Virus record (IMG/VR): IMGVR_UViG_2851955134_000006
Coordinates: 1 to 12,320 of that record
Length of the DNA: 12,320 nucleotides
Origin: a virus
Lineage: Duplodnaviria; Heunggongvirae; Uroviricota; Caudoviricetes
Reading direction: 5' to 3' (one strand)
In this document: positions 1 to 12,320 of the stretch, one piece after another
How positions within the stretch are numbered: position 1 is the first letter of the stretch
How the letters are laid out: each line of letters starts with the position of its first letter
The notes under the pieces: generated by a model
Told to the model about the DNA's origin: nothing
Seen by the model: the letters and a program-made list of their open reading frames with translations, nothing else
The model's database searches: none
Position numbers and translations under genes: made by a program

Positions 1-1230
1 ATGAGCAGAGCACTTAACAAACTGAGCGATACACAGCTAAGGAAAATCAACGGCACACCCGCCCAAAAAACAGTCTTTCTTAATGACGGTGGAAACCTGA
101 CCGTCAGGCATTCAACCAGCGGCCTTTTAACCTGGTATTTCACCTACAGGGCCGGAACGGGAAGGGGAGCACGACCGGAACGGATTAAGCTGGGAAATTA
201 TCCTGATCTGAGCCTGAAAGCAGCCAGGGAAAAAGCCGCACAGTGCCGCGCATGGCTGGCTGAGGGGAAAAATCCACGTCATGAGATGAATTACACCGTA
301 CAGGAAGCGTTAAAGCCTGTAACGGTTGGCGATGCGCTCACCTACTGGCTTGAGTCGTACGCAAAGGAAAACCGTGTGGATTATGACCCACTGAAAAAGC
401 GGCTAAATAATCACGTAATACAGCACATTGGCGCTATGCCGCTGGATAAATGCGAGCTACGGCACTGGCTGGCCTGTTTTGATCGGGTGGCAAAGCAAGC
501 CCCTGTTTCCGCCGGATTCCTGCTACAGACATGCAAACAGGCGCTTAAGTTCTGCCGGAAGCGGCGCTATGCAATCAGCAACGTTCTTGATGATATGAGT
601 GTTGCTGACGTTGGGAAAAAACCGGATATAAGTCAGCGTGTCTTAAGTAACAAAGAACTTGGCGAATTATTGCAGGCACTGGACAAAAAAATATTTTCCC
701 CTTACTACGTCGCACTAATCCGCCTCCTGATTGTCTTCGGAGCCAGGACAGTAGAACTGAGGCTATCGGAGATCGGGGAGTGGGATTTTACCGAAATGCT
801 CTGGACCGTTCCGAAGGAGCACAGCAAAACGAAGGTAGCCATATTCCGGCCCATACCGGAAGCGATACTGCCGTTCGTCACGCAGCTGGTGGAGCAGAAC
901 AGGCACACGGGCTTATTGCTGGGGGAAGTGAAACAGGAGGCCAGCGTATCGCAGTATGGAAGATTAGCGCACAGGAGGCTTAAACACCCTCACTGGTCAC
1001 TGCATGACATCCGGCGCACCTTTACAACGATGCTGAACGATTTAGGCGTGGATCCTCACGTCGTGGAGCAGCTTACAGGCCACCAGATGCCAGGAATGCA
1101 GCGAGTTTATAATCATTCCCGTTATCTGGATGCGAAACGCAATGCGCTGGATATGTGGGTGGAGCGGTTGGAGATACTGGCGGGAGCACATGAAAACGTA
1201 ACCACGCTACCAGTAGCCAGAAGAAAATAA
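1..1230 (+). CDS. int: Site-specific tyrosine integrase, P4-like family
   Basis: 409-aa ORF. N-terminal arm-binding-like region (LSDTQLRK...LNDGGNLTVRH...WYFTYR), C-terminal catalytic region with R..HxxR..Y-type signature (LHDIRRTFTT...GHQMPGMQRVYNHSRY). ATG sits at base 1, so the true start could lie upstream of the window. Confidence 0.9.
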   Translation: MSRALNKLSDTQLRKINGTPAQKTVFLNDGGNLTVRHSTSGLLTWYFTYRAGTGRGARPERIKLGNYPDLSLKAAREKAAQCRAWLAEGKNPRHEMNYTVQEALKPVTVGDALTYWLESYAKENRVDYDPLKKRLNNHVIQHIGAMPLDKCELRHWLACFDRVAKQAPVSAGFLLQTCKQALKFCRKRRYAISNVLDDMSVADVGKKPDISQRVLSNKELGELLQALDKKIFSPYYVALIRLLIVFGARTVELRLSEIGEWDFTEMLWTVPKEHSKTKVAIFRPIPEAILPFVTQLVEQNRHTGLLLGEVKQEASVSQYGRLAHRRLKHPHWSLHDIRRTFTTMLNDLGVDPHVVEQLTGHQMPGMQRVYNHSRYLDAKRNALDMWVERLEILAGAHENVTTLPVARRK

Positions 1231-1604
1231 TTTTTTTCGTGTTTTTTCAGTATGCGCATACTGGATAAGTGCACAGATACAACGGCGAACAATGTGAAAC
1301 AACGTGGAACAACCACGAACAAGAGGCCGAAAAATATACAGATTTATAAGTTGCTGATTTTTAATGCTCAACTGGTTTTTTATACATTAGCGAATAACGC
1401 TTTAAATAGTGAGAAAAAAGGCATGAAACGAGATTTTATGCCTTTGCATAATACTGAATTAAAATGTTTTTTATTAAAATTACCCCGTTTCTGTAAAATA
1501 CCCGCCACCAACATTTGCCAACTCTGAATCACCCTGACACAATCAGACACATACCAACGCAATAGAACACGAAATAACTCTTTAAGAAACGAAAGGGGGC
1601 AATA

Positions 1605-1793
1605 GTGTTAAGCACTGATCGCTTTATACGTGAAAAAGAATGCGAAAAGCTAACAGGCCTTAGCCGCTCATGCCGCTACCGCCTGGAAAAGGCCGGACAA
1701 TTCCCATCACGGCGTAAGCTGGGCGGTCGTTCCGTTGGCTGGTCTTTATCCGAAGTTCTGGCATGGAAGGAAAGCTGCGAGGCAGTTCACTAA
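1605..1793 (+). CDS. alpA: AlpA-family (prophage CP4-57 regulatory protein-like) HTH transcriptional regulator / excisionase-like protein
   Basis: 62-aa ORF with GTG start and SD-like aaggggg 6 nt upstream. Sequence pattern TGLSRS..YRL...GQFP...LGGRSVGW..SEV..W is typical of AlpA/Xis-like MerR-type HTH proteins, and its position directly after int is typical of P4-like islands and Gram-negative PICIs. Confidence 0.8.
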   Translation: MLSTDRFIREKECEKLTGLSRSCRYRLEKAGQFPSRRKLGGRSVGWSLSEVLAWKESCEAVH

Positions 1794-1934
1794 AAAGACT
1801 GGCGGCACACAGCCGCCACCCATCCACTAATACAGAGATTTAACCATGAAGACTGGATATACGCCCGAACAGGGGCGGGGCTTCGTTCGGCCTTGTGAAA
1901 CTGAAAAACAACAAAATCGCGGTTTTTCAGACAT

Positions 1935-1962
1935 AAAAAAAGCGGCCCCGATAAGGAGCCGC
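1935..1962 (-). terminator. Putative rho-independent terminator for the minus-strand two-gene module, possibly bidirectional
   Basis: Stem gcggcccc / ggagccgc (8 bp, one mismatch) with loop gataa, preceded on the plus strand by an A7 run, which reads as a T7 tract after the stem on the minus strand; lies about 160 bp downstream of the minus-strand ORF ending at 2121. Confidence 0.45.
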
Positions 1963-2120
1963 CTTTCTGAACAATTAACCTACTGCGCAAAAAATGAATA
2001 TGAGCAGTGGGATTATATCAACCGTGTGGCGAAGCGCCACAATTGCCGGATAACGGGCAAAGAAAAGGCCACCTGTCACGGTGGCCAATGTGATCAGTGT
2101 CCTGGCTTGCTGGTGGATTG

Positions 2121-2312
2121 TCAGCCAGGTGGGCGGTTTTTGTTTGCTTTTAAGCGCCGAGGGTATTTCTCGACAAAAGGATCAAGGGCGAACTTATCAG
2201 GAACTTTAAGATTTTCAGTGCGGGTTAATGCCTTATTTATTTCCCTGCGGGTTTTCTCACGCTGGCGCATGATAATTGATAATGCTTTATTTTGTAGTTC
2301 CTGGTTATTCAT
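2121..2312 (-). CDS. Hypothetical small basic protein (63 aa)
   Basis: ATG at 2312-2310 on the minus strand with SD aaggtga 7 nt upstream; the ORF track extends it to a GTG at 2321. Lys/Arg-rich (MNNQELQNKALSIIMRQREKTRREINKALTRTENLK...). Sits downstream of the RHH gene on the same strand. No recognisable family. Confidence 0.4.
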   Translation of the reverse strand: MNNQELQNKALSIIMRQREKTRREINKALTRTENLKVPDKFALDPFVEKYPRRLKANKNRPPG

Positions 2313-2369
2313 AATTATCACCTTTAAAACAATGCGCCGCAGTACCTCACACCACGGCGCTGATAGTAA

Positions 2370-2549
2370 TTATTCTGATTCTTTGGCCTTGCGGCGCTGG
2401 CGGCGTTTGATCTCGCCTTTTGCGGCAGTAACTAAAAAACCAGCGGTACTTTCGCCAGGTTCTTTAAGTTGCTCAATATCATCCATTACTTCATGTGGGA
2501 TTCTGACAGTTGTCATTTGTGATTTTGCGTTCTTTGCACCAGTTGCCAT
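2370..2549 (-). CDS. Ribbon-helix-helix (CopG/Arc/MetJ-like) DNA-binding protein, candidate repressor
   Basis: 59-aa ORF starting MATGAKNAKSQMTTVRIPHEVMDDIEQL, an RHH-like N-terminal beta-strand motif (TVRIP.E....IE.L). Strong SD aggaga 7 nt upstream of the ATG on the minus strand. The ORF track's 118-aa version begins at an upstream ATG with no RBS. Confidence 0.6.
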   Translation of the reverse strand: MATGAKNAKSQMTTVRIPHEVMDDIEQLKEPGESTAGFLVTAAKGEIKRRQRRKAKESE

Positions 2550-2610
2550 TTCTGGATCTCCTAAAAATTGGTGTATGTCAGTATACGCAAAAAAAATGAT
2601 AAAAAAAGGC

Positions 2611-2661
2611 TTGAAGTGTATTTCACCAGTGAGTAAATTAAAAAGCAAAGGTGAAATACAC
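2611..2661 (+). promoter_or_regulatory. Divergent control region: candidate rightward sigma70 promoter (TTGAAG -N17- TAAATT) overlapped by a perfect 12-bp inverted repeat operator
   Basis: gtgtatttcacc at 2616-2627 and its exact reverse complement ggtgaaatacac at 2650-2661, separated by 22 bp. The left arm lies in the promoter spacer and the right arm just downstream of the -10. Located between the minus-strand RHH gene and the plus-strand early operon. Confidence 0.45.
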
Positions 2662-2742
2662 CTGAAAGAGCAACGCCCCGCAGTGCTCGCAACACATGCA
2701 GGGCGTCTAACCACCAACGATAGCAAGAGTATCGAGGTAGCT

Positions 2743-2946
2743 ATGAGAAATCATACCACACACCCGCAAGGGCGGGACTCGCACAACCTGAATAAATACA
2801 TCTGGCGTTTTATCGCCCTGAGCACGGCACAACCGCGCGTAATTCACATCGAGGCCACCAGCGAACAGGAAGCACGTCAGCAATCTCCTGATGGCTGCGT
2901 GATGGTATTCGCCGCCCGTATTCGTCAGGAGGTGTGCCATGATTAA
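2743..2946 (+). CDS. Hypothetical protein (67 aa), first gene of the early operon
   Basis: ATG at 2743 with SD gaggt 5 nt upstream. The stop overlaps the next gene's start (ATG 2939, TAA 2944-2946), implying translational coupling. It is the C-terminal part of the long open frame 1846..2946, which is otherwise judged non-coding. Confidence 0.5.
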   Translation: MRNHTTHPQGRDSHNLNKYIWRFIALSTAQPRVIHIEATSEQEARQQSPDGCVMVFAARIRQEVCHD

Positions 2947-3307
2947 CCTGTCACTTACCGATCTTAACCGCGTTCAGTTTCGTGAGAAATTTACCGGACA
3001 GCTACTCGTCAATGTGGAGAACGGGCGCATAGTGCGTAATTATCACCTGCCGGATGGTGCAATTGCCGGAAGCGTTGAAGCATTGCTTGAACTGGCGGAA
3101 CGTGCGCGACTGATTAAGCCGTCAACGAACCATCACGATGATGATCTGCATTTTACCGGATGTATGGTGAGTCACTACGAAAACGGCGTCGAGGTATCCT
3201 GCGAACAGCTACGCACTGATTGCTGTTTTGGCACTCTGCCGGAATTTATCGAATTGCTGACCAGTTGCGGATATCAGGTTATTCAGGGGGTGCGCCATGT
3301 GCAATAA
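2939..3307 (+). CDS. Hypothetical protein (122 aa)
   Basis: Strong SD aggaggtg 4 nt upstream of the ATG; coupled to flanking genes. No recognisable family. Confidence 0.6.
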   Translation: MINLSLTDLNRVQFREKFTGQLLVNVENGRIVRNYHLPDGAIAGSVEALLELAERARLIKPSTNHHDDDLHFTGCMVSHYENGVEVSCEQLRTDCCFGTLPEFIELLTSCGYQVIQGVRHVQ

Positions 3308-3749
3308 CATCCGTCCGGACGCAGCCGCCGCCGCACTCACTACTCTGATGCACGCGCTTATTGATATTTCTGTTATTGCAGACATGGCGCATAAGCACGC
3401 CACCAGAGAGACGGAATATACAGGGGAAATAATCCCCCATTCGCTGGCCTACGCACAGCTTACCGCTGATATGGCACTGAATGAAGCCAAAGCCATCCTG
3501 ATTGCTGATTGTGAAAATGGGGGGGTTATGCGTGATGATCGTTTTAATGCCCTGAAACAGGAATTTTCCGGCGTTCCTGATAATGCGGCTGATGCGCTTT
3601 CGTCAATGCCAGAGCTTATTAGAGCGGCTTTTTTCTTACTTTCCACGAGAGAATATAAATCAACGGGGCTTGATGTACTGAATATCGCCGCCGATTATGC
3701 TGATTTCGTGACAGAGGTTATTTTAAGAAAAACGACGGACGGGGATTAA
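3297..3749 (+). CDS. Hypothetical protein (150 aa)
   Basis: ATG overlaps the upstream gene's end, with SD caggggg upstream. Protein-like composition. No recognisable family. Confidence 0.6.
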   Translation: MCNNIRPDAAAAALTTLMHALIDISVIADMAHKHATRETEYTGEIIPHSLAYAQLTADMALNEAKAILIADCENGGVMRDDRFNALKQEFSGVPDNAADALSSMPELIRAAFFLLSTREYKSTGLDVLNIAADYADFVTEVILRKTTDGD

Positions 3750-3750
3750 T

Positions 3751-3984
3751 ATGCGTGATATTTACCTAGAAACAATAGACCGCGCATTTAGTGCCATTGT
3801 TTACGCTGAAGGTATGTACGAAATATTGCAAATGTATCTGGATACATTTGGCGATAATGAGCGTGATGTAAAGAATGCGCGGATTATTAAATCTCTGATA
3901 ACTCTCCTTGAACCTGTAATAACAGAGTTGCAGGAAATAGACCTATTGCACGACAGATATAAAGAACAGCACACCGGAGAATAA
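3751..3984 (+). CDS. Hypothetical protein (77 aa)
   Basis: Starts 2 nt after the upstream stop, with SD gacgggga upstream. No recognisable family. Confidence 0.55.
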   Translation: MRDIYLETIDRAFSAIVYAEGMYEILQMYLDTFGDNERDVKNARIIKSLITLLEPVITELQEIDLLHDRYKEQHTGE

Positions 3985-3989
3985 AAATA

Positions 3990-4289
3990 ATGAAACTTAA
4001 ATATTCTGGCTTTACTGCCAGCGGCCCCGCTCGGCCTGAAATCCGCCCCGGCGATATTTTCAAAGATAACTACGGCGGCACGGTAACAATTAAAAGCGTG
4101 GAGGAACGTCGCGTAACTTACCGCCGTGATGGCTACGAATATGACTGCGTGATGCCTGTTTATCAGTTCCGGCGTGATTTTTCTCTGGTACAGAACGCAA
4201 CACGCGGTAAGCCCACCAGCAGGGAAAAAGCACGGGAAAATATTAAGAAAATAAAAAGCATGCTCAGCGCATCCAGAGGTAAAAAATGA
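3990..4289 (+). CDS. Hypothetical protein (99 aa), basic C-terminus
   Basis: SD ccggaga upstream; its stop overlaps the start of the replicase gene (ATGA at 4286-4289). Confidence 0.55.
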   Translation: MKLKYSGFTASGPARPEIRPGDIFKDNYGGTVTIKSVEERRVTYRRDGYEYDCVMPVYQFRRDFSLVQNATRGKPTSREKARENIKKIKSMLSASRGKK

Positions 4290-5692
4290 AACTGGCACCG
4301 AACGTAAAACTGTTACCGAAAGATAAACACACTGAGGCGGTTATTTTTGCGGGTGATAATGCTCACTCCTTTGCAGAACATTACATGATTGCACAGGCCA
4401 AAAAAGCAGGCGATCCCATCCCTCCGGTTTACCTGGGCCGTTATCAGTTAAGCGAACTGGACAACTTACAGATTGTTGATGAAGGACGATACAGGGCAAA
4501 GGTCATACGCGCCGGAAACCTGGACGATATGCAGATGCTGACCATTGCCACCAAACTGGCGATCGCAGGTGTCCAGGAAGCACGGTTACTTTCAGAGAAT
4601 TTCGAACTGCTGGAGGACTGGAGCGAGCAACTACCGCGGCTTAAAGAAACCTGGGAACGCGGGGAAAGTCTGGTCATGAATGGTGGAAAGCGAAAAATCA
4701 CACTTCCCATCTCATGGGGTTCTGAGGGATTCGACGCGCAGCAAAGCTACGTAATTAAGGGGCTTATTCCGGCTGAGTCATTATGCAGCACCTACGGGGC
4801 CAGCGGTTCTTATAAATCGTTCCTGGCTATTTCCTGGTCGTGCCATGTTGCCACAGGTATGGCATGGGGAGGCCGCAGGGTAAGTAAGGGCGCTGTTATC
4901 TATATCGCTGGCGAAGGCAGTATGGGCGTAAAACGCCGCGTTAAGGCGTGGGAGATAACCCATGACAAGGTGGTTACAGATTTGTGCATCATTAACGCGC
5001 CGGTATTCCCCGCATCGCCTGACTATGTGGAGCAGGTTATCAGGACTGCCGGACTTGTTAAGAGCAGAACGGGCGAAAATGTGCCGCTGATTGTGATCGA
5101 CACGCTGGCCCGTTGCTTTGGTGGGAATGATGAAAATGATTCCCGTGATATGGGCGCATTTATCCAGGGGTGTGACGCGATAAAGCAGGCTACAGGGGCC
5201 ACGGTGCTGGTGGTTCACCATTCCGGCAAGGATGAAACAAAGGGGGCGCGTGGTTCCAGCGCATTCCGTGCCGCGCTTGATGCAGAGTACCGAATCAGCC
5301 GGGAAAATTCAGACGTTACAGCACTGGTGGCGGCGTGTACGAAGATGAAGGACGCAGAGGAGCCAAAAGAAAGCGCATACGACCTTAAAAGCGTGGAGGT
5401 GTTCACCGATACAGATGGCGAAGAAATTGTGTCTATGGTGGTGATTGACGTTCCCCGCGCCCCTGCTGAACTGGAGCGCATCGAGGAAGCAGGCAACAAA
5501 TCGGAGAATCACGCCGCGCTATGGCAGTGCATCAGAACGCGGACGGCACACAAAGAGCCATGCACTATCGCCCTTCTCCGCGACGATATGAAAAAGCTGG
5601 GGTATGAGATGAAGCACTTCCGGCGCTGGCTGTCCAAGCTGGAAAAAGACGGCGTGATTTGTGTCGATGGGGATGATGTTTACCCACTGTAA
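4286..5692 (+). CDS. Replication initiator ATPase / helicase, RecA-like P-loop NTPase (RepA/AAA_25-like), satellite replicase
   Basis: 468-aa ORF with a P-loop-like segment (LIPAESLCSTYGASGSYKSFLAISW), a Walker B-like hhhhD segment (PLIVIDTLARCFG) and a VVHHSGKDETKG segment typical of RepA/DnaB-type ATPases. Immediately followed by an iteron array. Confidence 0.8.
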   Translation: MKLAPNVKLLPKDKHTEAVIFAGDNAHSFAEHYMIAQAKKAGDPIPPVYLGRYQLSELDNLQIVDEGRYRAKVIRAGNLDDMQMLTIATKLAIAGVQEARLLSENFELLEDWSEQLPRLKETWERGESLVMNGGKRKITLPISWGSEGFDAQQSYVIKGLIPAESLCSTYGASGSYKSFLAISWSCHVATGMAWGGRRVSKGAVIYIAGEGSMGVKRRVKAWEITHDKVVTDLCIINAPVFPASPDYVEQVIRTAGLVKSRTGENVPLIVIDTLARCFGGNDENDSRDMGAFIQGCDAIKQATGATVLVVHHSGKDETKGARGSSAFRAALDAEYRISRENSDVTALVAACTKMKDAEEPKESAYDLKSVEVFTDTDGEEIVSMVVIDVPRAPAELERIEEAGNKSENHAALWQCIRTRTAHKEPCTIALLRDDMKKLGYEMKHFRRWLSKLEKDGVICVDGDDVYPL

Positions 5693-5895
5693 AAAGTGGG
5701 TAGTAAAAGTGGGGAGAGTGGGGAATTTAACAAAATTGAAACATAATTCCCCACTTTCCCACCTGTATACATCCAAAAAAGTGGGGAGCAAAAAACGCAA
5801 TGAAAAACAAAGCATTAGATTCACTCAAAAAACGAAGTGGGGAGCAAGTGGGGAATTTAAAAAGTGGGGAGCAAAAGTGGGGAGTGGTGGGGAAT
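5693..5895. repeat. Iteron array, putative origin of replication of the element
   Basis: At least eight direct copies plus one inverted copy of the core AGTGGGGA, in two flavours (AGTGGGGAGCA and AGTGGGGAATTT), at roughly 5708, 5717, 5780, 5836, 5847, 5863 and 5876, with a variant at 5695 and the inverted copy at 5746-5757. AT-rich spacers. Sits directly downstream of the replicase gene. Confidence 0.7.
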
Positions 5896-5938
5896 GAATA
5901 AAAACCGAACAGCAGGACAAAATACAGAAGGTGAATTT

Positions 5939-6262
5939 ATGAACACTGAAATTGAAACACTGAGCATATCAACTGCCCTTCCTGGCTGGTGGGCTAAGTT
6001 CAAAGACGACGACGGCACGGAATGGTATAGCCCAATTGCTGCATGGGCGCTTTGTGAGATCCACCATTTCGGCACCGGAGATACTTACCGCGAAATCTTA
6101 CCCGTGCTGACCAGTGAGGTGGGCGTGAGTCCGCATAGTCCTGATGAGGGAATGTTCGAGTGCCTTTATCTGCCAGATAAGAAGTTTGTTCACTGCGGTG
6201 AGTCATGGGTATTTGCCTGGTATCCGGTTAACGACAGCAGCAATAGCGGTACTCTGGAGTAA
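5939..6262 (+). CDS. Hypothetical protein (107 aa; alternative start at ATG 5894 gives 122 aa)
   Basis: SD aggtga 4 nt upstream of ATG 5939. The longer ORF-track version starts inside the iteron array and is less likely. Confidence 0.5.
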   Translation: MNTEIETLSISTALPGWWAKFKDDDGTEWYSPIAAWALCEIHHFGTGDTYREILPVLTSEVGVSPHSPDEGMFECLYLPDKKFVHCGESWVFAWYPVNDSSNSGTLE

Positions 6263-6265
6263 ATC

Positions 6266-6508
6266 ATGAAGGTAAACCACAAAAAGACAGATCACCGCGC
6301 CATTGACCTTACAGAGCACTGGCTGAGGGTGGCGATAAAAATCATCGACCGCAACGCGGGAGAAGGATACGCGAAGGAACATCCCGAACTGATTAGCGCA
6401 TTCATGACAACGGCAGCTGCAAACTTTTCCACGCTGACAGAACGGGAGATTGCCGAAGCGCAACAGGTGACAACCATCAACGTTAAAACCAGTGAGGTGG
6501 AATCATGA
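6266..6508 (+). CDS. Hypothetical protein (80 aa)
   Basis: SD ggag 6 nt upstream; its stop overlaps the SSB start (ATGA). Confidence 0.5.
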   Translation: MKVNHKKTDHRAIDLTEHWLRVAIKIIDRNAGEGYAKEHPELISAFMTTAAANFSTLTEREIAEAQQVTTINVKTSEVES

Positions 6509-6915
6509 CAGCACAGATAGCGGCTTACGGGCGGCTGGTGGCTGACCCACAGTTAAAGACCACCAGCAAGGGTACACAAATGGCGATGGCGAGTATGGCT
6601 GTCCCCCTGCCGTGCAGCCAGGCAGATGACGGAACGGCGACGATGTGGTTATCCGTCCTGGCGTTTGGCAGACAGGCCGACGCACTGGCAAAACACCAGA
6701 AAGGCGAACTGGTGAGCGTGGCGGGTAACATGCAGGTGAGCCAGTGGACCGGACAGAACGGGGAAACGCGGCAGGGCTGGCAGGTTATCGCAGACAGCGT
6801 AATCAGTGCGCGGACAGTGCGACCGGGCGGAAAAACACGCAAAACCACAGGCACACAGGGTAATCAGCCACCAGCGGGAGACGATGACCCTTACGGTGAT
6901 GATATTCCGTTCTGA
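6505..6915 (+). CDS. ssb: Single-stranded DNA-binding protein (short, phage/plasmid-type SSB)
   Basis: 136-aa ORF with an OB-fold-like N-terminal region, a Gly/Gln/Pro-rich linker and the hallmark acidic SSB C-terminal tail DDDPYGDDIPF. SD gaggtgg upstream. Confidence 0.8.
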   Translation: MTAQIAAYGRLVADPQLKTTSKGTQMAMASMAVPLPCSQADDGTATMWLSVLAFGRQADALAKHQKGELVSVAGNMQVSQWTGQNGETRQGWQVIADSVISARTVRPGGKTRKTTGTQGNQPPAGDDDPYGDDIPF

Positions 6916-6925
6916 GGGGGTGACG

Positions 6926-7198
6926 ATGGTACATGACCGGATAGCGGAGGAACTGGAGGCGAAAGGATTTTACCGGAGGGCGGCCGCGCGATGGGGTGAA
7001 GTTATGTGGCTGGTGAGCACTGACAAGGAGCGCGAACAGGTGGCAATGCGACGGCTGGAATGTTCCCGGAAGGCACAGAGGCCACCGGAGCCACCGGATG
7101 ATTTAGGCGCTCTGAAAAGGTCAGTTAATCGCACTGAAAAACAAATGGGGATAGCTGGTATTGGCAAAGCAATATGGCGCAACTACCCGCAGAAGTGA
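6926..7198 (+). CDS. PerC-family transcriptional regulator-like protein (90 aa)
   Basis: ATG at 6926 with SD gaggggg upstream. The N-terminal segment MVHDRIAEELEAKGFYRRAAARWGEVMWL matches the PerC/Pch-family pattern (LE.KG.YRRAA.RW) as recalled from memory. The ORF track's longer version overlaps ssb and lacks an RBS. Confidence 0.5.
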   Translation: MVHDRIAEELEAKGFYRRAAARWGEVMWLVSTDKEREQVAMRRLECSRKAQRPPEPPDDLGALKRSVNRTEKQMGIAGIGKAIWRNYPQK

Positions 7199-7205
7199 GC
7201 ACACA

Positions 7206-7227
7206 GCCGGAGCAATCCGGCTTTTTT
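7206..7227 (+). terminator. Rho-independent terminator ending the replication/regulation operon
   Basis: Stem gccgga / tccggc, loop gcaa, then TTTTTT; 8 nt after the PerC-like stop codon. Confidence 0.6.
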
Positions 7228-7233
7228 ACGCCT

Positions 7234-7275
7234 AAAAAAAGCCCGATAAGGTCACAGGGGGCTTATCGGGCTTTT
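7234..7275. terminator. Second hairpin, likely a bidirectional terminator
   Basis: A7 run, then 10-bp perfect stem gcccgataag / cttatcgggc with an 11-nt loop, then tttt; it gives a T7 tract when read on the minus strand. Confidence 0.5.
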
Positions 7276-7354
7276 GCATATGAGGTTTTTTTTGGTGCAC
7301 TGACACACATGAACGGGATAATCATTTCATAATTTGCAACACAACTCAACATCA

Positions 7355-7403
7355 TTGCACAAAATGCAATCATGATTATAATCAGAGCTGGATGAACATC
7401 CAG
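7355..7403 (+). promoter_or_regulatory. Putative sigma70 promoter of the head operon with overlapping dyad symmetries
   Basis: TTGCAC at 7355-7360, a 16-nt spacer, then a consensus TATAAT at 7377-7382. The -10 is embedded in the perfect 12-bp palindrome tgattataatca (7373-7384), and an inverted repeat ctggatg-aa-catccag (7388-7403) sits at the predicted transcription start. Confidence 0.5.
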
Positions 7404-7438
7404 TTATGATTTTTTAAGTCAAAGAGGAATTTCTGACT

Positions 7439-7645
7439 ATGGCAGAAGAGAAAAAAGGCGGGGTGACGGTCTACATAAGCCCCGACATCGTGGAGGCGCT
7501 CAAGGAACGCCACCAGCAGAATGTAAAAGCAGGCATTGCGGCAGGACTTGATCCGCTGGCGATGGTTGAGCCGTCAACAGGCTGGCAGGTGCGCACCTAT
7601 TTACGTGCGGCGCTGGGTATCAATCAGGTTCACGGAGGTGAATAA
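7439..7645 (+). CDS. Hypothetical protein (68 aa), first gene of the head module
   Basis: SD aagaggaa upstream; its stop overlaps the capsid gene start (TAATG). Confidence 0.5.
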   Translation: MAEEKKGGVTVYISPDIVEALKERHQQNVKAGIAAGLDPLAMVEPSTGWQVRTYLRAALGINQVHGGE

Positions 7646-8700
7646 TGACAGGCAAAGCAACGGCACTTACAACTAACCAGCTTTTCGCGTACCTGAATCG
7701 CGGGGATATTGCGGATTTTAAATTCAGCCCTCTGTTTACCACGCTGTTTTTCCCGAACGTGGCGACCTTCAACACCCAAAACATCATGCTGGACACCCTG
7801 GACATTGAAGAGGTTACGATGTCAGCGTTCTGTTCGCCTATGGTGGGTAGTCAGGTCCAGCGCGATAAAGGGTACGAAACCAGCACGATTAAACCCGGCT
7901 ACATGAAGCCAAAGCACGAAATCGATCCAACAAAGACCATCATGCGCATGGCTGGAGAAGATCCGGCACAGCTTAACGATCCAACTTACCGCCGTATGCG
8001 CCTGATTACTGGCAACATGCGCCGCCAGATAAACGCCATTAAGGCGCGCGTGGAATGGCTGGCGGTGAATGCGGTAACGACCGGAAAAAACATCATTGAG
8101 GGCGAAGGCATAGAACGCTATGAAATCGACTGGAAAATACCGGAAAACTGCATCATACAGCAGGCCAGTGGTAAAAAATGGTCCCAGCAGGATAAAGACA
8201 TGCACGACCCAATCTATGACATCGAGCTTTATGCTGATCAGGCAGGTTGCCCCGCCAACGTCATGATTATGGGCGGTGAGGTATGGCGCACATTACGCAG
8301 CTTTAAAAAATTCCGTGAACTGTACGATCTTTCCCGTGGGTCAGAATCCGCCGCCGAGCTGGCCTGTAAAAACCTGGGCGAAGTGGTGAGCTTTAAAGGC
8401 TATCTTGGTGATCTGGCCCTTATCGTCTATTCCGGCAAATACACTGACAGCGACGGCACCGAAAAATATTTCCTTGAGCCTGATTTGCTGGTCCTGGGTA
8501 ACACCAACAATAAAGGGCTGGTGGCCTATGGTGCGATTATGGATCAGGAAGCGGTAAGAACGGGCGCAACGCAAAACATGTACTACCCGAAAAACTGGAT
8601 TGAGGACGGCGATCCGGCGATTGAGTACGTGCAGACGCACAGCGCACCGCAGCCGGTACCGGCAGATATTCGCAAATTTGTTACCGTCAAAATTGCTTAA
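7645..8700 (+). CDS. Major capsid protein, lambda gpE family
   Basis: 351-aa ORF with SD ggaggtg upstream. Blocks of similarity to lambda gpE as recalled from memory: DFKFSPLF..LFF near the N-terminus, PGYMKPKHEIDP (lambda PGYVKPKHEVNP), DPTYRRMRLITGNMR (lambda DPAYRRRRIIMQNMR), and C-terminal YPKNWIEDGDPA...SAP...FVTVKIA (lambda YPKNWVTTGDPA...SAP...FVSVQLA). Confidence 0.9.
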   Translation: MTGKATALTTNQLFAYLNRGDIADFKFSPLFTTLFFPNVATFNTQNIMLDTLDIEEVTMSAFCSPMVGSQVQRDKGYETSTIKPGYMKPKHEIDPTKTIMRMAGEDPAQLNDPTYRRMRLITGNMRRQINAIKARVEWLAVNAVTTGKNIIEGEGIERYEIDWKIPENCIIQQASGKKWSQQDKDMHDPIYDIELYADQAGCPANVMIMGGEVWRTLRSFKKFRELYDLSRGSESAAELACKNLGEVVSFKGYLGDLALIVYSGKYTDSDGTEKYFLEPDLLVLGNTNNKGLVAYGAIMDQEAVRTGATQNMYYPKNWIEDGDPAIEYVQTHSAPQPVPADIRKFVTVKIA

Positions 8701-8711
8701 CGGGGGATTCT

Positions 8712-9047
8712 ATGGACGCTCCATACATTGAGTTATTTTCAGGCAGCCAGCAGGTATCCACGACGCTGGTACATTTTGCCGCTGATGCTGGCGTTATTCA
8801 GGAATTTACCCCTCTGATGCTGGCAGACAATGGCGAGTTTAAGGCGTGGGATGGTCAGGAATCTGGCAAAGCTGTTTATCTGACTTCGCACCCCGTGGAC
8901 ACGTCAAAGCAGAAATCAGCACAGTGTTACAAAACGGGGATATTCAATATTGCCGCCGTTAACTGGCCTGATAGCGTCGACACCGATGCGAAAAAATGCG
9001 CCGCCTTTGCGGGTTCCGGCGTATCCGTTCAGCCGCTGGCCCGATAA
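8712..9047 (+). CDS. Head decoration protein, lambda gpD family
   Basis: 111-aa ORF with SD cggggga upstream. Similarity to lambda gpD as recalled from memory: TPLMLADNGEFKAWDG (lambda TPLMLDTSSRKLVAWDG), YKTGIF (lambda YKSGTF), and C-terminal KKCAAFAGSGVSV (lambda KKRTAFAGTAISIV). Confidence 0.8.
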   Translation: MDAPYIELFSGSQQVSTTLVHFAADAGVIQEFTPLMLADNGEFKAWDGQESGKAVYLTSHPVDTSKQKSAQCYKTGIFNIAAVNWPDSVDTDAKKCAAFAGSGVSVQPLAR

Positions 9048-9059
9048 GCAGGGGGAACG

Positions 9060-9473
9060 ATGGCAACGAATGAAAGTATCATGACGCTACCGCTGGCGAG
9101 TAAATTTAAAGCCGAAGCGCGGGCAATGGCTGACAGAGGTTTATCAACCTACGAGGCCATACACCGACTAAACAAACTGGAAGAACAGGACAAGCCGCGC
9201 GCTGATGCGATTATGGCGCTTCATGAATCTGACGACTACCAGCCGCTGTTACGTGCAATGGCTAACGTGCCTTGTATCGATGTTGGTACGGCTAAAAGCA
9301 TCCTTAGCATGACCATAGAGCAGGAACGCCCGAAGGTTGCACCAGAGCTTACTTCAGCCTTTGAAAACTTTATGGACATGCACAGCCCGAAAGCCGTATC
9401 AGCTGGCATGGCATACGATGGCAGAACCCCGGGCGATGACGGCGACATCGATCGCATACTGAAAACCATCTGA
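9060..9473 (+). CDS. Hypothetical protein (137 aa), last gene of the head module
   Basis: SD agggggaa upstream; followed 7 nt later by a terminator. No recognisable family. Confidence 0.55.
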   Translation: MATNESIMTLPLASKFKAEARAMADRGLSTYEAIHRLNKLEEQDKPRADAIMALHESDDYQPLLRAMANVPCIDVGTAKSILSMTIEQERPKVAPELTSAFENFMDMHSPKAVSAGMAYDGRTPGDDGDIDRILKTI

Positions 9474-9479
9474 GACAAG

Positions 9480-9502
9480 GCCGGAGAAATCCGGCTTTTT
9501 TT
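9480..9502 (+). terminator. Rho-independent terminator ending the head operon
   Basis: Stem gccgga / tccggc, loop gaaa, then TTTTTTT. Nearly identical to the terminator at 7206-7227. Confidence 0.65.
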
Positions 9503-9507
9503 GCGGG

Positions 9508-9575
9508 TCCTTTCCGGCATGTGGACCCGTTACGGGGCGTCGACCTCGCGCGTTTTCGCTATTTATGACGTTTTT
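9508..9575 (+). other. Lambda-like cohesive-end site (cos-1: cosQ-like flank, cosN, start of cosB)
   Basis: CGTTACGGGGCGTCGACCTCGCGCGTTTTCGCTATTTATGACGTTTTTCCG closely matches the lambda cos region as recalled (…GGGCGGCGACCTCGCGGGTTTTCGCTATTTATGAAAATTTTCCGG…). The predicted 12-nt cohesive end GGGCGTCGACCT (9535-9546) differs from lambda GGGCGGCGACCT at one position. Located about 90 bp upstream of a Nu1-like gene on the same strand. Confidence 0.75.
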
Positions 9576-9635
9576 CCGTGAAGGTGACACCACCACCACT
9601 TGATTAACATTTAATCGCATGATTAAGGTAACATT

Positions 9636-10076
9636 ATGATTGATAAAGCTTGTTTTGTGAGTCAGCAGGAAATAGCAGAACATTTCAAGGTCAACAGAAC
9701 CACTATTCGCGCATGGACCAAACAGGGCATGCCATATCTTGATGCGGATCGCGGAAAGTCCGGCGGTTATCACATCGGACACACATTATTCTGGTGCATG
9801 GGTAAAAGCCATCTTGATGCTATTGAGTACCACGGAGAAACCAGCGCACTGGAAAAGATTATGGTTGCCAGGTTGATTGCGTCAGAGCGCGACGAGTATT
9901 TCAGTGAAGAAACAGAACAGCGATTTGATGAAGGTTTGCATATTTACGGCTATTCACCGGAAGATGTGAGCAAGGCACGAAATAAAATGGCTGGCTTTCT
10001 GGCTGGGTGGCGTCATGCCGTAAGCGTTCGCCGTGCCAGCATGGAACAATCAGTCGTTACAGAACAGCAAAGTTAA
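9636..10076 (+). CDS. Nu1-like terminase small subunit homolog (N-terminal winged HTH); candidate packaging-redirection (Rpp-like) protein
   Basis: 146-aa ORF. N-terminus FVSQQEIAEHFKVNRTTIRAWTKQGMPYLDADRGKSGG resembles lambda Nu1 (QLADIFGASIRTIQNWQEQGMPVLRGGGKG, recalled from memory). The C-terminal region is shorter and unrelated to the Nu1 gpA-binding region. No large terminase gene follows. Confidence 0.7.
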   Translation: MIDKACFVSQQEIAEHFKVNRTTIRAWTKQGMPYLDADRGKSGGYHIGHTLFWCMGKSHLDAIEYHGETSALEKIMVARLIASERDEYFSEETEQRFDEGLHIYGYSPEDVSKARNKMAGFLAGWRHAVSVRRASMEQSVVTEQQS

Positions 10077-10079
10077 AAA

Positions 10080-10260
10080 TCACTTTCTGTTACGCCATCA
10101 AATACGCAATACAACAACCACGTATTTTTTTAAAACTATTTGATTCAATTAGCATTTTTTTATTTTTAGCATCAAAAAAACACTATCAGGTTGTTGTATT
10201 GCTCTTTATTTTTACTTAGTTATCAAATGGATATGACAAACAATTAAACAACAACCTCCC
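10080..10260. repeat. AT-rich region with a 14-bp perfect inverted repeat and short direct repeats
   Basis: gcaatacaacaacc at 10106-10119 and its reverse complement ggttgttgtattgc at 10189-10202 (69 bp apart), a third partial copy aacaacaacc at 10247-10256, and direct repeats of ttagcat in a T-rich context between the arms. Confidence 0.45.
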
Positions 10261-10272
10261 TCTAAAAAAGCT

Positions 10273-10345
10273 CATAAATAGCGAAAAACCGCGAGGTCGA
10301 CGCCCCGTAACGGGCCATAATTCCAGGAAGGACCCGACGACACCA
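10273..10345 (-). other. Second lambda-like cos site (cos-2), inverted relative to cos-1
   Basis: The reverse complement of 10273-10345 reads ggtgtcgtcgggtccttcctggaattatggCCCGTTACGGGGCGTCGACCTCGCGgtttttcgctatttatga. A 25-bp core is identical to cos-1, with flanking similarity on both sides (gggtcctttccgg versus gggtccttcctgg; cgttttcgctatttatga versus gtttttcgctatttatga). Cohesive-end equivalent at 10294-10305. Confidence 0.7.
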
Positions 10346-10369
10346 GACTATCAGAGCGATGGGCGCACA

Positions 10370-10651
10370 ATGACAGAAGCCGAACTACTGGGATTAATCC
10401 GCCGCGTTACCGGAATCAGCCAGCAGCATGACGAACAGGCCACGCAGCCGGACAGCGTGACCGCCGAAAATTACGCGTGTGTTGTTGCTGAGGTGATGCG
10501 CCGTGATGGTATTGAGCTTAACGGCGTGGATATGCGCAACATACGAACCAGAGTCCTTGAGTTGCTGGCATACCGTCGCCGTTCTCAACAACGGAGGGAG
10601 AGCGCGAAAAATACTTACCAGTGGAAGAAGCCGGAACGACTGCGTACGTAA
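10370..10651 (+). CDS. Hypothetical protein (93 aa)
   Basis: ORF with a weak SD; followed about 70 bp later by a plus-strand hairpin with a T tract. Arg-rich C-terminus. No recognisable family. Confidence 0.4.
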   Translation: MTEAELLGLIRRVTGISQQHDEQATQPDSVTAENYACVVAEVMRRDGIELNGVDMRNIRTRVLELLAYRRRSQQRRESAKNTYQWKKPERLRT

Positions 10652-10721
10652 TACGTACGGACATCGAGATAAAGACGGTTTAACCATCCATTAAAAATCG
10701 ACGTGATTTTGTGCTTTCCGG

Positions 10722-10745
10722 ATGACGTGGCCAACGTCATTTTTT
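10722..10745 (+). terminator. Putative rho-independent terminator
   Basis: Stem atgacgt / acgtcat, loop ggcca, followed by ttttt. Confidence 0.5.
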
Positions 10746-10967
10746 AGCGAAAAATTCTGATTAAGGTCATTGGCTGAATGGTCATAATGACCACTCCTAC
10801 AGAACAGGTAAAGCCCACCAGCCTGATTAAAGGTTAACCGGAAAAAAAGCCAGGTATCAATCTCGATATGTGGATCCCCATATCGACAGCAACGCCCCCT
10901 TAAAATTACCCGCCTTTATATTTCTTGTGCCTATTTGTTCCACGTTGTTTCATACAGTGCACCGATC

Positions 10968-10991
10968 GGTGTAGTTAATGGTGTAGTTAAT
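10968..10991. repeat. Perfect tandem duplication of a 12-bp unit (ggtgtagttaat x2), preceded by the palindrome accgatcggt
   Basis: Read directly: 10968-10979 and 10980-10991 are identical; the palindrome is at 10961-10970. Confidence 0.6.
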
Positions 10992-11084
10992 TTGCGATTT
11001 TTGGCACTTTTTTTAGTGTAAGTTGTTTAATTAAATCAATACGTTATTGAAAATAAGTTATAGATATATCCCATTTATGACTCC

Positions 11085-12320
11085 TTATTTCTGCCAGGCA
11101 AGTTGATAAAGCATGAGTGCCAACGTTTTGACCCCTTCGGCAAGGTCGGTAATATTGGTGCGTTCCGCCGGGTTATGGCTGATCCCATTGATGCTGGGAA
11201 TGAAAATCATGCAGGTTGGTACGCGAGGCGCGAAAATTTGCGCGTCGTGCCCGGCACCACTGTGCATCACCCGGTAATTCAGTTTTTCGCTTTCACACAA
11301 TTCTGTCAGGGTGGCGACCAGGTCCTTATTCATCGGCACGGGTTCTTCGTCCATCCATAAATCGATATCAATACCAATGTCCATTTCATCGCAAATCGCC
11401 CGCATGTCGTTTTCTAACTGCTGAGTGAAATCGCGCAGCACGGCGGCGTCGGTATGACGACAATCAATGGTGAATGTGGTTTTACCCGGCACCACATTCA
11501 CCGTATTCGGGCGCGGCTCCACCTTACCAAAGGTCAGCACCAGCGGGTCGCCCATCTTTTTCGCTTTTTCGATCGACTGATGGCAAATGCGACTGAAAGC
11601 GTAAACTGTATCACGACGGTAACCCATCGGCGTGGTGCCTGCATGGTTTGATTCGCCGTTCAGCGTCACCGTATAGCGACGTTGCCCGACAATTGCATTC
11701 ACCACGCCAATTGATTGCCCATTACTTTCCAGCACACAGCCCTGTTCGATATGCAGTTCGACAAAGGCTTTAATATCCTGACGCGGAGTTAGCGGGGCGT
11801 CCGGCAGAGTAAATCCGCAAGCCTTCATCGCATCGACAAAACTATTTCCTTTGGCATCACAGATATTCCGCACGTCGTCAGGATTCGCCAGCCCAAAGAT
11901 ATTTTTACTGCCCCAGAAAACATACGGGAAGCGGCTGCCTTCTTCTTCCGCCATCGCCACCACTTCAACCGTACGTAACGGCGCGCCGTATTGCCTTTTC
12001 AACCAGTCAATTGCCAGCCACGCCGCCAGCGCGCCGAATTGCCCGTCGAGGTTACCGCCGTTAACCACGGTATCGATATGCGAACCGCTCAGAACCACTT
12101 CCTGTGGATATTCGGTGCCACTCAGGCGACCGTATAAATTCCCCACTTCATCGAAACGTGTTTCCAGCCCGCTTGCTGCCATTCTTTTTTTAAATTGCTG
12201 CTGGGTTTCCAGCCATTCCGGCGAATAAAGTAAACGGGTCATCCCACCCGTTGGGTCAGCGCCAAAAGAGGAAAGCCAGGGCAGCGTTTCTTCTATGGCT
12301 TGACGGAAATGTGTAATCAT
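11085..12320 (-). CDS. allC: Allantoate amidohydrolase (M20 peptidase / hydantoinase-carbamoylase family), host chromosomal gene
   Basis: Complete 411-aa ORF with ATG at 12320-12318. M20-type metal-binding motifs (SGSHIDTV, DGQFG, EEEGSRF, HNPAE). Full-length match to my recollection of enterobacterial AllC (MITHFRQAIEETLPWLSSFGADP...). Confidence 0.8.
   Translation of the reverse strand: MITHFRQAIEETLPWLSSFGADPTGGMTRLLYSPEWLETQQQFKKRMAASGLETRFDEVGNLYGRLSGTEYPQEVVLSGSHIDTVVNGGNLDGQFGALAAWLAIDWLKRQYGAPLRTVEVVAMAEEEGSRFPYVFWGSKNIFGLANPDDVRNICDAKGNSFVDAMKACGFTLPDAPLTPRQDIKAFVELHIEQGCVLESNGQSIGVVNAIVGQRRYTVTLNGESNHAGTTPMGYRRDTVYAFSRICHQSIEKAKKMGDPLVLTFGKVEPRPNTVNVVPGKTTFTIDCRHTDAAVLRDFTQQLENDMRAICDEMDIGIDIDLWMDEEPVPMNKDLVATLTELCESEKLNYRVMHSGAGHDAQIFAPRVPTCMIFIPSINGISHNPAERTNITDLAEGVKTLALMLYQLAWQK

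Follow-up and report, generated by a model that had tools for sequence, protein, structure and literature searches.

The 59-aa protein encoded on the minus strand of this island, a member of the YlcI/YnfO family with a predicted ribbon-helix-helix (RHH) fold, probably represses the island's early operon through three copies of a 13-bp pseudo-palindromic site in a shared control region. The DNA analysed, hereafter the window, comprises 12,320 nucleotides (positions 1 to 12,320) of IMG/VR virus record IMGVR_UViG_2851955134_000006. We hold the model as a whole to be probable; in it YlcI is the repressor, gene and sites form an exchangeable cassette, AlpA-driven read-through may bypass repression and the neighbouring 63-aa protein (p63) is a separate accessory function.

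By gene content and order, the element as a whole is a phage-inducible chromosomal island (PICI) from Escherichia coli, one of the EcCICFT073 type, to which it is closely related. The ORF list and domain assignments identified int, alpA, primase/helicase, SSB and capsid-related late genes, arranged in one direction over ~10-12 kb as expected for islands of this type. The gene order is that of EcCICFT073, and the AlpA and Icd-like proteins of the two islands are 95% and 94% identical, respectively. The two minus-strand genes reported in the preliminary description, encoding 59 and 63 amino acids, are present, each preceded by a Shine-Dalgarno sequence, and both are annotated by PGAP in an island of E. 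coli GF4 that is 99.4% identical to that of the window; the identical GF4 protein bears the RefSeq name 'YlcI/YnfO family protein'. As in the layout of a PICI master repressor, ylcI is divergent from the early operon and the sites lie in the control region between them, and EcCICFT073 carries a ylcI homologue in the same arrangement. The early-operon leader is structured: the 100-nt leader gave a folding z of -3.5, and consensus pairs had compensatory changes in 9 of 14 cases across 20 loci. It had no match in Rfam. The sole Rfam match in the window, Spy1186876 at 7237-7423, was rejected as spurious (27 bits against a gathering score of 208, on a terminator-like palindrome). Coordinates are collected in Table 1.

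Table 1. Features in and around the control region, numbered by position in the window.
Feature	Position	Strand	Details
AlpA activator gene	1605..1793	+	Pfam PF05930 at 5e-18
Eta-like long open frame, 366 codons	1846..2946	+	begins 53 nt past alpA and extends, in frame, into the Icd-like gene
Intrinsic-terminator-like hairpin and T-run after p63	2067..2086	-	z = -2.9
p63, 63-aa basic helical protein, portable accessory gene	2121..2312	-	ATG 2312, stop 2121, AAGGTGAT Shine-Dalgarno
Conserved hairpin before p63	2334..2360	-	11-12 pairs, MFE -19.5 kcal/mol, z = -2.4
ylcI, 59-aa YlcI/YnfO-family predicted RHH protein, proposed island repressor	2370..2549	-	ATG 2549, stop 2370, AGGAG Shine-Dalgarno
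O1, putative operator copy (third copy)	2570..2582		GGTGTATGTCAGT; abuts the -10 and covers the likely start site of ylcI's own promoter
Proposed ylcI promoter -10 (TATACT on minus strand)	2580..2585	-	AGTATA or near variant at +31/+32 in 33/36 distinct loci
P_E -35 (TTGAAG)	2611..2616	+	TTGAnn at +61/+62 in 34/36 distinct loci
O2, putative operator copy	2615..2627		AGTGTATTTCACC; inside the P_E spacer
P_E -10 (TAAATT)	2634..2639	+	TAnnnT 17-18 nt after the -35 in 35/36 loci
O3, putative operator copy	2650..2662		GGTGAAATACACC; directly downstream of the P_E -10, over the predicted early-transcript start
Structured early-operon leader	2673..2734	+	hairpin 1 (2673-2706), conserved CUCUAACCAC stretch, hairpin 2 (2718-2734) directly before the Shine-Dalgarno
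Icd-like (P4 Kil-like) gene, first of the early operon, proposed to be under P_E control	2743..2946	+	NF033153 3.8e-20; phrog_6196 7.8e-45

The 59-aa protein was assigned to NCBIfam family NF041551 (formerly DUF3950), to which YlcI (DLP12) and YnfO (Qin) of E. coli K-12 also belong, with a score of 64 bits where the curated cut-off is 30 (E = 9.2e-18); the match covered residues 9-50 and all 42 profile positions (1-42). The variant encoded by one related island (L002) shares the motif NIRFP...NFSAWV with K-12 YlcI. Of 5426 complete E. coli genomes, about 980 had matches to ylcI DNA and 547 the full-length gene. The RHH assignment made in the preliminary description agrees with the predicted monomer model, which has a strand-helix-helix topology of ~45 residues. 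The N-terminal strand alternates as expected for this fold, with variable polar residues at positions 12 and 14, an invariant R16 and mostly hydrophobic residues at 13, 15 and 17 across classes. Helix 2 is followed by a short basic tail and nothing beyond. Sequence similarity to known RHH proteins was not detected, as hhalign probabilities were 9% with Arc and 3.7% with CopG, no RHH family in Pfam matched at E <= 1, and a profile search of the PDB gave nothing below E = 1. For YlcI and p63 alike, there was no Pfam family, no significant match in single-sequence PDB searches and no tblastn match in 50,697 phage records. PADLOC yielded nothing meaningful. The top Foldseek match to the YlcI model was SeqA-N, a relationship that was dropped when hhalign gave nothing. 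No functional study of YlcI/YnfO was found in the literature searched.

The preliminary description placed a perfect 12-bp inverted repeat over a plausible early promoter and read it as the operator of a satellite master repressor. This repeat (GTGTATTTCACC / GGTGAAATACAC) is present at 2616-2627 and 2650-2661, one base away from the start implied there; ~0.03 such repeats are expected per window by chance, and 5 of 300 shuffles produced one. The repressor-operator reading remains the best one in the light of site architecture and co-variation, but the operator appears to consist of three 13-bp sites, O1 to O3, rather than one inverted repeat. Exact matches to GTGTATKTCA number three in the 12.3-kb window, all within 92 bp, and what is conserved is three copies of the pseudo-palindrome R-GTG-N5-CAC-Y at fixed positions. 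The orientation of O3 and its distance from O2 vary between specificity classes; in five of them O3 is a direct repeat of O2, and inverted orientation is not the conserved feature. A footprint of conservation was seen among 12 class-1 loci (the class of the window) from several genera, in which 12 of 13 columns of O1, 11 of 13 of O2 and 12 of 13 of O3 were invariant, compared with none of the six columns following O2 and only 0-1 in the spacers beside the three sites. In almost every distinct locus, O1 stands 21 nt away from the ATG of ylcI. A survey of the most repeated 9-mer upstream of ylcI, from which the sites of L003 and L024 were read, found it three times in 36 of 38 loci, at ~+21, +66 and +88 to +104 from the ATG.

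Conserved elements around these sites support the early promoter, P_E, as previously suggested (Table 1). In one further locus its -35 lies 69 nt from the ylcI ATG, and the element often reads TTGACG or TTGACA. On the opposite strand, the proposed -10 is invariant among class-1 loci, and from its position we infer a promoter for ylcI itself. A generic promoter scan of the window called neither promoter, the P_E -10 scoring below threshold. YlcI is presumably a dimer that would recognise the three sites by inserting its paired N-terminal strands into the major groove. Bound at O2, in the P_E spacer, and at O3, over the start of the early transcript, it would jointly block the Icd-like/replication operon; at O1, by the -10 of its own promoter, it would exert negative autoregulation.

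Comparison of about 36 related loci from many Enterobacterales genera revealed that O1, O2 and O3 change together, in step with the outward-facing beta-strand residues of YlcI. O2 departs from O1 or O3 of the same locus at ~1 of 11 bases, against 5.25 on average between beta-strand classes. The strand motif SQMTTVR (class 1) pairs with the core GTGTATTTC, SQALKAR (class 3, that of EcCICFT073) with GTGGGCCAC, SLQVSVR with GTGGTGTTC, SQS(V/I)T(A/V)R with GTGTAAGAC and SQKLQAR with TGGA-N-TCC, and further motifs likewise have their own cores. When the window was compared with L040 and L002, AlpA was 92-95% identical, and when L003 was included the Icd-like protein was 90-94% identical, but YlcI only 38-64%. 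Part of the co-variation reflects linkage, the protein gene and its sites being adjacent and inherited together. Function is favoured over linkage because three separate sites change concertedly while AlpA and the Icd-like protein do not. We regard the co-variation as strong comparative evidence for a repressor-operator immunity cassette, and binding by YlcI appears likely because its strand residues co-vary with the sites. The exchangeable unit would consist of the N-terminal two thirds of ylcI plus the three sites, in at least nine specificities, between conserved flanks; it is bordered by the 3' end of ylcI and, at its opposite edge, by the structured leader.

Where islands lack YlcI, the place ahead of the Icd-like gene is occupied by isrK and a C4 antisense RNA, and YlcI-type islands have neither. 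In the window, C4 (RF01695) and isrK (RF01394) were not detected by Rfam search at E <= 1; the positive controls, islands L036, L038 and L039, gave C4 scores of 72-81 bits and isrK scores of 49-52 bits. Immunity RNAs have been described in this zone of some islands (PMC10111431). The immunity region of P4 has the same order, with an alpA/vis homologue followed by a long frame, in which a short Kil/Icd-like gene is nested and the immunity determinant lies (PMC10111431), and the C4/isrK modules of sister islands fill exactly this P4-like slot. In P4 (PLL - vis - eta/kil, with the CI C4-type RNA) a processed RNA acts on the transcript, whereas here the slot is occupied by an opposite-strand protein gene with putative DNA operators.

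The eta-like frame runs antisense to p63, ylcI and the operator sites. It has no stop across ylcI in 35 of 35 distinct loci, and in 32 of 35 it has none over the 190-nt promoter/leader region, in which other frames have 1-12 stops, though a long frame could stay open for reasons other than translation. The possibility that this 366-codon frame is the sole real gene and ylcI spurious was rejected in view of the third-position variation of ylcI, its pN/pS, its confident fold and the co-variation of strand and sites. A hairpin after alpA has a T-run only on the minus strand, which makes plus-strand read-through past alpA plausible, and the terminator scan found no plus-strand terminator there. 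In P4, eta is read through from an upstream promoter and coupled to the alpA homologue, and eta/kil provides the precedent for a nested long frame (PMC10111431). By analogy, AlpA-activated upstream transcription would traverse the region on the plus strand, crossing ylcI and p63 antisense before entering the early operon; translated as the eta-like frame, the transcript would escape polarity. Such read-through would both bypass repression at the promoter and interfere with synthesis of the repressor, as the antisense nesting of ylcI and p63 in a conserved frame suggests. Overexpression of AlpA alone induces EcCICFT073 (PMC6092414), an island with a ylcI homologue, and the repressor can therefore be bypassed; the 'master' in the reading proposed earlier needs qualifying. 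The published account of these islands makes do with AlpA, and no repressor phenotype is on record for them; the founding paper on Gram-negative PICIs described just the activator AlpA and called a global repressor 'unclear' (PMC6092414).

Several known systems resemble this one in part. The repressor Stl of Gram-positive PICIs is a helix-turn-helix protein, its fold unrelated to that of YlcI, and is lifted by a helper-phage protein, whereas here relief would come from the helper-induced activator AlpA through the proposed read-through bypass. We know of no helper antirepressor for these islands. In position and logic, however, Stl/Rpr of the SaPIs are alike, the repressor gene being divergent from the satellite early operon and the island kept quiescent (PMC6092414). 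Arc and Mnt of phage P22 (immI), with the former of which YlcI has no significant sequence relationship, differ in using one 21-bp, tetramer-bound operator instead of three well-separated 13-bp sites; helix 2 of YlcI is much longer than theirs and ends in an invariant basic tail, EIKRRQRR, and the operon controlled here would be the replication/early operon of a satellite. CopG of pMV158 and the DNA-binding domains of RHH antitoxins (CopA_SO, ParD, TacA) share fold and approximate size with the YlcI model. The CopG operator is a ~13-bp pseudo-symmetric element that overlaps a promoter and serves autoregulation, to which the YlcI sites may be likened. Unlike these proteins, YlcI has no conserved downstream toxin or copy-control target, and its cassette comes in many specificities.

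More tentatively, and with somewhat less than even confidence, we suggest that YlcI/YnfO RHH proteins are the missing repressors of a large class of Gram-negative PICIs including EcCICFT073, with at least nine orthogonal, swappable specificities that are interchangeable with C4 modules, and that their genes lie antisense within an eta-like frame whose translated read-through, driven by AlpA, circumvents the repressor and shuts it off as well. If so, the silence of EcCICFT073-type islands would be explained and a DUF-type family whose DNA is matched in about 980 of the 5426 E. coli genomes would gain a function. Protein-based and RNA-based immunity modules would be swapped at one locus. The family would amount to a naturally occurring collection of small, orthogonal repressor-operator pairs, with strand residues 12 and 14 corresponding to the site's central 5 bp, and the antisense nesting would make a P4-style read-through switch directly testable in a PICI.

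Other explanations of the sites and of the 59-aa protein have less in their favour. That YlcI binds the sites without being the maintenance repressor, and works as an activator, as a modulator of Cro-like or late type, or as a protein that binds a centromere or packaging site in the manner of omega or ParG, is unlikely. Foldseek matches to its model do include omega and other multi-site binders, and K-12 ylcI and ynfO have cos and nohD of lambdoid prophages as neighbours and are not found upstream of an early operon of Icd-like type, with DLP12 ylcI divergent from nohD, the terminase small-subunit gene. Yet, in a near-consensus sigma-70 promoter, O2 occupies the spacer and O3 covers the start site, which is a repressing geometry, ylcI is transcribed away from the early operon, an immunity RNA fills the same slot in other islands, and the window ORF list contains no partition ATPase gene near ylcI. 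It is very improbable that another island protein, AlpA or the Icd-like protein, binds the sites and the 59-aa protein does something else. Two PHROG families that match the Icd-like protein, phrog_6196 and phrog_1743, are labelled 'transcriptional repressor', a label that presumably goes back to older annotation of P4's immunity region. AlpA is an experimentally shown regulator of EcCICFT073 (PMC6092414). Islands with wholly different sites, however, have 90-95% identity in both proteins, and it is the RHH strand that tracks the sites. We give still less credence to the inverted repeat acting as an RNA hairpin or terminator instead of a protein-binding site: O3 alone can fold into a small hairpin, at the predicted leader's 5' end, but the predicted start site is downstream of O2, pairing between O2 and O3 is not conserved given the five classes with direct copies, and O1, 45 bp away, is oriented like O2.

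The preliminary description regarded the 63-aa ORF as a partner of the RHH protein and offered a type II toxin-antitoxin pair as an alternative, with the RHH protein as autoregulating antitoxin and p63 as toxin. This is a scarcely credible reading of the locus. Judged by comparison of related islands, a check proposed at the time, p63 is conserved and coding (pN/pS 0.37-0.60), hence a real gene, though independent of ylcI. Its relatives share the C-terminal motif FALExF(V/L)xKYPRRLKxxKNRPPG but are few: no more than 7 clusters came from 5.8 billion proteins and 16 representatives from 1.84 billion. The two genes are not conserved as a pair: none of the 32 YlcI loci of other species has a p63 relative, and full-length p63 occurs in 10 of 5426 E. 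coli genomes compared with 547 for full-length ylcI. Beside the C4 modules of L036, L038 and L039, p63-like genes stand alone without an RHH gene, where a lone toxin would not be tolerated. Since p63 moves independently, being found in some islands beside the RHH protein, in others beside C4 RNA and in others again absent, a toxin-antitoxin pairing is not supported. Similarity to known toxins was also lacking: p63 matched nothing significantly in Pfam, NCBIfam, PADLOC or the PDB (ZorE, its best PADLOC hit, has E = 0.008 and carries no meaning), and its AF2 model is one long helix at residues 3-33 with short elements (pTM 0.40), no fold worth searching and not that of RelE/ParE. YlcI, with 59 residues in all, has no domain past helix 2 to neutralise a toxin, and the genes are separated by a 57-bp gap with a hairpin. 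On this comparative evidence p63 is neither an obligate partner of the RHH protein nor its toxin, and it would be a separate small, basic, helical product of the same strand. For the gap hairpin at 2334-2360 there are two readings, a 5' element belonging to the p63 unit or a weak terminator behind ylcI. A role solely as ylcI terminator was set aside: the same hairpin, with compensatory changes, precedes the p63-like genes of L036 and L038, both without ylcI, and has no U-run there.

The two minus-strand open reading frames of the preliminary description, one encoding a 59-aa RHH protein and the other a 63-aa polypeptide, were both confirmed; each has a good Shine-Dalgarno sequence and is annotated by RefSeq in the island of E. 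coli GF4, to which positions 1500-2941 of the window are 99.4% identical (first 1.4 kb of a 1.5-kb query). The genes are arranged as in EcCICFT073, which serves as the model for Gram-negative phage-inducible chromosomal islands (PICIs); AlpA and the Icd-like protein share 95% and 94% identity, respectively, with their counterparts there. The 59-aa protein passed the NCBIfam model of the YlcI/YnfO family (64 bits against a cut-off of 30) and its gene is designated hereafter as ylcI. This family is restricted to Enterobacterales (179 clusters), and no functional study of it was found in the literature searched. Entropy by codon position (30.5, 23.9, 66.8) gave ylcI a coding signature, with a median pN/pS of 0.385. 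As sequence-level and Foldseek comparisons of YlcI gave no significant match, it is assigned to the RHH superfamily by its predicted fold only. Outward-facing positions 12 and 14 vary between classes of loci (those sharing a beta-strand motif and a site core) and R16 is invariant; hhalign paired positions 12, 14 and 16 with Gln9, Asn11 and Arg13 of Arc, the base-contacting residues of that protein.

Coordinates of the main features (L036, L038 and L039 are sister islands; other positions are in the window)
Feature	Position	Strand	Basis or remark
Integrase	1-1230	+	ORF and domain listing
AlpA	1605-1793	+	ORF and domain listing
Long frame	ATG 1846, open from 1831, to 2946	+	366 codons
p63 (63-aa gene)	2121-2312	-	between alpA and plus-strand operon
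ylcI	2370-2549	-	between alpA and plus-strand operon
Candidate site O1	2570-2582 (~+21 from ylcI ATG)		abuts ylcI -10; repeated 9-mer, 36/38 loci
Proposed ylcI -10	2580-2585	-	conserved TATACT position
Proposed early promoter P_E, -35	2611-2616	+	conserved TTGAnn position
Candidate site O2	2615-2627 (~+66 from ylcI ATG)		within P_E spacer; repeated 9-mer, 36/38 loci
Proposed P_E, -10	2634-2639	+	conserved TAnnnT spacing
Candidate site O3	2650-2662 (+88 to +104 from ylcI ATG)		directly past P_E -10; repeated 9-mer, 36/38 loci
Leader hairpins	2673-2706, 2718-2734	+	conserved CUCUAACCAC stretch between
Icd-like protein, first in plus-strand operon	2743-2946	+	ORF and domain listing
Rest of operon (small ORFs, DUF4222, SSB, PerC, decoration protein)		+	ORF and domain listing
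RepA-like helicase	4286-5692	+	ORF and domain listing
Lambda-E-like capsid protein	7645-8700	+	ORF and domain listing
Amidohydrolase gene, chromosomal	right end of window		ORF and domain listing
isrK and C4 modules	L036 4416-4606; L038 4782-4970; L039 4782-4997 and 5272-5463		upstream of Icd-like genes

The perfect 12-bp inverted repeat proposed earlier as the operator was present (2616-2627 / 2650-2661); chance predicts about 0.03 of them per window, and 5 of 300 shuffled sequences had one. A single inverted repeat is not the whole arrangement, however, since a third copy lies at O1, and GTGTATKTCA is matched exactly just three times in the window, each time inside the same 92 bp. Among the loci compared, 32 from other species found with the 59-aa protein as query and several E. 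coli islands, the layout was constant, with ylcI divergent from the Icd-like gene and about 190 bp between them. Of 36 distinct loci, 34 have a TTGAnn element 61-62 nt away from the ylcI start codon and 35 have TAnnnT 17-18 nt further on; TATACT on the minus strand was found at +31 in the same comparison. The most repeated 9-mer upstream of ylcI was present three times in 36 of 38 loci. The geometry of O1-O3 is that of a repressor that would block the early promoter and limit its own synthesis, an ordinary mechanism in which a small RHH repressor acts on operators that overlap the promoters; its nearest parallels in logic are Arc/Mnt of P22 and CopG. In E. coli K-12 DLP12 (L041, 4752-5880), cos lies between ylcI and the divergently oriented nohD (terminase small subunit), a context unlike that of the islands; the variant in the related island L002 is of the YlcI-proper subtype, as is K-12 YlcI.

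The outer GTG...CAC arms are common to the sites and their centres vary from locus to locus, the three sites of each locus varying in concert: within one locus about 1 base in 11 separates O2 from O1 or O3, a figure that rises to 5.25 when loci of another class are compared. These site classes pair one to one with the N-terminal strand motif of YlcI.

Pairing of YlcI strand motifs with site cores
Strand motif	Site core
SQMTT(V/I)R	GTGTAT(T/G)TC
SQALKAR (EcCICFT073)	GTGGGCCAC
SLQVSVR	GTGGTGTTC
SQS(V/I)T(A/V)R	GTGTAAGAC
SQKLQAR	TGGA-N-TCC
SQKMSAR	TGGGTGCCA
SQQIVSR	GTGGCATTC
SQQLNAR	GTGCGATTC
SAKKNIR	TGTGCGCAC

Linkage of gene and sites alone cannot explain concerted change at three separate sites. 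Recognition by another island protein is disfavoured by the candidate regulators AlpA and the Icd-like protein, which do not change with the sites: between the window and related YlcI islands, the Icd-like protein is 90-94% identical (L040, L002, L003) and AlpA 92-95% (L040, L002), YlcI just 38-64% (L040, L002, L003). Within the window's class, represented by 12 distinct loci from Escherichia, Yersinia, Pectobacterium, Kosakonia, Hafnia and other genera, 12 of 13 columns were invariant in O1, 11 of 13 in O2 and 12 of 13 in O3, compared with 0-1 in the adjoining spacers. Because the variable block stops at conserved flanks, the ylcI 3' end and the early leader, that block behaves like a mosaic immunity cassette. 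In L036, L038 and L039, which lack YlcI, isrK and C4 antisense RNAs, of the P4 CI / P1 C4 type of immunity, lie immediately upstream of the Icd-like gene, the module being present twice in L039; Rfam searches found no C4/isrK RNA in YlcI-type islands, the window and EcCICFT073 included. This positional replacement supports an immunity role for the YlcI cassette.

The 63-aa ORF had been regarded as the partner of the RHH gene, possibly as the toxin of an addiction pair. Its homologues have conserved ends, MxxxELQ..ALSI..RQREK and FALExF(V/L)xKYPRRLKxxKNRPPG, with varying length and a pN/pS of 0.37-0.60, indicating that p63 is a real gene, albeit of a very small family (16 representatives among 1.84 billion proteins); the 57-aa gene at the same position in EcCICFT073 is probably a distant homologue (hhalign probability 83%). 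The partnership did not hold, as no p63 relative occurs at any of the 32 other-species YlcI loci, p63 is found without ylcI beside C4 modules, and, among 5426 E. coli genomes, full-length copies of p63 occur in just 10 but those of ylcI in 547. A hairpin of 11-12 pairs (2334-2360, minus strand; L036 counterpart ~4205-4231) lies directly ahead of the p63 Shine-Dalgarno sequence. It is kept with compensatory changes even in islands without upstream ylcI, and may be a 5' stabiliser or processing site. The toxin-antitoxin reading is unlikely given the independence of p63 from ylcI, its own 5' hairpin and the lack of a significant match to toxin or defence families. The structure model, a single long helix and a short motif, is uninformative as to fold. 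The most that can be said is that p63 encodes a portable small basic protein from the strand that is transcribed while the island is quiescent.

With a fold z-score of -3.5, the early leader (2646-2742) counts as structured. Its two conserved hairpins, for which there is no Rfam family, have compensatory substitutions at 9 of their 14 pairs (20 loci). The second, at or directly before the Shine-Dalgarno sequence, suggests translational or termination control.

The long plus-strand frame passes antisense through the control region as well as ylcI and p63, and enters the Icd-like gene in frame. In all 35 distinct loci compared, an equivalent frame had no stop opposite ylcI; in 32 of the 35 it was also open over the 190-nt control region, an A+T-rich stretch with 1-12 stops in the two remaining frames. 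In many loci it opens a few bases from the alpA stop. PGAP labels for its pieces vary among L001-L040 ('Icd-like', 'ash family', partial hypothetical protein), and its N-terminal part in EcCICFT073 has faint Bro-N / antirepressor similarity. P4 shares the arrangement, with vis followed by eta nested with kil, and there eta translation from an upstream promoter allows transcription to proceed despite immunity (PMC10111431, section 20). The hairpin 3' of alpA has a T-run on the minus strand only, and no plus-strand terminator was found between alpA and P_E in the window. Three successive hairpins between p63 and alpA (1797-1820, ~1940-1965, 2067-2086) have T-runs on the minus strand only; they would halt antisense transcripts before alpA and leave plus-strand read-through free. 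EcCICFT073 is induced by overexpressing AlpA alone (PMC6092414). Based on this induction, the P4-like frame and the lack of a plus-strand terminator, we propose that AlpA-activated read-through would bypass the repressed promoter and interfere with ylcI. Three points are new relative to the literature searched: the putative assignment of the YlcI/YnfO family as repressor of EcCICFT073-type islands, for which the existence of a repressor had been described as unclear (PMC6092414); the proposed set of protein-operator pairs of matching specificity, for which C4 RNA immunity can be exchanged; and the antisense nesting of ylcI within an eta-like frame. Comparative sequence evidence is the basis of every functional statement on ylcI, its sites and read-through.

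In GF4, the near-identical island is flanked by roxA and phoQ. On its right the window instead ends in an allantoate-amidohydrolase-like gene (1-1230 and 11085-12320 compared with GF4), and similarity to GF4 ends at ~2941, which together indicate that the two islands are inserted at different sites and that the early genes are mosaic. As in EcCICFT073, the capsid genes (7645-9047, plus strand) encode a major capsid protein resembling lambda E and a decoration protein resembling D; the ORF list of the window contained no portal or protease gene. A perfect 14-bp palindrome at 7237-7275 (AAAAGCCCGATAAG ... CTTATCGGGCTTTT), flanked on both sides by A/T runs, separates the PerC-like gene from the capsid-related genes and looks like a bidirectional terminator; a weak Rfam match there was spurious. 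Short direct and inverted repeats (AAAGTGGGGA / AGTGGGGAATT) cluster at 5700-5790, directly 3' of the helicase gene, the usual position of a PICI replication origin.

Follow-up and report, generated by a model that had tools for sequence, protein, structure and literature searches.

A five-gene block ahead of a satellite replicase as the ordinary front end of an Escherichia coli PICI main operon

The left operon of the satellite P4 consists of kil, eta, the cI RNA, epsilon, orf151 and the alpha primase. In phage P1, Icd is annotated as a cell-division inhibitor that is apparently needed for ant expression, and the icd and ant1 genes meet in an ATGA overlap with CAGGGGGG just before it. PICIs are related to P4 only through distant homology of Int, AlpA/Vis and Pri-Rep (PMC6092414). 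Their genes are activated by the helper-induced AlpA, and RgdR was found in all E. coli PICIs analysed (PMC6092414). RgdR is a DUF4222 protein (PMC10877973) that has been studied experimentally in E. coli O157:H7, where it regulates type III secretion and motility (PMC3378721). The protein (ECs1581; 99 aa, pI 10.09) binds DNA non-specifically, alters the LEE, motility and Congo-red binding, activates LEE1 and type III secretion and represses motility; phenotypes of this type have been reported solely for ECs1581, C1493 and engineered variants (PMC3378721). The literature offers no account of what benefit the module described below, of which this family is a part, brings to the satellite itself.

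We analysed a window of 12,320 nucleotides that contains int (1-1230), alpA (1605-1793, plus strand), a replicase (4286-5692, plus strand), iterons (5690-5903) and lambda E/D-like capsid and decoration genes (7645-9047), as well as SSB and PerC. Judging from gene content and order, the window is laid out like a Gram-negative PICI, with int, alpA, a unidirectional replicase operon, downstream iterons and a capsid gene; the definition of such islands also includes a size of 10-20 kb and treats the capsid gene as optional. The alpA product (62 aa, Pfam Phage_AlpA, 5e-18), the PICI master activator, provides the upstream context of the block that is our subject. An earlier note had placed this block (2743-4289) between the control region and the satellite replicase, and rightly so: its genes are co-oriented with the replicase and tightly chained to it, and the PICI layout surrounds them.

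The block consists of five real, chained protein-coding ORFs on the plus strand. ORF1 (2743-2946, 67 aa) opens the chain and is followed by ORF2 (2939-3307, 122 aa, pI 5.4), ORF3 (3297-3749, 150 aa, pI 4.6), ORF4 (3751-3984, 77 aa, pI 4.6) and ORF5 (3990-4289, 99 aa, pI 10.1), which closes the block ahead of a 468-aa RepA-type helicase (Pfam AAA_25, 2.5e-42). Coordinates, ribosome-binding sites and selection all agree with the five small genes first proposed. A Shine-Dalgarno-like site lies 5-11 nt upstream of every start (GAGG, AGGAGG, GGGGG, GGGGA and GGAGA for ORF1 to ORF5). Each ORF shows purifying selection in comparison with its homologs (dN/dS 0.19-0.45), and the same genes are annotated by NCBI's pipeline in related E. 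coli islands; hence, they are not chance reading frames. The earlier view that none of the proteins belongs to a recognisable family did not hold. ORF1 falls into the Icd-like family NF033153 and ORF5 into DUF4222 (PF13973, 3e-26), and all five match PHROG families. The two best of these for ORF1 are labelled "transcriptional repressor", and those of ORF2-5 carry no assigned function (phrog_340 and phrog_2512 for ORF2, phrog_5146 and phrog_24341 for ORF3, phrog_2196 for ORF4).

The junctions predict translational coupling along the block. ORF1 and ORF2 overlap by 8 nt (ATGATTAA), with AGGAGG 6 nt upstream, ORF2 and ORF3 overlap by 11 nt, and the ORF5 stop and the replicase start share an ATGA. 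Overlapping start and stop codons had been claimed. Counting the replicase, this is true of three of the five junctions, and the other two are very short gaps, of 1 nt between ORF3 and ORF4 and of 5 nt between ORF4 and ORF5.

The first gene ties the block to phage P1. ORF1 scores 71.7 bits against NF033153 (cutoff 25, E = 3.8e-20), where P1 Icd itself scores 52.6 bits, and the two proteins are 40% identical over 43 aa (E = 4e-7). These matches make ORF1 homologous to P1 Icd, and on the strength of this homology it may transiently block host cell division. The likeness extends to the junction, since the 3' end of ORF1 encodes the Shine-Dalgarno sequence of the next gene. At the 3' end of PICI icd genes a CAGG(A/G)GG motif combined with a stop/start overlap occurs at nearly all junctions listed, regardless of which gene comes next. 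The block thus appears to be organised like P1 icd-ant. The analogy is incomplete because a C4-type antisense RNA was not found: upstream of icd no C4 or related Rfam family matches at E ≤ 1, and the conserved leader motif has no complementary copy anywhere in the window; we rejected an antisense RNA of the C4/CI type 5' of icd on these two results. Neither Pfam, NCBIfam nor PHROG gives a match to an antirepressor (Ant) for ORF2-5.

The region upstream of ORF1 holds several candidate control elements. Divergent from the block lies a small gene (2370-2549, minus strand, 59 aa, ATG at 2549) of the YlcI/YnfO family (NF041551, 4.9e-17), whose product may be a ribbon-helix-helix regulator; a YlcI-like gene is annotated at the equivalent position in five related islands (L001, L002 and L005-L007). 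A promoter-like site follows on the plus strand (2611-2666), with a -35 element TTGAAG (2611-2616), a 17-nt spacer and a -10 element TAAATT (2634-2639). It is flanked by inverted 17-mers (2611-2627 and 2650-2666, 88% complementary), which are candidate operators. The TTGA of the -35 element is unchanged in six islands, where a -10-like hexamer occurs at equal spacing. In a promoter scan, the sub-consensus site at 2611-2639 stays below the reporting threshold, so that its role as the block promoter is our inference.

The leader downstream of this site has a predicted fold (z = -3.3). Hairpin 1 (2673-2706, plus strand), which is followed by a nearly invariant CTAACCAC(C/A)AAC, shows changes on both sides in 7 of its 11 pairs among 27 distinct sequences. 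The observed covariation score was reached by none of 500 shuffles, and slid controls scored far lower. The hairpin matches no Rfam family. No G-U intermediates occur among the sequences compared, and this element could be a protein-bound DNA palindrome rather than an RNA structure. Hairpin 2 (2713-2738, plus strand) appears in both the minimum free energy and the centroid fold, and its 3' arm holds the Shine-Dalgarno sequence of ORF1 (GAGG, 2734-2737). Because it is nearly invariant across loci, covariation speaks neither for nor against it. We also considered whether AlpA might bypass a leader terminator in the manner of the antiterminator AlpA of P. aeruginosa, and rejected the idea: that AlpA has at least about 142 residues and eight helices, compared with 62 aa for the Phage_AlpA protein here, and hairpin 1 has no U tract. 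As an observation in its own right, the covarying hairpin a short way 5' of ORF1 may prove more valuable than the block.

Our favoured reading, with a probability of roughly 0.6, is that the block forms the conserved 5' portion of a long early operon, transcribed rightward in an enterobacterial PICI, and is not cargo; it would have a role both in gating and through its products. In this reading a helper phage would switch on AlpA, and transcription would start near 2646, from a promoter located upstream of ORF1 in the gap that separates it from the divergent ylcI-like gene. The fold of the leader RNA would partly occlude the Shine-Dalgarno sequence of ORF1. Once ORF1 is translated, ribosomes would move from gene to gene down the block, and because of this passage the synthesis of the replicase would be gated by ORF1 translation. 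Such gating would resemble the icd-dependent expression of ant in the P1 c4-icd-ant operon.

A conserved operon is supported by the comparison of 85 related loci, 80 of which were supplied by an alignment scan of IMG/VR; a scan of genome contigs for ORF5 gave only 2 loci because it used exact peptide patterns. In all 85 loci an Icd-like gene comes first and a DUF4222 gene last, followed by the replicase via ATGA. Between them come one to six small genes, and these change order, fuse or replace one another from locus to locus. The same block precedes three replicase types, and both lambda-type and HK97-type capsid modules. Parts of it are present in 1,902 of 5,426 complete E. coli genomes (about 30-35%), with ORF5 in 1,602, ORF3 in 1,099 and ORF2 in 642 of them, and the full block at ≥80% coverage in 120. 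The block is an ordinary, widely shared front end of the E. coli PICI main operon. The earlier note had pictured it as an accessory slot for anti-phage cargo, which is contradicted by the frame present in 85/85 loci, by this prevalence and by the lack of any PADLOC match. In the comparison across related islands, which it had proposed as a way to separate a conserved core from variable cargo, the core is the fixed frame; the middle cassettes vary.

One could still argue that ORF2-4, or even the whole block, are variable cargo for helper interference, helper derepression or defence against phages, as was first suggested. Their targets would be the repressor or late functions of lambdoid helpers, like those of P1 Ant or P4 epsilon. 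The middle, with its one to six cassettes, its allelic replacement and its many fusions, is what one would expect of cargo, and the gene coupled to icd in P1 is an antirepressor. In one database variant (P0173) an AntA antirepressor domain is fused to the C-terminal module of ORF2. ORF2-4 are also acidic, small and satellite-specific, being essentially absent from 50,697 phage records; searches of deposited phage records with ORF1, ORF3, ORF5 and the block DNA returned only two marginal matches, in a collection that may not include P4. Nevertheless, we regard cargo as doubtful, for the following reasons. First, no PADLOC model matches ORF1-5 (no family of PADLOC-DB 2.0 at E ≤ 0.1 in a scan of the ORFs and their neighbours), and the searches revealed neither an enzymatic nor a sensor domain. 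Second, it is the same handful of cassettes that recurs in hundreds of genomes, and not a wide range of unrelated systems. Third, the genes belong to a translationally chained series leading into the replicase, unlike known defence hotspots. Fourth, nothing homologous to P1 Ant or P4 proteins turned up, again in a collection that may not include P4.

What the middle proteins do can be narrowed down only a little. ORF2-4 are acidic orphan proteins that match only PHROG families of unassigned function. ORF2, the "c121" cassette, is internally duplicated, with two tandem copies of a module of about 45 aa (FTG..ENG..V....G....EL); its halves align with E = 1e-4, and its homologs were found in E. 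coli and Salmonella only. ORF3 is an in-frame fusion of two cassettes, "b74" (residues 1-73) and "d73" (residues 78-150), which are separate genes elsewhere; in BLASTP against the genes of three related islands (L005-L007) the N-terminal half is 64-66% and the C-terminal half 74-97% identical. ORF4, the "e77" cassette, has just 9 cluster representatives among 1.84 billion proteins. The match to phrog_2512 that ORF2 and ORF3 have in common does not make them paralogs: a direct BLASTP shows no similarity, and the match arises because fusion proteins sit inside that PHROG. Profile and structure searches, which the earlier note had recommended, yielded named families for ORF1 and ORF5 and no informative homolog for ORF2-4. 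Nothing significant was found among solved structures in single-sequence searches with ORF1-5 or in profile searches with ORF2 and ORF3. The armadillo-repeat matches of ORF2 were discarded, as a short LPEFIELL-like motif is summed over repeats and no single stretch passes; a match to the Ku70 SAP domain (E = 0.13) is not significant. AlphaFold2 models, built on shallow alignments (70-97% identity), have a pLDDT of 52 for ORF2 and of 54 for ORF3, whose model is all-helical, and Foldseek found no PDB match below E = 1 for the ORF2 model at that pLDDT. Our literature search found no paper that gives a homolog of ORF2-4 a function. From their charge, size, variability and context, our guess is that they are mostly helical adaptors or inhibitors that bind host or helper proteins, in which case their diversity would mirror that of their targets.

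The other end of the block leads to a different proposal, that ORF4 and ORF5, and possibly ORF2-3, are accessories of the replicase, acting in origin binding, helicase loading or primosome assembly. ORF5 scores 91.2 bits against DUF4222 (gathering threshold 27), has a pI of 10.14 and lies just upstream of the replicase, a position it has in common with its O157:H7 homolog. The ATGA coupling of DUF4222 to the replicase in 85/85 loci speaks for such a role, and so do the iterons just 3' of the replicase and the non-specific DNA binding of RgdR (PMC3378721). An ORF4-type gene directly precedes DUF4222 in 65 of the 85 loci. Furthermore, the N-terminal ~126 aa of the replicase are common to otherwise unrelated primase-type replicases and stay with DUF4222 where the catalytic part has been exchanged. 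On the other hand, which middle cassettes an island has does not depend on its replicase type, the searches linked none of the proteins to known loaders or initiators, and plasmid-borne RgdR alters host LEE and motility outside any replication context (PMC3378721). We think it unlikely that replication accounts for these genes. In our favoured reading, ORF5 would be either a small basic DNA-binding regulator or a replication accessory protein. ORF5 shares 67% identity with its 99-aa, RGD-bearing homolog in an O157:H7 cf-PICI (L005). The tripeptide that gave RgdR its name is absent from residues 20-22 of ORF5, which read P20-G21-D22 instead of R20-G21-D22, and because of this replacement the RgdR phenotypes may not transfer to ORF5.

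A more ambitious proposal, which we consider quite improbable, is that the block is a modular device on the P1 icd-ant plan for targeting helper or host, in which the Icd-like leader gates swappable acidic effectors through the undescribed covarying leader hairpin. These effectors, ORF2-4 and their alleles, would have proteins of the helper or the host as partners and could, for instance, induce lambdoid helpers in the manner of an antirepressor. The RgdR-family protein would be an anti-silencing factor resembling an H-NS antagonist, a role that would account at once for the activation of the LEE, the lost motility and the Congo-red binding. By strand slippage, a poly-G tract in ORF3 would switch the gene between a fused and a split form. 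This G7 tract (3519-3525, plus strand) lies at the fusion point together with an internal ATG (3528-3530, Met78) and doubles as the Shine-Dalgarno sequence of "d73". Across related loci, G7 and G10 go with a fused ORF, and G8, G9, G11 or an interrupted tract with two genes; GG, GGG and GGGG occur as protein variants at this point. Quite apart from any switch, the variable length of this G tract is a further observation that may prove more valuable than the block. It is very improbable that the small ORFs are mere translated spacers for Rho protection and replicase dosage whose products have no function: conserved overlaps and SD-in-ORF junctions, and cassettes freely reshuffled and fused without obvious loss, would fit, but dN/dS of 0.19-0.45 shows selection on the amino-acid sequences, invariant residues and motifs are present, and point mutants show that the RgdR phenotypes depend on the protein (PMC3378721).

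Taken by itself, this window shows an ordinary version of a module that is common. The module matters because its parts occur in roughly one in three complete E. coli genomes and because RgdR rewires EHEC virulence and motility. Our reading of the block as a conserved operon front makes it core and icd-ant-like, with a middle made up of small acidic proteins whose genes recombine. ORF1 and ORF5 belong to known families, and the homologs of ORF2-4 have no assigned function in the literature found by our search. Two concrete cis elements have been identified, the leader hairpin and the G tract.

Among described systems, the E. coli PICIs and cf-PICIs are the closest. EcCICFT073 and EcCIEDL933 (O-island 51, CP-933C) have the same int, alpA, divergent ylcI-like gene, Icd-like gene and small genes, then a 99-aa DUF4222 protein, the replicase, SSB, PerC and capsid genes, with counterparts of ORF1, ORF2, both ORF3 halves, ORF4 and ORF5 that are 64-97% identical. 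They differ in the common order of the middle, (a76)-b74-c121-d73-e77, whereas in the window c121 comes first and b74 is fused to d73, and RgdR (ECs1581) has RGD where ORF5 has PGD. In the P4 left operon, too, small genes, some of them with host-killing or helper-derepression functions, are transcribed before a satellite replicase, although no sequence similarity to P4 was seen in a collection that may not include it. In the P1 immI operon (c4-icd-ant1/ant2), a small homologous Icd is the first ORF as in the block, and the icd 3' end carries a CAGGGGG-type Shine-Dalgarno sequence and overlaps the next start, a design that the block shares; in P1, expression of the downstream gene depends on icd. 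Unlike P1, the block has a different, covarying hairpin in its leader, without a detectable C4 antisense RNA, and the genes that follow icd are not Ant homologs but form a chain that ends in the replicase.

Our comparison of related islands shows that the five small genes upstream of the replicase form a core module whose interior recombines, and not an accessory slot. This follows from a constant frame, a limited set of middle genes and counts in complete genomes. The comparison drew on 80 IMG/VR loci, which a DUF4222 alignment retrieved, together with five annotated islands of E. coli and two loci from other species; the frame counts cover the 85 loci that hold both ends of the block. Across these 85 loci an Icd-like gene always comes first and a DUF4222 gene last, and in every one of them the DUF4222 gene and the replicase gene overlap in an ATGA, which holds the stop of the former and the start of the latter. 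The number of small genes in the middle varies from one to six, all of them members of a limited repertoire (a76, b74, c121/c70, d73, x61, e77 and some that are less common), with the e77 family immediately upstream of DUF4222 in 65 loci. In the window, c121 (ORF2, 2939-3307) is followed by a b74::d73 fusion (ORF3, 3297-3749) and then by e77 (ORF4, 3751-3984), all between the Icd-like ORF1 (2743-2946) and the DUF4222 gene ORF5 (3990-4289). The most frequent middle in E. coli is (a76)-b74-c121-d73-e77. DNA resembling ORF5, ORF3 and ORF2 occurs in 1,602, 1,099 and 642 of 5,426 complete E. coli genomes, respectively, and the whole block (at least 80% coverage) in 120.

The same middle sets recur in islands with either a lambda-type or an HK97-type capsid module and stand before replicases of three types (two variants of the RepA helicase, and enzymes of the primase type); these types have only their N-terminal ~126 residues in common. 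One could also argue that the block genes are accessory to replication. The fixed position of ORF4 and ORF5, the ATGA coupling to the replicase and the shared replicase N-domain speak for such a role, which fits these two genes. It fits the freely assorting cassettes of the middle poorly. In addition, RgdR (ECs1581), a DUF4222 regulator of E. coli O157:H7, affects host genes outside replication (PMC3378721). The replicase N-terminal domain (4286-4663 in the window; compared with loci L002, L004 and L007) is about 45% identical between RepA-helicase-type and primase-type enzymes that are otherwise unrelated, and it always lies directly after DUF4222, with the ATGA overlap. A frequent class among the IMG/VR loci L050-L087 has the middle x61-a76, a replicase of the primase type and, downstream of this replicase, a second alpA-like gene.

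The earlier note had looked to this block for defence or helper-interference cargo. The variability of the middle genes and a chimera of an AntA domain with c121 could be read in this way, but the interpretation is not supported. It is weakened by four points: PADLOC returns no match for ORF1-5, enzymatic domains are absent, a few cassettes recur, and the genes sit within a chain whose last member is the replicase. That the small ORFs are only translated spacers is contradicted by dN/dS values of 0.19-0.45 for each of ORF1-5 against homologs from other islands, which mark them as protein-coding and under purifying selection, and by the phenotypes of RgdR point mutants (PMC3378721).

The structural part of the earlier observation is confirmed. 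All five ORFs, on the plus strand, match our ORF map exactly in coordinates and length, and their counterparts in related islands are also annotated by NCBI's pipeline. Good ribosome-binding sites had been claimed, and the sequence, read directly, has a Shine-Dalgarno-like site before all five starts: GAGG with the ATG 5 nt downstream (ORF1), AGGAGG with the ATG 6 nt downstream (ORF2), GGGGG (ORF3), GGGGA (ORF4) and GGAGA (ORF5). Overlapping start and stop codons hold for ORF1/ORF2 (8 nt, ATGATTAA), ORF2/ORF3 (11 nt) and ORF5/replicase (ATGA), but ORF3/ORF4 and ORF4/ORF5 are separated by short gaps of 1 and 5 nt.

The junctions also bear the marks of cassette exchange. In each protein the five or six C-terminal residues vary with the identity of the next gene, because the junction (Shine-Dalgarno site plus overlapping start) moves with the downstream gene: '...EV(C/H)H(D/A)' always precedes a c121 start and '...GV(R/G)HVQ' a b74 start. 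At nearly all of the junctions listed for related loci, whichever cassette follows, icd ends in CAGG(A/G)GG, the start of the next gene and an overlapping stop. The icd/ant1 junction of phage P1 (CAGGGGGGTTTATGA) has the same design. Protein databases hold many chimeras, such as c121::d73, a76::b74::d73, DUF4222::c121 and AntA-domain::c121.

The earlier description of proteins with no recognisable family was wrong for ORF1 and ORF5. ORF1 scores 71.7 bits (cutoff 25) against NCBIfam NF033153 ('host cell division inhibitor Icd-like protein') and aligns directly with P1 Icd (E = 4e-7, with 40% identity across a 43-residue alignment). ORF5 matches Pfam DUF4222 (91.2 bits, cutoff 27), the family of RgdR (PMC10877973). 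RgdR, a protein of 99 aa with a pI of 10.09 encoded on O-island 51/CP-933C, activates LEE1 and type III secretion and represses motility; it also increases the binding of Congo red, and its own DNA binding is non-specific (PMC3378721). ORF5 likewise has 99 aa and a computed pI of 10.14. The homolog from an O157:H7 capsid-forming phage-inducible chromosomal island (PICI) shares 67% identity with ORF5 and bears RGD, whereas residues 20-22 of ORF5 read PGD. Most likely ORF5 is a small basic DNA-binding regulator or a replication accessory factor. The three phenotypes reported for RgdR (more LEE expression, less motility, more Congo-red binding) are all like those expected when H-NS silencing is lost; one idea is that they might reflect such a loss.

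The three middle proteins, ORF2, ORF3 and ORF4, match only PHROG families, none with an assigned function. In a collection of 5.8 billion proteins, ORF2 and ORF3 have homologs exclusively from E. coli or Salmonella, mostly at >75% identity, and every one is labelled 'hypothetical'; for ORF4, HMMER run exhaustively on 1.84 billion cluster representatives gave nine matches. In a set of 50,697 deposited phage genomes, tblastn finds one marginal record each for ORF1 and ORF5 and none for ORF3, and blastn of the whole block, the one comparison covering ORF2 and ORF4, returns only the ORF1 record. This near-absence indicates that the gene set is satellite-specific. No significant PDB match came from sequence or profile searches, nor from Foldseek with the AlphaFold2 model of ORF2, whose pLDDT is 52 from a shallow alignment. 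ORF3 is predicted to be all-helical (pLDDT 54, alignment also shallow). ORF2 consists of a ~45-residue module, FTG..ENG..V....G....EL, duplicated in tandem, and its two halves align with E = 1e-4; E. coli also has single-module proteins of this type, 70 aa long, and deletion variants of 83-91 aa. ORF2-4 are acidic (computed pI 4.6-5.4) and most likely protein-binding adaptors or inhibitors.

How could the chain be expressed? The P1 record annotates Icd as an inhibitor of cell division that ant expression apparently requires. Because ORF1 is homologous to P1 Icd and shares its junction design, we propose that it acts both as a host-division inhibitor and as the translational entry to the chain: ribosomes finishing ORF1 would restart on ORF2 and continue onward to the replicase. 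AlpA, turned on by the helper, is the known activator of PICI genes (PMC6092414). Upstream of ORF1 lies a promoter-like site (-35 TTGAAG 2611-2616, 17-nt spacer, -10 TAAATT 2634-2639), where transcription would start once AlpA has been turned on. The TTGA of the -35-like element is invariant across six islands. Inverted 17-mers (2611-2627 and 2650-2666) flank the site; other islands have different palindromes there, built on GGTG/CACC. The control region (2550-2666) holds a divergent YlcI/YnfO-family gene (2370-2549, one of two small leftward genes in family scans), whose product is probably a ribbon-helix-helix protein. This gene and the 17-mers may together represent the repressor and operator that are missing from the picture of Gram-negative PICIs.

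The ~100-nt ORF1 leader folds better than shuffled controls (z = -3.3). Hairpin 2 (2713-2738) is nearly invariant and covers the ORF1 Shine-Dalgarno site. In hairpin 1 (2673-2706), both sides are changed in 7 of 11 pairs among 27 distinct sequences, a covariation reached by none of 500 shuffles and far above slid-partner controls; a nearly invariant CTAACCAC(C/A)AAC follows 3'. The hairpin matches no Rfam family. Since this alignment has no G-U intermediates, a protein-bound DNA palindrome is an alternative to an RNA hairpin. At the ORF3 fusion point, a G7 tract (3519-3525) also serves as the Shine-Dalgarno site of an internal ATG (Met78; region 3519-3530). Related loci have a fused gene with G7 or G10 and two genes with G8, G9, G11 or an interrupted tract, and database proteins vary there between GG, GGG and GGGG. 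This looks like slipped-strand variation, but in the metagenome-derived loci part of it may be homopolymer sequencing error. Hairpin 1 and the G tract are possibly worth more than the block itself.

According to the ORF map and family scans, the window holds an integrase gene (1-1230) and the gene of a 62-aa AlpA regulator (1605-1793). A short ORF after alpA (1846-~2000) begins with MKTGYTPEQGRGFVRP, resembling the N-terminus of the AntA-domain protein P0173 (MNTGYTPVQGRGFVRP), and is probably, judging from this likeness, a remnant of an AntA/AntB-type antirepressor gene; its counterpart in E. coli strain Ch1 is a frameshifted fragment in the NCBI annotation. The rightward run comprises the five small ORFs, the RepA-type helicase (4286-5692), SSB, a PerC-family regulator (6926-7198), lambda E-like major capsid and D-like decoration genes (7645-9047) and two small genes, and stops short of chromosomal allC on the opposite strand. 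The E- and D-like genes lie in an island of ~10 kb without a portal or large terminase gene; such capsid genes are reported to be common in PICIs, yet dispensable for transfer. PerC/Pch homologs from such islands are known LEE activators in EHEC and EPEC, so that the island has two families linked to virulence regulation, RgdR-like and PerC-like. Directly 3' of the replicase (5690-5903) are iterons (AAAAAGTGGGGAGCAAAAGTGGGGAG..., core AGTGGGGA, at least four copies in two clusters), at the place expected for a PICI replication origin.

The nearest relative in a complete genome is an island of strain Ch1 (86% coverage, 96% identity) at a different chromosomal site. The window's gene order corresponds to the layout published for Gram-negative PICIs, with int, alpA, genes in a single direction, an origin after the replicase and often a capsid gene (PMC6092414; PMC10111431). 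The window holds a variant arrangement of a known and very common PICI module.

Follow-up and report, generated by a model that had tools for sequence, protein, structure and literature searches.

The closest described relatives of the locus studied here are PICIs. According to PMC6092414, the PICI origin directly follows rep and consists of two iteron sets on either side of an A+T-rich stretch, and the rep-ori segment of EcCICFT073, the only allele with a replication test there, drives plasmid replication. In SaPIs, Rep uses its C-terminal winged helix to bind the 6-12 iterons that come directly after rep, and loads itself (PMC9371898). The alpha protein of P4 joins a helicase and a C-terminal winged-helix origin-binding domain in one polypeptide (PMC2777425).

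The window (the whole stretch of DNA analysed, 12,320 nt) carries, all on one strand, int, AlpA (PF05930), DUF4222, rep, SSB, PerC and lambda E/D-like capsid genes. This order is collinear with EcCICFT073 and EcCI042, which Table S1 of PMC6092414 lists as named PICIs; in EcCICFT073 it reads int, alpA, DUF4222, rep, ori, a hypothetical gene, SSB, perC and capsid-like genes. The other hallmarks of a PICI are also found, namely int and alpA, rightward one-directional genes, a size of ~11 kb and the absence of a full phage gene set. The island adjoins allC. Its closest relative, L001 (97.1% identity over window positions 4286-6300, with a Rep 99% identical), uses the tqsA attachment site, as does EcCI042. 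Assignment to the capsid-forming PICIs was rejected, as the gene set matches that of the classic EcCICFT073/EcCI042 islands; the cf-PICI preprint is silent on origins.

Comparison with related loci leads us to regard the segment 5693-5895 as very probably the vegetative replication origin of this EcCI042/EcCICFT073-type E. coli PICI, recognised by the Rep encoded immediately upstream. The features on which we rely are the following.

4286-5692, + strand: rep, predicted to encode a 468-aa initiator-helicase; TAA stop codon at 5690-5692
5471-5689, + strand: part of rep coding for the winged helix (aa 396-468)
about 5490-5895, + strand: cassette exchanged between islands, comprising the winged-helix coding stretch and the iteron array, and putatively setting specificity
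5681-5688, - strand: S0, AGTGGGTA in the last rep codons (Tyr-Pro-Leu)
5695-5702, 5708-5715 and 5717-5724, + strand: S1 (AGTGGGTA), S2 and S3 (both AGTGGGGA), left iteron set, all direct
5725-5747: spacer between the convergent S3 and S4, 87% A+T, the least stable duplex of the array
5748-5755 and 5756-5763, - strand: S4 (AGTGGGGA) and S4b (GGTGGGAA), inverted iterons
5764-5770: TGTATAC, a TA-step core independent of the iterons and centred between the divergent S4b and S5
5780-5787, + strand: S5 (AGTGGGGA), single direct iteron
5788-5835: central A-rich gap, 69% A+T and 56% A on the top strand, of conserved length
5836, 5847, 5863 and 5876 (starts) and 5886-5893, + strand: S6 to S9 (AGTGGGGA) and S10 (GGTGGGGA), right iteron set
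5894-5896, + strand: ATG immediately after S10, sharing its frame with an ORF whose annotated start is 5939 (end 6262)

The array lies directly 3′ of the initiator gene, its first repeat beginning 3 nt past the rep stop codon. Counted through to S5, the left set spans 5695-5787 and includes the 5725-5747 spacer; the central gap (5788-5835) separates it from the right set (5836-5893), so that the layout reads 3 direct, 2 inverted and 1 direct copies, a gap of ~50 nt and 5 direct copies. Eight exact copies of AGTGGGGA occur within 5708-5883, seven of them direct (starting at 5708, 5717, 5780, 5836, 5847, 5863 and 5876) and one inverted (5748-5755). The only other exact copy in the window is found at 12140 on the minus strand, in a flanking chromosomal gene. 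One-mismatch copies are present at 5695 (+, AGTGGGTA), 5886 (+, GGTGGGGA) and 5681-5688 (-, AGTGGGTA). The first-pass annotation had announced eight or more direct copies, a figure reached if the one-mismatch copies are counted (nine) and missed with the exact ones (seven), and a single inverted copy, where the array in fact holds two adjacent ones, the second degenerate (GGTGGGAA).

Could these repeats simply reflect chance or slippage in a functionless low-complexity purine tract or in coding sequence? The top strand of the array region is indeed strongly purine-rich, and mechanical ORFs (5661-5897 on the + strand, 5519-5824 on the - strand) cover it. However, shuffles never came near the eight copies observed: no 8-mer exceeded 4 copies within 203 nt in 300 dinucleotide shuffles of the window, and shuffling the segment itself 2000 times gave at most 3. 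The repeat array is real and far beyond chance. Moreover, slot positions are kept across genera while the cores switch in concert, relatives carry 1-3-nt indels within the region, and no gene is annotated there. A functionless tract is thus exceedingly improbable, and effectively refuted by the comparative data.

The comparison of iterons in related islands, which the first-pass annotation had proposed, covered ~90 related loci, 10 of them E. coli relatives and 80 from other genera. The array layout is conserved over this set while the repeat core changes, and the core tracks one residue at the start of the Rep recognition helix: His goes with GTGGG, Asn with GTGAG and Arg-Lys-Ser with GCGGC. 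The dominant cores per helix motif are as follows.

K-H: GTGGG, 13 of 14 loci
K-N: GTGAG, 26 of 28 loci
R-K-S: GTGCGG, 8 of 8 loci
K-K: GTGGG(GG), 29 loci

The same His/Asn exchange turns up against three helix backgrounds (EMK_FRRWL, DTK_L.RW and N.K_F.RWL), and a near-isogenic comparison opposes L004 (EMKHFRRWLYKL, GTGGGG) to L008 and EcCI042 (EMKNFRRWLYKL, GTGAGG). This helix-iteron correlation is comparative and partly phylogenetically structured. Within the array, the slots S1 to S3 are conserved in position and switch class among relatives, S4 has an invariant position and switches class in all relatives, and S4b co-varies in 9 of 11.

In addition, identity profiles in 100-nt bins indicate that the winged-helix segment and the array are exchanged between islands as one cassette. 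L002 is 50-76% identical before 5490 (with one bin at 90%), 90-98% identical in 5490-5890, and then identity collapses. L003 shows the reverse on the left side, with 93-100% before 5490 and 60-83% after, and L010 on the right side, with 65-77% within the cassette and 93-98% beyond 5890. The megablast hits H10-H15 stop at query 1617-1619, which corresponds to window positions 5902-5904. Neither DUF4222, nor the helicase core, nor the downstream genes track the iteron class. Array layout, core/helix co-variation and cassette inheritance therefore support by comparison the reading, already put forward in the first pass, of an origin served by the upstream replicase. Our literature search found nothing specific on this rep allele, and no experiment; Figure 2a of PMC6092414 shows the iterons of several E. 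coli PICIs, among which this family may already figure.

The same data bear on whether the array is a packaging signal, that is, a cos or pac accessory site for the helper terminase or for an island redirecting protein. Repeated protein-binding sites do occur in cosB-like regions, and this counts in favour of such a role. According to PMC6092414, PICIs of this type also carry cos sites and redirect packaging. However, the core co-varies with the Rep winged helix rather than with a packaging gene, islands whose morphogenesis modules differ widely keep this layout after rep, as does a 17-kb cf-PICI-like circle, and the position 3′ of rep is that of every described PICI origin. We hold a packaging function to be extremely improbable.

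Beyond an N-terminal domain (~aa 1-130), for which the Pfam and PDB sequence searches returned nothing credible, the Rep protein comprises a RecA-type helicase core (aa 146-320) and the C-terminal winged helix. The core matches Pfam AAA_25 (E 2.5e-42) and, over aa 155-320, RSF1010 RepA (1g8y, E 3e-4); its Walker A (GASGSYKS) and Walker B (LIVID) motifs are present, and GASGSYKS and hhhhD are invariant in 37 homologues. NCBIfam has no model for Rep, and the rep genes of relatives are annotated 'helicase RepA family protein'. The full-length structure model gave an uninformative fold search, its helicase core being of low confidence, and a domain-only model of the winged helix was used in its place. 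This model and its fold matches, which include Fur, DtxR and LexA among the best, support the winged helix, in which F445-K454 form the recognition helix and His444 (codon 5615-5617) its N-cap. As the core was poorly modelled, the oligomeric state and polarity of Rep are assumed from RSF1010 RepA, whose DnaB-type class forms hexameric rings that unwind 5′-3′.

Winged-helix domains characteristically occur in repressors. The array is placed within a one-directional string of genes, after rep and before the next one. In most relatives, the ATG matching 5894-5896 is the annotated start of that next gene, and the last iterons therefore overlap its ribosome-binding region as well as the ATG. It could thus be argued that the array is mainly an operator, through which Rep or another island regulator would control SSB-perC-capsid transcription, for example by a roadblock. 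Against this, the scan of 5500-6100 found no sigma-70-like promoter and no terminator, and the co-varying binding domain forms one polypeptide with a helicase whose Walker motifs are intact. Moreover, at least 10 sites over 200 bp, a conserved gap of ~50 nt and a TA core are origin-like, and they are shared by loci with another next gene. A mainly regulatory array is improbable in our judgement; Rep binding may have a regulatory side-effect.

The first-pass annotation had gone beyond an origin, in proposing that two alternating repeat variants could mark distinct binding classes (initiation versus copy-number handcuffing) and that the last rep codons form an inverted copy against the first downstream iteron; the extended model takes that copy as a functional iteron. 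Two flank variants do exist (5 slots with ..GGGGAG, 4 with ..GGGGAAT), but without strict alternation, the order being TAG, GAG, GAAT, inverted GAAT, inverted GAAA, GAG, gap, GAG, GAAT, GAG, GAG and GAAT. Their differences are confined to the 3′ flank and spare the conserved AAGTG(G/A)G core, which speaks against distinct binding classes. Indeed, flank positions 7-10 drift in L001 and L004 despite the same or nearly the same winged helices, and the variants are not kept slot by slot among other relatives or classes; the GAAT copies are those abutting A+T-rich spacer or the ATG of the next gene. We found no evidence for handcuffing, a second array being absent from the window, and an element that presumably replicates only upon induction would have no obvious need for copy-number control.

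As for the end of rep, the palindrome TACCCACT-N6-AGTGGGTA is indeed there. However, a single base lies between the end of its left arm and the TAA (5690-5692); it thus spans the final sense codons and does not overlap the stop codon, contrary to what had been claimed. In favour of a functional site, the rep-terminal copy keeps AGTGGG in 6 of 7 GTGGG-class relatives, and other genera have their first direct iteron inside the last rep codons (for example ..K-V-G-D-stop by AAAGTGGGGGATTAA). Nevertheless, S0 does not co-vary with the repeat class in any of the four GTGAG-class loci, where it reads CAGTGG-, CAGTGGG- or TAGCGG- and never CTCAC; in these same loci S1, S4, S5, S8 and S9 have switched to GTGAG in 4/4 cases and S2 in 3/4 (AGCGAG in L008). 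Five of the six bases of the S0 core are fixed by the conserved Pro-Leu codons. S0 is probably a coding coincidence, at most an auxiliary site, and taken together the two binding classes and the rep-end iteron form a quite improbable extension of the origin reading.

Within the origin as we read it, the duplex could open at one of several places. The A+T-rich spacers noted in the first pass are borne out. The one between S3 and S4 has a nearest-neighbour ΔG of -20.8 kcal/mol over 5725-5744, against a window mean of -26.9 (sd 2.8), and lies in an inverted repeat (16 nt, 94%; z -2.6) as its 17-nt loop, which makes it one candidate melting site. The TA-step core belongs to a recurrent element: of 80 family loci, 70 have [GA]TATA[TC] at 45-95 nt beyond the rep stop, whereas only 1.5% of the 50-nt background bins contain it. 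The central gap measures ~50-60 nt across the family and holds the strongest A+T tract in most of the distant loci. By its position it corresponds to the AT-rich region between two iteron sets of the PICI/SaPI model (PMC6092414, PMC9371898). Three A+T or TA elements thus compete for the role of melting site, and the central gap is here merely 69% A+T.

The mechanism that we propose would start with induction of the island by a helper phage, upon which Rep is made. Its winged-helix domains would dock on the AAGTGGGG repeats, with His444, at the N-terminus of the recognition helix, reading the fifth base of AGTG[G]G. The repeat layout would concentrate Rep on either side of the 5725-5747 spacer, the TGTATAC core (5764-5770) and the central gap (5788-5835); the A+T-rich or TA-step DNA would then melt and the helicase ring would load itself without a separate loader. 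The island SSB (6505-6915) would coat the single strands. Priming would probably be ensured by the host primase, because no primase is visible in this rep allele, and copying by a host polymerase. Rep binding, the stretch that melts first, self-loading, helicase polarity and the use of host primase are all inferred.

In kind, this is a short-iteron origin with an initiator-helicase, as in PICIs, SaPIs and P4, and not one of the plasmid RepA/pi/TrfA type. Classical iteron origins have 17-22-bp iterons, DnaA boxes, a non-helicase initiator and handcuffing control. Here, in contrast to the plasmid origins of RepA, RepE, pi or TrfA, the core is 8-9 bp, no DnaA box with up to 1 mismatch lies inside the array, the initiator is itself a helicase and no second repeat cluster exists elsewhere in the 12.3-kb window. 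An origin, then, but not the textbook iteron origin that had been announced. An Rfam scan of the whole window returned no family.

The likeness to RSF1010/IncQ lies in the homologous helicase core, with its Walker A and B motifs, which places Rep with the RSF1010 RepA-like proteins, and in an iteron-based origin without a DnaA box within the repeats. However, IncQ plasmids divide these tasks between two proteins, RepC as iteron binder and RepA as helicase (RepB′ is the primase), and have iterons of ~20 bp, whereas here one protein combines binder and helicase and the repeats measure 8-9 bp. With P4 alpha, only the C-terminal winged-helix logic is common. P4 iterons are octamers, and P4 needs a second repeat cluster, crr, which is absent from our window; alpha carries a DnaG-type primase and an SF3 helicase, neither of which was detected in Rep (Pfam), so that the locus falls outside the P4 alpha/ori-crr type.

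SaPIs share with this locus a self-contained initiator-helicase, a C-terminal winged helix reading short repeats, an A+T-rich centre and matched Rep/ori specificities. Here, co-variation and cassette structure tie the winged helix to iteron specificity, and binding is predicted. The SaPI Reps are, however, AAA+ (SF3/MCM-like) 3′-5′ helicases, while the core found here is not AAA+ but has a RecA fold and is akin to that of RSF1010 RepA. No relationship between the two is detectable in sequence; the likeness is therefore a functional analogy and not membership.

Among the PICIs, EcCICFT073 has the same gene order and also places its origin right after rep, with iteron sets on both sides of A+T-rich DNA (PMC6092414). 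Its Rep is homologous to ours over the N-terminal ~130 aa (46% identity), but the rest differs: that protein has 584 aa, carries D5_N/DUF5906/Pox_D5 and belongs to the P4-alpha-like SF3 type, whereas here we find a RecA-type AAA_25 core, and its iterons are YTGTCTACC, in many copies on both strands, against AAGTGGGG, nearly all direct, in our island. EcCIEDL933 (Sakai Sp7) has a third rep allele. EcCI042 has the same Rep family (61% identity, 466 aa) and the same origin layout, but Asn in place of His444 and AAGTGAGG iterons instead of AAGTGGGG.

Since the rep-then-origin layout was already known for PICIs, the finding is correct but largely ordinary, and this origin does not overturn current understanding. 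It does allow an island-origin label to be applied to the 200 bp that follow 'helicase RepA family' genes, in 666-693 of 5426 E. coli genomes and in many Enterobacterales islands. It also suggests that PICI replication alleles are interchangeable units with unrelated motors (RecA-type here, SF3-type in EcCICFT073, a third allele in EcCIEDL933) that keep a common origin logic and a common N-terminal domain.

Our confidence is evenly divided on a wider proposal, drawn from the sequence comparison. It holds that one residue, His444, largely governs a plug-in specificity cassette made of the winged helix and the array: His would read G and Asn A at position 5 of AGTG[G/A]G, Lys would keep G, and Arg-Lys-Ser would retarget to GCGGC. 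Rep would, in addition, represent an uncharacterised class of self-loading initiator-helicases, with a RecA/SF4-type motor in place of the AAA+ motor of SaPI/P4 and a conserved layout (3 direct, 1-2 inverted, TA-step core, 1 direct, gap, 4-5 direct). If this is true, replacing His444 alone by Asn (H444N) would redirect Rep from AAGTGGGG to AAGTGAGG origins. The natural His/Asn/Lys/Arg-Lys-Ser series offers a ready-made, testable protein-DNA recognition code, and potentially orthogonal rep-ori pairs for engineered satellites or inducible replicons.

We saw no sign that different iteron classes are selected in co-resident islands. Indeed, same-genome pairs share their class, in Xenorhabdus (L012/L022, L016/L021 and L017/L020), in Pantoea (L031/L061) and in Pectobacterium (L054/L055).

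Throughout the first ~10.7 kb, every gene lies on the plus strand, in an order that matches EcCICFT073 and EcCI042, two named phage-inducible chromosomal islands (PICIs; Fillol-Salom et al. 2018, PMC6092414, Table S1):

1-1230, plus strand, tyrosine integrase
1605-1793, plus strand, AlpA (PF05930)
between alpA and the DUF4222 gene, plus strand, small ORFs
3990-4289, plus strand, DUF4222 (PF13973)
4286-5692, plus strand, Rep (AAA_25, E 2.5e-42)
5693-5895, repeat array, between the Rep gene and small ORFs
5939-6262 and 6266-6508, plus strand, two small ORFs
6505-6915, plus strand, SSB
6926-7198, plus strand, PerC
7645-8700, plus strand, lambda-E-like capsid protein
8712-9047, plus strand, D-like decoration protein
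9060-10651, plus strand, further ORFs

The right flank of the island is the chromosomal M20 peptidase gene allC; the nearest complete-genome relative, E. coli Ch1, shares 97% identity with it across the rep-ori stretch, its island being inserted in tqsA. PICI origins lie immediately 3' of the initiator gene, with an A+T-rich region between two iteron sets, and the EcCICFT073 rep and ori maintain a plasmid (PMC6092414). Since both the gene context and the position and layout of the array match these published elements, the array belongs, by position, layout and host element, to the class of PICI origins.

The first-pass annotation had placed the array accurately. The eight or more direct copies that it counted are reached when one mismatch is allowed: exact plus-strand copies of AGTGGGGA number seven (5708, 5717, 5780, 5836, 5847, 5863 and 5876), and AGTGGGTA at 5695 and GGTGGGGA at 5886, each with one mismatch, bring the total to nine. 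Instead of one inverted copy, the array holds two, an exact one at 5748-5755 and a degenerate one, GGTGGGAA, adjoining it at 5756-5763. A further one-mismatch inverted copy, AGTGGGTA, lies at 5681-5688 within the final rep codons Tyr-Pro-Leu. Outside the cluster, the only exact copy in the 12.3 kb searched is at 12140, within the flanking chromosomal gene. The iteron consensus is (A)AAGTGGGGA, and the slots are numbered as follows:

5681, minus strand, S0
5695, plus strand, S1
5708, plus strand, S2
5717, plus strand, S3
5748, minus strand, S4
5756, minus strand, S4b
5780, plus strand, S5
5836, plus strand, S6
5847, plus strand, S7
5863, plus strand, S8
5876, plus strand, S9
5886, plus strand, S10

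Eight exact copies within 203 nt are far beyond chance: no 8-mer exceeded four in 300 dinucleotide-preserving shuffles of the window, or three in 2000 shuffles of the array segment.

The 468-aa Rep has three parts. Residues ~1-130 form an alpha/beta domain in a confident model (pLDDT 80-92), with no match in Pfam or PDB sequence searches. Residues 146-320 match Pfam AAA_25 and the hexameric helicase RepA of RSF1010 (1g8y, E 3e-4), and the Walker A (GASGSYKS) and Walker B motifs are invariant across 37 Rep homologues. Residues 396-468, modelled alone (pLDDT 89, pTM 0.77), adopt a helix-strand-helix-helix-hairpin topology whose best Foldseek matches are all winged helices, the E-values being weak and the domain small. 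The model predicts F445-K454 as the recognition helix, with His444 at its N-terminus.

In ten E. coli relatives (about 98% to 70% DNA identity), the intergenic region following rep aligns slot by slot, and the repeat core shifts in concert, being AAGTGGGG, AAGTGGG[C/A/T] or AAGTGAG[G/T]. A scan with one genome per species gave 80 further loci, from Xenorhabdus, Pantoea, Pectobacterium, Serratia, Morganella, Kosakonia, Enterobacter and Klebsiella and also Oceanospirillaceae. Among 20 of these and the E. coli loci, a sample representing all repeat classes, one layout recurs whatever the repeat sequence: the stop codon, two to three direct copies, one to two inverted, one direct, a gap of ~50-60 nt (A+T-rich in most sampled loci) and three to five direct. 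With the shuffle counts, the aligned slots and the concerted switching of the core, this recurrence excludes a chance or coding origin of the array. The repeat core correlates with the Rep residues directly preceding the helix motif RW[LVI]xKL:

K-H, 13 of 14 loci, dominant core GTGGG (≥8 copies, ≤1 GTGAG)
K-N, 26 of 28 loci, dominant core GTGAG
R-K-S, 8 of 8 loci, dominant core GTGCGG
K-K, 29 loci, dominant core GTGGG(GG)

The His/Asn alternation is seen in three distinct helix backgrounds, and a near-isogenic comparison opposes one locus (L004; EMKHFRRWLYKL, GTGGGG) to L008 and EcCI042 (EMKNFRRWLYKL, GTGAGG). The series is consistent with the common amino-acid/base preferences of His and Lys for guanine and of Asn for adenine. 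The domain that co-varies with the repeats is fused to a helicase, which weakens the idea that the array is a transcriptional operator, as does the lack of promoter or terminator signals in a scan of 5500-6100. A packaging site is contradicted by the same co-variation with Rep and by the identical layout found beside differing morphogenesis modules. No known RNA family was matched in an Rfam scan of the whole window.

Identity to the window in 100-nt bins revealed a mosaic in three of the relatives:

L002: before 5490, 50-76% (Rep 65% overall); 5490-5890, 90-98%; collapsing after 5890; repeats identical to the window's
L003: before 5490, 93-100% (Rep 96% overall); 5490-5890, 60-83%; collapsing after 5890, to 0-44%; repeats differ
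L010: before 5490, 53-87%; 5490-5890, 65-77%; after 5890, 93-98%; repeats of the GTGAG class

The repeat class is therefore tracked only by the ~200 nt encoding the winged helix, and not by DUF4222, the helicase core or the genes downstream. Megablast matches ending at 5902-5904 share the same right-hand breakpoint. At the window's integration site next to allC, strain LH50-c (NZ_CP100500.1, DNA search match H81) carries an island with a 'DNA primase family' rep; this island shares ~97% identity with 74% of the window. Entire rep-ori modules are exchanged between otherwise near-identical islands. Taken together, layout conservation, helix co-variation and mosaicism point to the winged helix and the array as a co-adapted, exchangeable unit, as expected for an initiator domain and its origin. 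The core of the first-pass reading, an iteron origin served by the adjacent replicase, is right in the light of the PICI position and layout, the helix co-variation and the cassette exchange.

Its finer proposals fared less well. The palindrome at the end of the replicase gene is present, but its arm stops one base short of the stop codon that it was said to overlap. Nor does S0 behave as a true iteron: in the four GTGAG-class loci, S1, S4, S5, S8 and S9 become GTGAG in all four and S2 in three (AGCGAG in L008), whereas S0 reads AGTGGG, AGCGGC or AGTGGT and AGTGAG in none. Because the true slots switch there and S0 does not, S0 is dispensable in GTGAG-class origins; it retains AGTGG because Pro-Leu (CCA CTG) is conserved, and in the window it is probably a coding coincidence. 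Loci of other genera do place a direct first iteron within the final rep codons, as in AAAGTGGGGGATTAA, which encodes K-V-G-D-stop. Both flank variants of the repeat exist, without the strict alternation described, and differ only at positions 7-10, beyond the conserved AAGTG(G/A)G core. L001, a relative with a single residue changed in the winged helix, has GGGTA at S7, S9 and S10 and GGGGAAC at S8; in other repeat classes the flanks are unrelated to the window's. The GAAT copies border A+T spacer (S3, S4, S7) or the ATG of the next gene (S10). Since the flanks drift and the GAAT copies adjoin such sequence, there is no basis for two binding classes. As to the handcuffing suggested for copy-number control, a motif search of the window found no second array.

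The best-supported model takes the S. aureus pathogenicity island (SaPI) Rep (Qiao et al. 2022, PMC9371898) and EcCICFT073 as templates: induction of the island would lead the Rep winged helices to bind the repeats; repeat clusters flanking easily melted DNA would favour strand opening, the Rep ring helicase would self-load, and SSB and host enzymes would finish replisome assembly. Priming would fall to the host primase, as domain searches recognised no primase domain in the window's Rep. Three sites are candidates for opening. The first is the 87% A+T spacer between the convergent S3 and S4 (5725-5747), the weakest duplex in the array (dG -20.8 vs a window mean of -26.9) and the loop of a 16-nt inverted repeat (single-strand fold z = -2.6). 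The second is a TA-step core, TGTATAC (5764-5770), at the centre of the divergent pair S4b/S5. Of 80 family loci, 70 carry [GA]TATA[TC] at the corresponding place, between the inverted iteron(s) and the following direct iteron, independently of iteron class, against 1.5% of background 50-nt bins; melting nucleation, a host-factor site or a priming site are possible roles. The third is the central A-rich gap (5788-5835; 69% A+T, top strand 56% A), an A+T tract family-wide. A top-strand purine bias spans the whole origin (5650-5950; in 100-nt windows, GC skew reaches +0.62 and AT skew +0.46) and could bear on the choice of strand encircled by the ring helicase.

The array would work like PICI and SaPI origins. 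The SaPI Rep family, however, has an AAA+ motor, and the window's Rep falls outside it because its motor is RecA-type. The EcCICFT073 allele also differs, with a D5_N/DUF5906, SF3-like Rep and YTGTCTACC iterons. The published PICI EcCI042 has the same Rep family and origin layout as the window. The helicase core is homologous to that of RSF1010 RepA; IncQ plasmids, however, bind their iterons with a protein separate from the helicase. With P4 alpha, only the C-terminal winged-helix logic is common. The 17-22-bp iterons, DnaA boxes and non-helicase initiator of classical iteron plasmids are all absent at the window's array. In the literature searched, we found no experimental test of the RecA-type rep allele, no account of the one-residue recognition series, and no description of the cassette boundaries or the conserved TA core; the last three are modest, testable additions rather than surprises.

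Several minor observations concern the rest of the island. The N-terminal ~130 aa of Rep (4286-4690, aa 1-135) share 46% identity with the N-terminus of EcCICFT073 Pri-Rep (L091, 4493-4885), a D5_N/SF3-type protein otherwise unrelated, and a DUF4222 gene precedes and overlaps both genes, which suggests a shared adaptor domain, perhaps a DUF4222 partner. An ATG at 5894 directly adjoins the final iteron and shares the reading frame of the ORF annotated from 5939; annotations of most relatives start the next gene at the equivalent ATG. Like L001 and L010, the window has an extra gene (5939-6262) inserted between the origin and 6266-6508, the gene found next to the origin elsewhere. The 366-aa ORF at 1846-2946, matched by phage 'transcriptional repressor' families over only its last ~90 residues (phrog_6196), replaces several small ORFs of L001 (including Icd-like and YlcI/YnfO genes), so this region of the island is variable. 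Near the right end, a non-coding tandem of two GGTGTAGTTAAT (10968-10992), perhaps a regulatory site or a piece of the attachment site, is followed by the weakest duplex of the window, a very A+T-rich stretch at 11049-11070. Finally, a 16,971-bp circular K. pneumoniae sequence deposited as a plasmid (L093, CP018459.1, pKp_Goe_795-4) carries int, a Rep of the window's family (R-K-S helix class) and capsid, adaptor and terminase genes, with the same origin layout and TGCGGCA iterons at 10030-10243; it looks like a capsid-forming PICI caught as a circular episome.

Follow-up and report, generated by a model that had tools for sequence, protein, structure and literature searches.

A PchE-type PerC gene as optional cargo on the replication module of a predicted EcCICFT073-like phage satellite

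The gene at positions 6926–7198 of the stretch of DNA analysed here (12,320 nucleotides, positions 1 to 12,320 of the IMG/VR record IMGVR_UViG_2851955134_000006; referred to below as the window) encodes a genuine full-length PerC-family regulator of 90 residues that is closest to PchE. Comparison of related loci showed that PerC is optional cargo on the replication module of the islands that carry it and that it is independent of the type of late module that follows. The explanation that we favour, and that we consider probable, is that the gene is PchE-branch cargo of a PICI of the EcCICFT073 type which acts in trans outside the island and is not a switch of the head promoter. The finding of such a gene is already known: it is annotated in RefSeq as 'PerC family transcriptional regulator', there are published studies of its orthologue PchE, and variants of PerC were reported as accessory genes of Escherichia coli PICIs in 2018 (PMC6092414), which removes the novelty implied by an earlier reading of the sequence alone. 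Furthermore, PerC is listed in a PICI review (PMC13612085), and PerC-family regulators have been described as common in Gram-negative PICIs (Pick et al., 2025; PMC11773190). The contribution of this study is the comparative evidence on the link between the gene and the modules on either side of it.

The perC gene and its product

The perC gene lies on the + strand, with its ATG at 6926 and its TGA at 7196–7198, and starts 10 nt 3' of the ssb gene of the same strand (6505–6915; Pfam SSB, E = 3.8e-16), which is directly upstream. A Shine–Dalgarno-like GAGGGGG, read from the sequence at 6914–6920, ends 5 nt 5' of the ATG and overlaps the ssb stop codon (TGA, 6913–6915); the same motif precedes perC in Sp7 of E. 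coli O157:H7 Sakai and in strain LH50-c. A longer version of 130 residues with a GTG start (6806–7198) was considered and rejected. Because this longer frame overlaps ssb out of frame and the homologues all begin with MVHD or MIHD, position 6926 is taken as the true start.

Profile searches gave a full-length match of the protein to PF06069 (PerC; E = 5.6e-39), in which residues 1–89 align with positions 1–89 of the 90 positions of the profile and the score of 132.8 bits lies above the gathering cutoff of 22.6 bits, as well as a match to PHROG 994 (E = 1.6e-42). The sequence-only reading had recognized the family correctly; however, it had placed the likeness in the N-terminus, whereas the profile covers practically the whole protein. 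Searches of Pfam, NCBIfam and PHROGs returned PerC-type families only and no phage late-regulator family. The size of about 90 residues is that of the family, and the conserved N-terminal motif is present as A7, L10, E11, G14, R17, R18, A19, R22, W23 and M27; these columns are invariant in an alignment with PchE, PchD, the PerC of EPEC and a 104-residue plasmid PerC, and nearly invariant among 32 diverse PerC alleles.

The closest named relative is PchE (ECs_1588) of E. coli O157:H7 Sakai, which has the same length of 90 residues and is 76% identical over 89 residues, with the greatest divergence in residues 59–90. The PerC of EcCICFT073 (WP_000233305, 82 residues) is 73% identical. Identity falls to 44% for the 104-residue plasmid PerC, which adjoins an NleG-like gene, to 43% for the EPEC PerC encoded 3' of perB on an EAF-type plasmid, and to 35% for PchD. 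The protein is assigned to the PchE group (group 3) because its identity to PchE is 76%, compared with 35–44% for PchD, the EPEC PerC and the 104-residue PerC; its position after ssb in a PICI is also that of PchE. The EPEC PerC (perABC of pEAF) and PchA, PchB and PchC of EHEC share with it the Pfam family, the size class and the motif LE-KG-YRRAA-RW...M, but their genes belong to a virulence plasmid or to lambdoid prophages rather than to a satellite, and they activate LEE1.

The ratio dN/dS was 0.31 over 44 distinct alleles of 90 codons from related loci (0.22 for codons 1–58 and 0.36 for codons 59–90), and the protein is therefore under purifying selection. The open reading frame was intact and preceded by a good Shine–Dalgarno sequence in 79 of the 87 loci examined. 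One truncated allele (u35) was seen among the PerC loci, and databases also hold truncated or partial PerC entries.

An AlphaFold2 model of the protein (pLDDT 86) contains five helices, and fold searches with this model returned TPR-like helical repeats; the first three helices are predicted to form a TPR-like bundle. A TPR-like match is generic for a helical bundle of 50 residues. No classical DNA-binding fold was detected in the fold searches of the predicted structure. To our knowledge, structures and binding partners have yet to be reported for PerC-family proteins. In addition, the protein resembles the ANR (Aar-type) proteins, which are likewise small helical proteins of mobile elements. 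The match to the NCBIfam model NF033650 (ANR_neg_reg) reached 12.6 bits (E = 0.091) against a cutoff of 32 bits, and sub-threshold matches over residues 7–52 recurred in 30 of the 32 PerC alleles, with a best E value of 5.4e-5. ANR proteins, the model of which has 54 positions, are shorter than PerC and do not include its C-terminal half; the profile scores thus suggest a remote resemblance rather than membership.

The carrier island

The genes of the window run in one direction, from the integrase (1–1230) through the AlpA regulator (1605–1793; Pfam, E = 5e-18), a DUF4222 protein, a primase/helicase (AAA_25, Pfam; 3990–5692), a field of iterons, ssb and perC to the head genes. The origin-like iteron field at 5690–5903 consists of AAGTGGGGA repeats in both orientations (direct-repeat families D1–D3 and inverted pairs I1–I9 in a repeat search) and lies 3' of the primase/helicase gene, where the origins of Gram-negative PICIs have been described, namely 3' of pri (PMC6092414). 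The iterons open a post-origin block that has two small open reading frames ahead of ssb and closes with PerC (orf80–ssb–perC). The first gene of the head operon (7439–7645, + strand; PHROG 3255) encodes 68 residues and is followed by a major capsid gene of the lambda gpE type (7645–8700, + strand), a head decoration gene and genes for a 137-residue protein, a 146-residue HTH protein and a 93-residue protein. The 146-residue protein is 89% identical to RppA (c1503) of EcCICFT073. The island is followed by allC on the opposite strand, and it is found with 95% identity in E. coli LH50-c between allE and allC.

No tail or lysis family was found among the profile-scanned open reading frames, and none is annotated in the near-identical island of LH50-c. 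The codirectional int, alpA and primase genes, the iterons 3' of pri, the lack of tail and lysis families and the RppA protein are those of a Gram-negative PICI of the EcCICFT073 type, for which a size of 10–15 kb and an Rpp packaging redirector are further defining features. Judged by its gene content, the carrier appears to be an EcCICFT073-like phage satellite; induction and transfer driven by a helper are known from EcCICFT073, the induction, replication and transfer of which have been demonstrated with lambda and phage 80 (PMC6092414, PMC6739421).

EcCICFT073 has the same gene order as the island of the window, its perC lying 3' of ssb and 5' of the capsid gene c1499, and its intergenic region between PerC and the head genes is about 95% identical. 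It differs in its integration site and in its PerC allele, which is shorter (82 residues) and has a different C-terminus. Sakai Sp7, which corresponds to CP-933C and to the cf-PICI EcCIEDL933 of the cf-PICI papers, is a 15 kb element that contains an integrase, a primase, ssb and pchE, followed by an HK97-type head and packaging module. It has the int–alpA–DUF4222–primase type in common with the island of the window, and its pchE also lies directly after ssb, with the same Shine–Dalgarno sequence and the same first terminator. However, the HK97-type head and packaging module of Sp7 is complete and is preceded by an inserted gene for 74 residues, and Sp7 is integrated at roxA/phoQ, whereas islands of the type found in the window lie at allE/allC.

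Matches to the gene by blastn were present in 878 of the 5,426 complete E. coli genomes (about 16%), with up to six per genome, in commensal and pathogenic strains alike; an identical protein was encoded in an IMG/VR contig. Among 80 PchE-type loci of IMG/VR, ssb was the upstream neighbour in 72. Downstream, 38 loci had the 74-residue gene, 20 had the 68-residue gene with the gpE-type module, 17 had an HK97 capsid gene and three had neither module. A PerC homologue was found in only two of 50,697 records of sequenced phage genomes; PerC is therefore a trait of satellites, plasmids and islands rather than of phages, and its function cannot be read from a phage context. A scan of one genome per species with narrow peptide patterns yielded five loci, in E. 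albertii, Kluyvera, Shimwellia and two Enterobacter species. In these loci PerC follows the primase, with ssb in between in four of the five (three of the four when Kluyvera, Shimwellia and Enterobacter are taken alone), and no homologues of the capsid genes of the window were found downstream of PerC in any of the five.

Relation of PerC to the head-operon promoter

A terminator scan of the + strand predicted nothing from 5600 to 7198, and a strict consensus scan of the same strand gave no sigma-70 promoter in the interval ahead of perC (5600–6926). Directly after perC, the terminator scan gave an intrinsic terminator at 7205–7227 on the + strand (AGCCGGAGCAATCCGGCT followed by T6), which is the last block that the window and Sp7 have in common in the alignment and which directly follows the ssb stop codon in islands without PerC. 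A second hairpin (inverted repeat I1) at 7237–7275, within an element delimited as 7237–7279, has perfect arms of 14 nt, an A-run 5' and a T-run 3', and resembles a bidirectional terminator. The earlier placement of perC as the last gene of the replication operon, just before the head operon, fits this anatomy, with ssb 10 nt upstream, two terminators and the head genes 3'.

The promoter-like region of the head operon (7350–7382, + strand) comprises TTGCAC at 7355–7360, a spacer of 16 nt and TATAAT at 7377–7382; it was read by eye, and its score lies below the threshold of the strict consensus scan. A palindrome, CATCATTGCA-N5-TGCAATCATG at 7350–7374 (inverted repeat I6), covers its −35 element. 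A further inverted repeat with 15 nt arms and a T-run (I2; 7380–7416, + strand) coincides with or follows the predicted +1 and precedes the ribosome-binding site of the 68-residue gene; it resembles a terminator, occurs with and without PerC upstream and could be either an operator or a third terminator. In five gpE-type islands, which are too alike for footprinting (mean column identity of 88%), the second hairpin is kept, with changes only in its loop, and the 7380–7416 repeat is invariant. The AT content of the neighbourhood is highest at 7201–7400, where GC amounts to 41.5%, compared with 52–58% in flanking windows. No Rfam family matched the window at gathering thresholds; permissive scans of the intergenic region between PerC and the head genes, and of an insert of 170 bp found in islands without PerC, gave only matches far below threshold, which were taken as chance. 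On these features, perC is probably co-transcribed with ssb, and the head promoter is presumably active.

The sequence-only reading had suggested that the protein might be the late-gene activator of the satellite, and the comparison of loci rested on the premise that a cognate activator and its head promoter should co-occur. The exact 33 nt hairpin of the head promoter was found in 44 IMG/VR contigs, 41 of which contained enough upstream sequence. PerC lay upstream in 23 of these 41 loci; in the other 18, the interval from ssb to the promoter contained none. In these 18, the terminator pair comes directly after the ssb stop codon, either alone or together with a non-coding insert of about 170 bp; since the 18 loci carry 16 distinct intervening sequences, they do not represent a single clone. 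For 16 of them, no PerC was present anywhere in the available sequence of the locus, and the other two have their PerC, a divergent one, at the far right of the island. Conversely, identical PerC alleles precede both types of head module: allele u4 is followed by the gpE-type module in 17 loci and by the HK97-type module in two, u5 in one and two loci, respectively, and u21 in one of each. At three loci PerC was present and a head module was absent. The window and Sp7 align strongly up to and including ssb, perC and the first terminator, and all similarity ends immediately afterwards. This point is the module junction, and beyond it the two control regions of the head genes bear no relation to each other. 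Apart from a duplicated terminator, no shared motifs were found between the gpE-type and HK97-type control regions in this alignment and in a read-through of Sp7.

An early-to-late cascade in which PerC turns on the head promoter at about 7355–7403 has some anatomical appeal. PerC is the last early gene and is followed by two terminators and then by a promoter-like region with a palindrome and an inverted repeat to which a regulator could bind, its family is named as a transcriptional activator, and profile searches identified no other obvious late regulator between the origin and the head genes. However, the suggestion was not borne out by the loci described above, in which the identical hairpin occurs without PerC after ssb and the same alleles stand before modules with dissimilar upstream regions or before none; PerC also occurs in islands without head genes, including EcCIMP1 (PMC11773190). 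The head promoter does not have the appearance of an activator-dependent promoter, because it combines a consensus −10 element with a spacer of 16 nt. Furthermore, the predicted structure of PerC is without a DNA-binding fold, no likeness in sequence or fold to antiterminators of the lambda Q type or to zinc-finger activators of the P2/P4 Ogr/Delta type was found, the head promoter is not kept together with PerC, and the capsid genes of EcCICFT073 are dispensable for transfer (PMC6092414). A role as late-gene activator is thus regarded as very improbable. More generally for the scanning of genomes, a regulator should not be taken to control a promoter because its gene lies just 5' of it.

Possible roles of PerC

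The alternative in the sequence-only reading, a regulator of targets on the host chromosome, has published support from relatives of the protein. Overexpression of pchE reduced csgD expression and curli, biofilm formation and adhesion to HEp-2 cells and increased flagellar expression (Andreozzi et al.; PMC6265319, PMC7369912); these phenotypes came mostly from overexpression on plasmids, the effect of a pchE deletion was small and the steady-state level of pchE mRNA in uninduced O157 was low (PMC6265319, PMC7369912). In Citrobacter rodentium, LEE1 is silenced by EcCIMP1_025, a PICI PerC of more distant relationship (PMC11773190). Like the gene studied here, it is a PerC-family accessory regulator on a Gram-negative PICI with a weak similarity to ANR, and it is reportedly about 40% identical to the proteins of EcCICFT073 and EcCIEDL933; unlike the island of the window, EcCIMP1 has no structural genes, and LEE1 repression has been demonstrated for its PerC (PMC11773190).

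Activation of LEE1 or ler should not be assumed for the present protein, since PchD, PchE and the PICI PerC proteins have been reported to lack this activity (PMC6265319, PMC11773190). The PerC-like genes of EcCIEDL933 and EcCICFT073 were inactive on LEE1 fusions in earlier work (PMC11773190), and PchE-type proteins had no effect on such fusions in the work of Porter (2005), according to PMC11773190 and, for the lack of LEE1 activation, also to PMC6265319. PchA activates LEE1 by relieving silencing by H-NS, StpA and Hha, and no co-precipitation of Pch with H-NS was found (Fukui et al.; PMC4764244). Because PchE-type proteins were without effect on LEE1 fusions, as far as that work is cited, the anti-silencing activity of PchA may not transfer to this branch of the family, and because Pch and H-NS did not co-precipitate (PMC4764244), a mechanism through protein contact is unproven.

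Under the host-directed reading, perC would be read together with ssb and translated from the Shine–Dalgarno sequence at the end of that gene, and the transcript would end at the hairpins at 7205–7279. By analogy with Pch and ANR proteins, the small, all-helical product would then alter nucleoprotein or regulator complexes in trans. Candidate targets would be the silencing complexes of H-NS, StpA and Hha, or partner regulators, at promoters that lie beyond the island. The expected outcome would be a shift in the programmes of host surface and behaviour, such as curli, flagella, adhesion and, where present, LEE, and PerC would be neither needed for nor matched to the head-operon promoter of the satellite. 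It is from its relatives that this allele is presumed to act on the host as they do, and the host of the window may be without known target genes. If the host-directed reading is true, a very common family of satellites can alter the adhesion, biofilm and motility programmes of its hosts, and entry of a satellite into a pathogen could dampen or tune virulence. Effects of satellites with PchE-type genes on their hosts are already recognised in the literature; the comparative data sharpen the question, in that a dispensable gene keeps a constant position at the end of the replication block.

The weak phenotypes of pchE deletion (PMC6265319), together with the presence/absence polymorphism among near-identical islands and the truncated forms mentioned above, would also be expected of a neutral passenger or a decaying remnant with no present function. 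We consider this hardly credible in view of the selection on the protein, strongest in its N-terminal half, the integrity of the gene and its Shine–Dalgarno sequence in most loci, the near-invariance of the N-terminal motif among the 32 alleles and the strong phenotypes on overexpression (PMC7369912, PMC11773190). The same purifying selection is compatible with a modulator of the satellite cycle or of the helper, of which effects on virulence would be side effects: PerC, induced along with the replication genes, could serve as a general anti-silencer that frees AT-rich regions of the satellite or its helper from H-NS, or as an ANR-like anti-activator that binds a helper or host regulator for timing. 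The fixed place of the gene by ssb in islands of Escherichia, Kluyvera, Shimwellia and Enterobacter, its frequency in commensal as well as pathogenic E. coli, the AT-rich stretch at 7201–7400 and the near-absence of the family from phage genomes are in line with such a role, as is the recurrent resemblance to ANR proteins, since both ANR and Pch proteins touch H-NS-based silencing (PMC4764244; ANR work as cited in PMC11773190). Indeed, the constant placement in the replication block, also in genera without LEE, would fit a role in the satellite cycle equally well. However, PerC is dispensable, in that many otherwise identical islands are without it, and when each post-origin gene of EcCICFT073 was cloned and overexpressed, only c1503 (rppA) interfered with lambda (Fillol-Salom et al., 2019; PMC6739421). 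The level of pchE mRNA also falls on SOS induction in O157, although the strain is without the helper of the island (PMC6265319; bioRxiv 10.1101/2022.09.08.507074). On balance, a modulator of this kind is judged to be rather unlikely.

In a stronger version, the satellite PerC proteins would not primarily be regulators of virulence but would form a general part of the induced replication operon, with the task of remodelling xenogeneic silencing. On induction, a TPR- or ANR-like adaptor would loosen H-NS/StpA/Hha complexes or sequester a regulator, so that AT-rich satellite or helper DNA would be expressed, and the effects on curli, flagella and LEE would be collateral. Such a general role is regarded as improbable, although it would explain why the gene keeps its place next to ssb in genera that have no LEE and why the family is nearly absent from true phage genomes.

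Distribution of the PerC family and its position in the islands

PchD, a group 2 PerC homologue, is encoded on SpLE1 of Escherichia coli O157:H7 Sakai (L005:44877-45146), a tellurite/urease island that is not a PICI, where its gene directly follows ibrA (PAPS-reductase-like) and ybdM. With pchD on SpLE1, the family is carried by at least four kinds of element: plasmids, prophages, PICIs and large islands. Homologues of the window PerC were found in 140 plasmid records and in 878 of 5,426 E. coli genomes, whereas only two of 50,697 deposited phage genomes contained a detectable one, these being a 1.5-kb fragment and the 89-kb phage phi456. The PerC family is thus characteristic of islands and plasmids and not of isolated phages.

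The PerC gene can also sit in a different cargo slot. Two of the compared islands, L121 and L122, have no PerC after ssb; instead, a divergent PerC (49% identical) is located at their right-hand end, ∼3.5 kb past the head promoter (L121:10749-10979; L122:73-303). Most islands that lack PerC after ssb have a non-coding insert of ∼170 bp between two terminators, as at about 10960-11130 of L095, and it is also present in L096, L102-L104, L106, L109, L110, L113, L115, L121-L123, L125 and L126. This insert starts GC-rich and then becomes AT-rich, with a small hairpin and a T-run, and it had no match in Rfam.

The interval between PerC and the head operon

A 74-aa gene of the ECs_1589 type has been inserted after PerC and ahead of the head operon in Sakai Sp7 (L004:32169-32393) and at L012:7926-8150 and L013:7925-8149. 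Among the 80 IMG/VR loci surveyed, all with a PchE-type gene, 38 have this insertion. No convincing family was found for this gene, which is flanked on either side by a copy of the terminator AGCCGGAGCAATCCGGCTTTTT, and the gene and both terminator copies form a moron-like cassette.

The head-operon control region of the window (7321-7416) contains three repeat elements, namely a 19-nt direct repeat (7321-7339 and 7351-7369, 30 bp apart), a palindrome CATCATTGCA-N5-TGCAATCATG covering the −35 element, and an inverted repeat with 15-nt arms and a T-run at or after +1. All three are without variation among the five closely similar gpE-type islands aligned over this region, and their presumed binding factor is not linked to PerC. 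The HK97-type and gpE-type late modules are mutually unrelated, yet both start directly after a terminator-like hairpin with a T-run, situated just 5' of the first late gene (L004:32647-32685 in Sp7; 7386-7416 in the window). The occurrence of this hairpin ahead of both modules raises the possibility that late expression requires antitermination or read-through control.

Replication origin and other genes of the island

Directly 3' of the primase/helicase gene of the window, a dense iteron field (5690-5903) contains at least seven copies of AAGTGGGGA in both orientations, as well as a 46-nt imperfect direct repeat with a spacing of 168 bp; this field is the expected PICI replication origin. 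The 146-aa HTH protein (9636-10076) shares 89% identity with EcCICFT073 RppA (c1503), which retargets the small terminase of the helper, and owing to this likeness the island should depend on, and interfere with, cos helpers of the lambda/phage 80 type. The 137-aa protein (9060-9473) belongs to PHROG 1999, has a further match in the C-terminal portion of PHROG 53 (head maturation protease; positions 496-567 of 583), and may be a Nu3-like scaffold; its counterpart in strain LH50-c (97% identical) is named a head-tail connector in RefSeq.

Follow-up and report, generated by a model that had tools for sequence, protein, structure and literature searches.

A capsid and decoration gene cassette of the EcCICFT073 family in a satellite of E. 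coli phages

The DNA analysed here, referred to as the window, is a stretch of 12,320 nucleotides (positions 1 to 12,320 of IMG/VR record IMGVR_UViG_2851955134_000006) that contains an element of ~11.0 kb, a Gram-negative PICI of the EcCICFT073 type and thus a satellite of E. coli phages. The features by which such elements are recognized are all present, namely an integrase–alpA backbone, an own replicon with iterons, a size in the 10-15 kb range, att bounds, and cos sites together with Rpp (Table 1). Strain LH50-c carries the same element with allE on one side and allC on the other, and a 26-nt direct repeat there forms attL and attR at a spacing of 11,420 bp. Pfam and PHROG scans of every other ORF in the window returned no match to portal, protease, large terminase, tail or lysis families. 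In LH50-c, moreover, only chromosomal allantoin genes and no phage head genes flank the element on either side, so that no genes of the element are hidden outside the window. These scans and flanks bear out the first-pass annotation, which had described a satellite that has gpE-like and gpD-like genes yet lacks those for portal, protease, large terminase, tail and lysis, and had suggested looking beyond the window for portal or large terminase genes. An Rfam scan of the element gave zero matches, C4 and isrK included. Helper induction, replication and high-frequency transfer have been shown experimentally only for EcCICFT073 (PMC6092414); for the element in the window we infer the same behaviour from the 88-96% identity of the module proteins.

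Table 1. Features of the satellite element, in window coordinates.
Feature	Position	Strand	Remarks
int, tyrosine integrase	1-1230	+	Arm-DNA-bind_3 and Phage_integrase; left end, reads inward
AlpA	1605-1793	+	PF05930, 5e-18; after int
AAA_25/RepA helicase, replication initiator	4286-5692		Pfam 2.5e-42; PHROG 2850 at 4e-185
AAAAGTGGGGAG iterons (ori)	5690-5903		Just 3' of the AAA_25/RepA helicase gene
SSB	6505-6915		
Two intrinsic-terminator hairpins	7205-7275	+	Upstream boundary of the cassette; 3' of the PerC gene
Putative promoter/operator	7334-7382	+	-35 TTGCAC 7355-7360, 16-nt spacer, -10 TATAAT 7377-7382
8-bp hairpin and U-run	7386-7415	+	At predicted transcript 5' end, ahead of RBS AAGAGGAA 7422-7429
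orf68, 68-aa leader protein	7439-7645	+	Ortholog of c1498; PHROG 3255 (unknown function), E 8.7e-36
Major capsid protein, 351 aa	7645-8700	+	Lambda gpE family; ortholog of c1499
Head decoration protein, 111 aa	8712-9047	+	Lambda gpD family; ortholog of c1500
orf137, 137 aa	9060-9473	+	Truncated Nu3-type scaffolding protein; ortholog of c1501
Intrinsic terminator closing the cassette	9479-9502	+	GGCCGGA-GAAA-TCCGGC then T7; RNA fold -17.4 kcal/mol, z-score -2.4
cos1, lambda-like cosQ/cosN region	9504-9575	+	Packaging site outside the capsid operon
Rpp (redirecting phage packaging), 146 aa	9636-10076	+	PDB 6hlk RppC, E 1.7e-32
cos2, second cos-like site, inverted relative to cos1	10265-10336	-	72-nt inverted repeat with 9504-9575, 85% complementary
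attR core CGGTGTAGTTAATGGTGTAGTTAATT	10967-10992	+	Right end of the ~11.0 kb element; core seen in the window

Positions 7439-9473 form one operon of four intact genes, encoding proteins of 68, 351, 111 and 137 aa. The gpE-like and gpD-like genes that had been noticed before are indeed there, but they are not the only two, as the reading frames on either side of them (7439-7645 and 9060-9473) belong to the same cassette. With respect to the larger of the two, membership in the lambda gpE family is supported by Pfam (Phage_cap_E, PF03864; E 2.5e-50, 171.8 bits versus a cut-off of 22.9, profile positions 14-328 of 329) and by PHROG 29, major head protein (7e-109). The protein is 43% identical to lambda gpE over 343 aa, which is its full length (E 3e-93), and it matches the solved lambda capsid chains 7vi9 (E 3e-81) and 7sj5 (E 3e-79). 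A crystal structure of an ortholog exists as PDB 3BQW ('putative capsid protein of prophage'), which is matched over the full length at E 2.3e-230. Identity to c1499 of EcCICFT073 is 95.7%, with a dN/dS of 0.08. None of 50,697 phage records searched held a protein at least 60% identical to it, the best reaching about 47%.

The decoration protein is likewise a member of its proposed family, with matches to Pfam HDPD (PF02924; 2.2e-17, 63.7 bits versus a cut-off of 29.1, profile positions 9-112 of 116) and to PHROG 49, head decoration (3e-27). Lambda gpD is 36% identical to it, D proteins of the helper type 41-43% across residues 32-105, and c1500 93.7%; the gpD alignment leaves out the 31 N-terminal residues. 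The profile and pairwise comparisons that the first-pass annotation had called for thus place both proteins where it had put them.

Nu3-type scaffolds correspond to an in-frame C-terminal portion of the S49 protease gene C, with a full length of ~200 aa. The last gene of the operon, orf137, specifies a truncated protein of this type that lacks the first repeat and the protease fusion partner. It falls in PHROG 1999 and also matches the C-terminus of the PHROG 53 head maturation protease (9.6e-8). In tblastn searches it matched only the C-terminus of the C/Nu3 gene in PhiR12-type lambdoid phages, with 36% identity over 83 aa in the pairwise comparison (E 4e-10). Exhaustive phmmer searches led from orf137 to P0100, a 195-aa Nu3-type scaffold, in an alignment that spans orf137 entirely; P0100 in turn matches the scaffold and capsid-assembly PHROGs, and PHROG 1999 at 1e-41. 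When orf137, P0100 and the PhiR12 C/Nu3 C-terminus are aligned, two repeats of the IMxLxEAxGxExxAxxLAxxPGMxxxxAxxIL type and a C-terminal FExFMxxHSPxxV tail are apparent. Direct BLAST against lambda C/Nu3 and FI gave no match, and the AlphaFold model is all-helical at low confidence (pLDDT 60). The gene stands free, 3' of the decoration gene, rather than nested in frame within an S49 protease gene C, and the element holds no S49 protease. Its product is 93.4% identical to c1501, and a homolog with 30% identity follows the decoration gene in a diverged E. coli PICI lineage. Given the Nu3 type of orf137, the earlier statement that the element has no scaffold is not quite right.

At the other end of the operon, orf68 is coupled in translation to the capsid gene, its stop codon overlapping the capsid ATG (TAATG). 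The orf68 product is 92.6% identical to c1498 of EcCICFT073. In PICIs of Salmonella and Edwardsiella, homologs with 48-58% identity overlap the capsid gene likewise. Its AlphaFold model (pLDDT 75) consists of a beta-hairpin and two helices, for which Foldseek found no match in the PDB.

In terms of transcription, the cassette is bounded by terminators on both sides. Upstream, a terminator scan identified a hairpin at 7205-7222, nearly identical in sequence to the one 3' of orf137 (repeat family D5), and a perfect 14-nt inverted repeat (7237-7250/7262-7275) forms a second. The putative operator contains the palindrome ATTGCAcaaaaTGCAAT (7354-7370) and an additional TTGCAA half-site (7335-7340). 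PICIs of E. coli, Salmonella and Edwardsiella share this promoter block despite an identity of just 46-71% between the proteins encoded, and the adjoining hairpin, which may serve RNA stability or attenuation, recurs in Salmonella with a changed loop; no similarity was found to helper or lambda pR' regions. A sigma-70 consensus scan did not flag the sequence at 7355-7382, as its -35 matches the consensus at only 3 of 6 positions. We nevertheless infer, from the conservation between genera, that TTGCAC-16 nt-TATAAT is the promoter, an assignment that agrees with the separate transcription unit visible in CFT073 RNA-seq. There, a shift from 23 to 37 C raised c1498-c1501 by 2.2, 2.1, 1.5 and 1.2 log2, respectively, and left the flanking PICI genes without significant change (PMC12890032 supplement). 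These data on the EcCICFT073 ortholog show that uninduced cells, too, transcribe the four genes as one unit. The claim that the cassette runs from its own promoter to its own terminator therefore holds, with the promoter assigned from conservation between genera and the terminators found directly.

The packaging functions lie downstream of the operon. A cosN-like site in cos1, GGGCGTCGACCT (9535-9546), differs from the lambda cohesive end by one mismatch, and the surrounding block is 93% identical to EcCICFT073, whose functional cos1 sits upstream of rpp (PMC6739421, PMC9026076). The cosN-like site of cos2 is at 10294-10305 on the minus strand. The gene that follows cos1, previously taken for Nu1, is instead rpp: its product matches RppC and is 87.7% identical to EcCICFT073 RppA (c1503), whereas its match to TerS families is weak and confined to the HTH region. 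By homology, the protein is predicted to redirect the helper TerS. Rpp and cos are known to direct packaging of the satellite as phage-length DNA (PMC6739421, PMC9026076, PMC10111431). Four copies of the ~11.0 kb element come to ~44 kb, about 91% of the lambda length, and because four copies fit a lambda head (PMC10111431) there is no size problem that needs solving.

Comparison with satellite catalogues, a check proposed at the outset, shows that the feature is an already known one, the capsid–decoration cassette of the EcCICFT073 family. The four genes are orthologs of c1498-c1501 of this model satellite, with the same lengths (68, 351, 111 and 137 aa), order and spacing. Downstream of the cassette both elements have cos1, rpp, an inverted cos2 and a 93-aa gene, this last gene being 75% identical between the two. 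The elements differ in integration site (allE/allC versus a phoQ-adjacent position) and replicon (RepA/AAA_25 helicase versus primase). As c1499/c1500 were described in 2018 (Fillol-Salom et al., ISME J, PMC6092414) and 21 of 29 reference Gram-negative PICIs are reported to have a capsid gene (PMC10111431), the strategy that the first-pass annotation presented as unrecognized was in print before. Our analysis adds the mini-Nu3, the coupled leader gene, the promoter/operator kept between genera and the attention to transcription without helper induction.

The cassette is widespread and maintained. Of 5,426 complete E. coli genomes, 596 (about 11%) carry an intact copy. Comparison of six diverged E. 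coli copies found each of the four genes intact and constant in length, and dN/dS was 0.06-0.15 in the capsid gene, at dS up to 0.29, and 0.05-0.22 in the decoration gene. The intact frames and the purifying selection are in line with the first-pass annotation, which had named pseudogenes as grounds for rejecting its model. The capsid–decoration pair is also found in PICIs of Salmonella, Edwardsiella, Serratia and other E. coli lineages; its order is the same in at least four genera, whose capsid proteins are 53-71% identical, while replication modules, packaging modules and att sites (among them phoQ, yejO and mdtJ) vary around it. The capsid and decoration proteins diverge in step across satellites and are 53-96% identical among them, as opposed to 38-48% to any phage homolog, that of the element's own helper included. 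Taken together, these sequence comparisons show an old, satellite-specific lineage across Enterobacterales that is under purifying selection. The gene order, E-D-(Nu3-like), is the reverse of the phage order Nu3-D-E, and this reversal and the satellite-only clade support the earlier view that the cassette is no deletion remnant of a prophage.

Published genetics on EcCICFT073 bear directly on function. Deleting c1499 or c1500 changed neither transfer nor interference with lambda, and all DNA packaged from an EcCICFT073 lysogen with lambda as helper was phage-sized (PMC6092414). Exchange of c1499 for a size-neutral marker raised transfer rather than lowering it. Elements in which the whole cassette was replaced (c1498-c1501::cas9 and ::melA) were still packaged and transduced by phi80 (PMC10530653, PMC10460865). 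When the EcCICFT073 genes 3' of ori were each cloned singly in pBAD18, only rpp cut lambda plaques, and deletion of rpp alone brought lambda plaques back almost fully, which maps lambda interference to Rpp. Because the deleted genes are near-identical to those in the window, the published deletions show that the cassette is dispensable for satellite spread. A puzzle follows: a capsid gene present in 21 of 29 PICIs, under purifying selection and in ~11% of complete E. coli genomes has been silent in each published deletion. Its solution would reveal one of two things, namely that satellites exploit the assembly machinery of their helpers in a new manner or that a capsid module can serve outside the virion.

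Several known systems offer partial parallels. One is Ccm of SaPIbov5, in which a cos-packaged satellite without portal, protease or TerL likewise encodes a homolog of the helper capsid protein (PMC6092414, PMC6893505). However, Ccm yields small capsids and a helper block, whereas with the EcCICFT073 ortholog DNA is phage-sized and deletion is silent; the Ccm family is also unrelated in sequence, and SaPIbov5 has no gpD-like or Nu3-like partner. PmCI172, a PICI of Pasteurella multocida, similarly carries a capsid homolog without a full head module, but has 37-39 nm heads, PICI-sized DNA and a Mu-like myovirus helper. The cf-PICIs, for example EcCIEDL933, share a similar int-alpA-rep backbone and have their own capsid protein; they additionally encode protease, portal, head-tail connectors, HNH, TerS and TerL, and rely on the helper for tails alone (cf-PICI preprint). 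None of these additional components was found in the window or its flanks. The helper-embedded PICI 11capE (Eco567.11capE; PMC10111431) has the same backbone and the same capsid-then-decoration pair. Such helper-embedded relatives sit inside the helper E and B genes, 11capE itself in a helper late gene, whereas the element in the window is chromosomal, and its capsid identity to the 11capE lineage is ~55%.

P4 is a satellite with no capsid gene of its own, whose Psu decoration protein and Sid scaffold act on the P2 capsid protein to give T=4 heads. A decoration protein and a scaffold-type protein encoded by the satellite are thus common to P4 and the present element, without sequence relation to gpD or Nu3, and Pfam and PHROG scans found no Sid, Psu, delta or alpha primase in the window. 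Lambda itself supplies the same three protein families in Nu3, D and E, albeit in reversed order and with a Nu3' in the satellite that lacks the protease partner and the first repeat. Compared with any phage, the cassette proteins reach 34-48% identity, and portal, protease, W, FI and FII are absent.

We tentatively favour, at somewhat less than even chances, a role for the cassette as an accessory shell module that is useful under certain conditions. The satellite proteins would be assembly-competent shell parts that, during the helper lytic cycle, join or add to heads nucleated on the helper portal and protease. The mini-Nu3 would act as a scaffold or adaptor matched to the satellite capsid protein, the decoration protein would cement the shell, and the shells formed would be phage-sized. 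Such a module could be of use where helper capsid protein runs short, does not fit or, as in the helper-embedded relatives, has an interrupted gene, or with helpers other than those used so far. Packaging of the satellite would not proceed through the cassette; rather, Rpp would turn the helper terminase to the satellite cos, and concatemers of about four copies would enter normal helper heads. Several observations sit uneasily with this reading. In EcCICFT073, loss of c1499 or c1500 was silent for transfer and lambda interference, exchange of the whole cassette for cargo did not abolish transduction, and the singly cloned genes had no effect on lambda. Transcription at 37 C in uninduced cells is odd for a purely late morphogenetic role, and the capsid protein is 43-48% identical to helper capsid proteins, a level at which co-assembly with helper portal, protease and capsid subunits is not assured.

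The model advanced in the first-pass annotation, in which satellite shell and cement proteins assemble on helper portal, scaffold and protease into small capsids that hold one ~11 kb genome and exclude that of the helper, has the precedents of SaPIbov5 Ccm and PmCI172 (37-39 nm heads), where capsid homologs are linked to small capsids (PMC6092414, PMC6893505). The module is conserved and has a scaffold-like protein of its own, and the published size result comes from lambda as the sole helper. We nonetheless regard the model as quite improbable, and the EcCICFT073 data argue against the idea of satellite shells that solve a size problem: lambda-packaged DNA is all phage-sized, the c1499/c1500 deletion or the c1498-c1501 swap caused no drop in transfer, the c1499 marker swap raised it, and Rpp fully accounts for lambda interference. 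A module for defence or interference, whose proteins in the uninduced lysogen would mis-template, cap or sequester the capsids of superinfecting or competing lambdoids or of rival satellites, is unlikely but deserves some weight. It would suit an operon that is transcribed without helper induction, up at 37 C and separately from the replication and rpp genes, from a promoter with a near-consensus -10 and a conserved, putative palindromic operator; the region has been named the 'adaptable module' of the island by its authors, and a scaffold fragment without its protease and N-terminal part could be dominant negative. On the other hand, no singly cloned gene 3' of ori except rpp reduced lambda plaques, the rpp deletion restored lambda almost fully, and the c1499/c1500 deletion gave no relief of interference. 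As the phages were lambda, phi80 and HK97 and the genes were supplied one at a time, these results only weaken the idea.

That the cassette is functionless baggage, a captured late-gene fragment that hitch-hikes with the island, would agree with published tests that were all without phenotype and with a report that the late zones of PICIs are dynamic and take up late genes from helpers (PMC10111431). It is very unlikely, however, in view of a capsid dN/dS of 0.06-0.15 at dS up to 0.29, copies that are all intact and of equal length among those examined, the same pair in the same order in at least four genera, and a promoter kept among E. coli, Salmonella and Edwardsiella; nor would the capture be recent, given that the closest phage homolog is only about 47% identical. 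Least probable of all is that the capsid gene arose as a backup for helper-embedded relatives, replacing a helper gene broken by integration and left over in chromosomal elements. This idea was raised in PMC10111431, and an identical capsid protein (P0069) does occur both in a chromosomal PICI and in one inside the helper capsid gene E, with an Edwardsiella relative inside the helper portal gene. Yet the element in the window has its site between allE and allC rather than within a prophage, and the cassette is also found at phoQ, yejO and mdtJ; excision restores the broken helper gene; the decoration, leader and Nu3-like genes would go unexplained, as would the capsid gene of the portal-interrupting element; and redundancy is not essential according to PMC10111431.

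A further and rather unlikely reading is that the operon is a self-sufficient shell-forming system that acts outside the lambda/phi80 route. With particular natural helpers it could assemble shells of the satellite's own, their T possibly below 7, on a stolen portal, or else it could form portal-less shells or decoy capsomers directed against incoming phages or serving a cellular role. If true, either form would account for the retention, by most Gram-negative PICIs, of a capsid gene that laboratory assays find unneeded. The portal-less shells and decoy capsomers are proposed on account of the transcription observed in uninduced cells at 37 C.

The satellite does carry lambda-type genes for a shell and its decoration, as the first-pass annotation had proposed. 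The 351-aa product is a lambda gpE-family protein by its match to Pfam Phage_cap_E (E 2.5e-50); it is 43% identical to gpE from end to end and, in a PDB search, matches the solved lambda capsid chains. The 111-aa product is a member of the gpD family (Pfam HDPD match at E 2.2e-17; 36% identity to gpD). The capsid protein also matches the crystal structure of its ortholog (PDB 3BQW) at E 2.3e-230, and the solved fold of this ortholog is HK97-type. The interval had been described as holding these two genes only, and it in fact holds four: the gene for a 68-aa leader protein (orf68) overlaps the capsid start codon (TAATG), and a 137-aa gene (orf137) lies 3' of the decoration gene. The cassette is a conserved, expressed operon that encodes, besides a capsid protein, the decoration protein to match it, part of a scaffold and a coupled leader protein.

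This cassette is the known c1498–c1501 array of EcCICFT073, the model Gram-negative PICI of E. coli CFT073, so that the finding as first written is a rediscovery. Adjoining phoQ on the CFT073 chromosome are a 68-aa gene, c1499, c1500, c1501 (137 aa), rppA (c1503) and a 93-aa gene, all of the same lengths as in the window and with amino acid identities of 92.6, 95.7, 93.7, 93.4, 87.7 and 75.3%, in that order. In 2018, Fillol-Salom et al. labelled c1499 a putative capsid protein and assigned head decoration to c1500 (PMC6092414). A later survey counts a major capsid gene in 21 of 29 reference Gram-negative PICIs and states that helper-assisted transfer does not depend on it (PMC10111431); the strategy was hence not an unrecognised one. 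The downstream 146-aa protein, initially called Nu1, is instead Rpp, with a match to RppC (PDB 6hlk) at E 1.7e-32 and 87.7% identity to RppA.

Pfam, PHROG and repeat scans indicate that the window spans nearly the whole of a small integrative element of about 11.0 kb, arranged left to right on the + strand (see table).

Features of the satellite element and its surroundings in the window
Feature	Position	Strand	Remark
Tyrosine integrase	1-1230	+	
AlpA	1605-1793	+	
366-aa ORF	1846-2946		longest in its region; PHROG 6196 (transcriptional repressor) match to last ~90 residues only
Two small genes	2121-2321, 2370-2726	opposite	
Small genes without assigned function	between AlpA and helicase	+	DUF4222 protein among them
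RepA/AAA_25 helicase	4286-5692	+	
AAAAGTGGGGAG iterons, at least 4, plus nested inverted repeats	5690-5903		directly 3' of helicase gene
SSB	6505-6915	+	
PerC-family regulator	6929-7198	+	directly upstream of capsid operon
Terminator hairpin after PerC	7205-7222		
Conserved upstream region	7320-7438		
Putative cassette promoter	7355-7382		TTGCAC-16 nt-TATAAT
Cassette of four genes	7439-9473	+	
orf68 (leader)	7439-7645	+	
Capsid, 351 aa	7645-8700	+	
Decoration, 111 aa	8712-9047	+	
Terminator hairpin after orf137	9479-9502		
Inverted-repeat arm	9504-9575	+	
Inverted-repeat arm	10265-10336	-	
lambda-like cos, 146-aa HTH protein, inverted second cos, 93-aa gene	after cassette		
att core	10967-10992		followed by chromosomal allC on the opposite strand

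The iteron region is likely to be the replication origin of the element. The 366-aa ORF is probably a spurious call; the annotation of E. coli strain LH50-c has a short Icd-like gene in this region instead, and the opposite strand bears two small genes. LH50-c carries the same element between allE and allC, with 26-nt att cores 11,420 bp apart. Beyond these cores only allantoin-pathway genes were present, and no portal, protease or terminase genes were found there; such genes are therefore not hidden outside the window, in agreement with the initial reading. In every testable respect, the element is a Gram-negative PICI of the EcCICFT073 type. Unlike capsid-forming PICIs, it lacks portal, protease, connectors, TerL and HNH, and profile and Rfam scans also set it apart from P4-like satellites, with no P4-like immunity RNA found by the latter.

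A 72-nt inverted repeat, with arms that are 85% complementary, flanks the rpp gene; a lambda-like cosN (GGGCGTCGACCT) sits in both arms, and two cos sites thus face each other across rpp. Both a cos1 and a cos2 have been reported for EcCICFT073, with transfer reported to need cos1 only.

In laboratory conditions, the cassette is dispensable for both transfer and lambda interference. Deletion of c1499 or c1500 left resident-helper transfer and interference with lambda unchanged, replacement of c1499 by a size-neutral marker increased rather than decreased transfer, and a lambda/EcCICFT073 lysogen packaged DNA of phage size only (PMC6092414). Synthetic islands in which cas9 or melA takes the place of the entire cassette (c1498-c1501::cas9, c1498-c1501::melA) were still packaged and transduced by phi80 (PMC10530653, PMC10460865). 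When the genes downstream of ori were cloned singly, only c1503 (rpp) blocked lambda, and its deletion restored lambda plaques almost fully. Rpp binds the helper TerS and turns the terminase to the island cos site (PMC6739421, PMC9026076), and it is this redirection that accounts for packaging. The size problem posed for an ~11 kb replicon does not arise, since four copies of the element come to ~44 kb and fit the lambda head. Within the literature searched, no newer report was found that settles the function of c1499/c1500.

With respect to scaffolding, the statement that the element has none was partly wrong, as profile and alignment matches identify orf137 as a truncated Nu3-type scaffold. 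It gave a C-terminal match to PHROG 53 (head maturation protease, C/Nu3 fusion; 9.6e-8), and by tblastn it matched only the 3' end of the C/Nu3 gene in PhiR12-type lambdoid phages (36% over 83 aa, E 4e-10, in pairwise comparison). P0100, a 195-aa Nu3-type protein, emerged from an exhaustive phmmer search across 1.84 billion representatives; it matches scaffold and capsid-assembly PHROGs as well as PHROG 1999, the orf137 family, at 1e-41. Alignment with P0100 shows orf137 to comprise the final two Nu3 repeats and the FxxFMxxHSP tail. BLASTP of orf137 against lambda C/Nu3 and FI had no significant result, and the C gene of the CFT073 helper was not matched by tblastn; the Nu3 link is visible only via PhiR12-type phages, PHROG profiles and exhaustive phmmer. 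No Pfam or NCBIfam model matched orf137, and a word-indexed homolog search returned close E. coli relatives only. In an E. coli PICI lineage with a 64%-identical capsid protein, the place of orf137 is taken by a homolog of 30% identity. The AlphaFold model of orf137 is helical and of low confidence (pLDDT 60). Some members of the family are labelled "phage head-tail connector protein" by the NCBI pipeline. In three related loci with capsids ~55% identical to that of the window, a second AlpA-like protein of 114-117 aa is encoded 3' of the decoration gene (L007, 11403-11756; L010 and L011, 11402-11746) and stands in the Nu3-like place.

In terms of ancestry, the capsid and decoration proteins form, by sequence identity, a satellite-only clade. 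Satellite capsids of E. coli, Salmonella, Edwardsiella and Serratia share 53-96% identity with one another and only 38-48% with phage E proteins, whereas the latter share 59-95% among themselves. The Edwardsiella satellite capsid is 46% identical to the E protein of its own helper and 64-71% identical to those of other satellites, and none of 50,697 phage genomes contained a capsid with at least 60% identity. Gene order is always leader, capsid, decoration and, with orf137 included, is the opposite of the phage order Nu3-D-E. The clade and the reversed order support the initial view that the cassette is not a prophage deletion remnant, and they also argue against recent capture from a helper. 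The Edwardsiella tarda satellite (L006, 1786-11394) lies inside the portal gene of a lambdoid prophage, with portal fragments at 765-1625 and 11908-12681, and is an instance of the helper-embedded configuration known from published work.

Six diverged E. coli copies all retain the four cassette genes intact and at the same lengths, with dN/dS values of 0.06-0.15 for the capsid, 0.05-0.22 for decoration and typically about 0.25 for orf137, and 596 of 5,426 complete E. coli genomes have an intact cassette. The cassette is accompanied by Rpp or by a TerS of Nu1 type and by a replicon based on a helicase or on a primase, and it is found at no fewer than four att sites (allC, phoQ, yejO and mdtJ), so that it moves as a module among satellites. 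Five E. coli loci (L012, L013, L014, L004 and L001) have the same cassette at 91-94% nucleotide identity, paired with Rpp or with a Nu1-type small terminase of 180 aa.

Among E. coli, Salmonella and Edwardsiella satellites, nucleotide conservation ahead of the leader gene exceeds that of the encoded proteins. The cassette had been described as running from promoter to terminator; its terminators are real, and a consensus scan flagged no promoter. The putative promoter has a palindrome (ATTGCAcaaaaTGCAAT) spanning its -35, and the predicted 5' transcript end bears a hairpin and U-run. The conserved palindrome and hairpin suggest a dedicated regulator, for which orf68 and the adjacent PerC are candidates. 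The orf68 model has a beta-hairpin and two helices, and we conjecture a ribbon-helix-helix regulator, which would fit a palindromic operator; a Foldseek search of the PDB found nothing at E < 1, and a sequence search of the PDB matched nothing. PerC, usually regarded as a virulence accessory gene, could regulate the capsid operon. In RNA-seq data for CFT073, a shift from 23 to 37 C raised c1498, c1499, c1500 and c1501 by 2.24, 2.05, 1.45 and 1.17 log2, with no significant change in primase, SSB, rpp or c1505; the PerC ortholog rose alongside by 1.9 log2, which was not significant (PMC12890032 supplement). The joint rise of c1498-c1501, with no significant change in their island neighbours, thus indicates one transcription unit that is on without helper induction. 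An RNA thermometer in the 5' UTR is unsupported as the basis of this induction (fold z-score only -1.9), and H-NS silencing of the AT-rich promoter is an alternative candidate. Mimicry of a helper Q-dependent late promoter was rejected, as the cassette promoter is unlike lambda pR' and the CFT073 helper region downstream of Q, a chance 12-mer being the only likeness.

These observations bear on the question of what makes satellites keep a capsid module for which no assay has shown a need. We tentatively favor, at somewhat less than an even chance for the scheme as a whole, a role for the cassette as a source of accessory shell parts. The satellite shell proteins would be assembly-competent and would join or supplement phage-sized heads on the helper portal and protease, with the mini-Nu3 (orf137) acting as a scaffold or adaptor matched to the satellite's own, diverged capsid protein. 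Any benefit would be conditional: it would arise when the helper runs short of capsid protein or has its capsid gene interrupted, or with helpers other than those tried. A defence or decoy role in uninduced cells is favored by the expression pattern and weakened by the single-gene lambda assays; we regard it as unlikely.

The mechanism in the first-pass annotation, that is, shell and cement proteins supplied for small, satellite-sized heads, has precedents in PmCI172 and SaPIbov5 Ccm (PMC6092414, PMC6893505), but phage-sized DNA and silent deletions leave it unsupported with the helpers tested. Published data contradict it for lambda and phi80, and we consider it improbable. Slightly less probable still is that the cassette is neutral baggage, which selection and conservation contradict, and we give least weight to the capsid being a backup copy for helper-embedded relatives. 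Three modest additions are apparently absent from the cited literature: the derivation of c1501-type proteins from Nu3, the coupling of the leader gene and the conservation of the operator.

The hairpins that terminate PerC and orf137 are nearly identical (GCCGGAG(C/A)AATCCGGCTTTTTT), which would fit an insertion of the cassette through duplication or reuse of a terminator. A 463-aa gene call on a 3.2 kb assembly contig (P0070) joins capsid and decoration domains (PF03864 + PF02924), and may be an artefact of sequencing or of a frameshift, or else a natural fusion matching the capsid-then-decoration order.

Follow-up and report, generated by a model that had tools for sequence, protein, structure and literature searches.

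A predicted Nu3-type scaffold domain and an orphan 68-residue protein in the capsid operon of an EcCICFT073-type phage satellite

Why should a phage satellite keep a capsid gene and a head decoration gene, and what are the two small proteins encoded on either side of them? The question arises from the window, i.e. the whole stretch of 12,320 nucleotides analysed here (all features given below lie on its + strand), in which we found no portal, protease or large terminase gene, nor any S49 peptidase. The two small ORFs, 7439-7645 (68 aa) and 9060-9473 (137 aa), do exist, and they bracket the capsid and decoration genes, which Pfam confirms as Phage_cap_E and HDPD. It had been proposed that both belong to a satellite capsid operon as candidate assembly factors, and this is borne out by a shared promoter, flanking hairpins and a conserved gene order.

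The island in the window is a Gram-negative phage-inducible chromosomal island (PICI) of the cos-packaged EcCICFT073 type: it encodes an integrase, an AlpA-like regulator, a replication protein and Rpp (redirecting phage packaging), spans about 11 kb and has no tail or lysis genes. The Rpp gene (9636-10076), whose product matches RppC (PDB 6hlk, E 1.7e-32) and the N-terminus of the small terminase phrog_57 (PMC6739421), is a separate transcription unit downstream of the capsid operon; it marks the island type and gives packaging specificity. The four-gene stretch is the c1498-c1501 “capsid operon”: its DNA is 94% identical to positions 1385323-1387623 of CFT073, where the genes follow one another in like order, and c1498 (68 aa) and c1501 (137 aa) correspond to the two small ORFs, each 93% identical in amino acids. 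EcCICFT073 differs elsewhere, having a primase where the window has a RepA/AAA_25 helicase, and sitting between roxA and phoQ whereas the island of the window is integrated beside allC. Nevertheless c1498 and c1501 are direct orthologues of both small ORFs, in an operon with like neighbours, so that the published results on c1498-c1501 should hold for the window. The element is thus of a known type; in the literature searched, c1498 and c1501 are unannotated hypotheticals serving as marker or cargo sites, and what is new is the annotation of the 137-aa protein. Of 5426 complete E. coli genomes, 639 contain the operon DNA, and its gene order is kept in Escherichia, Salmonella, Edwardsiella and metagenomic contigs.

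The four genes (68-aa, gpE-like, gpD-like and 137-aa) form one unit with its own promoter, bounded by terminator-like hairpins. Folding energies reveal two such hairpins between the PerC gene and the operon (7205-7275): the first at 7205-7222 followed by a U-run (dG -12.6, z -4.7), the second at 7237-7275 with an A-run and a U-run at its flanks (dG -24.2, z -6.2). Another one with U7 closes the operon (9477-9502; dG -14.7, z -2.9), its stem lying at about 9477-9498 and its U-run extending up to 9502. The putative operon-specific promoter region (7324-7418) contains two palindromes ATTKCA-N5-TGMAAT (7324-7340 and 7354-7370), of 17 bp each with a half-site spacing of 11 bp, a perfect TATAAT as -10 (7377-7382), for which the predicted transcript start lies near 7389, and a leader hairpin with a U-run (7383-7415; dG -10.1, z -3.4). 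The palindromes and the -10 are kept in seven islands from several genera, and the leader hairpin in five of these seven. The palindrome occurs twice in the window, versus 0.23 occurrences expected, both times at the operon promoter. A Q-antiterminated late promoter was considered for the leader hairpin and set aside, as this hairpin is missing in two of the seven islands and terminator-like matches are no commoner than in shuffles. In CFT073 the operon acts as a discrete transcript, whose level increases after a shift from 23 to 37 °C (PMC12890032). Both small ORFs are real and under purifying selection, and so are all four genes of the operon: the dN/dS, obtained for the small ORFs by comparison with three or four homologous loci, amounts to 0.16-0.22 for the 68-aa and 0.11-0.24 for the 137-aa protein, similar for the decoration gene and 0.08-0.09 for the capsid gene. 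A PADLOC scan matched none of the operon proteins to a defence family.

The major capsid protein (7645-8700, homologue of c1499; Pfam Phage_cap_E, E 2.5e-50) is gpE-like, with 43% identity to lambda E and 46% to E of the CFT073 icd prophage. The head decoration protein (8712-9047, homologue of c1500; Pfam HDPD, E 2.2e-17) is gpD-like, with 36% identity to lambda D and 43% to D of the icd prophage. For capsid, decoration and predicted scaffold, the identities to the icd-prophage counterparts are thus 46, 43 and 35%. These values of 35-46%, the purifying selection and the fourth gene of other islands, which encodes a Nu3-tail-like protein of variable length, argue for a module rather than a recent capture.

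The 137-aa protein (9060-9473, ATG start behind the RBS GGGGGA; homologue of c1501) is, by profile comparisons and BLASTP, a free-standing homologue of the C-terminal domain common to lambdoid gpC and gpNu3. It matches phrog_1999 with an E of 5.6e-62 and phrog_53, at the protease C-terminus (positions 496-567 of 583), with an E of 1e-7. Residues 117-200 of lambda Nu3 match the same phrog_1999 at positions 42-129 (E 2.7e-26), and residues 365-501 of PhiR12_2_star C span its positions 1-135 (E 1.6e-66). By BLASTP the 137-aa protein is 36% identical to the 501-aa C/Nu3 of a PhiR12-type phage (E 4e-10) and 35% to the 501-aa S49 peptidase of the lambdoid icd prophage of CFT073 (E 2e-9), the likeness being confined to the last ~83 residues of these C/Nu3 proteins; the helper of EcCICFT073 is reported to lie at icd (PMC10111431). 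The tblastn matches carry Nu3 annotation, and a distant relative (P0041) occupies the Nu3 position, upstream of D-E-FI. A direct BLASTP against lambda Nu3 gave no alignment, so that the link with lambda is drawn through profiles and helper-type C proteins, bearing in mind that phrog_1999 may itself include Nu3 fragments. The original prediction recognised neither Nu3 nor C in the two small proteins: this stands for the 68-aa protein, which has no similarity to gpC or Nu3, and falls for the 137-aa protein, given phrog_1999 and the BLASTP homology. That neither of them is FI, FII or W agrees with our searches, which gave no Pfam, NCBIfam or PDB match and, among PHROGs, only phrog_3255 and phrog_1999/53.

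From the profile alignment one can deduce the layout of the 137-aa protein: a pair of helix-loop-helix repeats is followed by an acidic, disordered linker and by a helix at the C-terminus. In the helper-type protein, which has three repeats, the collinear parts are the last two of them, the linker and the tail. The alignment with C/Nu3 displays a common repeat, IMAL..E.......LA..P......A..IL, and a tail F.NFM..HSP. A custom 40-residue repeat HMM found the second repeat alone (E 8.7e-6), while the first is assigned from its collinearity with phrog_1999 and from inspection by eye. AF2 models the protein as entirely helical, save for the linker, which is disordered at residues 109-126 and precedes the C-terminal helix; this helical and partly disordered protein has no globular fold match, and PDB sequence and profile searches with both small proteins and with lambda C returned no solved Nu3 domain. 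An exhaustive HMMER search of 1.84 billion representatives with the 137-aa protein gave nine matches, so that the family is very narrow. Three features are common to the 137-aa protein and the C-terminal domain of lambda gpNu3/gpC (phrog_53, phrog_8940, phrog_8399): the repeat motif, the F..FM..(H)SP segment, and an acidic linker followed by the terminal helix. On the other hand lambda Nu3 is nested in frame inside the protease gene, from an internal start, whereas the 137-aa protein has its own ORF and its own RBS; lambda Nu3 lies upstream of D and E, the 137-aa gene downstream of E and D; and lambda has a single repeat, the helper type three and the 137-aa protein two. Unlike lambda gpC and gpNu3, it is encoded by a satellite, on an island without protease domain. 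Lambda Nu3 dimerises and contacts E; it promotes procapsid assembly, the portal is not incorporated without it, and the protease eventually removes it (PMC3224144). The 137-aa protein would likewise be the cognate internal scaffold of the gpE-like capsid protein of the island: its C-terminal part would bind the inner face of the shell, and its helical repeats would self-associate as in lambda Nu3.

The 68-aa protein (7439-7645, homologue of c1498, phrog_3255; ATG start, RBS AAGAGGAA at 7423-7430) appears on the contrary, from database searches, as a satellite-restricted orphan of Enterobacterales: an alignment-based profile search found 46 relatives, all of them hypothetical and in Enterobacterales only, and none was matched among 50,697 phage records. 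Its gene is the first of the operon and stands directly upstream of the satellite capsid gene in every context examined; these are seven island contexts and not a systematic sample, since two scans of genome contigs, with the capsid protein and with its alignment, gave no match. The TAATG overlap noticed at the outset is real: the stop codon TAA (7643-7645) overlaps the capsid ATG (7645-7647) by one base, as in most related islands (L005, L007, L010, L012). The AF2 model (pLDDT 75.6) is a hairpin with two helices, of strand-helix-helix topology, for which neither a fold match nor a PDB match was obtained. A derivation of this protein from the end of the S49 protease domain was also envisaged (GLDPL resembling AGLADEL) and rejected, since hhalign with lambda C and with PhiR12 C yielded a probability below 1%.

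The 68-aa protein resembles the ribbon-helix-helix (RHH) regulators of the CopG/Arc/BrnA type in a strand-helix signature at its N-terminus, hTVYISxDhhxxL, and the promoter of its own gene bears a candidate operator, the paired palindromes with half-sites spaced by 11 bp. In the family, BrnA was matched by 4 of 17 members (best E 0.017) and RHH_1 by 4 of 17 (best E 0.064), all under the gathering scores, the protein of the window itself matching no Pfam family at E <= 0.1. These weak RHH signals together with the operon-specific palindromes suggest autoregulation, and we tentatively prefer, short of an even chance, to see in the 68-aa protein an RHH-like DNA-binding autoregulator of the operon, acting through the candidate palindromes of the promoter. 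The alternative, possible but rather doubtful in our opinion, is that it is not a DNA-binding regulator but serves the satellite capsid protein as a cofactor, structurally or during assembly: a chaperone, a partner of the N-arm or an adaptor to the helper portal. The one-base overlap with the capsid start in most islands, together with a strong RBS invariant across islands, would fit a cofactor, as would the conservation of the gene in L007, where the Nu3-like fourth gene is missing. In many phages the place directly before the capsid gene is that of the scaffold gene. Besides, the protein is slightly acidic and matches no DNA-binding family or fold significantly. Against a cofactor, however, the protein has no similarity to known head proteins, its sole sequence signals, weak as they are, are those of RHH families, and the palindromes need a binder while no other operon-specific protein is present in all seven contexts.

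The function of the whole operon has to be considered in the light of the genetics already published on EcCICFT073. With lambda, the packaged DNA was all phage-sized; removing c1499 or c1500 made no difference (PMC6092414). The usual marker of the island, c1501::tetA, lies in the 137-aa gene and such islands transfer; islands carrying cas9 or melA in place of c1498-c1501 still transduce (PMC10530653, PMC10460865). When the post-ori genes were cloned singly, c1503/rpp alone blocked lambda, and the rpp deletion restored plaquing almost fully (PMC6739421). In the laboratory the operon is dispensable, whether the island is transferred by lambda, by phi80 or by the CFT073 helper; as its mutants keep both transfer and lambda interference, the function of the module is unneeded with those helpers. 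One of the small proteins had been envisaged as a size determinant; an essential role of this kind is weighed against by the phage-sized packaged DNA and by the operon disruptions that still transfer, on an operon 94% identical to that of the window.

The explanation that we favour, with about even confidence, is that c1498-c1501 is a satellite shell module, dispensable with the laboratory helpers, which associates a cognate Nu3-type scaffold, a capsid and a decoration protein with a 68-aa partner. Scaffold, capsid and gpD-like decoration protein would be all that is needed to polymerise and stabilise a shell, while portal, protease, large terminase and tails would still have to come from the helper. 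The 68-aa protein would be the satellite-specific partner of the module, regulating its own synthesis through the two palindromes overlapping its promoter, or alternatively an assembly cofactor made along with the capsid protein. The selective value of the module probably lies in other conditions, e.g. other helpers, an integration within the helper or competition.

A bolder form of this proposal, which we consider unlikely, is that such islands are partial capsid formers: on a portal supplied by the helper, their capsid, decoration and mini-Nu3 proteins would assemble into shells proper to the satellite, under the control or with the help of the 68-aa protein. If so, these shells could be smaller than T=7: by our own volume scaling (T=7 for 48.5 kb), a T=3 or T=4 shell holds ~14-21 kb, that is one or two copies of the island. 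The only island markers described in the 2018 paper are c1501::tetA and c1499::cat, both within the operon (PMC6092414), so that its size test was probably made with an operon-disrupted island. These markers weaken its conclusion that no small capsids are made; satellite shells would have been missed because of them, and also because the natural helper is of another type than lambda and phi80.

Size redirection or poisoning of the helper, after the manner of CpmB of SaPI1, seems to us quite improbable. In such a scheme the Nu3-like C-terminus of the 137-aa protein would compete with gpC/gpNu3 of the helper on the helper shell or on a mixed shell, and altered curvature or exclusion of the protease would lead to satellite-sized or defective heads, the 68-aa protein assisting like CpmA. 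CpmB too is small, helical and encoded by a satellite, and it is similar at its C-terminus to the scaffold of its helper 80alpha (PMC5644958), in the same way as the C-terminal ~83 residues of the 137-aa protein are 35% identical to the C/Nu3 end of the icd prophage. An island of ~11 kb would otherwise need multimer packaging in a 48-kb head. Moreover, functional CpmB is likewise unnecessary for normal transduction of SaPI1 (PMC5644958), and therefore the absence of a transfer defect does not disprove size redirection, all the more as the 2018 test probably bore on disrupted operons. However, small capsids are made with CpmB and none was seen for EcCICFT073: besides the phage-sized DNA obtained with lambda, later papers report that islands of this type are packaged in large capsids. 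Cloned singly, the post-ori genes other than rpp left lambda plaques unreduced, and it is the deletion of rpp that relieves interference almost fully. CpmB acts on the capsid protein of the helper, whereas the island of the window has capsid and decoration genes of its own; a satellite that merely redirected helper proteins would have no use for such a capsid gene. Nor is there a sequence relationship between CpmB and the 137-aa protein; the original prediction drew an analogy with Sid, CpmB or TcaP, and a kinship with these or with Psu found no echo in PDB chains (E <= 0.3), Pfam or NCBIfam for either small protein.

That the operon is but a relic without function, or a “backup copy”, of late genes that recombination captured from a helper, with small ORFs devoid of any role of their own, is very improbable: it accords with the lack of phenotype found for any operon gene, with the insertion of the related islands L007 and L010 within helper portal or terminase genes, and with the capture of late genes and backup copies discussed for helper-embedded PICIs, which interrupt helper head genes (PMC10111431), but it is weighed against by the purifying selection on all four genes, by the conservation across genera of promoter, RBS, gene order and, in most islands, the one-base overlap, by the low identity to the icd-prophage proteins (only 35-46%), which therefore points to an old separate lineage, and by an order, E-D with the 68-aa gene, which differs from the C/Nu3-D-E of phages, where the 68-aa gene is missing.

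The satellite shell module, our favoured explanation, can be compared with other satellites having their own HK97-fold capsid protein, namely the cf-PICIs (EcCIEDL933) and SaPIbov5 with its Ccm. In the cf-PICIs the gene set extends to portal, protease, connectors, HNH and both terminase subunits, and small capsids of their own are formed, whereas Ccm is a lone capsid homologue reshaping helper capsids. The module of the window (capsid, decoration, predicted scaffold and 68-aa protein) is intermediate between the two. A capsid gene is present in 21 of 29 reference Gram-negative PICIs (PMC10111431). Common as this gene is among them, no function was found for it in the model island; that it is accompanied by a dedicated scaffold of the Nu3 type, by a decoration protein and by a 68-aa protein confined to satellites points to a coherent shell-building module, not to a stray homologue, and what such satellites gain from a capsid gene can now be put to a direct test. 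The assignment also bears on annotation: proteins of the c1501 type are at present “hypothetical” or “head-tail connector”, and phrog_1999 is listed as of unknown function. No NCBIfam match lies behind the PGAP label “head-tail connector”, and we infer that it derives from “head-tail preconnector”, the name given to C/Nu3 in records of PhiR12 phages.

The 137-aa protein (9060-9473, + strand), which the original prediction judged "not obviously Nu3", turns out to be a homologue of the domain common to lambda gpC and gpNu3. No match was found in Pfam, NCBIfam or PDB; two PHROG profiles do match, phrog_1999 (E 5.6e-62), which is labelled "unknown function", and, at its C-terminus, phrog_53 "head maturation protease" (E 1e-7; positions 496-567 of 583). 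When searched by tblastn against 50,697 phage records, it matched only six lambdoid Escherichia phages, each time at the extreme end of a gene labelled protease C / scaffold Nu3; by BLASTP its residues 49-131 are 36% identical to the 501-aa C/Nu3 protein of these matches (E 4e-10), and the preceding repeat is matched as well, more weakly. Lambda Nu3 itself (residues 117-200) aligns with phrog_1999 positions 42-129 (E 2.7e-26), residues 365-501 of the PhiR12 C protein span the whole phrog_1999 profile (E 1.6e-66), and P0041, a distant relative retrieved by an exhaustive HMMER search, is encoded directly upstream of D, E and FI, the Nu3 position. Features common to the 137-aa protein and C/Nu3 in their alignment are the repeat IMAL.E......LA..P.....A..IL, of helix-loop-helix type, the segment F.NFM..HSP, an acidic linker and a helix at the terminus. 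AF2 models the 137-aa protein as all-helical, with residues 109-126 disordered; the model found no match in a fold search, as would be expected of a scaffold. Our literature search found no paper connecting PICIs with Nu3. Placing c1501-type proteins (phrog_1999) in the Nu3 scaffold family is new.

Many members of this family are labelled "phage head-tail connector protein" by PGAP/RefSeq, which is misleading; no NCBIfam model matches the family despite this label, which probably descends from "head-tail preconnector", the name given to C/Nu3 in the PhiR12 records. In some E. coli strains the 137-aa protein is replaced by 93-aa deletion variants (P0026, P0029, P0031) where ...AEARAMA is fused directly to NVPCID..., leaving one repeat and the tail; from their sequence these look like products of recombination between the two internal repeats.

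The window is an EcCICFT073-type phage satellite (a Gram-negative PICI), with an integrase (1-1230), an AlpA-like gene (1605-1793), a 468-aa RepA/AAA_25 helicase (4286-5692, phrog_2850), an SSB (6505-6915), a PerC-family gene ending at 7198 and an Rpp gene (9636-10076; PDB 6hlk RppC, E 1.7e-32), flanked by a chromosomal allantoate amidohydrolase gene. The segment 7300-9600, found in 639 of 5426 complete E. coli genomes, is 94% identical to positions 1385323-1387623 of E. coli CFT073, where the annotated gene order is the same. As the published lengths also agree (c1498, 68 aa; c1499, 351-aa capsid; c1500, 111 aa; c1501, 137 aa; supplement of Fillol-Salom et al. 2018), the 68-aa (7439-7645, + strand) and 137-aa proteins are orthologues of c1498 and c1501. 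The element itself is known, and so are both small genes, as ORFs of a model PICI that lack annotation. The two islands nevertheless differ: EcCICFT073 encodes a 584-aa primase-family protein (locus L001, 4919-6673) instead of the helicase, and sits between roxA and phoQ whereas the window island adjoins allC. The replication module is mosaic despite the 94%-identical capsid operon.

Both small ORFs are where they were predicted; each starts with ATG behind a good ribosome-binding site, and the 68-aa gene does overlap the capsid gene at TAATG. The genes they bracket encode a Phage_cap_E capsid protein (7645-8700) and an HDPD decoration protein (8712-9047), respectively 43% identical to lambda E and 36% to lambda D. 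The four genes are one insulated unit, with two strong terminator-like hairpins 3' of the PerC gene and one hairpin followed by a U7 run 3' of the 137-aa gene. Computed pairwise against three or four homologous loci, dN/dS is 0.16-0.22 (68-aa gene), 0.11-0.24 (137-aa gene), 0.08-0.09 (capsid gene) and 0.09-0.22 (decoration gene); both small genes are thus genuinely coding and subject to purifying selection.

A lambdoid prophage occupies icd in CFT073, the site given for the EcCICFT073 helper (PMC10111431), and encodes the same 501-aa, three-repeat C protein. Identity to the prophage counterparts is only 46% for the island capsid protein, 43% for the decoration protein and 35% for the scaffold, the last figure being for the end of the C protein, and the phage order (C/Nu3, D, E) differs from the island order (68 aa, E, D, Nu3-like); the capsid module is an old, separately evolving lineage rather than a recent capture. 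The 68-aa, capsid and decoration genes are present in every island context examined. The fourth gene encodes a shorter protein in more distant islands. That of L012, at 101 aa, retains the FDQFMQMHCP...LLSIP tail (phrog_1999 E 0.002); those of L013 and L010 have 95 and 68 aa. L010 (157-10219 of a Salmonella contig) lies inside a terminase large-subunit gene and L007 (1-10120, Edwardsiella tarda CM130058.1) inside a lambdoid prophage portal gene; both are helper-embedded PICIs, and L007 has the 70-aa, capsid and decoration genes while the Nu3-like fourth gene is absent.

In lambda, portal incorporation requires Nu3, which self-associates and also interacts with E (PMC3224144). By analogy, the 137-aa protein would be the cognate internal scaffold of the gpE-like protein, forming with it and the decoration protein a self-contained shell-building set, the helper still supplying portal, protease, terminase and tail. 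Published genetics bears on the earlier proposal that one of the small proteins determines capsid size. Deletion of c1499 or c1500 changes neither transfer nor lambda interference, and packaged EcCICFT073 DNA is all phage-sized (PMC6092414); the standard tetA marker sits in c1501 itself (2018 paper); islands with c1498-c1501 swapped for cas9 or melA still transduce with phi80 (PMC10530653, PMC10460865). The operon is hence dispensable for laboratory transfer, which speaks against that proposal and is one of the outcomes that the original prediction itself counted as refuting it. Later papers describe EcCICFT073-type islands as packaged as multimers in large capsids. On the other hand, the only island markers of the 2018 paper, c1501::tetA and c1499::cat, both lie within the operon, so that capsid size would never have been examined with the module intact, a new caveat on that experiment; and SaPI1 transduction is normal without functional CpmB, though CpmB is a genuine size determinant (PMC5644958). 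That the islands are partial capsid formers, using a helper portal to build shells of their own that may be smaller, seems to us improbable. We disfavour, as improbable, a CpmB-like role in which the 137-aa protein vies with helper C/Nu3 on helper or mixed shells, changing their size or blocking maturation; among genes downstream of ori cloned singly, only c1503 (rppA) blocked lambda (PMC6739421). An idle remnant, compatible with dispensability, is unlikely given the selection and conservation data.

The conserved four-part module has its own promoter bearing putative operators, which is also new. Two 17-bp palindromes ATTKCA-N5-TGMAAT (7324-7340 and 7354-7370, about 30 bp apart) precede a perfect -10 TATAAT (7377-7382), the second overlapping the -35/spacer, and a leader hairpin CTGGAT-N4-ATCCAG with a U-run follows (7383-7415; dG -10.1, z -3.4). 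Seven islands of several genera conserve the palindromes and the -10, five of them also the hairpin. The window contains two palindrome matches against 0.23 expected, none outside this region (7324-7418), and the helper-prophage and lambda head regions fetched contain no exact match. In the transcriptome of uninduced CFT073, c1498-c1501 mRNA rises when the temperature is shifted from 23 to 37 C (PMC12890032), in agreement with a private promoter.

Such operon-private palindromes fit an autoregulator specific to the operon. Of operon-specific products, only the 68-aa protein occurs in all seven islands; candidate binders are this protein or a helper factor. The 68-aa protein belongs to phrog_3255 (listed "unknown function"), and nothing in the phage collection matches it; every relative is a hypothetical protein, and the only genera named are Escherichia, Salmonella, Edwardsiella and Pluralibacter. 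Sequence searches gave no signal beyond sub-threshold matches, by 8 of the 17 family members, to two ribbon-helix-helix families (best BrnA_antitoxin, E 0.017, and RHH_1, E 0.064) over the conserved VTVYISPDIVEAL segment. We tentatively consider that it may be a regulator. A role as capsid assembly cofactor, which the strong invariant ribosome-binding site, the capsid start-codon overlap and the slightly acidic composition would fit, is somewhat less likely.

Elsewhere in the island, a conserved 93-aa ORF downstream of rpp (10370-10651; phrog_1561, listed "unknown function") has counterparts at the same position in CFT073 and in the related locus L005, and otherwise only a weak BrxA-like PADLOC match (E 0.004). 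The PerC-family ORF, listed from a GTG at 6806 (6806-7198), overlaps the SSB gene; its Pfam match begins at residue 41 and its RefSeq homologues have 82-90 aa, so it probably starts near 6926 instead. The 366-aa ORF listed at 1846-2946 is likely to be spurious; the CFT073 annotation has short genes in the corresponding region, some of them on the other strand.

Follow-up and report, generated by a model that had tools for sequence, protein, structure and literature searches.

The island and its gene content

The window analyzed here is the whole 12,320-nucleotide stretch of IMG/VR record IMGVR_UViG_2851955134_000006. Judged by its sequence, it is an ~11-kb EcCICFT073-type, Rpp-encoding cos PICI of E. 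coli AR_0085, a satellite of lambdoid phages sited between allE and allC. The identification is based on an integrase gene, att repeats, a replication module and a late module as in EcCICFT073. The island integrase, a tyrosine recombinase (positions 1..1230, + strand; Pfam Arm-DNA-bind_3 and Phage_integrase, RefSeq annotation of AR_0085), marks the left end of the PICI. A repeat search on the AR_0085 flanks located attR (GGTGTAGTTAATGGTGTAGTTAAT; 10968..10991, +) and an identical 24-mer, attL, just 5' of the window start, with the two att copies ~11 kb apart. The regulation and replication functions detected or annotated comprise a RepA-family helicase and an SSB as well as an Icd-like protein and an HTH regulator. 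The replication helicase (RepA/AAA_25; 4286..5692, +) matched Pfam AAA_25 with an E value of 2.5e-42 and is annotated as helicase RepA family.

The late module (7645..9473, +) was delineated by Pfam and phrog matches, the latter to phrog_1999 and phrog_53. It encodes a lambda E-like major capsid protein (7645-8700, +; Phage_cap_E, E=2.5e-50), a D-like decoration protein (8712-9047, +; HDPD, E=2.2e-17), and a 137-aa protein (9060-9473, +). These were the only structural genes detected in the island, and their products share 93-96% amino acid identity with the EcCICFT073 homologues. No terS, terL, portal, or tail genes were detected in the island, consistent with dependence on a helper phage. 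Helper-induced excision, replication, packaging, and interference have been demonstrated experimentally for EcCICFT073 only (PMC6092414, PMC6739421). A 93-aa ORF (10370..10651, +; phrog_1561, annotated as hypothetical) adjoins the cosQ side of the second cos site described below and is 75% identical to its EcCICFT073 homologue. This ORF was considered as a pointer to the origin of that site and dropped, being virtually missing from phage records.

Two opposed cos sites flank rpp

A repeat search of the window revealed two inverted arms of 72 nt (9504-9575 and 10265-10336), 85% complementary and 689 nt apart, and pairwise alignment showed that a 25-nt core (CCCGTTACGGGGCGTCGACCTCGCG) is identical in both. 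The best 72-nt inverted window had 61 matches, compared to a maximum of 44 in 30 shuffles. Both arms aligned without gaps to the cosQ-cosN-I2 region of lambda (NC_001416) at the lambda spacing. The 12-nt cosN (GGGCGTCGACCT) agrees with that of lambda at 11 of 12 positions and has just two copies in the window, one at 9535-9546 (+) and the other at 10294-10305 (-). As predicted lambda-like cos sites, both (cos1 and cos2, respectively) would be nicked in a staggered manner by terminase to give 12-nt cohesive ends.

The initial annotation of this DNA had read the anatomy correctly: a Nu1-like gene lies between two opposed cos sites whose cosB-like flanks differ. The inverted repeat that it described was borne out by the 72-nt arms, their identical core and the shuffle test, and no likeness was found between the downstream flanks beyond the shared block: cos1 leads into the Nu1-like gene (9636-10076), and cos2, read on the minus strand, leads into AT-rich DNA (75% A+T) with a 14-bp inverted repeat (GCAATACAACAACC/GGTTGTTGTATTGC). 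A chance repeat was excluded by the shuffle test together with the presence of the repeat in 52 complete E. coli genomes. We also rejected the assembly artefact that the annotation had named as its refutation, since the same arrangement was found in these 52 genomes, in CFT073, and in 20 IMG/VR contigs. Its premise that described satellites carry a single directional cos was wrong, as EcCICFT073 has been published with a functional cos1 and a functional cos2 (PMC6092414, PMC6739421). The double cos of EcCICFT073-type islands is already in the literature, and the observation of opposed sites is in itself a rediscovery.

A consensus scan of positions 9400-10700 for promoters and terminators gave nothing above shuffle expectation. 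Directly 5' of cos1, a terminator-like hairpin (GCCGGAGAAATCCGGC) followed by T7 could be read from the sequence (9480..9502, +); it did not appear in the output of the terminator scan, and related islands retain it to the left of cos1.

cos1 and Rpp

The cos1 core (9500..9575, +) was assigned by alignment to the lambda junction, to EcCICFT073 cos1, and to the published cos1. It comprises cosQ (TTTGCGGGTCCTTTCC; 9500-9515, +), cosN (GGGCGTCGACCT; 9535-9546, +), and an I2-like segment (9547-9575, +), and is followed by a PICI-specific cosB upstream of rpp; up to and including the cosB motif, the sequence is identical to that of the published EcCICFT073 cos1. The cosB element R3-PICI (AGGTGACACCACCACCAC; 9582..9599, +) lies at bp 48-65 from cosN, a position proposed by Murialdo and Feiss, and is the proposed binding site of Rpp-TerS. 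It is identical to that of EcCICFT073 cos1 at the same positions, and the cosB of cos1 is also conserved in Klebsiella, Salmonella, and RppC-type islands.

The Nu1-like gene is rpp (redirecting phage packaging; 9636..10076, +), which encodes a winged helix-turn-helix (wHTH) protein of 146 aa. Rpp matched PDB 6HLK (RppC) with an E value of 1.7e-32 and phrog_57 (small terminase N-terminus), and is identical to RppA (c1503) of CFT073 at 128 of 146 residues (88%). It has a TerS-like wHTH N-terminus with R21-T22 conserved in helix alpha2 and the motif VNRTTIRAW kept, and it has no TerL-binding C-terminus, its length being 146 aa versus 181 aa for lambda Nu1. The DNA-binding domain of Rpp resembles those of lambda and 21-type TerS (E about 4e-5) and, weakly, that of PhiR12-type TerS (E=0.12); no resemblance to Monarch-type TerS was detectable. 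A word-indexed protein search returned 17 Rpp relatives only, and a profile search against one genome per species found none.

In EcCICFT073, cos1, an essential site, is the one that the Rpp-TerS heterocomplex recognises; RppA-stimulated transfer requires the cosB of cos1, and RppA-TerS acts via this cosB only (PMC6092414, PMC6739421).

cos2 resembles a complete phage-type packaging site

The cos2 core (10259..10340, -) was defined by alignments to the cos sites of lambda, EcCICFT073, and prophages. It contains an I2-like segment (10259-10293, -), cosN (10294-10305, -), and cosQ (GGGTCCTTCC; 10326-10335, -), and is joined to a complex cosB of the N15/Monarch type (10106..10258, -). Within this cosB, R3 (GAGGTTGTTGTT; 10247-10258, -) occupies bp 48-59 from cosN and matches N15 (NC_001901) in register at 12 of 12 positions, as well as a Ravinvirus. 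It is followed by an IHF-like element (TATCAAATGGATA; 10221-10233, -) with one mismatch to the consensus, by an inverted R2 (10189-10197, motif GGTTGTTGT), and by R1 (10111-10119, -, motif GGTTGTTGT). The motif GGTTGTTGT thereby forms R repeats at bp 50-58, 109-117 (inverted), and 187-195 from cosN; these three copies are the only ones in the window, where 0.1 would be expected.

The mapped extent of R3 in N15 and the architecture of Monarch cosB have been described by Feiss et al. in 2015 (PMC4669245). Like the Monarch group, cos2 has three R sites, of which R2 is opposed; its candidate IHF element lies between R3 and R2, where the Monarch IHF site is located. The positions of its R sites are the same as in the prophages of E. 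coli O111:H- 11128 and LH50-c, whose cos sites precede N15-type terS genes, and the regions are collinear. In O111:H- 11128, the prophage cos lies directly upstream of a TerS beginning MAFLLNKSDMASS; N15 gp1 begins MAVLLNKSDMASS. The link between the cosB of cos2 and these phages came from one Ravinvirus BLAST match, after which N15 and the prophages were compared with it directly; when both cos regions of the window were searched against phage records, most matches stopped at cosQ-cosN-I2.

No cognate N15-type terS was found in the island. Beyond R1 lies the 3' end of rpp in antisense, which is unlike N15 and the Monarch phages, and cos2 can therefore be regarded as an orphan site, since an N15-type terS is found neither downstream of it nor elsewhere in the island. 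By sequence, cos2 resembles a Monarch-type cos and belongs to no Monarch-type phage. Its cosQ, cosN, and I2 are lambda-like, as in N15/Monarch, whereas the sequence of its cosQ-proximal spacer (CCTTCCTGGAATTATGG) is a variant specific to satellites. In N15 itself, R3 is accompanied only by a remote rR2, as opposed to the three R sites of cos2. What is new here is that this second site has the appearance of a packaging site copied in full from another helper phage.

Comparison with EcCICFT073 and other cos elements

The sequences in Figure S1A of PMC6739421 are those of the sites that we located in CFT073. Both window sites are homologous to them, cos1 and cos2 each corresponding position by position to the EcCICFT073 counterpart. 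The two islands share the gene order PerC, capsid, decoration, 137-aa gene, cos1, rpp, inverted cos2, and 93-aa ORF, as well as the cosB of cos1 and the place and inversion of cos2. They differ in their integration sites (allE/allC versus roxA/phoQ), in the RepA helicase that takes the position of the EcCICFT073 DNA primase, and in G6T, which the window carries in cosN at both sites. Furthermore, the cosB of cos2 is unrelated in the two islands. It is of the N15/Monarch type with GGTTGTTGT repeats in the window, as opposed to the type of PhiR12 and the CFT073 potB prophage, with CATGTCCGG repeats, in EcCICFT073. Over 129 nt, the EcCICFT073 cos2 shares 98.5% identity with the cosB just upstream of Nu1 in phage PhiR12_1, and its cosB is of the same type as that of the potB prophage of CFT073. 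In each island, the cosB of cos2 is a copy of that of an identifiable phage group, not a divergent version.

Both cos sites of EcCICFT073 were described as functional (Fillol-Salom 2018 ISME J, PMC6092414; 2019 Mol Cell, PMC6739421). With lambda and phi80 as helpers, cos2 was dispensable: deletion of cos1 lowered transfer, deletion of cos2 raised it, and deletion of both abolished it, and the reason for two sites was left open in these papers. The higher lambda and phi80 transfer upon deletion indicates that cos2 has a measurable cost.

Compared to lambda cos and cosmids, the window sites have the same elements at equal spacing, namely, cosQ (GGGTCCTT), a 12-nt cosN with 11 of 12 identities, and I2 (CGC..TTTTCGCTATTTATGA). 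However, neither has the R3, R2, and R1 of lambda, and there are two opposed sites per genome. SaPIbov4 and SaPIbov5 are likewise satellites with a helper-type cos, and SaPIbov4, which we compared by description only, was reported with two putative cos sites. Their sequences, however, are unrelated, they use HNH-dependent cos phages, and they have no Rpp-type retargeting protein.

Conservation and variation of cos2

The initial annotation had proposed to look for the duplication in related islands, and all 21 of the related E. coli islands that we examined turned out to have this arrangement. In these RppA/B-type islands, cos2 spans at least two cosB types and two cosN families. The islands with the second cosN family still have two opposed sites, and the family is switched at both; their cos2 matches phage contigs in which this cosN is joined to a Monarch-type cosB. 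The cosN variant of the window (GGGCGTCGACCT) is rare, being found in nine IMG/VR contigs only, and is present at both window sites. E. coli LH50-c harbors a 98%-identical island and, in addition, a prophage of the Monarch type; the latter shares this cosN variant and has a 40-nt core identical to that of cos2. Sequence mosaics are evidence of gene conversion between the arms, and in 5 of the 21 islands, a cos2-type cosQ sequence is located at cos1.

Positions 9300-10700, used as a query, were about 91-94% identical in most of the 52 complete E. coli genomes, and a 196-nt query of the cosB of cos2 (cosB2) found a perfect match in at least 29 complete genomes. Across nine islands, the mean pairwise difference was 0.008 for cosB2 and 0.006 for the cosQ of cos2, versus 0.055 for rpp, 0.048 for the 137-aa gene, and 0.123 for the 93-aa ORF. 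The non-coding, AT-rich (75% A+T) cosB2 is thus 6-15 times less variable than the neighboring genes. This high conservation could stem from recent recombinational spread instead of purifying selection.

No enrichment of matching prophages was found: a second matching place was present in 2 of the 32 genomes with cosB2 of at least 99% identity, and AR_0085 has no match to a Monarch-type cosB other than cos2. Among the RppC-type, Klebsiella, and Salmonella Rpp islands examined, cos2 was absent, and it is therefore an accessory outside the core mechanism.

Proposed roles of the two sites

These comparisons point to a model in which two complete, opposed packaging sites of different specificity flank rpp, with cos1 depending on Rpp and cos2 serving an N15/Monarch-type terminase, and we consider this model probable. 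The anatomy, homologies, and conservation come from the present analysis; what cos1 and Rpp do, and that cos2 is functional but dispensable with lambda and phi80, is known from the literature. The use of cos2 by an N15/Monarch-type terminase and the rationale of the orientation are what we infer.

At cos1 (+), a lambda-like cosQ-cosN-I2 precedes the cosB specific to the satellite (CACCACCACCAC). Judging from homology to the experimentally studied system, a heterodimer of Rpp with the TerS of a lambda-, phi80-, or 21-type helper would retarget the terminase from the phage cos to this site. At cos2 (-), a putative full phage-type cos presents R3, the IHF-like element, the inverted R2, and R1 at the distances seen in prophages with an N15-type TerS, and terminases of this second specificity group may recognise it directly, without Rpp. 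Such recognition would widen the range of helpers able to package the island. Of the options raised in the initial annotation, the one with a site for the satellite/helper heterocomplex and another for a helper small terminase is best supported, for cos1 by the published genetics and for cos2 by its N15/Monarch-type cosB sequence; its reading stood in the anatomy and in this option and was wrong in the single-cos premise; the two remaining options, discussed below, are not supported. The most likely role of cos2 would be packaging without Rpp by helpers of a second specificity group.

The inverted orientation would keep the two sites compatible. For termination, a co-oriented cosQ-cosN-I2 suffices, with no cosB specificity, so that direct sites 770 bp apart would yield packaged genomes lacking or duplicating the rpp segment; if the sites are opposed, a terminase translocating from one would not see the other. 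The 72-bp core common to both may in addition serve as a substrate for recombination, with helper phages as well as from one site to the other, which would keep cosN and cosQ matched to current helpers and permit swaps of the cosB2 module. The stronger form of this proposal, in which the island holds two packaging addresses, cos2 was stolen intact for helpers that Rpp cannot retarget, its cosB is exchangeable, and the opposed orientation guards rpp, seems to us evenly poised between right and wrong.

The comparison makes the published question of why there is a second cos concretely and cheaply testable. If the N15/Monarch- and PhiR12-type terminases use cos2, the helper range of these satellites would be wider than that covered by the lambda and phi80 assays, and switchable. 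This would bear on the spread of the islands and their cargo among E. coli lineages and on the design of PICI-based delivery particles.

Alternative explanations for cos2

We regard it as unlikely that cos2 is a non-adaptive relic, a piece of helper cos captured at the shared cosN core that can be cut and has no selected role. Such an origin would fit the increase in lambda- and phi80-mediated transfer when EcCICFT073 cos2 is deleted, the RppC-type, Klebsiella, and Salmonella relatives without it, the lack of matching-prophage enrichment in island-bearing genomes, and the mosaic contigs, which show frequent recombination at cos. However, none of the 21 E. coli RppA/B-type islands lacks cos2, which occurs in them with two or more types of cosB2 and with two families of cosN. 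Its three R repeats are all intact at phage spacing, and cosB2 varies 6-15 times less than the genes beside it, when a costly neutral insert should decay or vanish. It is more doubtful still that cos2 is a decoy that interferes by titrating helper terminase, or a landing pad for a helper cosN/cosQ that is later converted into cos1. The cos2-type cosQ at cos1 in 5 of 21 islands, the rare T variant of cosN at both window sites and in Monarch-type phages, and the change of cosN family at both sites are consistent with this idea, but gene conversion follows from any repeat and is no evidence of selection for it. Moreover, a decoy needs neither a cosQ nor three correctly spaced R sites, and the published interference maps to rpp.

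The two further options of the initial annotation concern the opposed orientation itself. In lambda, packaging from cos ends at a second co-oriented cos, roughly 78-105% of the genome length away. Bidirectional packaging of the flanking chromosome from an unexcised island, similar to lateral transduction, would agree with two sites pointing opposite ways, and in CFT073, where a prophage cos and the island cos1 are co-oriented and about 39 kb apart, cos-to-cos packaging of chromosomal DNA is conceivable. The lambda rule asks for a co-oriented partner, though, and over the 25 kb examined, neither site has one. No Monarch-type cosB other than that of cos2 is present in AR_0085, and packaging initiated at cos2 heads into the island, not outward. 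Since a cos system needs a co-oriented terminal cos, we consider this option very improbable. Scarcely any credence can be given to a switch in which the ~770-bp rpp cassette (the ~760-bp segment of the initial annotation) is inverted or excised, be it through terminase cutting at both cosN sites or through homologous recombination of the two arms. From the sequence, cutting at both sites would give the cassette the same overhang at either end, so that it could be religated in either orientation, but an excised piece with two identical overhangs could not circularise. A clean inverted configuration was seen in none of the 21 related islands, and a single orientation was found in all of them and in all single-piece alignments of the 52 complete genomes. 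Contig L172 does have a forward phage-type cosB at the position of cos1; it is, however, a rearranged variant with a truncated rpp at a contig end, and no clean inversion. Both L172 and another contig, L170, which looks rearranged as well, end at contig breaks and could therefore be assembly chimeras across the shared cos core.

Two opposed cos sites in an Rpp-encoding island

The window showed 100% identity to E. coli AR_0085 (NZ_CP029741.1), and the island lies in the allE/allC interval, with a 24-nt direct repeat at its borders (attR at 10968-10991). It encodes an integrase, a small HTH regulator, an Icd-like protein, a RepA-type helicase, SSB and PerC, together with a lambda E-like capsid protein, a D-like decoration protein, a 137-aa protein, a Nu1-like ORF and a 93-aa ORF. 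The Nu1-like protein matched 6HLK (RppC, "redirecting phage packaging protein") with E=1.7e-32, and the window is thus an Rpp-encoding phage-inducible chromosomal island (PICI). It is a new member of a known family, differing in integration site, replication gene, cosN variant and the type of cosB at its second cos site (cosB2). The prototype EcCICFT073, located in CFT073, has the same late module: the capsid, D and 137-aa proteins are 93-96% identical, RppA (c1503) shares 128 of 146 residues with the window Rpp, and both cos blocks are present in the same opposed geometry.

At 1846-2946 we found a 366-aa ORF of which only ~90 C-terminal residues matched PHROG repressor families; RefSeq has no single gene there and instead annotates a pseudogene fragment, an Icd-like gene and two small genes on the minus strand, one of them YlcI/YnfO-like. 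The island's own capsid, D and 137-aa trio (7645-9473) is also present in EcCICFT073 (c1499, c1500), where, according to the literature, deleting these capsid-module genes leaves interference unaffected and the island is packaged in phage-sized heads. The sole functional PHROG relative of the 137-aa protein was phrog_53, at the C-terminal scaffold-like end of a head maturation protease (496-567 of 583). The 93-aa ORF (10370-10651; phrog_1561) adjoining cos2 is the most variable late-region gene, 75% identical to its EcCICFT073 homologue and nearly absent among phage records.

The repeat search returned inverted arms at 9504-9575 and 10265-10336, each 72 nt long, 85% complementary and separated by 689 nt, with a 25-nt core identical in both on pairwise alignment (CCCGTTACGGGGCGTCGACCTCGCG). 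The best 72-nt inverted window in 9000-11000 had 61 matches, compared to a maximum of 44 over 30 shuffles. The lambda cosQ (GGGTCCTT), cosN and I2 segment, taken from the ends of NC_001416, aligned without gaps to both arms. The 12-nt cosN GGGCGTCGACCT, identical to lambda at 11 of 12 positions, occurs exactly twice in the window, at 9535-9546 (+, cos1) and 10294-10305 (-, cos2). Past I2 the two sites are unrelated: cos1 is followed by an ORF at 9636-10076, and cos2, on the minus strand, by a 75% A+T stretch holding a 14-bp inverted repeat. The initial annotation's description of two opposed lambda-like sites with differing flanks was accurate, but its premise of one cos per satellite was wrong. 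EcCICFT073 "carries two cosN sequences" (Fillol-Salom et al. 2018, PMC6092414), and each cloned site renders a plasmid transferable by lambda and phi80; deletion of cos1 reduced island transfer, deletion of cos2 increased it, and the double deletion abolished it (PMC6092414). RppA heterodimerises with the helper TerS (Fillol-Salom et al. 2019, PMC6739421), and RppA-stimulated transfer was limited to plasmids bearing cosB of cos1, a property that moved with a cosB swap (PMC6739421). The sequences printed in Figure S1A of that paper are those that we located in CFT073. The two-cos finding as such is thus already published and not novel for the family. Within the literature searched, cos2 was mentioned together with EcCICFT073 only in the 2018 and 2019 papers; the later Murialdo and Feiss review analyzes the cos1-type site only, and the search from 2019 on gave no new treatment of paired sites. 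What is added here is a specific, testable identity for cos2.

The window cos2 resembles the cos site of N15/Monarch-type phages

Counted from the first base of cosN on the minus strand, bp 48-59 of cos2 read GAGGTTGTTGTT, and the same 12 bases occupy bp 48-59 in N15 (NC_001901) and in an Enterobacter Ravinvirus. This is the interval to which R3-N15, the sole critical TerS site of N15, was mapped (Feiss et al. 2015, PMC4669245). The "Monarch" prophage group, which has R3 and the TerS recognition helix as in N15, carries a complex cosB: of its three R sequences R2 is opposed, and an IHF site separates R3 from R2 (PMC4669245). The R sequences of the window cos2 are arranged in exactly this way: GGTTGTTGT lies at bp 50-58 (R3, 10248-10256) and bp 187-195 (R1, 10111-10119), and its complement at bp 109-117 (R2, 10189-10197). 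Between R3 and R2 stands a candidate IHF site, TATCAAATGGATA, with one mismatch to the consensus. The 9-mer has no other copies in the window (chance expectation 0.1), and the 14-bp inverted repeats seen earlier beyond cos2 turned out to be R2 and R1. The entire 240-bp cos2 region is collinear with a prophage cos of E. coli O111:H- 11128, with R sites at matching positions, and the homology stops at the start of terS. That TerS begins MAFLLNKSDMASS; N15 gp1 begins MAVLLNKSDMASS.

In EcCICFT073, the cosB of cos2 is unrelated to that of the window and is made of CATGTCCGG repeats. Over 129 nt it shares 98.5% identity with the cosB that lies immediately before Nu1 in Escherichia phage PhiR12_1. 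The potB-adjacent prophage of CFT073 has a cos of the same type and a TerS with a PhiR12-type N-terminus, and all three sites share R-like repeats at bp 51-58, 110-117 and 140-147. Three further islands (L013, L014 and L023) have another cosN family at both sites and a Monarch-type R3 at cos2, and phage contigs pairing this second cosN family with a Monarch-type cosB exist. As judged from sequence, cos2 matches a real-phage cos configuration whether its cosB2 is of Monarch or PhiR12 type, and also where the second cosN family is used. This lambdoid family, found in those islands and in IMG/VR contigs L178-L211, consists of CACCGGGGG, ~8-10 hypervariable bases and ACGCGCAAAAACGCGCTATTTATGA; the presumed cohesive-end bases vary between otherwise near-identical sites, and at least five types of cosB accompany it (lambda-, 21-, PhiR12- and Monarch-like, and one more).

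While the cosB2 cassette varies among islands, the cosB of cos1 (CACCACCACCAC) is constant, and it is conserved also in Klebsiella, Salmonella and RppC-type islands. This motif (9588-9599) is the reverse complement of TGGTGGTGGTGT, which occupies the equivalent position relative to cosN (bp 51-61) in L165, an IMG/VR phage contig (~8298, minus strand) encoding an N15-family TerS. The match might give a clue to where the Rpp site came from or to the orientation in which it is bound.

Conservation and exchange of cos2

Among the 21 examinable RppA/B-type E. coli islands with lambda-type cosN, all retained the opposed pair, cos1 (+) and cos2 (-), at a spacing of 762-783 bp; cosB2 was of Monarch type in 9 and PhiR12 type in 12. 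Within the 9 Monarch-type islands the mean pairwise difference was 0.008 for cosB2 and 0.006 for cosQ2, as opposed to 0.055 for rpp, 0.048 for the 137-aa gene and 0.123 for the 93-aa ORF. At least 29 complete genomes matched a 196-nt cosB2 query at 100% identity, yet over a wider 9300-10700 query most of them showed only ~91-94%. That a non-coding, A+T-rich spacer is far more conserved than the adjoining genes suggests constraint or, alternatively, that the cassette spread recently. Since cos2 was absent from the RppC-type, Klebsiella and Salmonella Rpp islands examined, a universal role is disfavored. The Klebsiella and Salmonella islands and one E. coli island (TUM9812) sit inside prophage late genes, capsid E or terminase A (L007-L009, L011, L163), and are helper-embedded PICIs of the kind described by Williams and colleagues; those of Klebsiella and Salmonella have cos1 only.

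The cosN variant of the window (T at position 6) is rare, occurring in 9 IMG/VR contigs, and is present at both window sites. It is shared with Monarch-type phage contigs in which cosQ-cosN is the same as the left half of the window cos1, and cosN-I2 the same as the core of cos2. In E. coli LH50-c, an island 98% identical to that of the window has T in both of its cosN copies, and a Monarch-type prophage of the same strain also carries the T variant, its core being identical at 40/40 positions; one IMG isolate holds a cos1 contig together with a Monarch-type T-variant phage. Such co-residence is not the rule: a second matching place was present in only 2 of 32 genomes with cosB2 at ≥99%, and AR_0085 has none. 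The cos2-specific cosQ spacer was found at cos1 in 5 of the 21 islands, which reads as a signature of gene conversion.

Possible roles of the paired sites

Extrapolating from the published experiments, Rpp would bind a lambda-, phi80- or 21-type TerS, and the heterodimer would recognise cosB of cos1, initiating packaging rightwards through rpp and round the concatemer. We suggest that an N15/Monarch-type TerS would bind R3, R2 and R1 of cos2 directly, giving leftward packaging. The initial annotation had proposed a division between helper and heterocomplex; this is partly supported, its cos1 half being essentially implied by the published genetics. In its DNA-binding domain, Rpp is similar to lambda and 21-type TerS (E about 4e-5), with no detectable likeness to Monarch-type TerS and a weak one to PhiR12-type (E=0.12), a comparison consistent with Rpp being unable to retarget Monarch- or PhiR12-type helpers. 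The published rise in lambda-mediated transfer without cos2 is consistent with the site doing no good, and a little harm, when the helper is non-cognate. Termination in lambda-like phages needs cosQ-cosN-I2 and is not cosB-specific (PMC4669245). With two direct sites, packaging begun at one may therefore stop at the other, so that the rpp segment is lost or duplicated. An opposed pair would avoid this, on the assumption, drawn from lambda, that terminase reads the terminal cos in one orientation only.

A neutral relic is possible, but poorly fits the conservation of cos2. A decoy or "adapter" is compatible with the gene-conversion data, although these do not demand such a role. Bidirectional packaging of flanking chromosome, also raised initially, finds no co-oriented terminal cos at this locus. 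In CFT073 (NC_004431), the potB prophage cos and EcCICFT073 cos1 (~1,348,531 and ~1,387,558; L175, L006) are co-oriented and ~39 kb apart. Since a lambda-sized head has its lower packaging limit near this length, the stretch from cos to cos, made up of the intervening chromosome and most of the island, could conceivably be packaged there. Inversion or excision of the 760-bp rpp segment is not supported: none of the 21 islands showed a clean inversion, and the sole rearranged examples were contigs L170 and L172, at contig ends. L172 (1-473) has a forward PhiR12-type cosB at the cos1 position, an rpp without its first ~365 nt and a Monarch-type cosB2 downstream, and in L170 (3564-4614) a PhiR12-type cosB and a phage terS follow the PICI late module, with the junction at cosN. 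Both contigs break off at these places and may be real cos recombinants or assembly chimeras.

Follow-up and report, generated by a model that had tools for sequence, protein, structure and literature searches.

A putative Rpp gene of the RppA/RppB clade between the two inverted cos sites of an EcCICFT073-type PICI

Rpp proteins and the small-terminase-like gene

The closest described relatives of the gene reported here encode RppA, RppB and RppC, members of the Rpp (redirecting phage packaging) protein family, all three of which block phages lambda and phi80 (Fillol-Salom et al. 2019, PMC6739421). The same study documented the binding of Rpp to the small terminase subunit, TerS, by two-hybrid assay, pull-down and co-crystal, and located in TerS the mutations that escape Rpp. 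Transfer of the island needs RppA, and the cosB of cos1, recognised by RppA-TerS, is the RppA-dependent determinant. R21A/T22A mutations in RppA result in the loss of cos1-dependent packaging, L51D in the loss of TerS binding and F121R in the loss of dimerisation, which takes place via helix alpha6; RppA-RppC heterodimers are not formed (PMC6739421). For EcCICFT073, the island of RppA, deletions of c1499 and c1500 were tested for lambda interference, and only expression of c1503 was found to cut plaque formation; the capsids that carry the island are of phage size.

The same outcome, with helper packaging blocked and the satellite packaged, is reached by SaPI satellites, through Ppi and a SaPI TerS in pac SaPIs and through cos-site mimicry in SaPIbov5. 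The SaPI packaging proteins are unrelated to Rpp, a single protein that has both functions and depends on the helper TerS (PMC6739421).

The gene analyzed here lies in a window of 12,320 nucleotides (the whole stretch of DNA considered, corresponding to positions 1 to 12,320 of the IMG/VR virus record IMGVR_UViG_2851955134_000006), whose features are listed in Table 1. We estimate at about 92% the probability that it encodes an Rpp of the RppA/RppB clade, carried by an EcCICFT073-type PICI and working by the mechanism of RppA; both the protein family and the island type are already known and characterised.

Membership in the family is documented by several comparisons. A search of PDB sequences retrieved "Redirecting phage packaging protein C (RppC)" (6hlk, E=1.7e-32, residues 2-125), and a profile of 16 homologues matched the same entry over its full length (residues 1-141, E=5e-43). 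Of the 144 residues of RppA (c1503, AAN79972.1, a 144-aa CDS at NC_004431.1 1387659-1388093, EcCICFT073 having been taken from the CFT073 chromosome), 128 are identical in an ungapped alignment (89%). For RppB the figure is 128 out of 146 (~88%), the RppB sequence having been OCR-read from the supplement, with single positions uncertain. The first-pass annotation, made from the sequence without database searches, had suggested that the protein might belong to the Rpp family, had left open an independent solution, and had proposed a comparison with both Rpp and Nu1. Rpp membership was confirmed by these matches, and direct comparison with RppA, RppB and RppC excludes the independent solution. 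The Rpp match is full-length; the Nu1 match is N-terminal and below threshold.

The residues of known function are conserved. In the recognition helix (residues 19-30) the window protein does not differ from RppA, and R21/T22 of helix alpha2, L51 and F121, essential in RppA, are all present; R21, T22, T23, R25, W27, K29 and F121 are invariant across the 16 homologues. RppC (PDB 6HLK; 6HN7 in complex with lambda TerS 1-98) belongs to the same family and has the helix order predicted for the window protein, which keeps the RppC DNA-contact residues R21, T22, R25 and K29; on the other hand, RppC is 153 aa long, is only ~40-50% identical, and shows little conservation in the alpha6 residues used for dimerisation. 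An AF2 model built on the 16-sequence alignment averaged 52 in pLDDT and lacked the beta-hairpin. Foldseek, run with this low-confidence model, ranked 6hlk and 6hn7_A first with a TM-score of ~0.34, a result reflecting mostly sequence signal rather than independent structural evidence.

Relative to RppA, the window protein features 16 substitutions, clustered at residues 52-67 and 77-95, and two additional C-terminal residues. Its length, 146 aa, is that of RppB (PMC6739421, Fig. S1C), and the sequence is a patchwork, with segments defined against the OCR-read RppB sequence: residues 1-10 and 128-140 are RppA-like and unlike RppB, while residues 36-95, which include helix alpha3, and the last residues (the VVTEQ tail) are RppB-like. 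This makes RppA and RppB the two ends of a recombining allele series, and not discrete types. Since several of the substitutions fall, in RppB-like form, within the TerS-contacting helix alpha3 (52-67), helper range and affinity may differ from those of RppA.

At the nucleotide level, 43 of 432 positions differ from rppA of CFT073, distributed as 8/8/27 over codon positions 1/2/3; this bias towards third positions indicates coding constraint, and hence a real gene. The rpp ATG, at bp 102 from the cos1 nick, is preceded at 8-11 nt by a Shine-Dalgarno-like AAGG. Exactly the same protein is present on 43 public contigs: on dozens of E. coli contigs its NCBI name is "hypothetical protein", and RefSeq labels the gene either "hypothetical" or "helix-turn-helix domain-containing". 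The gene can safely be renamed Rpp, and the element described as an EcCICFT073-type PICI at the allE/allC site.

Similarity to small terminases is limited to the N-terminus. PHROG 57, "terminase small subunit", matches residues 7-46 (E=5.3e-8), and Pfam Phage_Nu1 (PF07471) matches residues 8-37 with positions 3-32 of its 164 (E=0.038); the score, 14.1 bits against a cutoff of 30, falls short of a full-length Nu1-profile match. The lambda Nu1 DNA-binding domain 1j9i gave E=0.31 with the single sequence and 0.047 with the family profile, and lambda-type TerS DNA-binding domains align with residues 8-58 only (E 0.05-0.3). With a CFT073 prophage TerS of 182 aa, BLASTP aligned residues 8-43 (14/36 identities), and no alignment to this lambdoid TerS was found downstream of residue 43. 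The Nu1-like N-terminal HTH noticed in the first-pass annotation is therefore real, the resemblance being weak and restricted to the N-terminus; the annotation was also right in describing the protein as shorter than Nu1, by 35 residues with respect to the 182-aa lambdoid TerS, and its C-terminal part as unrelated.

In summary form, lambda gpNu1 and the lambdoid TerS (PF07471; PDB 1J9I) share with the window protein an N-terminal winged-HTH of ~50 residues, and their genes, like rpp, lie directly 3' of a cosQ-cosN-cosB array. In contrast, the window protein is devoid of the C-terminal half involved in oligomerisation or TerL binding: Rpp poisons and redirects TerS, instead of replacing it.

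Limits and gene content of the island

The window contains an island of ~11 kb between att repeats. The start codon of int coincides with the left end of the window, attL lying just beyond it, while the right end is marked by the attR core. The same 30-mer recurs 22 nt upstream of int in the island of LH50-c (L001 2567-2596), an island 99.4% identical to that of the window, or 96-97% identical apart from the replication module, and located between the core genes allE and allC. The att core includes an internal tandem duplication, GGTGTAGTTAAT x2. The island is inserted in the allantoin utilisation cluster, in the intergenic region between allE and allC, while EcCICFT073 is inserted beside phoQ.

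Pfam analysis of the ten main ORFs recognised an integrase, AlpA, DUF4222, AAA_25, SSB, PerC and the gpE-like capsid and gpD-like decoration proteins; neither a terminase nor a portal was among them. No TerL was found in the six frames of the window by tblastn with a gpA-type TerL from a CFT073 prophage (best E 0.85). The lack of a large terminase, claimed in the first-pass annotation, is borne out by both searches; a TerL gene just outside the window, which would have spoken against the proposed role, finds no room there, the island being delimited by the att repeats, in a window running from the integrase start codon to allC. In the genuine prophages L004, L005 and L010, unlike in the window, a TerL gene comes immediately after TerS.

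AlpA is a hallmark of Gram-negative PICIs, and the int, replication and PerC genes of the island count among the PICI hallmarks too. Along with alpA, the island features int, a replication module and att repeats, in the absence of lysis, tail and terminase genes, and its length fits the size of about 10-15 kb set for PICIs of the EcCICFT073 type. A whole block of genes is found in the same order in EcCICFT073: a 68-aa ORF, the gpE-like and gpD-like genes, a 137-aa ORF, cos1, rpp, the inverted cos2 and a 93-aa ORF, the latter without Pfam or NCBIfam match. The late module, 6968-10072, is 91.8% identical in the two islands, which share the cosB of cos1, the genes flanking rpp and the presence of two inverted cos sites; they differ in insertion site, in replication module and in the cosB of cos2, which is unrelated.

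Replication modules also differ between the window island (2605-6275) and the LH50-c island (L001 5222-8876), where a 582-aa primase-family protein is encoded. The island is mosaic, and its replication genes form a cassette that can be exchanged. Capsid-related genes occupy 7645-9473, where the gpE-like and gpD-like genes are followed by the conserved 137-aa ORF, named "head-tail connector" in some RefSeq records, and are not accompanied by portal, protease or scaffold genes. A 366-aa ORF (1846-2946, + strand) has no annotated counterpart, and is probably spurious: in LH50-c small genes are annotated on both strands (YlcI/YnfO-family, Icd-like).

Table 1. Features of the window (positions from the first nucleotide of the 12,320-nt stretch)
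Feature	Position	Strand	Basis or remarks
Tyrosine integrase	1-1230	+	Pfam Arm-DNA-bind_3 and Phage_integrase; 96% identical to LH50-c island int
AlpA-family regulator	1605-1793	+	Pfam Phage_AlpA E=5e-18
Replication protein (AAA_25/RepA-like, 468 aa)	4286-5692	+	Pfam AAA_25 E=2.5e-42
Lambda gpE-like major capsid homologue (= EcCICFT073 c1499)	7645-8700	+	Pfam Phage_cap_E E=2.5e-50; same position in CFT073
Lambda gpD-like head decoration homologue (= c1500)	8712-9047	+	Pfam HDPD E=2.2e-17
cosQ-like element of cos1, GGGTCCTTTCCGGCA	9505-9519	+	identical to EcCICFT073 cos1; conserved in lambdoid prophage cos regions
cosN of cos1, GGGCGTCGACCT	9535-9546	+	sequence read and alignment with CFT073 cos1
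Proposed Rpp-binding site "R3-PICI", AGGTGACACCACCACCAC	9582-9599	+	bp 48-65 from nick
rpp (redirecting phage packaging; RppA/RppB clade)	9636-10076	+	146 aa, ATG to TAA
cosB of cos2, three GGTTGTTGT boxes	10077-10293	-	boxes 10248-10256 (-), 10189-10197 (+), 10111-10119 (-)
cosN of cos2, same G6 to T variant, inverted with respect to cos1	10294-10305	-	
cosQ-like element of cos2	10320-10336	-	alignments
93-aa ORF	10370-10651	+	conserved 3' of cos2 (= CFT073 282-nt CDS)
attR core, 30-nt direct repeat CGATCGGTGTAGTTAATGGTGTAGTTAATT	10963-10992		right end of island
allC	11085-12320	-	beyond attR

The cos1 site, packaging and alternative roles of the protein

Two lambda-like cos sites flank rpp, arranged as a 72-nt inverted repeat (9504-9575 and 10265-10336) with 85% complementarity. 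The gene, described in the first-pass annotation as placed next to cos, has cos1 on its 5' side and the inverted cos2 on its 3' side. At cos1, lambda-like cosQ and cosN elements are combined with a non-phage cosB, beside rpp. Between cosQ and the rpp ATG, 123 of 134 positions are identical to the cos1 of EcCICFT073, and the segment from bp 18 to ~75 is completely identical, including the R3-PICI sequence, at the position proposed by Murialdo and Feiss (PMC9026076).

In the cosN, the lambda and EcCICFT073 sequence, GGGCGGCGACCT, is changed from G to T at position 6 in both window copies. The variant, which makes a SalI site, is absent from lambda, phi80 and EcCICFT073, but is found in at least four lambdoid prophage contigs (L003-L006) of different TerS types, as well as in the LH50-c prophage; L003-L006 are genuine lambdoid prophage contigs, with TerS and TerL downstream. 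Since lambda does not have the variant, a phage other than lambda may be the natural helper, and the cosN of the window island probably matches that of local helpers, as published for EcCICFT073, which matches its phage 4. The presence of the same change in two inverted copies suggests either that they evolve in concert or that both track local helpers.

From the experiments on RppA, RppB and RppC (PMC6739421), and given the 89% identity with RppA, we infer that the window Rpp would bind helper TerS and interfere with the helper. Upon induction of a lambdoid helper, Rpp would form homodimers via its C-terminal helices, and its N-terminal winged-HTH, mimicking the TerS DNA-binding domain, would pair with the helper TerS. 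The resulting mixed Rpp-TerS DNA-binding unit would no longer read the phage cosB, leading to phage interference, and would bind instead the island cosB just 5' of rpp (cos1, ~9582-9599). TerS would still recruit the helper TerL, resulting in nicking at the lambda-like cosN (9535-9546) and in the packaging of the island into phage capsids. These protein-protein and protein-DNA contacts are predicted for the window protein because it is so close to the experimentally dissected RppA.

Other roles were considered, which all together account for under 10%. The protein could be a genuine island TerS, in the style of pac-type SaPIs, able to bind the island cos and to recruit the helper TerL without helper TerS. 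Its TerS-like winged-HTH, matched by PHROG 57, and the location of the gene directly 3' of cos, like Nu1 in lambda, would be compatible with such self-sufficiency, which we nevertheless consider improbable: nothing in the protein resembles the C-terminal region with which Nu1 binds TerL, the alignment ending at residue 43 of a protein too short by 35 residues with respect to the lambdoid TerS, and transfer of the RppA island strictly needs the helper TerS, being abolished by TerS escape mutants (PMC6739421, PMC6092414). A somewhat smaller probability is assigned to a decaying or inactive mosaic allele, which pairs with no helper any more. The patchwork of RppA-like and RppB-like segments may be taken in this sense, as may the existence of related contigs where rpp is mostly gone (L008), but the frame is intact and full-length, its substitutions are biased to third positions, all tested functional residues are kept in a sequence found unchanged on 43 contigs, and each of the parental types, RppA and RppB, works against lambda as well as phi80.

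The least probable role is that of a MerR/BldC/excisionase-like HTH factor, acting in transcription or recombination and not in packaging. The RppC DNA-binding domain is indeed structurally MerR-like (PMC6739421), and weak matches were obtained with HTH_17 (E=0.009), MerR_1 (E=0.014) and BldC (E=0.0037); these cover, however, ~25 residues and are below threshold (15.9 vs 21.6 bits for MerR_1, 17.1 vs 77 for BldC), while the full-length match is to Rpp, with 89% identity to RppA, for a gene located between two cos sites in an island already provided with AlpA and PerC regulators. An Rpp of the RppA/RppB clade thus remains by far the preferred assignment, and no feature of the sequence speaks against it.

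As to the expression of rpp, no sigma-70-like promoter was detected by consensus scan on the + strand between the cos1/hairpin region and the gene, and transcription may depend either on read-through from the capsid genes or on a PerC/AlpA-dependent promoter. The hairpin, GCCGGA-GAAA-TCCGGC followed by T7, is located at 9480-9506, after the 137-aa ORF and before the cosQ of cos1; it looks like an intrinsic terminator, and is absent from the list produced by the consensus scan.

The second cos site

The only element that might add to known biology is cos2, located outside the gene itself (9636-10076). In the 2018 and 2019 papers (the latter being PMC6739421) no phage cosB was recognisable, and the question of why two cos sites are present was left open; cos2 is not mentioned in the Murialdo-Feiss review (PMC9026076).

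The cosB of cos2 is complete and of phage type, with three GGTTGTTGT boxes against 0.15 expected by chance. Counted from the nick on the cos2 strand, they occupy bp 50-58, 109-117 (inverted) and 187-195. The cosB of L004, a lambdoid prophage contig with holin, lysozyme, Rz and bor genes upstream, and TerS and TerL downstream, has the same boxes in the same orientations (bp 51, 110 and 188). The L004 TerS, 46% identical to N15 gp1, starts at bp 229, and the rpp stop in the island abuts exactly at this position. Over 224 columns the two cosB sequences are 78.6% identical, while shuffled sequences reach 52% on average and 56% at most (the loci compared were 10077-10336 on the - strand of the window, L004 12860-13120, L010 2461-2735, L002 3100-3345 and L005 1690-1960).

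The segment 10077-10293 has no counterpart in EcCICFT073, though its flanks do: only the cosB2 segment has been swapped between the two islands. In EcCICFT073, the cosB of cos2 is ~95% identical, over ~150 nt, to the cosB of prophage L005, and contains CCGGACATG boxes. The cos2 cassettes thus appear to differ between islands, being of L004/LH50-c type in the window and of L005 type in EcCICFT073. CFT073 prophage 4, the strain's own helper, was considered as a source of the latter and rejected, its cosB being 21-like, in agreement with the published statement.

Prophages of the L004 type occur in 220 of 5426 complete E. coli genomes, including LH50-c, the carrier of the near-identical island. 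In INPHARED, none of the phage records can be aligned with the window cos2 cosB past ~bp 60 from the nick, and the only sources of matching phages were IMG/VR prophage contigs and complete E. coli genomes. Co-residence of the island with the prophage resembled by its cos2 shows no clear enrichment: a second cosB2-matching place occurs in only three of 34 genomes with a window-type cosB2, when the base rate is roughly 4-5%. This neither significantly supports nor refutes copying from a resident helper, since helpers can also arrive by infection.

On these grounds, we tentatively put forward, at slightly less than even odds, a two-key module, in which cos1 and Rpp would serve with helpers having lambda-, phi80- or 21-type TerS, while cos2 would be an exchangeable copy of the entire cosB of a different lambdoid prophage lineage, with an N15-like DNA-binding domain in its TerS, whose terminase, unmodified, would be able to package the island with no need of Rpp. 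The inversion of cos2 would prevent premature termination by terminase having begun at cos1. Such an arrangement resembles the SaPIbov5 strategy of carrying the helper's cos, and a precedent is provided by PICI 11capE, where a 258-bp cos region matches that of its helper prophage at 90% (PMC10111431). If confirmed by experiment, this interpretation of cos2 would explain the two-cos architecture and widen the predicted helper range, with a bearing on the spread of island-borne traits and on the engineering of PICI-based delivery vehicles. Derivation of Rpp from the L004 TerS lineage was also considered and dropped, no similarity being detectable between the Rpp DNA-binding domain and the L004 TerS.

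The TerS proteins of L004 (13117-13623) and L005 (1954-2463) are near-identical in their C-terminal half, from about ...LLxARxELTxEQAV..., and have unrelated N-terminal DNA-binding domains. Each being associated with its own cosB box, they show plainly, in a natural setting, how packaging specificity can be exchanged as a module.

Two further IMG/VR contigs, L008 (1-1300) and L007 (1700-4614), contain the island late genes, with a 99% identical capsid gene and the 137-aa ORF, followed by a cos with an L005-type cosB. After cos, only the last 22 codons of rpp are kept in L008, while phage TerS and TerL genes are found in L007. These contigs are either island-prophage recombinants, formed at the shared cosQ-cosN, or chimeric assemblies.

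Follow-up and report, generated by a model that had tools for sequence, protein, structure and literature searches.

The stretch of DNA analyzed here (the window; 12,320 nucleotides) begins at the ATG of an integrase gene, int, and carries allC at its right end. At this right junction, the following features are found:

11085–12320, minus strand: allC, encoding allantoate deiminase, 411 codons (ORF list; annotation in LH50-c and K-12 relatives)
11087–11085, minus strand: TAA stop codon of allC (read from the sequence)
11081–11086, minus strand: AAGGAG, the ribosome-binding site of allE (read from the sequence; identical in K-12 before the annotated allE start)
11036–11074, minus strand: chimeric ORF of 12 codons plus stop, with the translation MGYIYNLFSITY

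A preliminary description of this region had reported an AAGGAG motif directly after the allC stop codon, a 6-nt spacer and an ORF that closes after 12 codons, and had proposed that this ORF is the remnant of allE. Motif, spacer and ORF are present at these coordinates, with the ATG at 11074–11072, but AAGGAG, which is kept at the right junction (attR), does not follow the stop codon and instead shares 2 nt with it. The ORF reads ATG GGA TAT ATC TAT AAC TTA TTT TCA ATA ACG TAT TGA. Since its ATG GGA TAT comes from allE and AllE of K-12 starts with MGYLNN, the ORF is indeed an allE remnant, although only in part: codons 1–3 are allE sequence, while codons 4–12 are attP DNA of an integrated island. 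The similarity of codons 4–6 (ATC TAT AAC) to those of allE (TTA AAT AAC) is a resemblance only, as positions 11041–11065 are island DNA that partially mimics allE codons 4–6. Among islands inserted at allE, the tail of the ORF shows the non-synonymous variants T/R and Y/H (ACG/AGG/ACA and TAT/CAT).

A megablast search with positions 10600–11300 as query matched 5348 of 5426 complete E. coli genomes. Almost all matches span only query positions 458/467–701, corresponding to window position 11057/11066 onward, and the features annotated there are allC and allE. The allC region is 96–100% identical to E. coli genomes and represents the chromosomal DNA to the right of the island. In more than 5300 island-free E. 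coli genomes, allC and allE are contiguous; since the sequence from 11066 onward matches the allC/allE junction of these genomes, the junction pattern is not due to chance.

Alignment to such island-free relatives, as suggested in the preliminary description, resolves the breakpoint to a 7-bp identity block:

11066–11072, no strand: ATATCCC, the putative overlap for strand exchange (present in attB, attL, attR and attP)
11058–11065, plus strand: TTATAGAT, putative core-type Int half-site C (in register with TGATAAAA of the EcCICFT073-type attP)
11073–11080, plus strand: ATTTATGA, putative chromosomal core-type half-site B' (same register; identical in the attB of K-12)

Island-free E. coli reads ...TTATTTAA-ATATCCC-ATTTATGACTCC at this position, and the window reads ...TTATAGAT-ATATCCC-ATTTATGACTCC; in longer context, ...GACGTTATTTAA-ATATCCC-ATTTATGACTCCTTA in K-12 corresponds to ...AAGTTATAGAT-ATATCCC-ATTTATGACTCCTTA in the window. 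In K-12, the allE ATG is the reverse complement of a CAT across the end of ATATCCC. Because the window departs from K-12 to the left of this block, only ATG GGA TAT of the short ORF belongs to allE. The block is bounded on both sides by mismatches between attB and attP, and the difference at the base on each side confines the exchange to these 7 bp. Seven base pairs are the canonical overlap length for tyrosine recombinases. Thus, the island does end here, as had been proposed, but the breakpoint lies at 11066–11072 and not at 11040–11060. A boundary at 11040, where the similarity to the phoQ-site island GF4 stops, was also considered and rejected, because islands of the tqsA and allE types are alike up to 11065 and this sequence is part of attP.

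The core-type half-sites were assigned by register. The core of the phoQ type is a perfect inverted repeat with a 7-bp spacer, TGATAAAA-GGACATA-TTTTATCA; in the same register, the allE-type attP is TTATAGAT-ATATCCC-TTTTATCA and attB is TTATTTAA-ATATCCC-ATTTATGA. Half-site B' includes two bases of the allE start codon. T1, A3 and A7 are common to all 12 tabulated half-site instances, an agreement that is suggestive only, since the sequences are AT-rich. Both these half-sites and the arm sites described below are putative assignments.

The window starts at the ATG of int, and the left junction (attL), about 215 bp upstream of int, lies outside it. A matching att sequence and the missing part of the gene had been suggested to lie upstream of int, and both were found there in relatives. 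LH50-c is the only complete genome that shares this right end. It reads ...TTATTTAA-ATATCCC-TTTTATCAATTAG, followed by a 174-bp arm and int, with the rest of allE running leftward. An attL that joins TTATTTAAATATCCC to TTTTATCAA, together with a full-length allE frame, is present in LH50-c, TUM1886, E300010, 2012C-4502 and AST19. An exact-protein look-up retrieved five further contigs (L015–L018 and L020) that carry exactly the Int of the window and the same attL adjoining allE, glxK and ybbY. One of these, L020 (read archive SRR3112331), is 100% identical to window positions 1–4230 and contains attL and the rest of allE; the attL of the window's own molecule was inferred from this identical contig. 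Taken together, allE adjoins allC in the absence of the island, and in six island-carrying genomes or contigs the rest of allE is located about 215 bp upstream of int, confirming that the allD-allC-allE operon is split. An associated rearrangement, which had been considered as well, is not needed to explain this arrangement: it corresponds to a clean site-specific integration that leaves the remaining allE frame intact.

The joined form of both arms was found in a metagenome scaffold that the look-up of the exact Int protein also retrieved (L019; ENA ERZ28618673 scaffold_5566), where the right arm is connected to the left arm with the core at positions 1067–1073. Its order, P arm ...TTAATTAAATCAAT-ACGTTATTGAAAATAAGTTATAGAT-ATATCCC-TTTTATCAATTAG...int, is the attP predicted from attL and attR and is compatible with excision. 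Its presence indicates that the island occurred in that sample as an excised circle, as a concatemer or in a tandem array.

To describe the island side of the junction, we compared ten islands, six located at allE, two at phoQ and two at tqsA. The following elements were delimited:

10908–11040, plus strand: P arm of attP, ending in TTAATTAAATCAAT (11027–11040; right ends aligned by eye)
10918–10992, plus strand: 75-bp block with a direct repeat in the P' arm beside int, 81% identity (blastn of L019 and L020 against the window)
10968–10991, plus strand: tandem doublet of GGTGTAGTTAAT, probable arm-type Int sites (perfect copies at 10968–10979 and 10980–10991)
10961–10970: 10-bp palindrome ACCGATCGGT (read from the sequence)
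11041–11072, no strand: 32-bp site-specific attP segment, ACGTTATTGAAAATAAGTTATAGAT plus ATATCCC (ten-island comparison)

The P arm is conserved in all ten islands; in E300010, AST19 and L012 the similarity begins at ACCCGCCT. Within the 75-bp block, three TTGTNNC repeats (10925, 10935 and 10945) precede the GGTGTAGTTAAT doublet, which in every relative also lies 22–45 bp before the ATG of int. In tqsA-type islands, GGTGTAGTCACT repeats are located beside int instead, and 16 of 17 fixed Int differences fall into residues 1–56, the Arm-DNA-bind_3 domain. This covariation of the repeats with Int residues 1–56 supports the assignment of the doublet as probable arm-type Int binding sites. The doublet is present on both arms, and Int has an Arm-DNA-bind_3 domain. 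The island of IHE3034 (cspD-clpS), with a 75%-identical Int and a different core, carries the same arm repeat doublet on both arms. In the island of RM13514 (yicC-dinD), Int is unrelated and the arms are different. The preliminary description had placed the tandem repeat and the palindrome right at the junction. They are located 75–105 bp from the crossover, however, and the repeat is part of an attP arm; a role as att core or duplication scar was rejected, since islands at other sites have the doublet too and a further copy of it lies beside int. In most of the relatives compared, the palindrome is not perfect (GCCGAACGGT, ACCGAACGGT, AACGATCGGT), and it is therefore probably incidental.

Some further observations concern these arms. 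The three TTGTNNC repeats show a 10-bp phasing directly upstream of the doublet on both arms (10925–10953; P' arm, L001 3838–3867), occur as three TTGTTCG copies in the IHE3034 island, and may be bound by AlpA, by an excisionase-like factor or by Int. The tqsA island of GF60 (L005, ~4950–4975 and ~20300–20325) is a chimera with GGTGTAGTCACT beside int and GGTGTAGTTAAT on the right arm, unlike EcCI042, which has TCA-type repeats on both arms (GGTGTAGTCACT, with GGTGTAGTCATT as second right-arm copy). The chimeric island may be impaired in recombination, or its Int may be tolerant. For EcCIDI14 (IS110 transposase site), the 'att site core' listed in Table S1 of PMC6092414, CGGTGTAGTTAATGGTGTAGTTAATT, is the arm repeat of this family, which lies near both ends of every family island; the true crossover was therefore probably not identified.

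The non-coding sequence that precedes the minimal P arm (10672–10907, about 235 bp) is 84–98% conserved in many islands with different cargo, but replaced in E300010, AST19 and L012; this region has no Rfam match. It includes, between the last ORF and the P arm, a non-coding 24-bp near-palindrome (10863–10886; TCGATATGTGGA/TCCCCATATCGA, 92% complementary), which is partly conserved in the right ends of capsid-forming islands (L012). An Rfam scan of 10300–11300 at E ≤ 1 gave no match, and a promoter and terminator scan of the junction gave promoter matches only inside allC, at background level, and no terminator.

The genes of the element indicate the family to which it belongs:

1–1230, plus strand: int, tyrosine integrase of 409 aa at the left island end (Pfam Arm-DNA-bind_3, Phage_int_M below the cut-off, and Phage_integrase)
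1605–1793, plus strand: regulator of the alpA family (Pfam Phage_AlpA, E = 5e-18; annotated as AlpA in relatives)
4286–5692: helicase of the AAA_25/RepA type (Pfam)
6505–6915: SSB (Pfam)

A gene of the alpA family is a hallmark of E. coli phage-inducible chromosomal islands (PICIs). In agreement with PICI gene order, int and then alpA are located at the left end and all large ORFs lie on the plus strand and are directed rightward. The element has its own replication module and a size of about 11.25 kb, in the range of 8–15 kb used to recognize such islands, without lysis or tail genes among the ten ORFs scanned. The only structural Pfam matches in these ten ORFs are a lambda E-like capsid and a lambda D-like decoration protein; because these are its only head genes and terminase and portal are missing, the island is of the classical EcCICFT073 type. 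Blastn places 7558 of the 11,072 island bases on the CFT073 locus that contains EcCICFT073, with 85–91% identity. Based on these comparisons, positions 10908–11080 are very probably the attR junction of an 11.25-kb PICI of the EcCICFT073 family. Between alpA and the replication genes, an ORF of 366 aa (1846–2946, plus strand) has no Pfam match; this region differs among similar islands (LH50-c, GF4, L017, L018), suggesting a variable accessory slot.

Use of this site is recurrent but rare: the attL junction at allE was detected in at least 12 of 5426 complete E. coli genomes. An IMG/VR scan revealed one further attR in a contig but no attP form. Exact-pattern scans of 185,579 species-representative genomes gave no match for attR or attP and two chance matches for attL in Bacteroidota MAGs. 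Identical junctions are present in six sequenced islands with three types of packaging module and in the five further contigs, and ATATCCC is the identity block common to attL, attR and the empty attB. Besides classical PICIs, the allE site is occupied by full capsid-forming PICIs and by islands of a type that has only one large capsid gene.

Site-specific integration into a dedicated site has to be weighed against other ways to arrive at such a junction. That the arrangement is ancestral, or that allE was removed by deletion or rearrangement and not by an insertion, hardly needs to be entertained. Nothing was found in favor of it, although the window by itself, with attL outside, would be compatible with it: allE directly follows allC in more than 5300 genomes, and a complete allE frame is found beside int in every island-bearing relative, including the contig identical to window positions 1–4230. 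We also consider it highly improbable that the 12-codon ORF is a functional small gene, maintained by selection as a micropeptide or coupling ORF. It has a strong Shine-Dalgarno sequence and an ATG directly after allC in all allE-site islands examined, and it would be translated whenever allDC is expressed. However, its Shine-Dalgarno sequence and first nine bases are the allE initiation region, and the rest is the attP core segment, so that its conservation is explained by recombination. Moreover, its tail residues vary among islands as described above, and no Rfam or other signal was found.

Somewhat more weight, though still little, is given to an off-target event, in which a tqsA- or phoQ-specific PICI inserted into a pseudo-attB in allE without any dedicated site. 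The rarity of the site (12 of 5426 genomes, compared to roughly 1000 genomes with related int genes or right ends) and the lack of the junction in all species-representative genomes would fit such an event; moreover, the allE segment equals the tqsA segment save for the overlap, and the lineage probably began in this way. But the island's own attP carries the allE overlap ATATCCC, as seen in scaffold L019, while after an accidental event with a tqsA-type attP one of the junctions would show the tqsA overlap. In addition, the same 32-bp segment and the same junctions occur across three packaging modules and with Ints differing by up to 44 residues. These last points speak against an off-target event.

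How this site is selected was approached by the comparison of the ten islands. The 32-bp segment sits between the conserved P arm and the chromosome, and the left arm always begins with TTTTATCA. In ten of ten islands the segment tracks the site: it is the same in all six islands at allE, and different ones are found at phoQ (2/2) and tqsA (2/2). The allE segment resembles the tqsA segment over the first ~26 nt and departs from it in the overlap, the last 6–7 nt. The integrases do not follow this pattern. The Int of the window differs from that of the phoQ-site island GF4 in 8 of 409 residues and from that of the allE-site island E300010 in 40, and Ints of allE-site islands differ from each other by up to 44 residues. 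No protein determinant of the site emerged: only A314T separates the allE from the phoQ set, and Ints of the tqsA type share the allE state. An Int allele found together with a site need not be able to use it, since alleles may swap between integrated islands by homologous recombination.

These data raise the possibility, which we put forward tentatively, that target choice is encoded almost entirely in the 32-bp attP segment, chiefly in its 7-bp overlap, and not in the integrase. The allE specificity appears to derive from a tqsA-type attP in which ATATCCC took the place of the overlap AACAGCA. Most likely, a target overlap would have been captured after rare integration at a secondary site, as in the saf (site-affinity) mutants of lambda, in which a changed overlap reportedly redirects site choice (Weisberg et al. 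1983 and the lambda Int literature). If true, these integrases would be naturally retargetable by editing 7–32 bp of attP, and the allE site would represent a specificity of recent evolutionary origin that turns ureidoglycine aminohydrolase off in a reversible manner. The ten islands represent a clean natural data set of related tyrosine integrases gaining targets via small attP changes.

In the proposed mechanism, Int would have recombined the attP of the island, in the order P arm with arm-type repeats, core TTATAGAT-ATATCCC-TTTTATCA, P' arm and int, with a chromosomal attB spanning the allE start codon. Exchange within the 7-bp ATATCCC would generate attR (10908–11080, in the window) and attL (beside int, outside of it). 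The former retains the allC stop codon, the allE ribosome-binding site and ATG GGA TAT, which are now joined to island DNA, so that the frame ends after 12 codons in total; at attL, allE is left without promoter linkage and ribosome-binding site, and its ATG is changed to AAG.

The sequences on both sides agree with these steps. At attR, the allDC transcript ends in the 12-codon chimeric ORF. At attL, the former start codon is AAG, preceded by an in-frame TAA and without a Shine-Dalgarno sequence. The remaining 258 allE codons are intact in every lysogen examined, but the next in-frame ATG is codon 117, and before it only a CTG at codon 15, again without a Shine-Dalgarno sequence, is available. 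A promoter scan found no outward promoter able to drive allE at the attL of LH50-c. Nevertheless, the PGAP annotation contains an allE of 247 aa that starts at this CTG.

From this we infer that an integrated island would keep AllE below useful levels and that the operon would be restored by excision. If AllE is lost upon integration and regained by excision, the system would fit gene integrity dependent on an integrative element. Lysogeny at the allE site removes the start codon of allE and separates the gene from allDC; as long as the island stays integrated, carriers are therefore predicted to recover nitrogen from allantoin less well under anaerobic conditions. For annotation, a 247-aa "allE" with a CTG start beside an integrase gene should be regarded as a disrupted gene. 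As a side observation, another gene of the allantoin regulon is interrupted by an internal stop in two of the six annotated lysogens with an island at allE (E300010 in allC, L007 29577–30812; AST19 in allW, L011 10758–12212), a count for which there is no baseline rate; these stops could reflect relaxed selection after the loss of allE, or coincidence.

In phage lambda, the 7-bp overlap must match between the recombining partners and is flanked by imperfect inverted core sites, and arm-type sites on both arms are bound by the N-terminal domain of Int. The att sites described here are comparable with respect to the 7-bp overlap, the putative inverted core sites and the repeats on two arms. In contrast to lambda Int, the Int of the window belongs to another clade (P4/CP4-57-like, with Arm-DNA-bind_3), and its sites were derived from comparison and not from footprints.

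Eight E. coli PICI sites are listed in Table S1 of Fillol-Salom et al. 2018 (PMC6092414): ycfD-phoQ, tqsA, yejM-luxR, cspD-clpS, lysR-smrA, IS110, yicC-dinD and frmR-thiM. Neither the table nor the text of that paper contains allC, allE or ylbA (PMC6092414), the TIGER 2020 paper and its accessible supplements do not mention an allC/allE site, and full-text literature searches retrieved no paper pairing a PICI with allC or allE. Our junction analysis of GF4 (phoQ) and GF60 (tqsA) independently recovers the published cores GGACATATTT (ycfD-phoQ) and ATAACAGCA (tqsA).

EcCICFT073, the PICI of CFT073, occupies the ycfD/roxA-phoQ site with the core GGACATATTT (PMC6092414). It resembles the window island in gene order, size (~11.3 kb), P and P' arms and arm repeats, and the two Ints differ in 23 of 409 residues. 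The 32-bp core segments are different (GGCTTG..TGATAAAA-GGACATA in EcCICFT073, ACGTTATT..TTATAGAT-ATATCCC in the window), and therefore the chromosomal site differs as well. Insertion at the phoQ site leaves phoQ intact, whereas insertion at the allE site removes the start codon. EcCI042 is located at tqsA with the core ATAACAGCA (PMC6092414), and tqsA is a candidate for 'regulated gene integrity' (Mageeney et al. 2020; PMC7192596). EcCI042 shares with the window island the family, nearly identical first ~26 nt of the 32-bp segment and the interruption of a host gene, but differs in the overlap (AACAGCA instead of ATATCCC), the N-terminal domain of Int and the arm repeats (GGTGTAGTCACT). Moreover, its insertion lies inside the tqsA coding region, at about codon 48, and that of the window island at the allE start codon. 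Capsid-forming PICIs (cf-PICIs) typically carry a set of capsid, protease, portal, HNH and terminase genes (bioRxiv 10.1101/2022.09.08.507074). At the allE site, this set is found in TUM1886, 2012C-4502, AST19 and L012 together with the same int and att module; the window island, in contrast, has no terminase or portal gene. Compared to these systems, the mechanism is the standard integration by a tyrosine integrase, and the satellite family is known. What is new is the evidence that the 32-bp segment, and not the Int sequence, tracks the target, and the site itself: allE is a ninth chromosomal attachment site beside the eight listed for E. coli PICIs, defined to the base.
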